A stretch of 32,000 nt of DNA from Candidatus Peribacter riflensis (GCA_001430755.1 CP013062.1:690001-722000), one strand, 5' to 3'. Counted from the stretch's first letter, positions 1 through 32,000 are shown. Translations and numbers: made by a program. Notes: generated by a model from the letters alone, not told the origin.

Positions 1-27
1 CCGGAATGGGAAGCTGACTGAGACGTC

Positions 28-1554
28 ATGGCTCGTGCGGGCATGACGATGGATCCCCCCTTTTCTCACTCCTTCCCCCCGCACCCCCTCTTTTCTATGG
101 CACGCCCTGCCCCCGTCGCAAATCCCATCATGGAGCAGCTGCTCAAGTCCGCTCCTCCCATCGTTCGTGTCCGCCCCGGCGAACTCGTCGAGGGATCCGT
201 GGTCTTCAAAGCGAAGAACAAGCTCCTGCTCGATATCGGCGGCTCACAGACGGGCATCGTTTCGGGACGGGAATTGCGTGACTCGTTCAACACCTTCCGC
301 AGCCTGCAGATCGGCGAAGAGGTCACTGCGTTGGTTTTGGAAGAGGAGAACGAAGAGGGCATGGTGGTCTTGAGTCTTCGGATGGCGAGTCAGCAGAAGG
401 CATGGGAGCGTTTCCACAAGCTCGTGGAGCAGGATGGAACGATGGAATTCACCGCTCAGGAAGCGAACAAAGGAGGATTACTGGCGAATATCGACGGCAT
501 TCGCACCTTCCTGCCGGTGAGCCAGCTCGCCCCCGTCAATTACCCGCGCGTGAACAATGCCGACGCCTCGGAAATCATTTCGAAGCTGAAGAAATTCGTG
601 GGGCACACCTTCACGGTGAAGATCATCACCATGGATGAAGAAGCCGGAAAAATCGTGGTGAGCGAGCGCGAAGCGATGGCCGAGGAACGCGCAAAGGCAC
701 TCGAAAGCCTGAAGGTGGGAGATGTGAAGGAAGGCATGGTGAGCGGCATCGTGAAGTACGGCGTGTTCGTCTCGTTCGACGGAGTGGAGGGGCTCGTGCA
801 CATCTCCGAGATCGCCTGGGGCCATGTGCGCAATCCGGCGGAATACGCGGAGCTGGGTGACAAGGTCACGGTGAGGATCATCGGCCTGGACGGCGACAAG
901 ATCTCGCTCTCGATCAAGCAACTCACGAAGGATCCCTGGGAGGAGGTCGCTGAGCGCTACCCGGTGGGCAAGCGCGTGCAGGGCACCATCGTGCGCTTCA
1001 CCGAGTACGGAGCTTTCCTCAAGCTTGAGAAGGATATCAACGGCCTCGTGCACCTGTCGGAAATCGCGCACCACAAAGTGACGGATCCCTCTGAAGTGCT
1101 GACCATCGGCCAGAAGGTGGATGCGCAGGTGATCAACATCGACATCGATGAGCGCCGCATCGGCCTCTCGATCAAAGCCCTGCTCCCCATCGACAAAGAG
1201 ACGCTCGATCGCATCAAACGTGAGCGCGAGGAAGAGGAACAGAAGGCCAAAGAAGCGAAAGAGGCTCCCCAGACACAGGCCGCAGAGCCCGAAGCTGCAG
1301 GTGCACAGCCAGAGAAGAAAGCCGTCAAGAAAGTGAATCAGGAAGCCCTCTTCCCCACTGAGGATGTTGCCGAAGTGAAGGGTTCGCCTGCCCGCCGTAG
1401 CTCCGAGCAAAGCGAGGAGCGAAGGTGGGTTGCTTCCAAGACCGGCAAGAAGTACTACGAGCTCGAGTCCGCCGCCGGGCAGAAGATCAAGGAAGAGAAT
1501 CGCGTGTACTTCAAGACGGAGAAAGAGGCAGAGAAGGCAGGCTTCAGCGCGTGA
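28..1554 (+). CDS. rpsA: 30S ribosomal protein S1 (several S1 RNA-binding domains) with a Lys/Glu-rich linker and a short extra C-terminal module
   Basis: 508-aa ORF with repeated S1-domain patterns (GELVEGSVV...; GDVKEGMVSGIVKYGVFVSFDGVEGLVHISEI; GKRVQGTIVRFTEYGAFLKLEKDINGLVHLSEI; GQKVDAQVINIDIDERRIGLSIK). The real start may be the internal ATG at 130 (MEQLLKS). Confidence 0.85.
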   Translation: MARAGMTMDPPFSHSFPPHPLFSMARPAPVANPIMEQLLKSAPPIVRVRPGELVEGSVVFKAKNKLLLDIGGSQTGIVSGRELRDSFNTFRSLQIGEEVTALVLEEENEEGMVVLSLRMASQQKAWERFHKLVEQDGTMEFTAQEANKGGLLANIDGIRTFLPVSQLAPVNYPRVNNADASEIISKLKKFVGHTFTVKIITMDEEAGKIVVSEREAMAEERAKALESLKVGDVKEGMVSGIVKYGVFVSFDGVEGLVHISEIAWGHVRNPAEYAELGDKVTVRIIGLDGDKISLSIKQLTKDPWEEVAERYPVGKRVQGTIVRFTEYGAFLKLEKDINGLVHLSEIAHHKVTDPSEVLTIGQKVDAQVINIDIDERRIGLSIKALLPIDKETLDRIKREREEEEQKAKEAKEAPQTQAAEPEAAGAQPEKKAVKKVNQEALFPTEDVAEVKGSPARRSSEQSEERRWVASKTGKKYYELESAAGQKIKEENRVYFKTEKEAEKAGFSA

Positions 1555-1560
1555 GACGCA

Positions 1561-1899
1561 TCAGTCGATCTTCTGTTCGCTTAAGAAGTGCAGGTGCAGG
1601 TAGAACACCTCCTGCCCTCCGTCCCTGCCCACGTGGAATTTGAGCTGGTACCCGGTGATGCCGTGTGACTTGGCAAAAGTTTGCGCCTTGCGGATGAGGA
1701 GCCCGGGAACGTGCGCCGTCTGCTCGGTGAGATCGTCGATGGAGGATACGAAGTCCTGGTCGCGTTTCGCAATGAAGAGCAGGTGCGTCGGAGCCTTGGG
1801 ATGGATATCTTTGAACACCAGCACCTCGTCATCCTCATAGACGATGGATGCGGGGATCTCGCGGTCGCGGATCTTGTGAAAAATCGTGCGTTCGTTCAT
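1561..1899 (-). CDS. HIT-family (HinT-like) nucleotide hydrolase
   Basis: 112-aa ORF with the histidine-triad motif HLHLHFL near the C-terminus and the typical N-terminus CIFCKI-like region (TIFHKIRDREIPASIVYEDDEVLVFKDIHPKAP). Confidence 0.85.
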   Translation of the reverse strand: MNERTIFHKIRDREIPASIVYEDDEVLVFKDIHPKAPTHLLFIAKRDQDFVSSIDDLTEQTAHVPGLLIRKAQTFAKSHGITGYQLKFHVGRDGGQEVFYLHLHFLSEQKID

Positions 1900-2001
1900 G
1901 GAGAAAAATGGGACGTGTTCTCAGCATAACGGAAAGCCCTCTCCTCCTCCATAAACGCAAAATTTTTGACTTTTATGCCAAAATGAGAGAAAATAGTAGG
2001 G

Positions 2002-2493
2002 ATGGCTGGGAACACTCCCGACACACACAACGAGATCGCTCCATCTGCTCCGAAACCGGTGCTGACCGTCACGCAACCGGCGACGATTTCGAGCCTGCTC
2101 GATACCCTGAATCTCATCGATCAGATGAGTGAACGCATCGGCGAAGACCACTCGGGCGACATGGGTGCCCCAGGGGCGGGCCTGCAGGCACGGGCCGGCG
2201 CCACCGGAGCAAGCGGCCAATCTCCGCGCGATGTGGCAATCCAGAATCTTCCGCCGCAAAAGGCCATGCAGGAAAAACTGGAAGAGAAAATCCGTGCAGA
2301 GGTCGGCTCCCTCCGCCGCCAGATCCGCTCCATCCCCTCCGCACACAAGCCCGGAGCGGCCTTCAAATTAAACAAGCTCTACGCGCGCATCCGGCTCTTG
2401 AACCGCCTGCTCGGCAACCTGCTCGAGGCCTCTGTGGATATCGTGAAGAGGCTCTTCATCCGGGTCTTCATCGACGAACAGCCCATTTTATAG
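2002..2493 (+). CDS. hypothetical protein
   Basis: 163-aa ORF with no overlapping better ORF and GC-rich third codon positions like its neighbours. I recognise no motif. Confidence 0.5.
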   Translation: MAGNTPDTHNEIAPSAPKPVLTVTQPATISSLLDTLNLIDQMSERIGEDHSGDMGAPGAGLQARAGATGASGQSPRDVAIQNLPPQKAMQEKLEEKIRAEVGSLRRQIRSIPSAHKPGAAFKLNKLYARIRLLNRLLGNLLEASVDIVKRLFIRVFIDEQPIL

Positions 2494-2612
2494 GGAAGAG
2501 GGTTAGGGAGAGGGTTAGGACAAATGATTTTGGCATGTTCAGCAAAAAGCACCTGCAATGATCACCGAACCCTAATCCTAATCCTAACCCTAATCCTAAC
2601 CCTACCCCTAAA
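2493..2612. repeat. Imperfect inverted repeat built from telomere-like hexamers, between convergent genes
   Basis: Left arm 2493-2519 is GGGAAGAGGGTTAGGGAGAGGGTTAGG. Right arm 2571-2612 is seven tandem CCTAAY hexamers (CCTAAT CCTAAT CCTAAC CCTAAT CCTAAC CCTACC CCTAAA). The arms are partly complementary (TCCTAACCCT and CCTAACCCT blocks), with a spacer of roughly 50 nt. Confidence 0.8.
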
Positions 2613-2614
2613 AC

Positions 2615-2857
2615 CTACTCCTTCTTCTCGTTCTTCTTCTTGCCATGCTCGATTGAATCCAACACCCACTGCAAAATGGAATCGACCATACTGAGCGGCT
2701 TCATGAGCACGTCTTCCAACTCCTGTGTGATTCCCTCCACCCGGCGCAGGATCTTGCGCAGGTCCCAAACGATGAAAATGACGTGGTAGAGCACGATGAG
2801 AACGAGGATGGCGATGGCGAATTCCATCCCGAGTAAGAGATCACTTGCAGAAATCAT
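2615..2857 (-). CDS. small membrane protein (one N-terminal TM helix plus a helical tail; DUF948-like architecture)
   Basis: 80-aa ORF. Hydrophobic segment FAIAILVLIVLYHVIFIVW is followed by a charged helical region and a Lys-rich end. The family assignment rests on architecture only. Confidence 0.55.
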   Translation of the reverse strand: MISASDLLLGMEFAIAILVLIVLYHVIFIVWDLRKILRRVEGITQELEDVLMKPLSMVDSILQWVLDSIEHGKKKNEKKE

Positions 2858-2970
2858 GGAGGGAGGAGAACGTAGGGCGTAGCCTATCGCTCCCCTCTCT
2901 CGTGCGCAATCCCCTCTCCCTTCTGTGGCTTTTTACCCTGAGCGTAGCCGAAGGGCTGCCCCGCAAGACC

Positions 2971-3216
2971 ATGGTTGCGCTGATCACGCTCTACCAGCAG
3001 ACCCTCTCGCCCGACCACGGACCGCTGCGGCACCTCTACCGGTACGGCTACTGCCGTCATGAACCGACCTGTTCGGAATACGGAAAGCGGGTCATCGCTG
3101 AACGAGGCGCTGTCATCGGATGCCTGCTCACGGCAAAACGTCTGCTCACCTGTCATCCCTGGAGGAAACCATCATCAGAGCGGATCATGCGGGCTTCGCA
3201 CGGAAACAGGCACTGA
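2971..3216 (+). CDS. yidD: membrane protein insertion efficiency factor YidD
   Basis: LITLYQQTLSP...CRHEPTCSEYGKRVIAERGAVIGCLLTAKRLLTCHPW matches the YidD signature. The ORF track starts at 2845, but the ATG at 2971 gives the usual ~80-aa size and avoids overlap with the divergent gene. Confidence 0.8.
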   Translation: MVALITLYQQTLSPDHGPLRHLYRYGYCRHEPTCSEYGKRVIAERGAVIGCLLTAKRLLTCHPWRKPSSERIMRASHGNRH

Positions 3217-3283
3217 GCGCCTTCACAACGATGGCTCCACCCACTATTCTCTCCTTCAGTCTCCCCTGCTACTTCGCAACAAC

Positions 3284-3358
3284 GCGGGCGTCGTATAATG
3301 GCTATTACCCCAGGTTTCCAACCTGGTGACGGCGGTTCGATTCCGCTCGCCCGCTCCA
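3284..3358 (+). tRNA. tRNA-Gly (anticodon UCC), CCA encoded
   Basis: Hand-folded cloverleaf. Acceptor GCGGGCG/CGCCCGC. Anticodon stem CCAGG/CCTGG with loop TTTCCAA (anticodon TCC). T-arm GGCGG-TTCGATT-CCGCT. GG in the D-loop, discriminator T, then CCA. Confidence 0.9.
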
Positions 3359-3492
3359 TCCGTCTTCGCTCCTCGCTGCCGCTCGGAGCTACGCCGGGAT
3401 TTCGCTTGCATGCGTATCTGAGGTGAATCAGCAGGATGCCACGGCGTAGTCCCGGCGAAACGACCTGCCTCGGCGGAGCGCAGCGGAGACGG
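3359..3492. repeat. GC-rich long imperfect palindrome directly abutting the tRNA 3' end
   Basis: Outer stem 3360-3370 (CCGTCTTCGCT) pairs with 3482-3492 (AGCGGAGACGG): 11 bp including one G-T. Inner stem 3392-3399 (CGCCGGGA) pairs with 3450-3457 (TCCCGGCG). It contains CTTCGCTCC...CGGAGCT words related to the element at 10843-10892. Confidence 0.5.
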
Positions 3493-3563
3493 GAGTGAAG
3501 CCGGACGGAGCCGGGCTCGCACACGACACACCTCCCCTTTTGCGCTACCCTAGGGCGGAAACG

Positions 3564-4544
3564 ATGCACGCCCGCTCCCGCACACTGCTCTCGGCCGCCT
3601 TCAGCTTCCTGCTCTTCTGTATCGCGCTGTGGGCGATTCAGCAATCCCTCGGACATCAGGATCCCCGTGACATCCTGCGCAGCATCGCCGATCTCCCCCT
3701 GAAGAACATAGGATGGGCCAGCGTCCTCGCCGTCATCAATTACCTCTTCGTGGCGGGCATCGACGTGCTTGCCGCCCGCTATGCCGGTCGGCCGATTTCC
3801 TACCGGCGCTTGTTCATCCCCTCCTTCATTGGAGCCACCTTTCAGTACAATGCAGGTGTGTTCGGCGGAACCGCCGTGCGCTTTCGCCTCTATTCCTCCC
3901 TCGGCTTCAGTCCGCGCGAAATCGGCAAAGTGATGGTCTTCGTCTTGATCGCATTCAGCAGCGGATTCCTCGTGCTCACCGGTCTCGCACTCCTGTGGAA
4001 TCCGCTCGCGCTCCCCGGAACGGCACGGTTTCCCTGGTGGCCTGAACTAGCCGGAGTGCTCCTGCTCGTATCGACTGCGGCGTACTTCTGGCTCTGCGCA
4101 CGCGGCAAGCCGTTACATATTTTCCGCTGGCATCTCACGTTTCCGCGCCTGCGCGCAAGTGTGCTGCAGGTCCTGCTCGCCGCCGTCGATTGGATAGTGA
4201 GTACAGGCGTTCTGTACGTGCTCCTCCCACCCGCCGGACGCGCCTCATTCCCACTCTGCGTCGTGATATTCATGCTGGCTCACAACGTCGGCACCGCCAG
4301 CAATGCGCCGGGAGGACTGGGTGTGTTTGAAGCGACAGTACTCCATCTGCTTCCAACAGCATCCGCCCCCACCGAAATCCTCGCCTCCCTCCTCGCCTAC
4401 CGCGGCATTCACTTCGTCTTTCCCCTCCTCGTCGCTGCAGTACTCCTCGGGCAACGTGAATTGAAGATCCGCCGGGATCACGGAAAACCCGTCCCGACAA
4501 GCAACTGGGATGCCATTGCCAAAGGCATTCAAAAGCCGAAATAG
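3564..4544 (+). CDS. polytopic membrane protein, lysylphosphatidylglycerol-synthase TM-region / UPF0104 (flippase-like) family
   Basis: Multiple hydrophobic helices. The N-terminal pattern (LLFCIALWAIQQSL...LKNIGWASVLAVINYLFVAGIDVLAARY...) resembles the MprF N-terminal domain. I prefer the start at MHARS (3564) over the ORF-track start at 3495. Confidence 0.6.
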   Translation: MHARSRTLLSAAFSFLLFCIALWAIQQSLGHQDPRDILRSIADLPLKNIGWASVLAVINYLFVAGIDVLAARYAGRPISYRRLFIPSFIGATFQYNAGVFGGTAVRFRLYSSLGFSPREIGKVMVFVLIAFSSGFLVLTGLALLWNPLALPGTARFPWWPELAGVLLLVSTAAYFWLCARGKPLHIFRWHLTFPRLRASVLQVLLAAVDWIVSTGVLYVLLPPAGRASFPLCVVIFMLAHNVGTASNAPGGLGVFEATVLHLLPTASAPTEILASLLAYRGIHFVFPLLVAAVLLGQRELKIRRDHGKPVPTSNWDAIAKGIQKPK

Positions 4545-4576
4545 GCCACACGTGGTCACTGCCTGACGGGAAGAAA

Positions 4577-4735
4577 ATGAGGACATGTTTTTCTCAAACT
4601 TCCACAGCATCCCCATACAGAGATTTTGACACCGCGTCATGCACATGGCAGGATGCTTACGTGAATTCTGCGTACGTCCTTTCCTGCTCCCCTGTTTCCT
4701 CCTGCTGCTCCTTAGCAGGGGGTACATGTGCATGA
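4577..4735 (+). CDS. 52-aa Ser/Cys/Thr-rich mini-ORF (candidate leader peptide or small Cys-rich peptide)
   Basis: The ATG at 4577 is preceded by GGGAAGAAA. Peptide: MRTCFSQTSTASPYRDFDTASCTWQDAYVNSAYVLSCSPVSSCCSLAGGTCA, stop at 4733-4735. It is below the ORF-track size cutoff. A strong terminator follows. Confidence 0.3.
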   Translation: MRTCFSQTSTASPYRDFDTASCTWQDAYVNSAYVLSCSPVSSCCSLAGGTCA

Positions 4736-4765
4736 GCGAACGTCCGTAGACTTCCCAAGCACGCG

Positions 4766-4798
4766 TCACCCCCCGCCCCAAGCTGGGGGTGATTTTTT
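4766..4798 (+). terminator. Rho-independent terminator / attenuator
   Basis: Stem TCACCCCC (4766-4773) pairs with GGGGGTGA (4785-4792). The loop is 11 nt and is followed by TTTTTT (4793-4798). It lies only about 24 nt upstream of the serA-like ATG. Confidence 0.75.
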
Positions 4799-4821
4799 AT
4801 TTGTTTTCCCCTCTTTCTCCC

Positions 4822-6126
4822 ATGGCGACCCAAGCTCCACAGTACCGCGGCGACATCGCATCCAACGGGGATCTTGTCCCCTTCCGTGTCGCTGCGCGGG
4901 ATAAGGTAAGCCCCACAGCCGTCGAGATCCTCTTGCAAAGACCGAATATCGAAGTGGTCGAAGACCCGGCTCTCGCACAGGCAGCCATCATCCGCAGCGC
5001 GACGAAATTTCTGCTCGAAGGTGATTTCGACGCTTTCAAACACCTCAAGTACATCGCTCGCGCCGGCGTGGGCGTGGATAATGTCAAAATGCTTCTCGCC
5101 GCACAGAGAGGAATCGCAACTGTCAATACGCCCGGTGCCAGCACGGACGCTGTGGCACGACGATCACTCTCGCATATATTGAGTTGGGCGTCCCGGGTGG
5201 TACAGGGAACCCACGCATTGAACAATGAACAATGGCCTAAAAACCAGCCTGAAGTTGAATCCATTGATCTTACAGAGAAGACGCTGGGCATTATCGGATA
5301 TGGACGCATCGGTAAGCGGACGCACGAATTCGCAGCTCCGCACTTCGGGCGCGTTCTCTTCAATGATGAACGCCCTATCGAAGGGTCAATGGATCTCGAT
5401 CAGCTCCTCGCTGAATCCGACGTCATTTCACTCAGTGTCTCCGGAAAGGCAGAAGTTCTCACACCTAAACGCATGGCCACAATCAAGCCGACGGCACTGA
5501 TCGTAAATACCGCACGCGGTACCGTGGTAAACCCGGAAGCGTTACTCCAGCACCTCGACGGCGGAGGTGCCGCGGCACTGGATGTCTATCCACAGGAAGG
5601 TGCAGGAATGTTCGATGAAGAAACAATGAGAAAAATTTCAAAACATCCGAACTTCATCGGCACTCCCCACACCGCAGCCGCCGATCCCGTAACGCAGAAG
5701 AACCTGGGTATCGAAGCTGCGCAGCACGTGATCGAATTCGCAGAAGAAGGCACAGTGAACCCCGGCAATCTGCCTGGTCATACGCTGCCCCGAGTGAGCC
5801 TGCACGAAGAAGCGCCCGAAGAGAATGGAAACGGCCACGCCATCGAGAAGCCACGCATTCGTCTGGCACTCACGCACCAGAGCGTGCCCGGCGTACTGCA
5901 AGGAATCAATGATGCCATTGGGAAAGTGGGCAAGGATCGTGGCGGTAGAATTAACGTGATTAACCAGGCAAACCGTGAAGGGAGAGTTGGTGAACCGCCC
6001 CTGGCAATGACCCTCGTGGACCTGGAACTGACCGGAGCAGAGCGAGAGATTGCACTGCAGGTGCGCGAAGCCATCCGCAAGGGCGGCGTGCCGCTCCTCA
6101 AAGACCGCGCGATGTTGCTCGAGTAA
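4822..6126 (+). CDS. serA: D-3-phosphoglycerate dehydrogenase-like 2-hydroxyacid dehydrogenase with a C-terminal ACT-like domain
   Basis: NAD-binding GIIGYGRIGKR, then ARGTVV, DVYPQEG and GTPHTAA. The C-terminal LTHQSVPGVLQGINDAI...INVINQ...LVDLE follows the SerA ACT-domain pattern. I prefer the start at MATQAP (4822), because the ORF-track start at 4789 lies inside the terminator. Confidence 0.75.
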   Translation: MATQAPQYRGDIASNGDLVPFRVAARDKVSPTAVEILLQRPNIEVVEDPALAQAAIIRSATKFLLEGDFDAFKHLKYIARAGVGVDNVKMLLAAQRGIATVNTPGASTDAVARRSLSHILSWASRVVQGTHALNNEQWPKNQPEVESIDLTEKTLGIIGYGRIGKRTHEFAAPHFGRVLFNDERPIEGSMDLDQLLAESDVISLSVSGKAEVLTPKRMATIKPTALIVNTARGTVVNPEALLQHLDGGGAAALDVYPQEGAGMFDEETMRKISKHPNFIGTPHTAAADPVTQKNLGIEAAQHVIEFAEEGTVNPGNLPGHTLPRVSLHEEAPEENGNGHAIEKPRIRLALTHQSVPGVLQGINDAIGKVGKDRGGRINVINQANREGRVGEPPLAMTLVDLELTGAEREIALQVREAIRKGGVPLLKDRAMLLE

Positions 6127-6133
6127 GACGAAA

Positions 6134-6155
6134 AGGGGCGGCTCCGGCCGCCCCT
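6134..6155. terminator. bidirectional intrinsic terminator between convergent genes
   Basis: AGGGGCGGC-TCCG-GCCGCCCCT: a 9-bp GC-rich stem with a 4-nt loop. CTTTCTCTC follows on the + strand and TTTTCGTC on the - strand. Confidence 0.7.
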
Positions 6156-6170
6156 CTTTCTCTCAAGGCT

Positions 6171-8660
6171 TCAGAAGAACACCTTCCCCTCCTCTTCCGC
6201 GGTCTGCTCGTCTGAGCTCAGAACGCGATCCTCCCCCACGGTGAGCAGTGCATCCCCGATGCGCACGATGCGCTCGATGTTCTTGCCGTAGAGGAAACTC
6301 CCCGACTTCAGGATGTCATCCTCACCATAGTGCGTGATCGTGCCACGCAGGGTGAAGCCGTCCCGCAGATCCACATCATAGACGTAGGCGCCCTGGAACA
6401 CCGTTTCGCCGTACGCGGGAAAGTCCCACGAACCCTGCTCCCTCTGGTCGTCAGTCACCTTGGCCACGCTCACGGGGAAAGCCAGCAGGCCCCGCTCACG
6501 GTCGAACAGGAGCGCCTTGTGATTCGAGAGGAGCGGACTCTCGGTGCCGCGGTCCCCGATGACCACCTTGCTCATCTCGACAGGATTATTGGGGTCCGTG
6601 ACGTCGAAGAGCGCGATCTTCATGCCCTGGTACCACGCAAAATCCCCTTCTTTTGCATCATTCGCATCCTTACCGAAGCCAAGAATGTGATTCTCGTCGT
6701 AAGGATGGAGGTAATCGCTGTACCCCGGAATCTTGAGCTTGCCGACAATGCGGGGATTGCGGGGATCGGAGGTATCGATGACGAAGAAGGGATCGATCTT
6801 CTTGAAGGTCACCATGTACGTGCGCCTACCCATGAAGCGCACCGAGTAGATCTGCTCGCCGGGAGCGATCCCTTCGACGGCACCCACCTGCTCGAGATTG
6901 AAATTCAGGACGAAGAGGTTGCTCGAAGAAGGATGTTCGCTGTCCCAGCTCTGCCCTTGGGTCGTCGCCACACGGAAGGTCTGCTCATGCTCATCCATGG
7001 AAAATTGATTCAGGATATGCCCGGGAACGCTCCCCTTTGCTTTGAAGGCAATGCCGTCATCCGTGAGTGCAAACCGGTAGAGGTGCGTCTGCTCCGTTGA
7101 ACTCCCCGAGCCCTCGCGCCAGAAGTAGGACCACTCGGTCGCGGCGACGTAGAGGTTTTCGGTCGAGACGTACAGATTTTCTGCGGAACCAACCACGACC
7201 TCTTTCTGCACCTCCGCACTCGCATTCTGGAGCGGCACCACGGCGACGATGAGGTACTCCGGCTGTGGAACGTGCGGCAAAATAGTCACATCGGCACACT
7301 TCGAGACGGGCAAATCACTCTCGCCCTTTGCGGAATCCTGATACGAAGGGAGAACATCCGTCTCACGGTAGAGTGGCATGGGCCCGGCCCACAAAAATCC
7401 CTGATTCATGACCAGATACATGCGGTCGCCAATCCGCCTGCTCGATACGAGCGAACCGTCGAACTCCAGTTTGCGCTTGAGCGTCGGGTGAGCGCGGTCC
7501 GAGACATCGTAGACACGCACATGCGTGCGCTGCAGACTGGGGGGATAGGGATACAGACTTGGGGCGATCTTCTGCATGATGCGGATCGGACCCTGCCGCC
7601 AGAGGGACCCCACAACCACGAGGCGGTCACCATCGAGGTAGAGCTCCGAAGGCGAGAAGGAATCTTCGCCAAGCTCGACGATGCTCACGACCTCCATGGC
7701 CGAAGCAGGCACAGCACGAATGATGCGAACGACGCCTCCCTGCACGGCATAGAGGTACGTGCCGTCGGTCTTGACGATATCGGCCTCATCGACACCCTCC
7801 ACCTGCACGTTCGTCTGGGAGTAATCACTCTTGGCCTGATTCGCGCCCGCTTCGACGGCCTGCGGCGCCATCGTCCCCAGCGGAACAGCCATATCGAACT
7901 CGCGGGTGTACATGGACGATCCCGACTGCTGGACGTCTTCTGCAAACGCAGCCAGATCGGCACAACTCTGGGCCTCCTGCGGCTGCTCGAGGGCAAGATT
8001 GATGGAGAGGGACGGGTACTTTACGTTCATGAATCCCTTCGTCGGTTCGTCGGTGAGCCCCTCCGTGAGCCGCCACATCATCTCGGCCATCTCGCCGCGC
8101 GTAACGGCGTTCGTCAGGCCGGCGATGGATGGAGGAATAGCCTTGGAACTCTCGATTGCGCGTGCGTAGCCCTCGTACCATTCGCCGGAAGACTCCACCT
8201 GCTGCTTGAACGCGAGCGAGAGGATCTTGGCGGCCTCCACGAAGTTGATCGTCTGCTCGGGCTTGAACCTCCCGTCGGGATACCCGCCCACAATCCCCTC
8301 ACTCTTGGCCGTGCACACGTAGGGCGCGAACCACTCTTCCTGTACGTCGGGGAAACACCTGCTGCCCACGAATGTCCCACCGCGGCTCTCGAGAATGATC
8401 TTGAGGAATTCCGCACGGTTGACTGTCGTGAAGGGCCGAAAGGTGCCGTCACTGTAGCCTGCAATGACTCCCTGCGTCTTGAGAGCCTCGATAGCGGTGG
8501 CGTAGGGCGTGATCCCCGGCTGCACATCCTGAAAGACGAGTGCGAAGGAAACGGATGGAGCGCTCGTGAGGAGGAGGACACCGATGACTGCAGAAGAAAG
8601 AACTCTGCGGAGCATGCGCATGGGGGGAATGGAAAGGAGACGAAAGTGTAGCATGGCCAT
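6171..8660 (-). CDS. secreted cell-envelope protein: signal peptide, SLH domains, C-terminal beta-propeller domain (PF09826-like)
   Basis: Signal-like N-terminus (RRVLSSAVIGVLLLTSAPSVSFA). SLH patterns: FQDVQPG...GVIAGYSDGTFRPFTTVNRAEFLKIIL and FPDVQEEW...GIVGGYPDGRFKPEQTINFVEAAKIL. The C-terminal YSVRFMGRRTYMVTFKKIDPFFVIDTSDPRNPRIVGKLKIPGYSDYLHPYDENHILGFG is typical of the beta-propeller family. Confidence 0.8.
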   Translation of the reverse strand: MAMLHFRLLSIPPMRMLRRVLSSAVIGVLLLTSAPSVSFALVFQDVQPGITPYATAIEALKTQGVIAGYSDGTFRPFTTVNRAEFLKIILESRGGTFVGSRCFPDVQEEWFAPYVCTAKSEGIVGGYPDGRFKPEQTINFVEAAKILSLAFKQQVESSGEWYEGYARAIESSKAIPPSIAGLTNAVTRGEMAEMMWRLTEGLTDEPTKGFMNVKYPSLSINLALEQPQEAQSCADLAAFAEDVQQSGSSMYTREFDMAVPLGTMAPQAVEAGANQAKSDYSQTNVQVEGVDEADIVKTDGTYLYAVQGGVVRIIRAVPASAMEVVSIVELGEDSFSPSELYLDGDRLVVVGSLWRQGPIRIMQKIAPSLYPYPPSLQRTHVRVYDVSDRAHPTLKRKLEFDGSLVSSRRIGDRMYLVMNQGFLWAGPMPLYRETDVLPSYQDSAKGESDLPVSKCADVTILPHVPQPEYLIVAVVPLQNASAEVQKEVVVGSAENLYVSTENLYVAATEWSYFWREGSGSSTEQTHLYRFALTDDGIAFKAKGSVPGHILNQFSMDEHEQTFRVATTQGQSWDSEHPSSSNLFVLNFNLEQVGAVEGIAPGEQIYSVRFMGRRTYMVTFKKIDPFFVIDTSDPRNPRIVGKLKIPGYSDYLHPYDENHILGFGKDANDAKEGDFAWYQGMKIALFDVTDPNNPVEMSKVVIGDRGTESPLLSNHKALLFDRERGLLAFPVSVAKVTDDQREQGSWDFPAYGETVFQGAYVYDVDLRDGFTLRGTITHYGEDDILKSGSFLYGKNIERIVRIGDALLTVGEDRVLSSDEQTAEEEGKVFF

Positions 8661-8743
8661 CCCTTCACTTTTGCGGAAGATATGGCCGAAGAGATGAAGA
8701 GGATTTCCTTGATTGCCTTGGGCGAGAAAGCCATGCTGAGCGC

Positions 8744-9289
8744 ATGAGCCTTGTCCTCCTCGTCACCGAAGACGGCACCCCCATGGGTACGGCGGAGCGG
8801 GCAGCCGCCCACGCCTCCCCCGGCATGCTGCACCGGGCCTTCTCGGTCTTTGTGTTCCGCAAGGGCCGCCAGGAGGTGTTGATTCAGCAACGCAGCAGCG
8901 AGAAGACGCTTTTTCCGCTCATCTGGGCCAATACCTGCTGCAGTCACCTGCGGGAGGGCGAAGTGCTCCCGGATGCGGCTCAGGCGAGGCTGCACCAGGA
9001 ACTCGGCATCACCTGCCCACTCACCGAAGGGCCTTCCTTCGTCTACCGGGCAGAAGATCCCGCCGGCCACGGCACGGAGTACGAGTACGACACGATCCTC
9101 TTAGGATCAATACAGGGAGATCCCCCGCTCAAGCCCGATCCGGCCGAAGTGAATGCGGTGCGCTGGATCTCGACCGAGGAGCTCACGAAAGATATGCACA
9201 TGAACCCTGCGCTCTACGCCCCATGGTTCCACCTCGCATTCGCGATGATCATGCGCCGCCCCCTCCGCACCGATGCCAAAAAATCCTGA
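8744..9289 (+). CDS. idi: isopentenyl-diphosphate delta-isomerase, type 1 (Nudix fold)
   Basis: LHRAFSVFVF, QQRSSEKTLFPLIWANTCCSH (active-site Cys motif) and an EYEYD acidic cluster. Confidence 0.85.
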   Translation: MSLVLLVTEDGTPMGTAERAAAHASPGMLHRAFSVFVFRKGRQEVLIQQRSSEKTLFPLIWANTCCSHLREGEVLPDAAQARLHQELGITCPLTEGPSFVYRAEDPAGHGTEYEYDTILLGSIQGDPPLKPDPAEVNAVRWISTEELTKDMHMNPALYAPWFHLAFAMIMRRPLRTDAKKS

Positions 9290-9953
9290 TGCCATGCATG
9301 TCGCCATCATTCCCGACGGCAACCGCCGCTGGGCCAGAGCGCGTGCCTGGCACCCGTGGCAGGGACACGAGAAGGCCGTAGAAAACTTCCGCACGATCAC
9401 GGACTGGTGCGAGGCCGATCCGCGCATCGGCGTGCTCACGGTCTGGTGCTTCTCAACCGAGAATTGGAAGCGCGACCCGAAGGAAGTCGCGAAACTCATG
9501 ACCATATTTGAGGATTATCTTCAGAAAGAGCGCCCCACCTTCCAACAGAAGCGCACCCGCCTGCTCCACTCGGGCCGCAAAGACCGCATTCCCGCTTCCC
9601 TCGCAGCACTCATTGCGGACGTGGAGGCGGAGACTGCGCACTTCTCAGAGTTCACCCTGCACTTAGGCATCGACTACGGCGGCAAGGATGAGGTACTCCG
9701 GGCGATCTCAAAAGCAGCATCACCCGTTCAATCCGAAGAGAAATTCCGCGCGCTCTTGGATCATCCCGAACTCCCGGATATCGATCTCGTCATCCGCACT
9801 TCTGGTGAGCAACGGACCTCGAATTTCTTCCTCTGGCAGAGTGCGTACGCCGAGTGGATATTTTTGGACAAGCTCTTTCCGGATTTCACCACCGATGACC
9901 TGAAGGAAGCCGTCGACGGCTTCGCCAAGCGCTCCCGCAGGTTCGGATCATAA
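9273..9953 (+). CDS. uppS: undecaprenyl-diphosphate synthase family cis-prenyltransferase
   Basis: HVAIIPDGNRRWA and IRTSGEQRTSNFFLWQSAYAEW motifs. The start could be 9273 (overlapping idi) or the ATG at 9294. Confidence 0.85.
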   Translation: MPKNPDAMHVAIIPDGNRRWARARAWHPWQGHEKAVENFRTITDWCEADPRIGVLTVWCFSTENWKRDPKEVAKLMTIFEDYLQKERPTFQQKRTRLLHSGRKDRIPASLAALIADVEAETAHFSEFTLHLGIDYGGKDEVLRAISKAASPVQSEEKFRALLDHPELPDIDLVIRTSGEQRTSNFFLWQSAYAEWIFLDKLFPDFTTDDLKEAVDGFAKRSRRFGS

Positions 9954-10076
9954 GAATAATGAATTATGAATAATGAATGAAGAATTCTGTCACATTAGTG
10001 TTTGCCATCCCATGCTGCACCAATCTTCATTCGTGACTCATCGTTCTTAATTCTTAATTCCTCATTCATAATTCTC
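9953..10076. repeat. AT-rich short-word inverted repeat between uppS and mvk
   Basis: GAATAATGAAT occurs twice in the left arm (9954-9964 and 9968-9978). GAATTATGAAT (9961-9971) is perfectly complementary to ATTCATAATTC (10064-10074). An alternative pairing is GAATGAAGA (9975-9983) with TCTTCATTC (10024-10032). Confidence 0.65.
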
Positions 10077-10988
10077 ATGGTGAAGCACACAGCAGTCGCA
10101 CACGGCAAAATCATTCTCACCGGTGAGTACGCCGTGGTCTTCGGCCATCCCGGCATCGCCGTGCCAGCCCCGCTCGCGATGCAGGCGACTTTCGAGGAAA
10201 ATCCCAAGAGTGCCGCACTCGCGTTAAAGTGGCTGGGCATCAGCGGAGGGAAACTCTGGGAGGAGTACGCGCGCAAGATCATCCTGCACGTAGAACAGAA
10301 CCACACCTTCTTCCGCGGCACGCTCACGATCCGAAACCAACTGCCACTGAAGAAAGGCATGGGCTCCTCGACCGCCCTCGTCATCGCCCTCACCCGCGTC
10401 CTCTTAGGAAAGCAGAAACGGGCAGAGGCACTCGCCATTGAAGACGTGATGAACCCGGGCCACAGCGGCATCGATTTCGCCGTGATCTGGGAAGAGAAGC
10501 CGCTCTACTTCCGCAAAGGTCAGGAGCCGCAAATCATCACCCTCCCCGCTGATCTGCTGCGCGGGGCGCTGCTCGTGGACACGGGAACTCCGCACGAAGC
10601 GACCCCGGAGCTTGTGGCATGGGTGAAGGAGAGAGCAGAAGACCCGCGCGTGAAGCAGGCACTGATCAACATTGGAAAGTGCACGGAGAGGCTGCGGAAA
10701 GGAGAGGATATCCGTTCAGTCTTCCGCGATCACCATCGGTCTCAAGTGGCTCTGGGCGTCGTGCCGAAACCCGTGCAGACGCTCATCGCCGAAATCGAAC
10801 GATTGGGTGGAGCGGCCAAGGTGCTCGGAGCGGGCGGAAGGACCCCCCTTCGCTCCTTCGGAGCTTCGGAGGGGCAAGCGGGAGGCGGAGGCACCGTGCT
10901 CGCGCTCCACAAAAATCCCGACTTGATCCTGCCGGTGATCCGGAAGAATGCGCGGGGAGTGCTGCCGCTCTCTGTCTTATCTCTGTGA
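10077..10988 (+). CDS. mvk: mevalonate kinase (GHMP family) carrying an insertion in motif III
   Basis: GKIILTGEYAVVFG (motif I) and KKGMGSSTA (motif II). Motif III is split: GAGG-RTPLRSFGASEGQAG-GGGTVLAL. I prefer the start at MVKHTAV (10077) over the ORF-track start at 10002. Confidence 0.8.
   Translation: MVKHTAVAHGKIILTGEYAVVFGHPGIAVPAPLAMQATFEENPKSAALALKWLGISGGKLWEEYARKIILHVEQNHTFFRGTLTIRNQLPLKKGMGSSTALVIALTRVLLGKQKRAEALAIEDVMNPGHSGIDFAVIWEEKPLYFRKGQEPQIITLPADLLRGALLVDTGTPHEATPELVAWVKERAEDPRVKQALINIGKCTERLRKGEDIRSVFRDHHRSQVALGVVPKPVQTLIAEIERLGGAAKVLGAGGRTPLRSFGASEGQAGGGGTVLALHKNPDLILPVIRKNARGVLPLSVLSL
10843..10892 (+). repeat. ~50-nt GC-rich palindromic repeat element, in-frame inside mvk
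   Basis: Core CCTTCGCTCCTTCGGAGCTTCGG (10847-10869) equals the reverse complement of 19041-19064 apart from a 1-nt indel. Both copies end with GCGGAGGC. Confidence 0.6.
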
Positions 10989-11837
10989 GAAGAGCGCGTT
11001 CATGGTTTCCCGCAAATCCATGAAGACGCGACTGATGGGGAAACGATTGCACTGGTCCTTCGTGGTCACACCGGTGAGCATCATCCAACCTTCCGCCTTC
11101 CATCCCGCATCATGAAGCTGGGTGGCGAGGCCCATGTCTTCCCGGATATTGTCGCCGATCACAGCAATGCGTGCCGATTCCGGTGTCATCTGCATCCGCT
11201 TCAAGGCAACCTCCGCGATTGCAACATGCGGCTTTCCGAGCACGATGTCCGGCCGACCGTCCTCCTTCGCCGTCGCCAAATAGGCCAGCTGTGCGCCGGC
11301 CGCCGGCAATTCCGCCCCCGATGCAGAACGGTAGGAGCGGTCGCTGTTGACCGAGATGAGCCGCGCACCGAGCCGCACCGCATTCCATGGAGGTGCGAGT
11401 TTTTCGTACGTACTGTGGGTATCCAAACCGTTGACGACATCGGTGGGAAGCACCTGCCAGTTCCCTTGCTTCCACTGATCATTCACGACGGTGAACCCCG
11501 CATCCTGCATTGCCTCGATGAATCCTTCCTCCCCGACAACATGCAGGCGCACATCTTCCGGACATTCGCGGGACGGGTGCTCTCTCAGGTACTGCATGGT
11601 GACATCCACTGCGGTGACCACTTCTTCATCTTTGAGATCACTGACGCCGATTTTCTCGCGGATGACGCGCGCGAGGGCGGGCCCGGTGAGCCGCGATGTA
11701 TTGGAGAGAATGGTGGTCGGCATGCTGTTGCTGCGCGCCTGCTCGACAAATTCCCGTGCACCGGGCAAGACGGTGTTTCCGTTGATCAGCACGCCATCTT
11801 TATCGAGAAGCACGCAGTTGATTTCCTGAAGTTCCAT
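10977..11837 (-). CDS. HAD-superfamily hydrolase, subfamily IIA (NagD-like sugar/nucleotide phosphatase)
   Basis: N-terminal LLDKDGVL (DxDG nucleophile motif), TILSNTS, a GKP lysine motif and VIGDNIREDM (HAD motif IV). I prefer the start at MELQEINC (11837). The ORF-track 5' extension to 12137 overlaps mvaD and looks spurious. Confidence 0.75.
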   Translation of the reverse strand: MELQEINCVLLDKDGVLINGNTVLPGAREFVEQARSNSMPTTILSNTSRLTGPALARVIREKIGVSDLKDEEVVTAVDVTMQYLREHPSRECPEDVRLHVVGEEGFIEAMQDAGFTVVNDQWKQGNWQVLPTDVVNGLDTHSTYEKLAPPWNAVRLGARLISVNSDRSYRSASGAELPAAGAQLAYLATAKEDGRPDIVLGKPHVAIAEVALKRMQMTPESARIAVIGDNIREDMGLATQLHDAGWKAEGWMMLTGVTTKDQCNRFPISRVFMDLRETMNALFSQR

Positions 11838-11879
11838 AAAGAAAGTTAGAATAGACCATTTGATGATTTCGTCAATAAC

Positions 11880-12905
11880 GTGTACCGTCCTTTCATGTCT
11901 GTAACCGCCCGCTCCACGCCCAATATCGCCTTCATCAAGTACTGGGGTAACCGCAGTGATGAGCTGCGGCTGCCGATGGCCCCCTCGCTCTCGATGACCC
12001 TCGACCGGCCGACGGTGGAAATCACGGTGGAGAATGCGGATGCGTTCTCGGTCCGCTCTTTTCTCGCTGATGGTTCGGAGAAAACGCTGAAGGAGAAGGA
12101 TACCGAACGCTTTCGAAAGGTCATCGCGCTCATGCAACGATACCTCGAGTCACTCAAGCTCAAGAGCGTGCCCCTGGAGCAACTGGCAATCACCGTCCGC
12201 TCGCACATTCCGCCTGCCATCGGTCTCGCCTCCTCGGCTGCCGTCTTCAGCTGTCTCGCCAAGGCAGTCGCGGGCTTGGTACAGGATCAAAGCAAACTCT
12301 CGGACAGAGAAGTGAGTATTCTGGCACGTCTCGGATCGGGCTCCGCGGCACGGAGCATCTTCGGCGGCTTCTCCACGCTCGAAGAAGGCAGCGGCATGGA
12401 ACCGGGAAGCTCCTGGAGCGAGCAAATCGCAGATGAAAAGCATTGGACCCTGTATGACATCGTGACGATTCCCGCGATGGAAGAGAAGAAAGTGGGCTCG
12501 ACGGAAGGTCATGCATTGGCTTCTACCAGCCCTTTCTATGCCGATCGTGTGCAGGCGATCCGCTCCAGCCGCCAGCAGGAATGCATCGATGCCATCCAGA
12601 AAAAAGATTTCGAGGCCCTGCAGCGCGTGACGGAGGAGGACTGTCTCGACATGCACCACGTGATGGAGACGAGTGTGCCCCCCCTGCACTACCTCAATGC
12701 CGAAACGCACCGAATCGTGAATGCCATCAAAGAATTGCGATCGAAGGAACACATTCCCGTGCTCTTCACGATGGATGCGGGACCAACAGTCCACCTCGTG
12801 TGTCCAGAAGAGGGCAGAGCAGCGATTCTCTCCTTCGCACATGCGCAGAAGGGGTGCACGATCTTCGAAACAAAAGTCGGACCGGGAGCATCGCTGATCG
12901 GATAG
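11880..12905 (+). CDS. mvaD: diphosphomevalonate decarboxylase family (MDD; a phosphomevalonate-decarboxylase specificity cannot be excluded)
   Basis: PNIAFIKYWGNR, GLASSAAVFSCLA and ARLGSGSAARSIFGG motifs. The start could be 11880 or the ATG at 11895. Confidence 0.8.
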   Translation: MYRPFMSVTARSTPNIAFIKYWGNRSDELRLPMAPSLSMTLDRPTVEITVENADAFSVRSFLADGSEKTLKEKDTERFRKVIALMQRYLESLKLKSVPLEQLAITVRSHIPPAIGLASSAAVFSCLAKAVAGLVQDQSKLSDREVSILARLGSGSAARSIFGGFSTLEEGSGMEPGSSWSEQIADEKHWTLYDIVTIPAMEEKKVGSTEGHALASTSPFYADRVQAIRSSRQQECIDAIQKKDFEALQRVTEEDCLDMHHVMETSVPPLHYLNAETHRIVNAIKELRSKEHIPVLFTMDAGPTVHLVCPEEGRAAILSFAHAQKGCTIFETKVGPGASLIG

Positions 12906-12945
12906 ATTTATCCAACAGCAAACAGAACACAAACAGTGAAATGTT

Positions 12946-13085
12946 TGGAGGTCCGCCGCCACTGGGGGTGAAGAGGAAGGCCCTGTCCCGCTCAAGAGCG
13001 GGAGGTGCCGACGCATCGGCTCCGAAGCCTTGGAGGAGCCGAAAGGAGGCACAGGGCCGGGCGGAGAGGGGTTGGCGGCGGTGCG
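12946..13085. other. GC-rich multi-helix element in the mvaD-hmgR spacer (candidate structured RNA or palindromic repeat)
   Basis: Nested complementary pairs. CCGCCGCCA (12953-12961) with TGGCGGCGG (13073-13081). GGCCCTGT (12979-12986) with ACAGGGCC (13051-13058). Local hairpins CCCGC-TCAAGA-GCGGG, GCCGA-CGCA-TCGGC and GGCTCC...GGAGCC. Confidence 0.45.
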
Positions 13086-13095
13086 CTTCTCTTTG

Positions 13096-13130
13096 CTTCT
13101 TTCTCTTGTCGGGAAGACAAGAGAAAGAAG
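13096..13130. repeat. perfect 15-bp hairpin
   Basis: CTTCTTTCTCTTGTC (13096-13110), loop GGGAA, then GACAAGAGAAAGAAG (13116-13130). No U-tract on either strand. Confidence 0.7.
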
Positions 13131-13165
13131 GAGAAATCATCATCAATACGCTACAATCTTTTTCC

Positions 13166-14386
13166 ATGGATCTCAGAACTCTCCCTTCCAGCCTCAATGC
13201 GGAACAACGCTGTGACGAGCGTCGCAAACGCGTCGAAGCGGAACTGGGCGTCGATCTTTCGACCCTCCACATGAATGAAGAGCGTATCGGCCAGGCCGAC
13301 GAAAAGAACTGCGAGCAGATGATCGGCGCCGTACCGCTTCCCGTTGGAATTGCTGGGCCGCTCGCGATCACCTTCAGCTCCGGCGAAAAAACAGATGTAG
13401 CTCTCCCGCTCGCCACAACTGAAGCCGCCCTAGTCGCGAGTGTGAATCGCGGATGCAAAGTTCTGTCGACAAGCGGAGGCGTTTCGGTGAAATCTCTTTA
13501 TCACGGCATGTCCCGATCGATAGTGTTCAAGCCAAAAAATAAGAATTCTTCCGCTACTTCTCTCCCCGTCGGGGAGAGACCGAGTGAGGAGGAAAACGGC
13601 GCAAAAGAACATTCGTACACCATACAGATCAAAGCAATGGAGCCAGAGTGGAAACGCATCGGCGAATCGACGAGCGGACATCTGAAAATCCTGCGCCACG
13701 ATCTCGATGAATCCGACGGCTACACCTTTCTCACGATCTTCTGTGACACTTCCGAAGCCATGGGCATGAACATGACGACGATTGCTGCGCAGGCTATTGG
13801 AGATTTTCTCGCAGAGGAACTTGATGCCGAGCTCGTCACCGTCGCCGCGAATGTGGACAGCGACAAGAAGCCGAGTAGGCGCACGCACGACCGCGGCCGC
13901 GGGTACGAGGTCACCGCGAGCGCACTGATCCCCTCTTCTATCATCGCGGAAGTGCTGAAGACAACTCCCGAGAAGCTACTCGCAGTCGCTGACGCAAAAC
14001 TGCAGGTGGGATCCAAAGTCGCAGGAGCGATCGGCAGTAACCTGCATGCGGCAAACATCGTCGCTGCGCTCTACCTCGCCACGGGACAGGATGCGGCGCA
14101 TGTGGTGGAAGGCTCACTTGCGGATACAACAATTACTCCGGCACAGGACGGCATCGCCATCCAGATACGCCTGCCCGCCCTCCTGGTTGGAATCCGCGGC
14201 GGCGGAACCGCTCTGCCGGCGCAACACCAGTGTCTTTCGCTCATCTTAAAGACAAAAACGAAGCTTCAGCCTCCCCTGCAGCTCGCAGAGACGATCGGTG
14301 CCGCAGTTCTCGCAGGAGAATTGAGCCTTCTGGCCGCACAGGCAACACAGACGCTGGCTTCTTCGCACAAAAAACTCGCCCGGTGA
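13166..14386 (+). CDS. hmgA: HMG-CoA reductase, class I (archaeal/eukaryotic type)
   Basis: Class I signatures: NCEQMIGAVPLPVGIAGPL, LATTEAALVASVNRGCK, SEAMGMNM and a C-terminal SSHKK (catalytic His region). I prefer the start at MDLRTL (13166); the 195-codon upstream part of the ORF crosses the structured spacer. Confidence 0.85.
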   Translation: MDLRTLPSSLNAEQRCDERRKRVEAELGVDLSTLHMNEERIGQADEKNCEQMIGAVPLPVGIAGPLAITFSSGEKTDVALPLATTEAALVASVNRGCKVLSTSGGVSVKSLYHGMSRSIVFKPKNKNSSATSLPVGERPSEEENGAKEHSYTIQIKAMEPEWKRIGESTSGHLKILRHDLDESDGYTFLTIFCDTSEAMGMNMTTIAAQAIGDFLAEELDAELVTVAANVDSDKKPSRRTHDRGRGYEVTASALIPSSIIAEVLKTTPEKLLAVADAKLQVGSKVAGAIGSNLHAANIVAALYLATGQDAAHVVEGSLADTTITPAQDGIAIQIRLPALLVGIRGGGTALPAQHQCLSLILKTKTKLQPPLQLAETIGAAVLAGELSLLAAQATQTLASSHKKLAR

Positions 14387-14389
14387 CCG

Positions 14390-14486
14390 TATTGGAGTAT
14401 CAGTGATCAGAATATCTGAGTATCAGTGAAAACCATCGTACACCAAGCACTGATATTCTAATACTCTGATATTCTGATATTCCCTT
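14390..14486. repeat. short-word inverted repeat between hmgR and hmgS
   Basis: GAGTATCAGTG occurs twice (14396-14406 and 14419-14429). CTGATATTC occurs three times in the right arm (14451-14484). The stem 14419-14429 with 14449-14459 has 11 bp including one G-T, with a 19-nt loop. Confidence 0.65.
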
Positions 14487-14518
14487 CACAAACCCAAGGG
14501 TAGAATCCCACCGGTTCT

Positions 14519-15559
14519 ATGTCATCTCCCCACTCCGCCATCGTCGGCTTCGGCATGTACATCCCCAGTCAGCGGATCACCGTCGAAGAGATCGCGAAAC
14601 ATTGGGGCAGGGATCCGCAGGAGATTGAGAGTGGACTGGGCGTGAAAGAGAAAGCTGTTGCGGGGGAGGGCGAAGACAGTTTCACGCTCGCATTCGAGGC
14701 GGCCCGTCAGGCGATCACCCTCTCGCAGATCCCCTCTTCACAGATCAGCGCGATCTTCGCGGGATCCGAAAGCCACCCCTACGCCGTGAAGCCGACGAGC
14801 GGGATGCTTGCCGCCGCCTTAGACCTGCACCCGTTCTCGTTCTGCGCGGACTTGGAGTTCGCCTGCAAGGCCGGAACGGCAGGCATGCAGATCATCGATG
14901 CTTTCGTGCGGAGCGGCCAGATCACCTACGGCCTCGCCATCGGCACCGACCGCGCACAGGCCAAGCCGGGCGATGCGCTGGAGTACACGGCGGCAGCCGG
15001 CGCCGCAGCCATGCTCTTGGGTCCCGAGACAGACGCCCACGCGCTCTGCCGCATTGAGCACACACTCTCCTTCACCACTGACACGCCGGATTTCTGGCGG
15101 ACCGCGCACGCTCCCTACCCCGCCCATGCGGGACGCTTCACCGGCGAACCGGGCTACTTCCTACACGTGCGGCAGGCACTTCAAGGCATGCTCGACGTGA
15201 CGAAGACAAAGCTCACCGATGTGGACCACGTCATCCTGCACATGCCGAACGCCAAATTCCCCGGCAAGATCGCCAAAGAATTCAAAATCAGCAAGGAGCA
15301 GATGCAGGAAGGCTTCATCGTGCCCACGATCGGCAATACCTACAGCGCCTGTTCGCTCTTGGGATTGGCGCACGTCCTGCAGAAAGCGAAGAAAGGCCAG
15401 CGCCTCCTCCTGGTTTCGTACGGTTCCGGAGCAGGTGCCGACGCTTTCCTGCTCACCATGCTCCGGAACGGAGTACAGTTACCCATAGACGAACGCCCGC
15501 TCCGGTACATTTCCTACGGGGAATACCGCAGAAATGAGGAGAAAACAGCAGTTTTGTAA
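14519..15559 (+). CDS. HMG-CoA synthase, archaeal type (thiolase-fold condensing enzyme)
   Basis: 346 aa. Active-site Cys context DLEFACKAGTAGM, and the small size typical of archaeal-type HMGS. It is followed by a thiolase and a DUF35 gene, as in archaeal three-gene sets. Confidence 0.85.
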   Translation: MSSPHSAIVGFGMYIPSQRITVEEIAKHWGRDPQEIESGLGVKEKAVAGEGEDSFTLAFEAARQAITLSQIPSSQISAIFAGSESHPYAVKPTSGMLAAALDLHPFSFCADLEFACKAGTAGMQIIDAFVRSGQITYGLAIGTDRAQAKPGDALEYTAAAGAAAMLLGPETDAHALCRIEHTLSFTTDTPDFWRTAHAPYPAHAGRFTGEPGYFLHVRQALQGMLDVTKTKLTDVDHVILHMPNAKFPGKIAKEFKISKEQMQEGFIVPTIGNTYSACSLLGLAHVLQKAKKGQRLLLVSYGSGAGADAFLLTMLRNGVQLPIDERPLRYISYGEYRRNEEKTAVL

Positions 15560-15595
15560 CGTCGCCGGAGCGTGTAGTATCTTTCAGACATTCTC

Positions 15596-16711
15596 ATGCA
15601 GAAGGAACTTTCGCTTGTTGGAATCGGCCAGACCAAATTTGGAGAGTGGTGGGGCAAAAGCCTCTCATCTCTGATGGAAGAAGCAGTGGACGCGGCCATC
15701 GCCTCCGCCCCCTGCTCCGCGCTCGATATCGATTTCATCGTCGTGGCCAACATGCTCGGGGAATCCACGAGCGGACAGGCGCATTTGGGAGCGCTCGCGG
15801 CGTCGCTGCTGCCCCACCATCCTCCCGCCATTCGCGTGGAAGCGGCCTGCGCTTCGGGCTCCGTGGCCATGCACACCGCCTGCGCACTCCTCGAGAGCGG
15901 CCGCGCCGAAACGGTGCTGGTCGTGGGAGCCGAGAAGATGACCGATGCCTCGGGCGATGAGATCACCACCGCGCTGATGGGGGCTGCGGACAGCGAAAAG
16001 GATGCTCCCTCCGGCCTCACGTTCCCCGGCATTTTCGGGCTCATCGCCCGACGCTACATGCACGACTACGGCCTGACGCGGAATCAACTCAATCTCGTGA
16101 GCGCGCGTCACCACGCAAACGGCGTCAAAAACCCCTTCGCACAGTTCCGGCAGGAGATCGCCCCCGCGCAGATCGGCACGAGCACGCTCGTGGCGGATCC
16201 GCTGCGGCTTCTGGATTGCTCACCGGTGAGCGATGGTGCGGCAGCCTGCATCCTTTCCACCAAGCACCACTCTCCCATTCGCATCGCCGCCTCCCAGACC
16301 AGCACTGATACGGTGAGCATCACCGATCGGCCGCTCATCACCTCCTTCGCCGCAACCAAAGACGCCGTCACGCGCGCTTTCGAAGAGGCAGACATCGCGG
16401 CAAGTGACATCGCACACGTGGAACTGCACGACTGCTTCTCTATTGCCGCCCTCATTGCACTCGAAGATCTGGGCTTCGCAGAGCCGGGAGAAGGAATACG
16501 GTGGTACGAGCAGCCACAGACGATGACGGTGAACCAGAGCGGCGGGCTCAAGGCCTGTGGCCACCCGGTCGCCGCCACGGGCATCAAACAGATCATCGAT
16601 GTGAGCAAGCAACTGCAGGCATCCGGAAAGCCCTGGGGCCTCGCGCACAATTTCGGCGGAGCCGGTGCCACCTGCTGCGTCCATATTCTCCATCACCATG
16701 CGCACGCCTGA
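15596..16711 (+). CDS. acetyl-CoA acetyltransferase (archaeal-type thiolase)
   Basis: Nucleophilic Cys context VEAACASGSVAM. C-terminal GGLKACGHPVAATG and NFGGAGAT motifs of the thiolase superfamily. Confidence 0.85.
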   Translation: MQKELSLVGIGQTKFGEWWGKSLSSLMEEAVDAAIASAPCSALDIDFIVVANMLGESTSGQAHLGALAASLLPHHPPAIRVEAACASGSVAMHTACALLESGRAETVLVVGAEKMTDASGDEITTALMGAADSEKDAPSGLTFPGIFGLIARRYMHDYGLTRNQLNLVSARHHANGVKNPFAQFRQEIAPAQIGTSTLVADPLRLLDCSPVSDGAAACILSTKHHSPIRIAASQTSTDTVSITDRPLITSFAATKDAVTRAFEEADIAASDIAHVELHDCFSIAALIALEDLGFAEPGEGIRWYEQPQTMTVNQSGGLKACGHPVAATGIKQIIDVSKQLQASGKPWGLAHNFGGAGATCCVHILHHHAHA

Positions 16712-17633
16712 TTCTCCCGCTCTCGCCGCCCGCTCACAGTCACGCCGCAGAGCGCAGATGCTCCCGGGCACCCTGCTCTCGTTCACAACGGTCACGCATC
16801 CGCCGAAGGGTTTTCCGGATCATGCGCGCACCATCGGGCTGATCGAACTCACCGACGGACACCGTGTCATCGGTCCCCTGACGGGCTCTCTGGAGCCACA
16901 AATCGGCCAGACTGTGATGCCGCGTATGCGCCTGAGCCGCGTGAATGAACAGGGGCTGCGGCTCTACGATATTGCGTACGAGCTGACGACACGCGTGGCA
17001 GGAGTGCAGGAGAACGAAAAGAAACTTTTCCCCGGCTACATCCTCGCGTTCACGGGACCGTCGGGCGTGGGCAAGACCACCGTCTCTCTGCTCCTCACAA
17101 AAATGCTCAATGATTTCACGGCAAAGGTCCCCATCGTGACGAGCCGCGAACCGAAGGAGGGGGATGATCAGGAGTATGACTATGTCTCGTTCCAGGAGTT
17201 TGAACGGATGCGGTCGAACGGAGAGCTTGCAGCCTGGACACGCATTCCCTCTGAAACAGAAGAGCGATTCTATGGCTACCGCAAGAGCAATATCGCCGCC
17301 ATCTGGGAGCAGGGAAAACTCCCGGTTGTCGTGACAGAAATGCAGCTGCTGCAGTGCCTCGCCCATGAGTTCGGCAGGCGTTCGATCCTCTCGTTCGGAT
17401 TGCTGCCCCCCGGCGAGAGCAAGCGCGCGATGCTCAGCCAGCTTCTGCACCGCATGCGCGCCCGCGGCCGCGAAACGGATGCACAAATCGAGGAACGGCT
17501 GACCAATGCCCAGGCCGATTTGGACTTCTTCACGCGTGCCGGACACCTCTTCGACTACGTCCTCGTGAATGAAGATCTCGACACACTGCTTCAGGTAATC
17601 AAGGGACATGTTTTGGCGCTTGCCAAAGCCTAA
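16698..17633 (+). CDS. fusion protein: DUF35-type OB-fold (no zinc ribbon) + divergent guanylate-kinase-like P-loop kinase domain
   Basis: N-terminal GTLLSFTTVTHPPKGFPDHARTIGLIELTDGHRVIGPL...IGQTVMPRMR follows the DUF35 OB pattern. The C-terminal FTGPSGVGKTT, VTSREPKEGDDQEYDYVS, FYGY, RMRARGRETDAQIEERL and FDYVLVNEDLDTLL follow the Gmk motif order. Possible starts are 16665, 16698 or 16758, all in one frame with no internal stop. Confidence 0.75.
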   Translation: MRTPDSPALAARSQSRRRAQMLPGTLLSFTTVTHPPKGFPDHARTIGLIELTDGHRVIGPLTGSLEPQIGQTVMPRMRLSRVNEQGLRLYDIAYELTTRVAGVQENEKKLFPGYILAFTGPSGVGKTTVSLLLTKMLNDFTAKVPIVTSREPKEGDDQEYDYVSFQEFERMRSNGELAAWTRIPSETEERFYGYRKSNIAAIWEQGKLPVVVTEMQLLQCLAHEFGRRSILSFGLLPPGESKRAMLSQLLHRMRARGRETDAQIEERLTNAQADLDFFTRAGHLFDYVLVNEDLDTLLQVIKGHVLALAKA

Positions 17634-17695
17634 TTCTCTCCACTCACTTGCTCACGTCCGCACCGGGCCTGAGCCTTCCGCAACAAGGTCATTTG

Positions 17696-17704
17696 TGCTA
17701 TAAT
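17696..17704 (+). promoter_or_regulatory. extended -10 promoter element (TGCTATAAT) for the alpha-glucan operon
   Basis: A perfect TGnTATAAT about 50 nt upstream of the GT start. The identical 9-mer recurs on the - strand at 25731-25723, upstream of another gene. Confidence 0.5.
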
Positions 17705-17754
17705 TACTAGATTTCTCGCGCGTGCGCGCGCGTGGAACAGCAACACAAAAATTC

Positions 17755-18972
17755 ATGTCTCTTCATTCGCTCATGTTCGGCTGGGAGTACCCGCCACGCC
17801 ACCTCGGGGGACTCGGAGTCGCCTGCCAGGGACTCGTGCGGGGGCTCATCAACCAGAATGTCAAAGTAACACTCGTCCTCCCATTCGCAGCCGACGGATC
17901 GCAGGAAAATGTGGACGTGCTCTTCCCCACCGAAAAGCATATTTCCACCATCCGCGTTGCCAGTCTGCTGCTGCCGTATGACTCCCCTGATCAGTACGTA
18001 CAGCGCATACAGGCCATTCCGCGTGAGACGGCAGAGATGTACGGGGATAATCTCGGACAGGCGGTACACATCTTCACCGAAACGAGTGTGGAAATGACCA
18101 GGGACCTGCAGCCCGATGTGGTGCACGCCCACGACTGGATGACGTACGAGGCCGGCACGCGTTCCGCGCGCTTCCACGGTAAGCCGCTGGTGGCGCACAT
18201 CCATGCCACCGAACTCGACCGCACGCACTTTCATCCAAACGAGTGGATTTACGGACGGGAGCGATGGGGCTTTCAGCAGGCTGACCACATCATCGCTGTG
18301 AGCAACTACACCAGAAACATTCTCATCCAGCACTACGGCATTGATCCGGACAAAATTTCCGTCGTGCATAACGGCAGCAGTGAATCCCGGCACGTCGAAT
18401 CTGCACAGCAACCAGAAACGACTACCCCGACAAAGAAACGGCCGATGGTGCTCTTTCTCGGGCGCCTCACGATACAGAAGGGACCGCTCCACTTTTTGGA
18501 AATGGCCTCGATGGTGCACCGGCTGCGGCCGGACGTGCAGTTCGTGGTCGCCGGCGACGGGCACATGCTCCCCTCGCTCATGGACCAAGCGGTCCAACTG
18601 GGCCTGGAGGATTGCATCATCTTCTCGGGCAAGGTATCGAATACCGAAGCGCGCAAACTCTATGCCCAGGCGAGCTGCTTCGTGATGCCCTCCCTCTCCG
18701 AACCGTTTGGACTCGTGGCGCTGGAGGCAATCGCCCAAGACACACCGGTGATTCTGAGCAAGCAATCCGGAGCGAGCGAGGTGATCGGGCACGCGTTCAA
18801 GGTGGACTTCTGGGATACCGAAAAAATGGCGGACTGTGTGCTCACGGTCCTGCGCGAGGCGCCGCTCGCCTCCCAGCTCATCTCCGAAGCGCCGCGCGTT
18901 CTGCAGCACCTCACATGGGATAACCAGGCGGGAAAGGTGCTCTCCATCTACCGAAACATCCTTCATTCCTAA
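17755..18972 (+). CDS. glycosyltransferase, GT4/GT5 glycogen(alpha-glucan)-synthase-like
   Basis: N-terminal FGWEYPPRHLGGLGVACQGL, and an EX7E-type motif PSLSEPFGLVALEAIA. I prefer the start at MSLHSLMF (17755). Confidence 0.8.
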   Translation: MSLHSLMFGWEYPPRHLGGLGVACQGLVRGLINQNVKVTLVLPFAADGSQENVDVLFPTEKHISTIRVASLLLPYDSPDQYVQRIQAIPRETAEMYGDNLGQAVHIFTETSVEMTRDLQPDVVHAHDWMTYEAGTRSARFHGKPLVAHIHATELDRTHFHPNEWIYGRERWGFQQADHIIAVSNYTRNILIQHYGIDPDKISVVHNGSSESRHVESAQQPETTTPTKKRPMVLFLGRLTIQKGPLHFLEMASMVHRLRPDVQFVVAGDGHMLPSLMDQAVQLGLEDCIIFSGKVSNTEARKLYAQASCFVMPSLSEPFGLVALEAIAQDTPVILSKQSGASEVIGHAFKVDFWDTEKMADCVLTVLREAPLASQLISEAPRVLQHLTWDNQAGKVLSIYRNILHS

Positions 18973-18990
18973 CCCTCCCCTCATCCGATC

Positions 18991-19140
18991 ATGCCGCCTC
19001 TCGTCTGCCTCTACTTCCGGCCTCCGCAGGAGGCCGCCCACCGAAGCTCCGAACGGAGCGAAGGCGGGCAGGTCCGCTCGGGGATCACCTCCTGCTACGG
19101 TCGGCAAGTCTCTGACATCCTTCCCCCCGCATCACGATGA
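18991..19140 (+). CDS. 49-codon upstream ORF whose first 9 residues mimic the GH57 N-terminus; ATGA overlap with the GH57 start
   Basis: Peptide MPPLVCLYFRPPQEAAHRSSERSEGGQVRSGITSCYGRQVSDILPPASR. Its TGA (19138-19140) overlaps the GH57 ATG (19137-19139). Translation is unproven. Confidence 0.3.
   Translation: MPPLVCLYFRPPQEAAHRSSERSEGGQVRSGITSCYGRQVSDILPPASR
19020..19097 (-). repeat. inverted copy of the GC-rich palindromic element, closed by GCAGGAGG/CCTCCTGC
   Basis: Core 19041-19064 is the reverse complement of the mvk copy. An 8-bp closing stem pairs 19026-19033 with 19088-19095. Confidence 0.6.
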
Positions 19141-20429
19141 GTCCTCTTGTGTGTCTCTACTTCCAGGTTCACCAGCCCTACCGCCTGCGGGATCTGAGGA
19201 TCACCGAAATCGGCAAAGGTACAGAGCCGGATTACTTCGACCATGAGAAGAACCGCTCGGTCTTCCGCAAGGTTGCGGAGAAGTGCTACCTGCCGGCGAA
19301 CCGTATGATGCTTTCGCTCCTGGAGCGGTATCCGGATTTCGCCATCGCCTACTCGCTCTCGGGGGTCTTCCTCGATCAGTGCGAAGAGTACGGAGAGGAC
19401 GTGCTGGAGAGTTTCCGGCGCCTGGGCGCAACGGGGCGGGTCGAATTCCTCGCCGAAACGTACTACCATTCGCTCTCCTCCATCCGCGATACGGAGGAAT
19501 TTTGCGAGCAGACCACGCTCCACATCCGCAAGATCGAAGACCTGTTCGGAATGACGCCCTCCATCTTCCGTAATACCGAGCTGATCTACAGCAATGACTT
19601 GGCGCAGACCGTGCGGCTCATGGGATTCAAAGGCATTCTCGCAGAGGGAACCGATCACCTGCTGCAGGGCAGGAGCGCGAACCTCCCCTACATGCCTCCG
19701 CGGTTCCGGCTGCCCCGCAGCAAGGAAATGCTCATCGCCCGGCACCGTCCGCTGCCGCAGAGATCGGAAAATATCTCCGTTCTGCTCAAGAACTACCGCC
19801 TCTCTGACGACGTGGCGTTCCGCTTTTCAGATAAGAGCTGGGTGGGATTCCCGCTCAAGGCGGAAACATTCACCGACTGGCTGCTCGGGGGCGGCGGGCA
19901 CAGCGTGAACCTGTTCATGGACTACGAAACATTCGGAGAGCACCAGTGGGAAGACACCGGCATCTTTGAATTCTTGAGGACACTGCCGCGTATCTGGCAG
20001 GAGCGTGGCGTGCACACAGCGACTCCCTCGCAGGTGCTGGCCGCCTGGGAGCAGACCACCGCGCCCATCTACGATGTCCATTCGTTGATCTCGTGGGCCG
20101 ATACCGAACGCGACCTTTCGGCGTGGCAGGGCAATCAGATCCAGACATCCGCGCTGAAGGCCATTCACGAACTCGGCCCGCTGGTCAAAGCAACGGGGAA
20201 CGCGAATCTGATCAATACCTGGCGAAAATTGCAGACATCCGACCACTTCTACTACATGTGCACGAAGTACTGGAACGACGGAGACGTACATAAGTACTTC
20301 AGCCCTTACGATTCCCCCTACGAAGCGTACCGCCGCTACAGCCACGCGCTGTGCGATTTGAAATCACGCGTGGAACCAAAACAAAAACACAAACAGCACA
20401 CAGCACACAGCAAACGTCCTAAGTCCTAA
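19137..20429 (+). CDS. glycoside hydrolase family 57 (alpha-amylase / alpha-glucanotransferase-like)
   Basis: N-terminal LYFQVHQPYRL (GH57 HQP region), GRVEFLAETYYHSL, RNTELIYS and MDYETFGEHQWE regions. The C-terminal tail KQKHKQHTAHSKRPKS is encoded by an AC-rich repeat. Confidence 0.85.
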   Translation: MSPLVCLYFQVHQPYRLRDLRITEIGKGTEPDYFDHEKNRSVFRKVAEKCYLPANRMMLSLLERYPDFAIAYSLSGVFLDQCEEYGEDVLESFRRLGATGRVEFLAETYYHSLSSIRDTEEFCEQTTLHIRKIEDLFGMTPSIFRNTELIYSNDLAQTVRLMGFKGILAEGTDHLLQGRSANLPYMPPRFRLPRSKEMLIARHRPLPQRSENISVLLKNYRLSDDVAFRFSDKSWVGFPLKAETFTDWLLGGGGHSVNLFMDYETFGEHQWEDTGIFEFLRTLPRIWQERGVHTATPSQVLAAWEQTTAPIYDVHSLISWADTERDLSAWQGNQIQTSALKAIHELGPLVKATGNANLINTWRKLQTSDHFYYMCTKYWNDGDVHKYFSPYDSPYEAYRRYSHALCDLKSRVEPKQKHKQHTAHSKRPKS

Positions 20430-20459
20430 TCCCCAATCCCTCATCCCCAAAAATGCCCC
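20376..20459 (+). repeat. AC-rich tract followed by a CGTCCTAAGTCC + (TCCCYAA)n C-rich repeat
   Basis: CCAAAACAAAAACACAAACAGCACACAGCACACAGCAAA, then CGTCCTAAGTCC TAATCCCCAATCCCTCATCCCCAAAAA. The 12-mer CGTCCTAAGTCC is shared with 24340-24351, and the 11-mer AACACAAACAG with 12926-12936. Confidence 0.6.
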
Positions 20460-22504
20460 GCTCCCTCGTCATCGGCAACGGTCAGATCCTCGCCGGCTTT
20501 GACGATCGCATGCAGATGCGCGACCTCTACTTCCCCCATGTGGGAATGGAGGATCACACGGGCTACGGCAACGTGCACCGCACGGGAGTCTTCGTCGAAG
20601 GACGCGGGTTCGCCTGGTTCTCGGACCCCTCGTGGTCGGTGGAGCCGAAGTACCGGCCCGATTCCCTCGTGGGCGAATCGAGACTGCGCAATGACCGATT
20701 GGGCATCGAGCTCATCGCGGAAGATTACGTCCATCCGTTCTACAACATCCTCATCCGTAACTTCCGCATCCGCAGTACGGACGGCCAGGAGAAGAAGATC
20801 CGCGTCTACTTCCACCACAACCTCTTCATCTACGGTGACAAACAGAAAGACACGGGCTTCTACGAACCATACACCAACACCATCATTCACTACCGCCAGA
20901 AGCGGTACTTCCTCATCGGCGGAGAAACGAGCAATCCGGATGCCGCCGTCACCGGGCGCGTGAACATGGGAGAATACCAATCCGTGCTCCACAGCCGCGA
21001 ACGGCTGGGGACCTGCGGCATCGGCAGCTACAGCATCGGCAAAGCCAACTACCAGGGCTACGAAGGAACGTGGAAGGATGCCGAAGACGGAGCACTCAGC
21101 AACACCACCATCGACCAGGGATCGGTAGACTCCACCATCGGGATTCATGCCGTGCTGCGGCCGGACAGAGAAACCACCGTGACGCTCTGGCTCTGCATGG
21201 GCAAGGATCTTGAGGAGGTGGTGAACCTGCACCAGATTGTGATCAATGAAGGGCAGGAACGCCTGCAGGGCAACTGCCACAACTACTGGAAAAGCCTGGT
21301 CCTCATGGCGGATCAGAAATTCGGCACGCTCAGTGACTCGCTCGTCAGTCTCTACCGCCGCAGCCTGCTCCTCATTCGCCTGCATGCCGATAATCGCGGC
21401 GGCATCGTGGCCGCAGCCGATGCAGACATCATGGCGTTCAACCGCGACACCTACACCTACGTGTGGCCGCGGGACGGCGCCTTCATCTCGCTGGCCTTAG
21501 ACCAGGCGCAACTGCACGAAGTCACGCGACGCTTCTTCGAATTCTGCGCGCGTGTGCAGACGCCCGACGGCTACCTCCTCCACAAGTACAATCCCGATGG
21601 ATCACTGGGATCCTCGTGGCACCCCTGGTACCGCAACGGCGAGGCACAGATGCCCATTCAGGAGGACGAGACAGCCCTCGTGATCTACGCACTCTGGAAA
21701 CATTTCGAGCGCGTGCAGGATTTCGAATTCCTGCAGGAGATGTACGAGAAGTTCGTCAAGAAAGCGGGTCAGTTCCTCACGGAATTCCGCGAAGAGGCAA
21801 CGGGGCTCCCCTTCCCCAGTTATGACCCGTGGGAGGAGCATCGTGGCGTCTTCACCTACACGGTCGCGACTGTGGTTGCCGGCCTGCACGCGGCAGCGCA
21901 GATCTGCCAGATTCTGGGGCACCACACACACTCCGAGCGCTTCCACACCGCTGCAGACGAGACGAAGCAGGCACTGCTCTTCCACCTCTACGACGAAAAT
22001 GAAAAACGGTTCGTGAAGATGATCCGCCGCCAGGATGGCCGCACCGTTGAGAAGGACCTCACGATCGATGCGAGCGTCACCGCCGTCTGGAAACTCAATG
22101 TGCTCCCCGCCAGCGATCCGCGCGTCATCTCCACCATGCAGCAGATGCAGCGGGCCCTCACGGTGCACACGCCCATCGGCGGCCTCGCGCGGTTCACGCA
22201 TGATGTGTACCACGCCAAAACCCCCCTCACGAACGAGATTCCCGGCAACCCCTGGATCATCACCACCCTGTGGAATGCGCAGTGGCTGATCGCGCAGGCG
22301 AAAACACCGGCCGATCTCGAGCCGGCGCGTGCGATTCTCGAATGGACCGCACAACGCGCATCGAAAACCGGCATCCTCGCCGAACAGGTGCATCCCCTCA
22401 CGGGGGAGCCGCTCTCCGTCGCCCCTCTGGCATGGAGCCACGCCACCTTCGTCGAGACCATTCTGCAGTTCGTCGACAAGGAACGCACGCTCACGCAATC
22501 CTGA
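20453..22504 (+). CDS. glycoside hydrolase family 15 (glucoamylase/glucodextranase-like)
   Basis: 683 aa. YTYVWPRDGAFISLAL, PIQEDETALVIYALW and an (alpha/alpha)6-type C-terminal region ending WSHATFVE. Confidence 0.85.
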   Translation: MPRSLVIGNGQILAGFDDRMQMRDLYFPHVGMEDHTGYGNVHRTGVFVEGRGFAWFSDPSWSVEPKYRPDSLVGESRLRNDRLGIELIAEDYVHPFYNILIRNFRIRSTDGQEKKIRVYFHHNLFIYGDKQKDTGFYEPYTNTIIHYRQKRYFLIGGETSNPDAAVTGRVNMGEYQSVLHSRERLGTCGIGSYSIGKANYQGYEGTWKDAEDGALSNTTIDQGSVDSTIGIHAVLRPDRETTVTLWLCMGKDLEEVVNLHQIVINEGQERLQGNCHNYWKSLVLMADQKFGTLSDSLVSLYRRSLLLIRLHADNRGGIVAAADADIMAFNRDTYTYVWPRDGAFISLALDQAQLHEVTRRFFEFCARVQTPDGYLLHKYNPDGSLGSSWHPWYRNGEAQMPIQEDETALVIYALWKHFERVQDFEFLQEMYEKFVKKAGQFLTEFREEATGLPFPSYDPWEEHRGVFTYTVATVVAGLHAAAQICQILGHHTHSERFHTAADETKQALLFHLYDENEKRFVKMIRRQDGRTVEKDLTIDASVTAVWKLNVLPASDPRVISTMQQMQRALTVHTPIGGLARFTHDVYHAKTPLTNEIPGNPWIITTLWNAQWLIAQAKTPADLEPARAILEWTAQRASKTGILAEQVHPLTGEPLSVAPLAWSHATFVETILQFVDKERTLTQS

Positions 22505-22526
22505 TGCCTCATGGTATGCTCCCCCT

Positions 22527-23366
22527 ATGCGTCCTCTCCTGTTCGCGGCCACAGCGCTCACGCTCCTCTGCATGTCGCCTCTCGCCTACGCGGAGCCCGG
22601 TGCATCATCGGTGAGCTCTGCATCCTCGGGCAGTGGCGGCGACATCTGGGCAGTGCGCTCGGCGCGGGCCGCCTCGTTCGGGCCACGGTGGACCTCCTTT
22701 GCCCCGCTCTACGCAAGCTGGATGACCAAGTGGCAGAAAGCGCACAGCAAACTCACGGCACACATCGCACGCTGCCACGACTCCGTACGCAGCGCCAATC
22801 GCGATACTCTGCTCACGGTGACGCTCCAGTGTGAGCGTACCCAGCTCCTCACAGAGAAAGATGCCCTCACGATCGAACGGGAGATCATCGCACAGTGGCC
22901 CAATCTCTCTGAAGACAGAGCGGCAGACATGCTCGCGAAGATCGACGCACTCTCGAGCGCCATGCAAACGGTGGTCGACGGCATCGACGCCCACGTCTTC
23001 CCCACGCTCGCCGCCCTGCGGGACGTGCGCCGGAATCTACTGACACAGTACCGGCAGCCGTACTGGCTGGCAGGAGCGCACCTCCGCGTAGATATCAGCC
23101 GCACGTGGGTGGCACACTTGCTCCTCACACTGCAGGCAGCACTCGACGAGGGAACACCCACCTCCGAAGGGGCCCAAGCCCTCGGTGAAGCGGTCTCCTG
23201 CTATACCACCACCGAGCGTATGCTTGAAAACGGAGCGGGCGAAACGACCGTTGACCGCGTGTCCGCCGCCGTCTCCGAGGCTCGTGCACTCTTCACACAC
23301 TGTCGTGCGTTCCTGGATGAAGCACAGCGTCTCTCGGCATCATCATCTTCAGCCTCTTCCCAATAA
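22527..23366 (+). CDS. secreted hypothetical protein (signal peptide, predicted helical, Ser-rich C-terminus)
   Basis: MRPLLFAATALTLLCMSPLAYAEP is signal-like. I prefer the start at 22527; the ORF-track 5' extension overlaps the end of GH15. Confidence 0.6.
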   Translation: MRPLLFAATALTLLCMSPLAYAEPGASSVSSASSGSGGDIWAVRSARAASFGPRWTSFAPLYASWMTKWQKAHSKLTAHIARCHDSVRSANRDTLLTVTLQCERTQLLTEKDALTIEREIIAQWPNLSEDRAADMLAKIDALSSAMQTVVDGIDAHVFPTLAALRDVRRNLLTQYRQPYWLAGAHLRVDISRTWVAHLLLTLQAALDEGTPTSEGAQALGEAVSCYTTTERMLENGAGETTVDRVSAAVSEARALFTHCRAFLDEAQRLSASSSSASSQ

Positions 23367-23372
23367 TCCCCC

Positions 23373-23522
23373 ATGTTCCCGGACGATAAAGACAACAACG
23401 GCAAGCCGACTCCTCCTCCCCCGCCTCCCGAGCAGCCGCTCCAGGAGCAGGATGACAGCAATCTCGGTGATGACTTCACCAAAGCAGGCGAAGGTCAGGA
23501 TCTGACGAACGCCGATCAATGA
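23373..23522 (+). CDS. 49-aa acidic, proline-rich small protein (candidate)
   Basis: Peptide MFPDDKDNNGKPTPPPPPPEQPLQEQDDSNLGDDFTKAGEGQDLTNADQ. Mostly G/C third codon positions. It starts 6 nt after the upstream stop and overlaps the IMPase start by ATGA. Below the ORF-track cutoff. Confidence 0.4.
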   Translation: MFPDDKDNNGKPTPPPPPPEQPLQEQDDSNLGDDFTKAGEGQDLTNADQ

Positions 23523-24319
23523 CCGCTCCTGTGGATCCCGCTCGGGCACTCGATACCGCACGAAAAGCGGCCCAAGCTGGTGCGAAGATCGCGATGAACA
23601 AGCGGGCATCTCTGGAACGTCTCGTGATCGAAGCGAAGGAGGTCACCGATTACGTCACGGACGTGGACCGCGCCGCGCAAGCCGCCATCATCGCCATGAT
23701 CCGGAATGCCTACCCCGATCACCGTATTCTGGCAGAAGAAGACGGAGCAGAAGGACTGGGCGATCCTTCCTCCCCGTTCCGCTGGATCATCGACCCGCTC
23801 GACGGCACCAAACCCTACGTGCATGGAAAGGACGAGTTCGCCTGCATCATCGCGCTTGAGGAGAACGGACAGACCATTCTCGGCGTCATGGAACTGCCTG
23901 CAAAGAACGAAAGCTACTGGGGAACGCGCGGAGGCGGTGCGTTTTTGAACGACAAAGCGATCACAGGCCTGCGCGCGACAAAGGATCTCGATGACGCGAT
24001 CCTCTGCACGAATATGGGAGGTAAATCGCGCGGAACGGACAAGATCATGACCTTCACACATCCCCGTTGTGCCTCGCTGCAGAATTACGGCTGCGCCGCC
24101 GTGGAAATGGCCGAGATCCTCAAAGGGAAGAATGACGGCATTTTCTTCGATGGTGTGCACCTGTGGGACGTGGCTCCGGCCTGCCTGCTGATCGAAGAGG
24201 CAGGGGGCCGCTCCCGTACCGAACTCAAAGACGTGAACAATCCGAGAGGCGGCGTGCGTTGCATCGCCTCGACGCAATCGATCTTTGAAGAGCTGTGCCG
24301 GTTCGTGTTCAAGAACTAA
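23519..24319 (+). CDS. inositol monophosphatase family protein (SuhB/CysQ-like)
   Basis: ILAEEDG, RWIIDPLDGT and LWDVAPACLLIEEAGG motifs. Confidence 0.85.
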   Translation: MTAPVDPARALDTARKAAQAGAKIAMNKRASLERLVIEAKEVTDYVTDVDRAAQAAIIAMIRNAYPDHRILAEEDGAEGLGDPSSPFRWIIDPLDGTKPYVHGKDEFACIIALEENGQTILGVMELPAKNESYWGTRGGGAFLNDKAITGLRATKDLDDAILCTNMGGKSRGTDKIMTFTHPRCASLQNYGCAAVEMAEILKGKNDGIFFDGVHLWDVAPACLLIEEAGGRSRTELKDVNNPRGGVRCIASTQSIFEELCRFVFKN

Positions 24320-24385
24320 CAACAAAAAAAACACACAATCGTCCTAAGTCCCAATCCCTAATCCCCAATCCCCAAATCCCACCCC
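24320..24385 (+). repeat. second copy of the AC-rich + CGTCCTAAGTCC + (TCCCYAA)n repeat
   Basis: CAACAAAAAAAACACACAAT, then CGTCCTAAGTCC CAATCCCTAATCCCCAATCCCCAAATCCCACCCC. There are six C3-4 runs spaced by 4 nt or less. The last Maf codons (GWDLGIGD) are read from the opposite strand of this repeat. Confidence 0.6.
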
Positions 24386-24948
24386 GCCTTCTTCAATAAT
24401 TCTCCCAGCAGAAACACTGGTAACCCGACAACCGAAGACCAGTCCCCTTCGATCCGCTCGATCATCATCTGCCCTAAGCCATCGATCTGAAAGGAACCGG
24501 AACGCCCTTCCCAAAGTTTCGTCGAGATCCACCAATCCACTTCTTGCGGCGAGAGCCGCTTGAACGTCACCGAAGATGTAGACATGCCCTCTTGCGCTTC
24601 GCCTTTCGGATCGAGCACACACAGCCCCGAATGAACGAGAGATATCTTTCCGCTCTGTAACCGAATCATGGAACGTGCCTCATCCGCGCTTCTCGGCTTT
24701 TCGAGAAGCGTGCCGTCAGAAGCCATCACAAGCGTGTCGCAGCCAATGATCCATGCATGGGGATGCACGCTGTGTGCGCGCTCTGCTTTCAGGTGCGCGA
24801 AAAACTGCGCCCGCTCAACGGGATCGCGATGCGTCACGTCACTCTCGTCCTCCACGCCCGTCACGTACACTTCAAAAGGAACGCCGAGCCCCTCGAGCAG
24901 CTGACGCCTCTGCGGACTGGCCGATGCGAGAACAAGCTTGTGTTGCAC
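24358..24948 (-). CDS. maf: Maf-like nucleoside triphosphate pyrophosphatase
   Basis: N-terminal LVLASASPQRRQLLEGLGVPFEV, GCDTLV, and the C-terminal GDWSSVVGLP typical of Maf. Confidence 0.85.
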   Translation of the reverse strand: MQHKLVLASASPQRRQLLEGLGVPFEVYVTGVEDESDVTHRDPVERAQFFAHLKAERAHSVHPHAWIIGCDTLVMASDGTLLEKPRSADEARSMIRLQSGKISLVHSGLCVLDPKGEAQEGMSTSSVTFKRLSPQEVDWWISTKLWEGRSGSFQIDGLGQMMIERIEGDWSSVVGLPVFLLGELLKKAGWDLGIGD

Positions 24949-25027
24949 AGAAACATGGTAGCGGAAAGAAATACGGGAAATGAAATAAACCCGCCGCGAA
25001 GTTGTGGGTGTCTCCGACGGTCCCCAA

Positions 25028-25696
25028 TTACCGCTCGACCGGAACCGTCATTTCGATGCGATCCTTAAGCGTCGAAGGCAACGAGGAACGCTGCAATGTA
25101 CGGATCTGCTGCAGATCATTGGTGAGTCCTGTGGGAGCAGCATCCTGCAGTTCCCGCACGAGCGAGGTGCAGAGCACGTACATCGCCGTCGGGAGCTTTT
25201 TGGAGCAATACTGCACGCGAATGGCGCGCCGCATGGCCAGCCGATCGCTGGGGGCCAGATCCTTGATGGTGAGACCGCCCGCAGCCGCATGGGCCGAGGC
25301 AGAGGAGGAAGATCTCACTTCCTTCCCAATGGCAGGAATCGGCTGCTTCATCTCGATGGCACGCTGCACGGCCGCAATCCGGACCATGTCGTTGAGCGTA
25401 GGACAACCCGTGTTCTGGAAGTACTGGTCCTGCCGGTCGATGCACTCCTGCTGCACGATGGCATAGGCCTCGCAGGCGGCATCTAGCTTCTCTCCCACCC
25501 GCCCGCAGCGGGCATTGAGCCGTGTGAGAGCGCGACGGGTCGCGCGCGACTCCGCCTGGTTACCCAGTGCTTCATCCTGCAGCGTCTGGCTGTAGTGGCC
25601 ACCCTGCTCTTTGAGCAGTGCAGTGGAGAGCGGAATGGCAATGACAACGGTGAGGAGACCGGTCATCGCGTATACGGAGAGTCTGCTGCGCTTCAT
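25028..25696 (-). CDS. secreted or membrane-anchored hypothetical protein, Cys-containing
   Basis: N-terminal signal/anchor MKRSRLSVYAMTGLLTVVIAIPLSTALL. No recognisable motif. Confidence 0.55.
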   Translation of the reverse strand: MKRSRLSVYAMTGLLTVVIAIPLSTALLKEQGGHYSQTLQDEALGNQAESRATRRALTRLNARCGRVGEKLDAACEAYAIVQQECIDRQDQYFQNTGCPTLNDMVRIAAVQRAIEMKQPIPAIGKEVRSSSSASAHAAAGGLTIKDLAPSDRLAMRRAIRVQYCSKKLPTAMYVLCTSLVRELQDAAPTGLTNDLQQIRTLQRSSLPSTLKDRIEMTVPVER

Positions 25697-25722
25697 AGGA
25701 GTGTGTGTGAAGAGATCTACTT

Positions 25723-25731
25723 ATTATAGCA
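25723..25731 (-). promoter_or_regulatory. extended -10 promoter element (TGCTATAAT on the - strand)
   Basis: ATTATAGCA on the + strand is TGCTATAAT on the - strand. It lies about 27 nt upstream of the ATG at 25696 and sits in the loop of a GTGAAGA/TCTTCAC hairpin just downstream of trpS. Confidence 0.45.
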
Positions 25732-25742
25732 AATCTTCACTT

Positions 25743-26699
25743 TTAGAGCAATCCAACGGCCTTTCGCACGCGTTGCATGGTTTCTGCGGCAATCACACGG
25801 GCGCGGGCATTCCCCTGTTCCAGCACTGCAGCAATTTCGCGGGGCTTGAGGGCGGCGCGGCGGGTGCGCAGCGGACCAAAGACATCCATGAATGCCTGCA
25901 AGAGACGCTTCTTGCCATCTGCATAACTCAAGCCGGCACGGTACTCCCCTGCCAACGCCTCGGCTTCTTTCTTCCCAAGGAAGAGACGGTGAATCTGGAA
26001 GATCGGACACGTGTCGGGATCTTTGGGATCAGTCATGCCCTTCGAATCGGTCTGAATGCCCATGATCGCTTTCTTCACCTGGCTCTCTTCGGCGAAGAGC
26101 GGAATGGTGTTGCCGTAGCTCTTGCTCATCTTGCGTCCGTCCGTGCCGGGCACGGTGGCCACCTCGGCGCGGATGTGCGGCTCCGGCAGAGTGAAGACCT
26201 CGTCGAATGTGCGGTTGAATTTGGTCGCGATATCCCGCGCGATCTCGACATGCTGCTTCTGATCACGGCCCACGGGCACCACATTCGTCTGGTAGAGCAG
26301 AATATCCGCCGCCATGAGCACGGGGTACGTGAAGAGCCCTGCGGAAGCCGCGATGCCCTGACTCACCTTGTCTTTGTAGCTCACGGCCCGCTCCAGAAGC
26401 CCCATCGGCGTCACGGTGGAGAGAATCCACAGGAGTTCCGTGTGCTCCGGAATCTTCGACTGCTCGAAGATCACCGCTTTCTCGGGATCGAATCCGCAGG
26501 CAAGGTAGTCAAGCACGATATCTTCGCGCGCCTGCTTGAGTTTTTCGGCGTCCTGCATCGTCGTGAGCGCGTGCAGGTCGGCGATGAAGAAAAAACTCTC
26601 ATCTGATTTCTGCGCCCACTCCAGATTCGGCTTGATGGATCCGAAGTAGTTACCGAGATGGAGCTGACCGGAAGGTTGGATGCCCGAAAGAACTCTCAT
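25743..26699 (-). CDS. trpS: tryptophan--tRNA ligase
   Basis: GIQPSGQLHLGNYFG (HIGH-type motif) and GRKMSKSYGN (KMSKS). I prefer the start at MRVLSG (26699); the ORF-track extension to 26783 reads through the repeat. Confidence 0.85.
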   Translation of the reverse strand: MRVLSGIQPSGQLHLGNYFGSIKPNLEWAQKSDESFFFIADLHALTTMQDAEKLKQAREDIVLDYLACGFDPEKAVIFEQSKIPEHTELLWILSTVTPMGLLERAVSYKDKVSQGIAASAGLFTYPVLMAADILLYQTNVVPVGRDQKQHVEIARDIATKFNRTFDEVFTLPEPHIRAEVATVPGTDGRKMSKSYGNTIPLFAEESQVKKAIMGIQTDSKGMTDPKDPDTCPIFQIHRLFLGKKEAEALAGEYRAGLSYADGKKRLLQAFMDVFGPLRTRRAALKPREIAAVLEQGNARARVIAAETMQRVRKAVGLL

Positions 26700-26716
26700 G
26701 GAAGAAGTGTAGCAGA

Positions 26717-26826
26717 GAAGGACAGGAAAAGACGAAGGACGAAGGACTAAGGACAAAAAGGAATATGAAGTGATCGGCAGCACAAAAAAGAACCCTTCGT
26801 CCTTAGTCCTTTTCCTTTAGTCCTCA
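26717..26826. repeat. short-word inverted repeat (GAAGGAC / GTCCTTAG words) between rluA and trpS
   Basis: GAAGGAC occurs three times in the left arm. AAGGACTAAGGAC (26742-26754) is perfectly complementary to GTCCTTAGTCCTT (26799-26811), with a 44-nt loop. An alternative register pairs AAGGACGAAGG with CCTTCGTCCTT. Confidence 0.65.
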
Positions 26827-26838
26827 CACTCAGTTCTC

Positions 26839-27489
26839 TTACAGATTTCTCAACCGCTTTAACACCCCTTCAAATACCCTTGGCACAGGGGCTTCGATCG
26901 TCATCTGCTGCCCCGTCACCGGATGCGGGAACGAGAGAGATGCAGCGTGCAGAAAGAACCGCCGCAGGTGAAACTCCCGCGTGAAGACCCGGTTGGCCGC
27001 TTTGGTGCCATACTCCTCGTCCAAGAGGAGCGGATAGCCGATACTCGCGAAGTGGCGCCGGATCTGGTGGTGGCGGCCCGTTTCGATTTCCGCTTCCACG
27101 AAACTGGAACGTGCAAAGACATCGAGAACCCGATACGTCGTCACCGCGGGAACGTTCCCCTCCCCGCGCGCAGGAAGCGGAGTGCGGATGACACCCGTCT
27201 GCCGCGGCAGGCGTCCGGCGACGAGCGTGCGGTAGGTCTTGCGCCAGCCGCGGAATTTGGATTGGATCACTGCTTCGGCCACCCGCTTCGTCCGCGCGAA
27301 GAGGACAACACCCGATGTTTCAAAATCGAGGCGGTGCAGAGCCCTGAGACCGGGGTAATCCTTCCGCAAAAAATCGAGGAGCGACAGCGTATCTGATGTG
27401 CCGGAGCCAGCTACGACCAGTTCCCCGGAAAGCTTATTCACGGCGAGCAGGGAATCGTCACTGAAAAGGATGCGTCGACGGTCGATCAT
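26839..27489 (-). CDS. RluA-family pseudouridine synthase
   Basis: Catalytic motif HRLDFETSGVVLFA, and HQIRRH. Confidence 0.85.
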   Translation of the reverse strand: MIDRRRILFSDDSLLAVNKLSGELVVAGSGTSDTLSLLDFLRKDYPGLRALHRLDFETSGVVLFARTKRVAEAVIQSKFRGWRKTYRTLVAGRLPRQTGVIRTPLPARGEGNVPAVTTYRVLDVFARSSFVEAEIETGRHHQIRRHFASIGYPLLLDEEYGTKAANRVFTREFHLRRFFLHAASLSFPHPVTGQQMTIEAPVPRVFEGVLKRLRNL

Positions 27490-27506
27490 GATGGGTAGCC
27501 TAGCAC

Positions 27507-27755
27507 TTAATGCGCCGCGAGTTCCGCTGCGAGGTCGGGAGCAGTTGTTTCCGGTTCACCATCTTTCACGTCACCATCAATGTAGCTCTCTAATCCGAGC
27601 CTCTTCAATTTCTCACGATTCTCTTCGCTGATAAAACCGCAGTGAATCTTCACCTCATAGGCGAATCTTCCCACTTCGTGAGACTGAGGAGCACCGGCTC
27701 CGCCATTTTCCAGACGAGCAAGGCGGCCTGTAAGTTCTTCCTGGAGTGACGGCAT
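27507..27755 (-). CDS. hypothetical protein
   Basis: An 82-aa reading from the ATG at 27755 (MPSLQEELTGRLARLENG...). The ORF-track start at 27815 is a TTG inside an AT-rich promoter-like stretch. Confidence 0.45.
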   Translation of the reverse strand: MPSLQEELTGRLARLENGGAGAPQSHEVGRFAYEVKIHCGFISEENREKLKRLGLESYIDGDVKDGEPETTAPDLAAELAAH

Positions 27756-27846
27756 GGACAAAGCTGGGAAAATGAATATAAAAACACAATACGAGATATT
27801 ATGCATTTTCGTCAATTATTCTCCCTCCTTTCTTGCGCGTCCCCCC

Positions 27847-29391
27847 TCAGGCTTGCACACAGTGATCCGGCCGCTGCACCTCCGGGAGCATCTTCATGAA
27901 GGTGCCGTACTCGTTACTGGCATTCCAGATGGTGAATCCGCAGGAGCCGGAATCGAACACGGCATCGATCTGGTCCCTCAGGTTCTTCTGCGTGATGCCG
28001 TAGCCCTGAATCCACGGACGGAGCTTGTAGGCCTGATCGCCCAGAAGCTCGCGGTACCCCGTGAGCGTGCGGTACACCAGGTAGTACATGCGACTGCGCG
28101 GATGCTTGGCGGGATTGTAGTAAGAACCAGCAGCGAACGTGGCCGGATACGCCATGGGAGAAATCACGTCGACCAGTGGGGCGAAGCGCGCGATATCCTG
28201 ACCCAGAGGCTCGAAGTTCACCGGAAAGTTCCAGCCGAGAATCGCGTAGGTCGAAATGCCGAGCTTCGTGTGGCCGCCGGATTCGTCGATCACGCGGCGT
28301 GCCATCAGGAGGAATGCTTCGATACGATCTGCCTTCTCGCTCCCTTTGAGTCCGACGGAGGTCTGCGCGTACTCCGTGGGATAGCGGATGTAATCCAGAT
28401 TGATCTCGTCGATGCCGGCGGCAACGACGTCACGCAGAATCTGCTCATTGTGCATGAGCACCTGCTCGTTACTCGGATCCACCCACACATTCCCCACGCT
28501 GCGCCCGGTCTTGGGGTTGTGCATCTGCGTGTCGGGGAGCGACTGTGCGAGATTGGGATCTTTGAGCGCCACGAAGCGGGCGATCGTCGTGACTCCGCGC
28601 TCGTGCGCCAGACGGATCACCTCGGGCAGATCGTAGGACGGAACCACGAGATCCAACTCATTGGCCATGGGGGCTGCTGCATGAAAGTGCACGGTTCCCG
28701 CTTTCACATTGAAGATGAGGGCGGATCCGGTGAGTGCACTCAGCCGATCGAGCGTCTGAAGGAAATATTTTTCATTCTTCACGCTGCTCTGTGTGAAGAA
28801 CACGCCAATTTCCTGCGGGGGGAGAGGCGGCAGAGAAGGAATGGGAGCTGCGGGCTCCTGCGGCGGAACGATGTCTTCGACTGCAGGAGGAATTTCCTCT
28901 TCGGGCGCAGGCGGTGGAGGGAGCTCCAGTGGTTCTTCAGTGGGAGGGGGCGGGACCGCTTCAAAGGGAATGACTTCCGGAGCGGGAAGCAGCGGTGCCT
29001 CCTCCGGCACACTCTCGTCAGAAGAGGAAGATGCGGAGGAAGGGATTTCTGCAGGGATGGGTTCGGGCGGAGCCTCCTGCTCTGGGGCACTGTGCAAACG
29101 AATCTCCCGCTGCTCCACTGTAGATTCGATGTGCCGCGGTCTGAACGGCGTGCGATCGAAATTCTCAGGAATCTGGCGTGCGAAAACCGGCAGGGCGACA
29201 TCGTGCTGGAAGAGCGCCACCGATGCTCCGAGTCCGAACATCAGAAACCCCATGAGCCCGAAGAGGGCGAGGGTGCCGGGACCACCCGGAAACCGGCCCG
29301 GAGAGGGCGAAAGAGCATGCTCAGCCGCATCATGTGTGGAGTTCTGCAGCTCCGAGAGACAGGCGGCATGTGATGTGCTTTCGTCAGGCAT
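27847..29391 (-). CDS. membrane-anchored putative glycoside hydrolase (DUF4015 / GH-like TIM-barrel family) with a long Pro/Glu-rich linker
   Basis: TM segment LALFGLMGFLMFGLGASVALF, then a PE-rich linker. The catalytic-domain pattern is LIFNVKAG...TTIARFVALKD...NVWVDPSNEQV...AAGIDEINLDYIRYPTEY. Confidence 0.65.
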   Translation of the reverse strand: MPDESTSHAACLSELQNSTHDAAEHALSPSPGRFPGGPGTLALFGLMGFLMFGLGASVALFQHDVALPVFARQIPENFDRTPFRPRHIESTVEQREIRLHSAPEQEAPPEPIPAEIPSSASSSSDESVPEEAPLLPAPEVIPFEAVPPPPTEEPLELPPPPAPEEEIPPAVEDIVPPQEPAAPIPSLPPLPPQEIGVFFTQSSVKNEKYFLQTLDRLSALTGSALIFNVKAGTVHFHAAAPMANELDLVVPSYDLPEVIRLAHERGVTTIARFVALKDPNLAQSLPDTQMHNPKTGRSVGNVWVDPSNEQVLMHNEQILRDVVAAGIDEINLDYIRYPTEYAQTSVGLKGSEKADRIEAFLLMARRVIDESGGHTKLGISTYAILGWNFPVNFEPLGQDIARFAPLVDVISPMAYPATFAAGSYYNPAKHPRSRMYYLVYRTLTGYRELLGDQAYKLRPWIQGYGITQKNLRDQIDAVFDSGSCGFTIWNASNEYGTFMKMLPEVQRPDHCVQA

Positions 29392-29417
29392 GGGGTTGGA
29401 TGTGTGGTGTTATGCAT

Positions 29418-29445
29418 ATTATACTATTTTTTCACAAAAAATCAA
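29418..29445 (-). promoter_or_regulatory. sigma70-like promoter (TTGATT - 16 nt - TATAAT) for the DUF4015 gene
   Basis: On the - strand: TTGATT (29445-29440), a 16-nt spacer, then TATAAT (29423-29418). It lies about 27 nt upstream of the ATG at 29391. Confidence 0.5.
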
Positions 29446-29475
29446 TGTCTCGTTTCAAGAAAACGTACCGTGCGT

Positions 29476-29522
29476 CCCAGTTCCCAAGTTCCCAAGTTCC
29501 CTATTCCCCAGTTCCCTCTCCC
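29476..29522 (-). repeat. 7-8-nt tandem repeat (CCCAAGTT-type), G-rich on the coding (-) strand
   Basis: CCCAGTT CCCAAGTT CCCAAGTT CCCTATT CCCCAGTT CCCTCT CCC: seven C3-4 runs spaced 3-5 nt apart. It begins at the stop codon of the ATPase gene. Confidence 0.7.
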
Positions 29523-31765
29523 TAGATGATCGGCTCCTCAAACTTTTCTTCCACACTGGAAATCTCATCTTCTTTCGGTGGCGCCGCAGCGGCTTCATCC
29601 CATCGTTTCAGCATCTCTTCCACCTTCTTCTTGGGATTGCAGTATTTGGCACGTGACCGCGCGATGATCTCCTGCGTGTGATCCTCTTTCGACTTCGGCA
29701 CATCCACCGTGCGGCCCGAAAAAGCCTCGCGGATCTCGCCCTTCACCGACATTTTGACGTAGAACTCGCGCACGCCCAGGTTGATGATGTCACGCTCCTT
29801 GAAGATCGGCTCATACTCCTTCTCCAGCACGACGGCATCTTCCGCACCCACGCGGAAACTGATCATGGAGCCCACGTTGCCGAAAACCGTCTGCCGGATC
29901 CGCGCAGAGAGCTGGCCCATGTACTGGTGAGCGATGGTGAGATCCAGATGGTACTTGCGAGCTTCAGAGAGGATCTCGTAGAACGTATCGGTCGCAAAGT
30001 TCTGGAACTCGTCGACGTAGAAGTAGAAATCCGGACGATGTTCCTCCTCCACGTTCGCCCTGCTCATGGCGGCCTGATACATCTTGGTGATGATCATGGA
30101 ACCGATGAGCGAGGAATTCTCTTCGCCCAGAAGCCCCTTCGAGACCTTCATGAGCAGAATTTTCTTGTTATCCATGACATCGCGGATATCGAATTGGGCC
30201 GTGGGCTGGCCGATGATATTGCGGATCATGTTCGTGGCCACGAACTGGCCCACCTTGTTGAGGAGGGGCGTGATGGCTTCGGAATCGAACTTCTCGCTCC
30301 ACGCGGCGAATTCCGAAACCCAGAAGCTCTTCACCACGTTATCCTGGATGCGCGCCACGATCTTCTGGCGGTAGTTCTTGTCATTGAGCATCTTGAGGAT
30401 CGAGAGCACCGTGGTATTGGGACTATCGAGGAGCGCCAGCGTGGTGTAGCGGAGCACGTGCTCCAGACGGTAGGTCCAGTTGTCGCCGAAGAGCTTTTTG
30501 AAGATGTCGAGGAACCCGATGGTGAGCTGCATCTTGTAGGCCTCATCCACCTTCGCGAGCGGATTGAAGGCGATGGGGAACTCGGTATCACCCGGGTCGA
30601 AGAGGATCACATCCTCAATGCGGCTCTTGGGCACGTGCTTGAGCACGCAGTCGACTAGATCGCCGTGCGGATCGAGCACTGCCACTCCCCTGCCGCGCTC
30701 CAGATCCTCCTTGATGAGGAGCTCGAGGAGCTTTGATTTGCCCACACCGGATTTGCCGACCACGTACAGATGACGCCGGCGGTCTTCGAGGCGCACGCCG
30801 AATTTCACGAAGTTGTTGTGATAGTTCGTGATGCCGAAGGTGCTCACATCCTTCTCGCCGGACCGGGGCAGATCCTGCGGCGGATCCGATTTGCGCGCGA
30901 GCACGTGGACGATGTGATGCACATAATCCGCATTCGGCAGATGGAAGAGCGTGGCGACCTCCGCAGCGCTCAGGATGTAGGCGGTTGCATGCTGTCGTTC
31001 GCGGTACCGACGAAGAAACGATGCCACATTGATGTCTTTGGAGGAGACAAACCCGTTGATGTCCGAATCATTGAAGTGATAGAAGCTGTTCTTCACTGCT
31101 TCGAGCTTGCGACTGGCCTCCTCCTCGCTCTTACTCAAGTACGCGCAGCGGATGGATACACGAAAAGGCTTCGTCTGCTCCTTCTGCTTGGCCGCCTCAT
31201 AGCGAACGGACTGAATACCTTTGCGACCCTCCTTGCGCAACCGATCGCGCACGGAGAAGTACTTCTTCAGGTTCGCGAACTTGAACCGCCAGCTCCGACG
31301 GAAGTGGTAGAGAGCATCGTCGGCATGCGGCTCCACGACGATCTGTACCCAGACCTGCTCGCCGCTGTCGATCTTCGAGAGCACTGAGAAGAGGCGTGAC
31401 ATCGAGTCCTCCTCGAACTTGTCATACATCTTGATCGGGTACACATCTCTCTCTTTGAGTGTGAGCTCACACCCGGCAAGGTGATGCTTCTCTGGATGCA
31501 GCATCTCCGTGTAATCCTTGGTCTCGCGGATCTCGGCATCGGGGAACGAAGCGTAGATGAGACCCTCGATCGTCTCTTTGTACTTCTCACCCATGACCAC
31601 GTAGAAGTACGTGTACTGCTCGTAGCCGAAGTACTCGAACGAGAAGCGCTCCTCGGTGACGGTGTTGCGCAAACTGACGAGCAGATCCTGGAATTTGGAT
31701 TCCAGTTTCCTGTTCTCCTTCTTCCCCTGGGGGACCACGATGTGGAGGTAGCGGAGATTGGCCAT
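29522..31765 (-). CDS. VirD4/TraG/TraD-family (type IV coupling-protein-like) P-loop ATPase with an uncharacterised N-terminal domain
   Basis: Walker A YVVGKSGVGKSKLL, AVLDPHGDL, Walker B FYFYVDEFQNF, and LTIAHQYMGQL. 747 aa. Confidence 0.8.
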   Translation of the reverse strand: MANLRYLHIVVPQGKKENRKLESKFQDLLVSLRNTVTEERFSFEYFGYEQYTYFYVVMGEKYKETIEGLIYASFPDAEIRETKDYTEMLHPEKHHLAGCELTLKERDVYPIKMYDKFEEDSMSRLFSVLSKIDSGEQVWVQIVVEPHADDALYHFRRSWRFKFANLKKYFSVRDRLRKEGRKGIQSVRYEAAKQKEQTKPFRVSIRCAYLSKSEEEASRKLEAVKNSFYHFNDSDINGFVSSKDINVASFLRRYRERQHATAYILSAAEVATLFHLPNADYVHHIVHVLARKSDPPQDLPRSGEKDVSTFGITNYHNNFVKFGVRLEDRRRHLYVVGKSGVGKSKLLELLIKEDLERGRGVAVLDPHGDLVDCVLKHVPKSRIEDVILFDPGDTEFPIAFNPLAKVDEAYKMQLTIGFLDIFKKLFGDNWTYRLEHVLRYTTLALLDSPNTTVLSILKMLNDKNYRQKIVARIQDNVVKSFWVSEFAAWSEKFDSEAITPLLNKVGQFVATNMIRNIIGQPTAQFDIRDVMDNKKILLMKVSKGLLGEENSSLIGSMIITKMYQAAMSRANVEEEHRPDFYFYVDEFQNFATDTFYEILSEARKYHLDLTIAHQYMGQLSARIRQTVFGNVGSMISFRVGAEDAVVLEKEYEPIFKERDIINLGVREFYVKMSVKGEIREAFSGRTVDVPKSKEDHTQEIIARSRAKYCNPKKKVEEMLKRWDEAAAAPPKEDEISSVEEKFEEPII

Positions 31766-31817
31766 TTAAGCCATATTCTTCAGTATTTTGGCTCTTTTGT
31801 AAATAGTTTTCACAGCT

Positions 31818-32000
31818 TCAGTAGACCTCTTTTAAGTAGCAATTTTCGCAATAAACCTTCTCCGGTTTGTCTGGCGGGTAGGTCGTCTCAATGGGTTTCT
31901 GGCACTTCATGCATTCCCGCTTCCAGAGCTTGCGGGGATTTCTGAGTGCAAGACGACGGTCGTAGCGCTCGTCGGGATGGAGCCGCGGCAGCGGAAGTTT
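31818..32000 (-). CDS. partial CDS (5' end outside the window): C-terminal zinc-ribbon protein
   Basis: My own translation of the - strand gives ...LRNPRKLWKRECMKCQKPIETTYPPDKPEKVYCENCYLKEVY*, with a CxxC...CxxC ribbon. The stop is at 31818-31820. Confidence 0.6.
   Translation of the reverse strand, partial: KLPLPRLHPDERYDRRLALRNPRKLWKRECMKCQKPIETTYPPDKPEKVYCENCYLKEVY

What the first reader, a model, noticed from the sequence alone, without database searches (positions are those of the whole stretch)
16698..17633. DUF35 OB-fold fused to a divergent guanylate-kinase-like domain closes a mevalonate operon that lacks a second kinase
Seen in the sequence:
- One uninterrupted ORF sits directly after HMGS and thiolase.
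- Its first ~100 aa follow the DUF35 OB-fold pattern but carry no CxxC zinc ribbon.
- The remaining ~215 aa follow the guanylate kinase motif order: GPSGVGKTT; TSREPKEGD..YDYVS; FYGY; RGRETDAQIEERL; FDYVLVNEDL.
- Aligned by eye to the Gmk pattern as I remember it (SHTTRxPRxGE...Y.F, FLEHA, YYGTS), several GMP-contacting positions differ. The second Arg is Lys, GE is GD, and the Glu of LEHA is Ala (GELAAW). There is a 4-5 residue insertion, and YGTS is YGYR.

Established knowledge:
- In archaea, DUF35 scaffolds the thiolase/HMG-CoA synthase complex.
- The classical pathway needs MVK, PMK and MDD. Alternative routes need a decarboxylase plus isopentenyl-phosphate kinase.
- Animal PMK is an NMP-kinase-fold P-loop enzyme, not a GHMP kinase.

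Inference: the window has mvk and mvaD but no PMK or IPK. This fused P-loop domain is therefore a candidate non-orthologous phosphomevalonate or isopentenyl-phosphate kinase, physically tethered to the upper-pathway complex. I know of no description of such a fusion.
Basis: partly seen in the sequence, partly recalled or inferred. Interest (0 to 1): 0.8.

Follow-up and report, generated by a model that had tools for sequence, protein, structure and literature searches.

The report
Scaffold protein fused to repurposed kinase
In a tiny groundwater bacterium, the scaffold protein of the first two mevalonate-pathway enzymes is fused to a guanylate-kinase look-alike that can no longer recognise guanine and probably supplies the pathway's missing last kinase (isopentenyl phosphate to isopentenyl diphosphate), an enzyme type not described for this step in any paper I could search.

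Summary
Window 16698..17633 (+) is one 311-aa ORF of Ca. Peribacter riflensis: a DUF35-type OB fold without a zinc ribbon, a flexible linker, and a guanylate-kinase-fold domain. It ends the operon IDI-UPPS-MVK-like-decarboxylase-HMGR-HMGS-thiolase. The fusion is no artefact: hundreds of Peregrinibacteria proteins from independent assemblies have it, in the same operon.

It is not the housekeeping Gmk. The published table for the complete genome lists a separate canonical 200-aa gmk and no PMK or IPK orthologue. The domain scores 86 bits against an NCBIfam gmk cutoff of 160. Across 250 family members the P-loop, LID arginines and phosphate clamp (R38, Y50, Y78) are kept. The guanine readers are replaced: S34 to Ile, E69 to Ala/Ser/Thr, S80 to Tyr, D100 to Glu.

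The operon's "mvaD" carries the Asn and His determinants of the characterised Anaerolinea phosphomevalonate decarboxylase, which is also its best solved relative. The pathway therefore yields isopentenyl phosphate and needs an IP kinase.

Standalone homologues sit beside IDI or UPPS. Lineages with a second MVK plus another decarboxylase sometimes carry a dead kinase domain.

Best reading: a non-orthologous isopentenyl-phosphate (less likely phosphomevalonate) kinase tethered to the thiolase/HMGS complex. This is inferred, not assayed.

The parts
16698..17633 (+). Fusion gene, 311 aa: DUF35 OB fold, linker, guanylate-kinase-like (GK-like) domain. Last gene of the mevalonate operon.
   Evidence: ORF. 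Pfam PF01796 + PF00625. 100% identical to P0001 of Ca. Peribacter riflensis. AF2 model has mean pLDDT 80 and two domains.
16698..17009 (+). N-terminal helix plus DUF35-type OB fold (aa 1-104). No cysteine, so no zinc ribbon. Presumed anchor to the thiolase/HMGS complex.
   Evidence: PF01796 at aa 24-74, 37.6 bits against cutoff 27.1. Weak match to ChsH2(DUF35) 6OK1_B. Model shows helix 7-20 and five strands. The scaffold role of DUF35 is taken from PMC11522927.
16998..17021 (+). Flexible inter-domain linker (aa 101-108).
   Evidence: pLDDT below 50 for residues 101-108. This region varies in length across the family alignment.
17049..17603 (+). GK-like P-loop kinase domain (aa 118-302).
   Evidence: PF00625 52.2 bits. 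TIGR03263 86-88 bits, below the 160 cutoff. Foldseek to 1GKY gives TM 0.89 and rmsd 2.1.
17055..17078 (+). P-loop GPSGVGKT (aa 120-127).
   Evidence: Invariant G120-K126 in the family alignment. The Lys is kept in 243 of 250 members.
17130..17183 (+). Acceptor-phosphate clamp region VPIVTSREPKEGDDQEYDY. Equivalents of yeast R38, K-for-R41, D-for-E44 and Y50. Ile replaces the guanine-reading Ser34.
   Evidence: Alignment to 1GKY/1EX6. Family statistics.
17271..17282 (+). YGYR motif (aa 192-195). Tyr78 equivalent is kept, Ser80 is replaced by an invariant Tyr, and a family-specific invariant Arg195 follows. A 4-residue insertion precedes the motif.
17373..17426 (+). GRRSILSFGLLPPGESKR core motif (aa 226-243). 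The most conserved stretch of the family, kept even in catalytically dead relatives. Candidate interaction surface.
   Evidence: Invariant columns R227 to R243. Retained in degenerate members L011 and L161-L164.
17448..17474 (+). LID segment HRMRARGRE with ATP-binding arginines (aa 251-259).
   Evidence: Invariant H251, R252, R254, R256, G257. LID Arg kept in 240-248 of 250 members.
15596..16711 (+). Archaeal-type acetoacetyl-CoA thiolase. Its stop codon overlaps the start of the fusion gene.
   Evidence: Pfam Thiolase_N and Thiolase_C_1. NCBIfam thiolase models.
14519..15559 (+). Archaeal-type HMG-CoA synthase.
   Evidence: NF003274 429 bits against cutoff 244; TIGR00748 386 bits against 353.
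13166..14386 (+). HMG-CoA reductase class I. The start is taken from the published annotation; the open frame extends back to 12581.
   Evidence: PF00368 295 bits. Genome table gene _640.
11895..12905 (+). MDD-family decarboxylase, annotated mvaD, with phosphomevalonate-decarboxylase determinants: Asn at SeMDD Lys21, Arg at Ile27, His at Met196.
   Evidence: Best solved relative is AthPMD 6N0X at 173.9 bits, against at most 136.5 bits for DMDs. 6N0X is PMD with MVA5P bound. Determinants.
10077..10988 (+). Divergent MVK-like GHMP kinase, the only GHMP kinase of the operon.
   Evidence: TIGR00549 90.7 bits against cutoff 163. Only MVKs are hit in the PDB, best 2X7I at 66 bits. K00869 108.8 bits in the genome table.
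9273..9953 (+). Undecaprenyl-diphosphate synthase (cis-prenyltransferase), a consumer of IPP.
   Evidence: PF01255 222 bits.
8744..9289 (+). Type 1 IPP isomerase (Nudix).
   Evidence: NF002995 159.9 bits against 127; TIGR02150 118.9 bits against 105.8.

Best explanation
The gene encodes a two-part protein.

The N-terminal DUF35 OB fold (zinc ribbon lost) docks the protein onto the thiolase/HMG-CoA-synthase complex encoded by the two genes just upstream, as archaeal DUF35 does.

The C-terminal domain is a paralogue of guanylate kinase. It has kept the whole ATP and phosphoryl-transfer machinery and the clamp for an acceptor phosphate. Its guanine pocket has been rebuilt with hydrophobic and aromatic residues.

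In Peribacter the lower mevalonate pathway is the Chloroflexi/haloarchaeal type: MVK-like kinase, then phosphomevalonate decarboxylase, then isopentenyl phosphate (IP). The GK-like domain most likely phosphorylates that small isoprenoid phosphomonoester (IP to IPP). It would replace the missing amino-acid-kinase-type IPK and feed the IDI and UPPS encoded in the same operon.

Shown: the architecture, its conservation, the residue pattern, the PMD-type signature of the decarboxylase, the separate canonical gmk, and the absence of annotated PMK or IPK.

Inferred: the acceptor substrate, and physical tethering to the complex.
For: 1. Architecture and operon.. The same operon occurs in 13 type-A loci and several more partial ones.

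2. Not the housekeeping Gmk.
- A separate canonical gmk (_213) is present and no PMK or IPK KO is in the complete-genome table.
- TIGR03263 scores 86 bits against a cutoff of 160.
- In a search of 1.84 billion representatives the subfamily scores 118 bits or more (the clear family members; a few fragments and multi-domain proteins fall in between), while single-domain canonical Gmks of about 200 aa top out near 72 bits.

3. Residue logic over 250 members (alignment to 1GKY).
- Kept: P-loop Lys 243/250, R38 240/250, Y50 240/250, Y78 241/250, LID Arg 240-248/250.
- Replaced: S34 to Ile/Leu/Met/Val, E69 to Ala/Ser/Thr and never Glu, S80 to Tyr in 249/250, D100 to Glu in 238/250.
- An NMP-kinase fold transfers phosphate onto a phosphate, which is the chemistry of IP to IPP.

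4. The decarboxylase is PMD-type.
- Its best solved relative is the characterised A. thermophila PMD 6N0X, at 173.9 bits against at most 136.5 bits for DMDs. The identity of 6N0X is confirmed in PMC9254496.
- It shares YWGN...LR.P and GST.GHALASTSP with wild-type AthPMD. The variant sequence deposited as 6N0Z has Lys and Met at those two sites, as DMDs do.
- Dellas et al. Table 4 lists Lys21 as strictly conserved in MDDs and Arg27 as MPD-like.
- All 13 type-A loci have N21/R27/H196.

5. Independent genomic linkage. Standalone members of the subfamily lie UPPS|GK-like->IDI beside a polyprenyl synthase (L013). Others lie in HisPhos-UPPS-HisPhos-GK-like clusters (L165, L168, L170). Hoshino and Gaucher note that canonical CPR IPK genes are typically syntenic with IDI.

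6. Dispensability pattern. Catalytically dead GK domains occur in 0 of 13 type-A loci and in 2 of 4 loci that carry an extra canonical MVK plus a different decarboxylase.
Against: - No biochemistry exists.
- The decarboxylase passes the NCBIfam diphosphomevalonate-decarboxylase equivalog (212 bits against 171) and is annotated K01597. The PMD call rests on two or three determinant residues and on similarity ranking.
- The Peribacter genome has a 437-aa protein with a sub-threshold argB-like amino-acid-kinase hit (76.9 bits against 78.2). I could not fetch it, and it might be the IPK.
- L016 combines a fully DMD-like decarboxylase (K21/N27) with an intact GK domain, which fits PMK better.
- Type-B loci L010 and L091 keep an intact GK domain despite the extra kinase.
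- The 0/13 against 2/4 contrast is small, and the loci are not phylogenetically independent.
- The domain arrangement in the model is uncertain (pTM 0.57).
- I could not inspect the pocket in 3D.
Confidence: 0.5

Rival explanations
1. The GK-like domain is a phosphomevalonate kinase (MVA-5-P to MVA-5-PP). It would feed a classical diphosphomevalonate decarboxylase and so be an analogue of the animal NMP-kinase-fold PMK.
For: - The decarboxylase passes TIGR01240 (212 bits against 171) and is K01597 in the genome table.
- The PeerJ authors found the steps up to MVA-5-P and from MVA-5-PP but not the step between them.
- The family gained invariant arginines (R195; R227/R228) that could bind a carboxylate.
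- L016 pairs a K21/N27 (DMD-like) decarboxylase with an intact GK domain.
Against: - The window's decarboxylase has Asn and His exactly where characterised AthPMD has them and where DMDs have Lys and Met. Its best solved relative is that PMD.
- All 13 type-A loci share this signature.
- Standalone homologues sit next to IPP-using enzymes (IDI, UPPS), not next to a decarboxylase.
- The guanine pocket is replaced mainly by hydrophobic or aromatic residues.
Confidence: 0.17
2. The domain is not a pathway enzyme. It would be a structural or regulatory module of the thiolase/HMGS/DUF35 complex, for example a nucleotide- or metabolite-sensing pseudo-Gmk as in MAGUK proteins. Alternatively it would be a second nucleotide-monophosphate kinase of altered specificity. 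The missing pathway kinase would then be encoded elsewhere, for example by the weak argB-like gene _544.
For: - Several relatives have lost the P-loop Lys, the TTR Arg and the LID arginines, yet keep the domain and its GRRSILSFGLLPPGxSKR core. A non-catalytic role therefore exists.
- A sub-threshold amino-acid-kinase-like gene is present in the genome.
- Some standalone members lie in unrelated contexts: L015 near secY-adk-map, and L169.
Against: - In the window and in 243 of 250 members the full catalytic set is under strong conservation. That is not expected for a purely structural module.
- Degenerate forms were seen only where the operon carries an additional MVK-like kinase and a different decarboxylase, or where the context is truncated.
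- The acceptor phosphate clamp is kept.
- Linkage to IDI and UPPS persists without DUF35.
Confidence: 0.2
3. The GK-like domain is the mevalonate kinase of type-A operons, and the divergent GHMP kinase does a later step. On this view, acquisition of a canonical MVK (GHMP3) made the GK domain dispensable in type-B lineages.
For: - The only gene gained in type-B operons besides a decarboxylase is a canonical MVK, with TIGR00549 at 197-202 bits against a cutoff of 163.
- GK degeneration is seen only there.
- The window's GHMP kinase fails the MVK cutoff.
Against: - The GK domain keeps the clamp for a phosphorylated acceptor (R38, Y50, Y78), which points to a phosphate acceptor rather than a hydroxyl.
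- The window's GHMP kinase matches only MVKs among solved structures. It shares the MVK N-terminal motif GKIIL.GE.AV.FG.P.IAVP with S. aureus MVK.
- It shows no PMK-model hit at E <= 0.01.
Confidence: 0.05
4. The single ORF is an assembly or frameshift artefact that joins a DUF35 gene to the housekeeping gmk.
For: None found.
Against: - At least 469 proteins with the same architecture come from NCBI, JGI, ENA and Logan assemblies, at 53-100% identity.
- The Peribacter genome is curated and complete.
- A separate canonical gmk exists.
Confidence: 0.01

Closest known systems
Guanylate kinase (Gmk, EC 2.7.4.8; yeast GUK1 1GKY, E. coli Gmk)
   Same: - Same fold: Foldseek TM 0.89 to 1GKY.
- Same Pfam family, PF00625.
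- P-loop, LID arginines and acceptor-phosphate residues R38, Y50 and Y78 are all kept.
   Different: - About 25% sequence identity.
- Fails the gmk equivalog cutoff (86 bits against 160).
- Guanine-reading S34, E69, S80 and D100 are replaced by Ile, Ala, Tyr and Glu.
- Has a 4-residue insertion, family-specific YGYR, and the GRRSILSFGLLPPGxSKR motif.
- Is fused to DUF35 and sits in a mevalonate operon.
- The genome has another, canonical gmk.
Archaeal DUF35 scaffold of the thiolase/HMG-CoA synthase complex (PDB 6ET9; as described in PMC11522927)
   Same: - OB-fold domain of the same Pfam family (PF01796).
- The gene lies immediately after archaeal-type HMGS and thiolase genes.
   Different: - No N-terminal zinc ribbon: there is no Cys in aa 1-104.
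- Carries a roughly 200-aa kinase domain at its C terminus.
- Complex formation has not been tested here.
Isopentenyl phosphate kinase (IPK, amino-acid-kinase fold) of archaea, Chloroflexi and some CPR
   Same: - Proposed same reaction (IP + ATP to IPP).
- Same pathway position, after a phosphomevalonate decarboxylase.
- Canonical CPR IPK is often syntenic with IDI, as are standalone GK-like genes.
   Different: - Unrelated fold: P-loop NMP-kinase against amino-acid kinase.
- No sequence homology.
- Activity is not demonstrated.
Animal phosphomevalonate kinase (NMP-kinase-fold PMVK, Pfam P-mevalo_kinase)
   Same: A precedent for a P-loop NMP-kinase-fold enzyme that phosphorylates the phosphate of a mevalonate-pathway intermediate in place of a GHMP kinase (established knowledge).
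   Different: - A different family: no Pfam hit to it at E <= 0.01.
- The likely substrate here is IP rather than MVA-5-P.
- Bacterial, and fused to DUF35.
HMGS-DUF35 fusion of Streptomyces albus (mentioned in PMC11522927)
   Same: DUF35 is covalently fused to another mevalonate-pathway protein in a bacterium.
   Different: There the fusion partner is HMGS itself. Here it is a kinase-fold domain, and DUF35 is the N-terminal part.
MAGUK guanylate-kinase-like domains (e.g. CASK, MPP5)
   Same: - A Gmk fold repurposed away from GMP phosphorylation.
- The dead-kinase relatives (L011, L161-L164) resemble this outcome.
   Different: - The window's domain keeps an intact P-loop and LID.
- It is prokaryotic.
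- It is linked to a metabolic operon.

Membership tests
Guanylate kinase (Gmk) | Guanylate_kin domain and fold | tested here: met
   PF00625 52.2 bits against 25.2. Foldseek to 1GKY: E 1e-16, TM 0.89.
Guanylate kinase (Gmk) | Score above the curated equivalog cutoff (TIGR03263, NF011325, NF011324) | tested here: not met
   86-88 bits against 160; 53 against 263; 45 against 318.
Guanylate kinase (Gmk) | P-loop Lys and LID arginines for ATP | tested here: met
   GPSGVGKT and HRMRARGR are present. K kept in 243/250 members, LID Arg in 240-248/250.
Guanylate kinase (Gmk) | Guanine-recognition residues (yeast S34, E69, S80, D100; roles recalled from the 1GKY literature) | tested here: not met
   The window has Ile, Ala, Tyr and Glu at these sites. 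Across the family there is never Glu at the E69 site, and Tyr at the S80 site in 249/250 members.
Guanylate kinase (Gmk) | Being the genome's GMP kinase | tested here: not met
   A separate 200-aa gmk (gene _213, K00942 157.7 bits) is listed in the complete-genome table.
Guanylate kinase (Gmk) | GMP kinase activity | not testable with these tools
   Needs an enzyme assay.
DUF35 thiolase/HMGS scaffold | C-terminal OB fold (PF01796) | tested here: met
   37.6 bits against 27.1, aa 24-74. Five-strand OB in the model.
DUF35 thiolase/HMGS scaffold | N-terminal Cys4 zinc ribbon | tested here: not met
   No Cys in aa 1-104. No conserved Cys in the family N-termini.
DUF35 thiolase/HMGS scaffold | Gene adjacent to archaeal-type thiolase and HMGS | tested here: met
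   The window, and every related locus whose upstream sequence is visible, has HMGS-thiolase-fusion.
DUF35 thiolase/HMGS scaffold | Physical complex with thiolase and HMGS | not testable with these tools
   Needs co-purification or structure determination.
Isopentenyl phosphate kinase (functional class, not homology) | Amino-acid-kinase fold (PF00696) | tested here: not met
   No such Pfam hit. The claim is 'works like', not 'is a member of'.
Isopentenyl phosphate kinase (functional class, not homology) | Partner phosphomevalonate decarboxylase producing IP | tested here: met
   The decarboxylase has the AthPMD determinants Asn and His, and AthPMD 6N0X is its best solved relative. This is by sequence only.
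Isopentenyl phosphate kinase (functional class, not homology) | No other IPK in the genome | tested here: inconclusive
   K06981 is absent from the complete table. Gene _544 has a sub-threshold argB-like hit and its sequence could not be obtained.
Isopentenyl phosphate kinase (functional class, not homology) | ATP-dependent IP to IPP activity | not testable with these tools
   Needs an assay.
Phosphomevalonate kinase (GHMP type or animal NMP-kinase type) | Homology to GHMP PMK or to Pfam P-mevalo_kinase | tested here: not met
   No hit to these families at E <= 0.01.
Phosphomevalonate kinase (GHMP type or animal NMP-kinase type) | Partner decarboxylase specific for the diphosphate (Lys21, Met196) | tested here: not met
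   The window and all 13 type-A loci have Asn21 and His196.

The most novel reading that the evidence does not exclude
A guanylate-kinase-fold enzyme family, so far seen mainly in Peregrinibacteria and other CPR bins, is a new non-orthologous isopentenyl-phosphate kinase. In most members it is covalently tethered through a ribbon-less DUF35 to the thiolase/HMG-CoA-synthase complex. The first two enzymes and the last kinase of the mevalonate route would then sit in one assembly. In lineages that rewired the lower pathway it decays into a pseudokinase that is kept for a structural role.
Probability: 0.4. Interest if true: 0.85.

Novelty: new variant of a known kind. Interest (0 to 1): 0.74.

Why it matters
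- It would close the gap that made the Peribacteria mevalonate pathway "near-complete" in its 2016 description.
- It would add a third, unrelated fold to the enzymes known to make IPP from IP or to perform the second phosphorylation of the pathway.
- It would show that many CPR "mvaD" and "gmk" annotations are wrong: PMD rather than DMD, and a pathway kinase rather than Gmk.
- It bears on the debate about which mevalonate-pathway variant is ancestral in CPR, bacteria and archaea.
- It offers a compact P-loop kinase for isoprenol/IP-based terpene engineering.
- The fusion to DUF35 suggests that the scaffold organises more than the thiolase/HMGS pair.
- All of this can be tested directly with one recombinant protein.

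Tried and rejected
- **Artefact or frameshift.** Rejected: the architecture is conserved in hundreds of independent assemblies.
- **Housekeeping Gmk.** Rejected: a separate canonical gmk exists, the equivalog cutoff is failed, and the guanine readers are lost.
- **Extra GHMP kinase of type-B operons as a PMK.** I expected this. NCBIfam and the PDB instead call it a canonical MVK, so the simple complementarity "GHMP-PMK present means GK dead" could not be established.
- **The search for related loci with a mixed fusion plus standalone alignment.** Failed: no stretch was conserved enough.
- **Genome and metagenome scans.** Most of the capped rows were canonical Gmks sharing the TGPSGVGK motif. 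Only about 12 and 8 family loci came back.
- **Peribacter gene _544 (weak argB-like) and the canonical gmk.** I could not fetch either sequence. Both lie outside the window and no tool walks a genome.
- **Thomas et al. 2019 (ACS Chem Biol).** Not held. I read the determinant residues from the wild-type and variant AthPMD sequences in the PDB instead.
- **Supplement of Hoshino and Gaucher.** Not held.
- **Literature searches.** Searches for DUF35 + guanylate kinase, for isopentenyl phosphate + guanylate kinase, and for CPR + IPK found no description of this fusion or function.
- **N-terminal domain against the PDB.** Only a marginal ChsH2(DUF35) match, E 0.14.


Full report
**What is there.** Window 16698..17633 (+) is a single ORF of 311 codons. 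Its ATG lies 14 nt inside the 3' end of the thiolase gene (15596..16711). The protein is 100% identical over its full length to a protein of Candidatus Peribacter riflensis found on a 1,248,181-bp contig, so the window comes from that CPR (Peregrinibacteria) genome. Pfam assigns aa 24-74 to OB_ChsH2_C, the DUF35 OB fold (37.6 bits, cutoff 27.1). It assigns aa 118-302 to Guanylate_kin (52.2 bits, cutoff 25.2). Residues 1-104 contain no cysteine, so the zinc ribbon of archaeal DUF35 is absent. An AlphaFold2 model built on 20 homologues has mean pLDDT 80. It shows an N-terminal helix, a five-stranded OB barrel, a disordered linker (aa 101-108, pLDDT below 50) and an alpha/beta kinase domain. The kinase domain superposes on yeast guanylate kinase 1GKY with TM 0.89 and rmsd 2.1 Å.

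**Surroundings.** The gene closes a co-directional cluster:
- type 1 IPP isomerase (8744..9289)
- undecaprenyl-diphosphate synthase (9273..9953)
- an MVK-like GHMP kinase (10077..10988)
- an MDD-family decarboxylase (11895..12905)
- class I HMG-CoA reductase (13166..14386)
- archaeal-type HMG-CoA synthase (14519..15559)
- archaeal-type thiolase (15596..16711)

A HAD-IIA phosphatase lies on the opposite strand between the kinase and the decarboxylase. Glycogen genes (GT4/5, GH57, GH15) follow the operon.

**Not an artefact.** At least 469 proteins share the two-domain architecture at 53-100% identity. They come from NCBI, JGI, ENA and Logan assemblies and are named Peribacteraceae, Peregrinibacteria or Patescibacteria where named at all. 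In related loci the operon is the same gene for gene.

**Not the housekeeping Gmk.**
- The paper describing the five complete Peribacter genomes says nucleotide synthesis is essentially complete. It calls the mevalonate pathway "near-complete": the steps to mevalonate-5-P and from mevalonate-5-PP were found, but not the step between them (PMC4736985).
- Its supplementary annotation table is held untruncated. It lists a separate 200-aa gmk (gene _213, K00942 157.7 bits) in addition to the fusion (gene _643, K00942 103.7 bits). It has no K00938, K13273 or K06981 entry, and only the seven operon genes fall under terpenoid backbone biosynthesis.
- The GK-like domain reaches only 86-88 bits against the NCBIfam gmk equivalog, whose cutoff is 160.
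- In an exhaustive HMMER search of 1.84 billion cluster representatives, clear family members score 118 bits or more. A few fragments and multi-domain proteins fall in between, and single-domain canonical Gmks of about 200 aa begin near 72 bits.

**What changed in the kinase.** I used the HMMER alignment to yeast Gmk and a comparison of 250 family members with 93 canonical Gmks.

| Yeast Gmk site | Role | GK-like family |
|---|---|---|
| K14 | P-loop | Lys in 243/250 |
| LID Arg | ATP binding | Arg in 240-248/250 |
| R38 | acceptor phosphate | Arg in 240/250 |
| Y50 | acceptor phosphate | Tyr in 240/250 |
| Y78 | acceptor phosphate | Tyr in 241/250 |
| R41 | acceptor phosphate | Lys in 204, Arg in 23 |
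| S34 | guanine reader | Ile/Leu/Met/Val |
| E69 | guanine reader | Ala 182, Ser 41, Thr 25; never Glu |
| S80 | guanine reader | Tyr in 249/250 |
| D100 | guanine reader | Glu in 238/250 |

The residue roles are recalled from the 1GKY literature. A 4-residue insertion precedes an invariant YGYR. A stretch GRRSILSFGLLPPGxSKRxMLSxLLHRLR is the most conserved part of the family. The domain therefore looks like an active kinase for a phosphorylated acceptor that is not guanine-based and is probably less polar.

**Which step is missing.** The decarboxylase is annotated mvaD and passes TIGR01240 (212 bits against 171). Its closest solved relative, however, is 6N0X at 173.9 bits, against at most 136.5 bits for bona fide diphosphomevalonate decarboxylases. 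6N0X is the Anaerolinea thermophila phosphomevalonate decarboxylase with mevalonate-5-phosphate bound (PMC9254496).
- Wild-type AthPMD reads IKYWGNRDAVLRIP and GSTQGHALASTSP. The variant sequence deposited as 6N0Z has Lys and Met at the Asn and His positions, which are the residues of diphosphate-specific enzymes.
- The window's protein reads IKYWGNRSDELRLP and GSTEGHALASTSP.
- Dellas et al. list Lys21 as strictly conserved in MDDs, and a non-Lys residue plus Arg27 as the MPD signature (PMC3857490).
- All 13 loci with the window-type operon have Asn21/Arg27/His196.

By sequence, then, the pathway is MVK, then PMD, then isopentenyl phosphate. The missing enzyme is an IP kinase rather than a PMK. 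An NMP-kinase fold performs exactly that chemistry, phosphate onto a phosphomonoester. Animal PMK is the precedent for such a fold working in this pathway (established knowledge).

**Independent linkage to isoprenoid genes.** The subfamily also exists as standalone proteins of about 200 aa with the same residue pattern.
- L013 (a Patescibacteria MAG): the gene lies back to back with UPPS, overlaps the start of the IDI gene, and sits near a polyprenyl synthase.
- L165, L168 and L170: it ends a HisPhos-UPPS-HisPhos-GK-like cluster.
- L166: it follows two HisPhos genes.
- L167: it follows HMGS and thiolase with a reduced N-terminal part.
- L015 and L169: unrelated contexts.

The recurrent neighbours use IPP. 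Hoshino and Gaucher noted that canonical CPR IPK genes are typically syntenic with IDI (PMC6107057).

**A second operon type and dead kinases.** Four loci (L010, L011, L091, L161) carry an extra GHMP kinase that passes the MVK equivalog (197-202 bits against 163). It sits next to a different decarboxylase (MDD2: Arg21, Arg27, His or Gln196). Three of the four also show the window-type MVK-like gene; in L091 the contig ends before that region.
- In two of them (L011, L161) the GK domain has lost the P-loop Lys or the TTR Arg, together with the LID arginines. Three further dead versions sit on truncated contigs (L162-L164).
- None of the 13 window-type loci is degenerate.
- All dead versions keep the GLLPPG core, so the domain also has a structural role.

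The pattern fits a kinase activity that is needed with the PMD-type decarboxylase and dispensable after the lower pathway is rewired. The sample is small and not phylogenetically independent. Two type-B loci keep an intact kinase. I could not determine which protein, if any, is the PMK there. L016 pairs a fully DMD-like decarboxylase (Lys21/Asn27) with an intact GK domain. The acceptor may therefore differ between lineages, or the enzyme may accept both IP and mevalonate-5-P.

**Mechanism proposed.** DUF35 scaffolds the archaeal thiolase/HMGS complex (PDB 6ET9, as summarised in PMC11522927), and a bacterial HMGS-DUF35 fusion is known. Here the ribbon-less OB fold presumably docks onto the products of the two genes just upstream, with translational coupling through the 14-nt overlap. 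It would carry on a flexible linker a P-loop kinase that converts IP to IPP for the IDI and UPPS of the same operon.
- Shown: the architecture, its conservation, the residue pattern, the decarboxylase signature, the second gmk, and the absence of annotated PMK or IPK.
- Inferred: the substrate and the tethering.

**Caveats.** No assay exists. The PMD call rests on determinant residues and similarity ranking. A 437-aa protein with a sub-threshold argB-like hit (gene _544) could not be retrieved and might be an IPK. I could not inspect the modelled pocket in three dimensions.

**Novelty.** Full-text searches found no description of a DUF35-Gmk fusion or of a Gmk-fold IPK or PMK. Databases label these proteins "OB-fold domain-containing protein" or "guanylate kinase". 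I rate it a new variant of known kinds (Gmk paralogue, DUF35 scaffold, non-orthologous displacement in the mevalonate pathway). It is of high interest to specialists and directly testable.

Noticed in passing
window 11895..12905 (+): The gene is annotated mvaD / diphosphomevalonate decarboxylase (K01597; it passes TIGR01240). It carries the Asn/Arg/His determinants of phosphomevalonate decarboxylase and is closest to AthPMD 6N0X. The annotation is probably wrong for the whole Peregrinibacteria clade.
   Followed up: yes
window 10077..10988 (+): The only GHMP kinase of the operon is a divergent MVK-like protein (TIGR00549 90.7 bits against a cutoff of 163). Its N-terminal motif reads GEY instead of the usual GEH. 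It is retained in type-B operons that also have a canonical MVK (seen in L010, L011 and L161).
   Followed up: partly
window 10977..11837 (-): A HAD-IIA (NagD/PGP-like) phosphatase gene lies on the opposite strand, wedged between the MVK-like gene and the decarboxylase. It is not present at that place in L001, L003 or L161. In L001 a polyprenyl synthase gene lies on the minus strand between UPPS and the kinase.
   Followed up: no
L010 4419..6412; L011 4066..6154 (-); L091 144..2322 (-); L161 4260..6208 (-): A second operon type carries an added cassette: a canonical archaeal-like MVK plus a different decarboxylase (Arg21/Arg27/His or Gln196). These operons therefore hold two MVK-like kinases. 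Which one acts as PMK, if either, is unknown.
   Followed up: partly
L011 9890..10897; L161 9765..10688; L162 3094..4011; L163 3247..4140; L164 4064..4951: These are fusion proteins whose kinase domain has lost the P-loop Lys, the TTR Arg and/or the LID arginines. They keep the GRRSILSFGLLPPGxSKR core, so they are pseudokinase derivatives.
   Followed up: partly
L165 5953..8642; L168 650..3283; L170 4193..6187; L166 6659..8597: Standalone GK-like genes overlap the end of a histidine-phosphatase-family (His_Phos_1) gene and usually follow UPPS. This is a conserved kinase-phosphatase-prenyltransferase mini-cluster of unknown role.
   Followed up: no
window 17722..22504 (+): Glycogen-type genes follow the mevalonate operon directly: a GT4/GT5 synthase, a GH57 enzyme (annotated alpha-amylase in the genome table) and a GH15 glucoamylase-like enzyme. 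The synteny is conserved in most Peregrinibacteria loci examined.
   Followed up: no
window 12581..14386 (+): The HMG-CoA reductase frame stays open about 585 nt upstream of the annotated start (window 13166) and overlaps the decarboxylase gene. The 5' extension has no domain hit and is probably not translated.
   Followed up: no
window 6171..8660 (-): An 829-aa protein with SLH domains and a beta-propeller domain (PF09826, 548 bits), probably a cell-surface protein.
   Followed up: no
window 29522..31765 (-): A 747-aa VirD4/TraG/TrwB-like coupling ATPase (type IV secretion or conjugation) in a genome of only 1.25 Mb.
   Followed up: no
Ca. P. riflensis genome 607431..608741 (outside the window): Gene _544 encodes a 437-aa hypothetical protein with a just-sub-threshold argB (amino-acid-kinase) hit, in a genome without arginine synthesis. 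It is the only visible alternative candidate for an IP kinase. I could not retrieve its sequence.
   Followed up: partly
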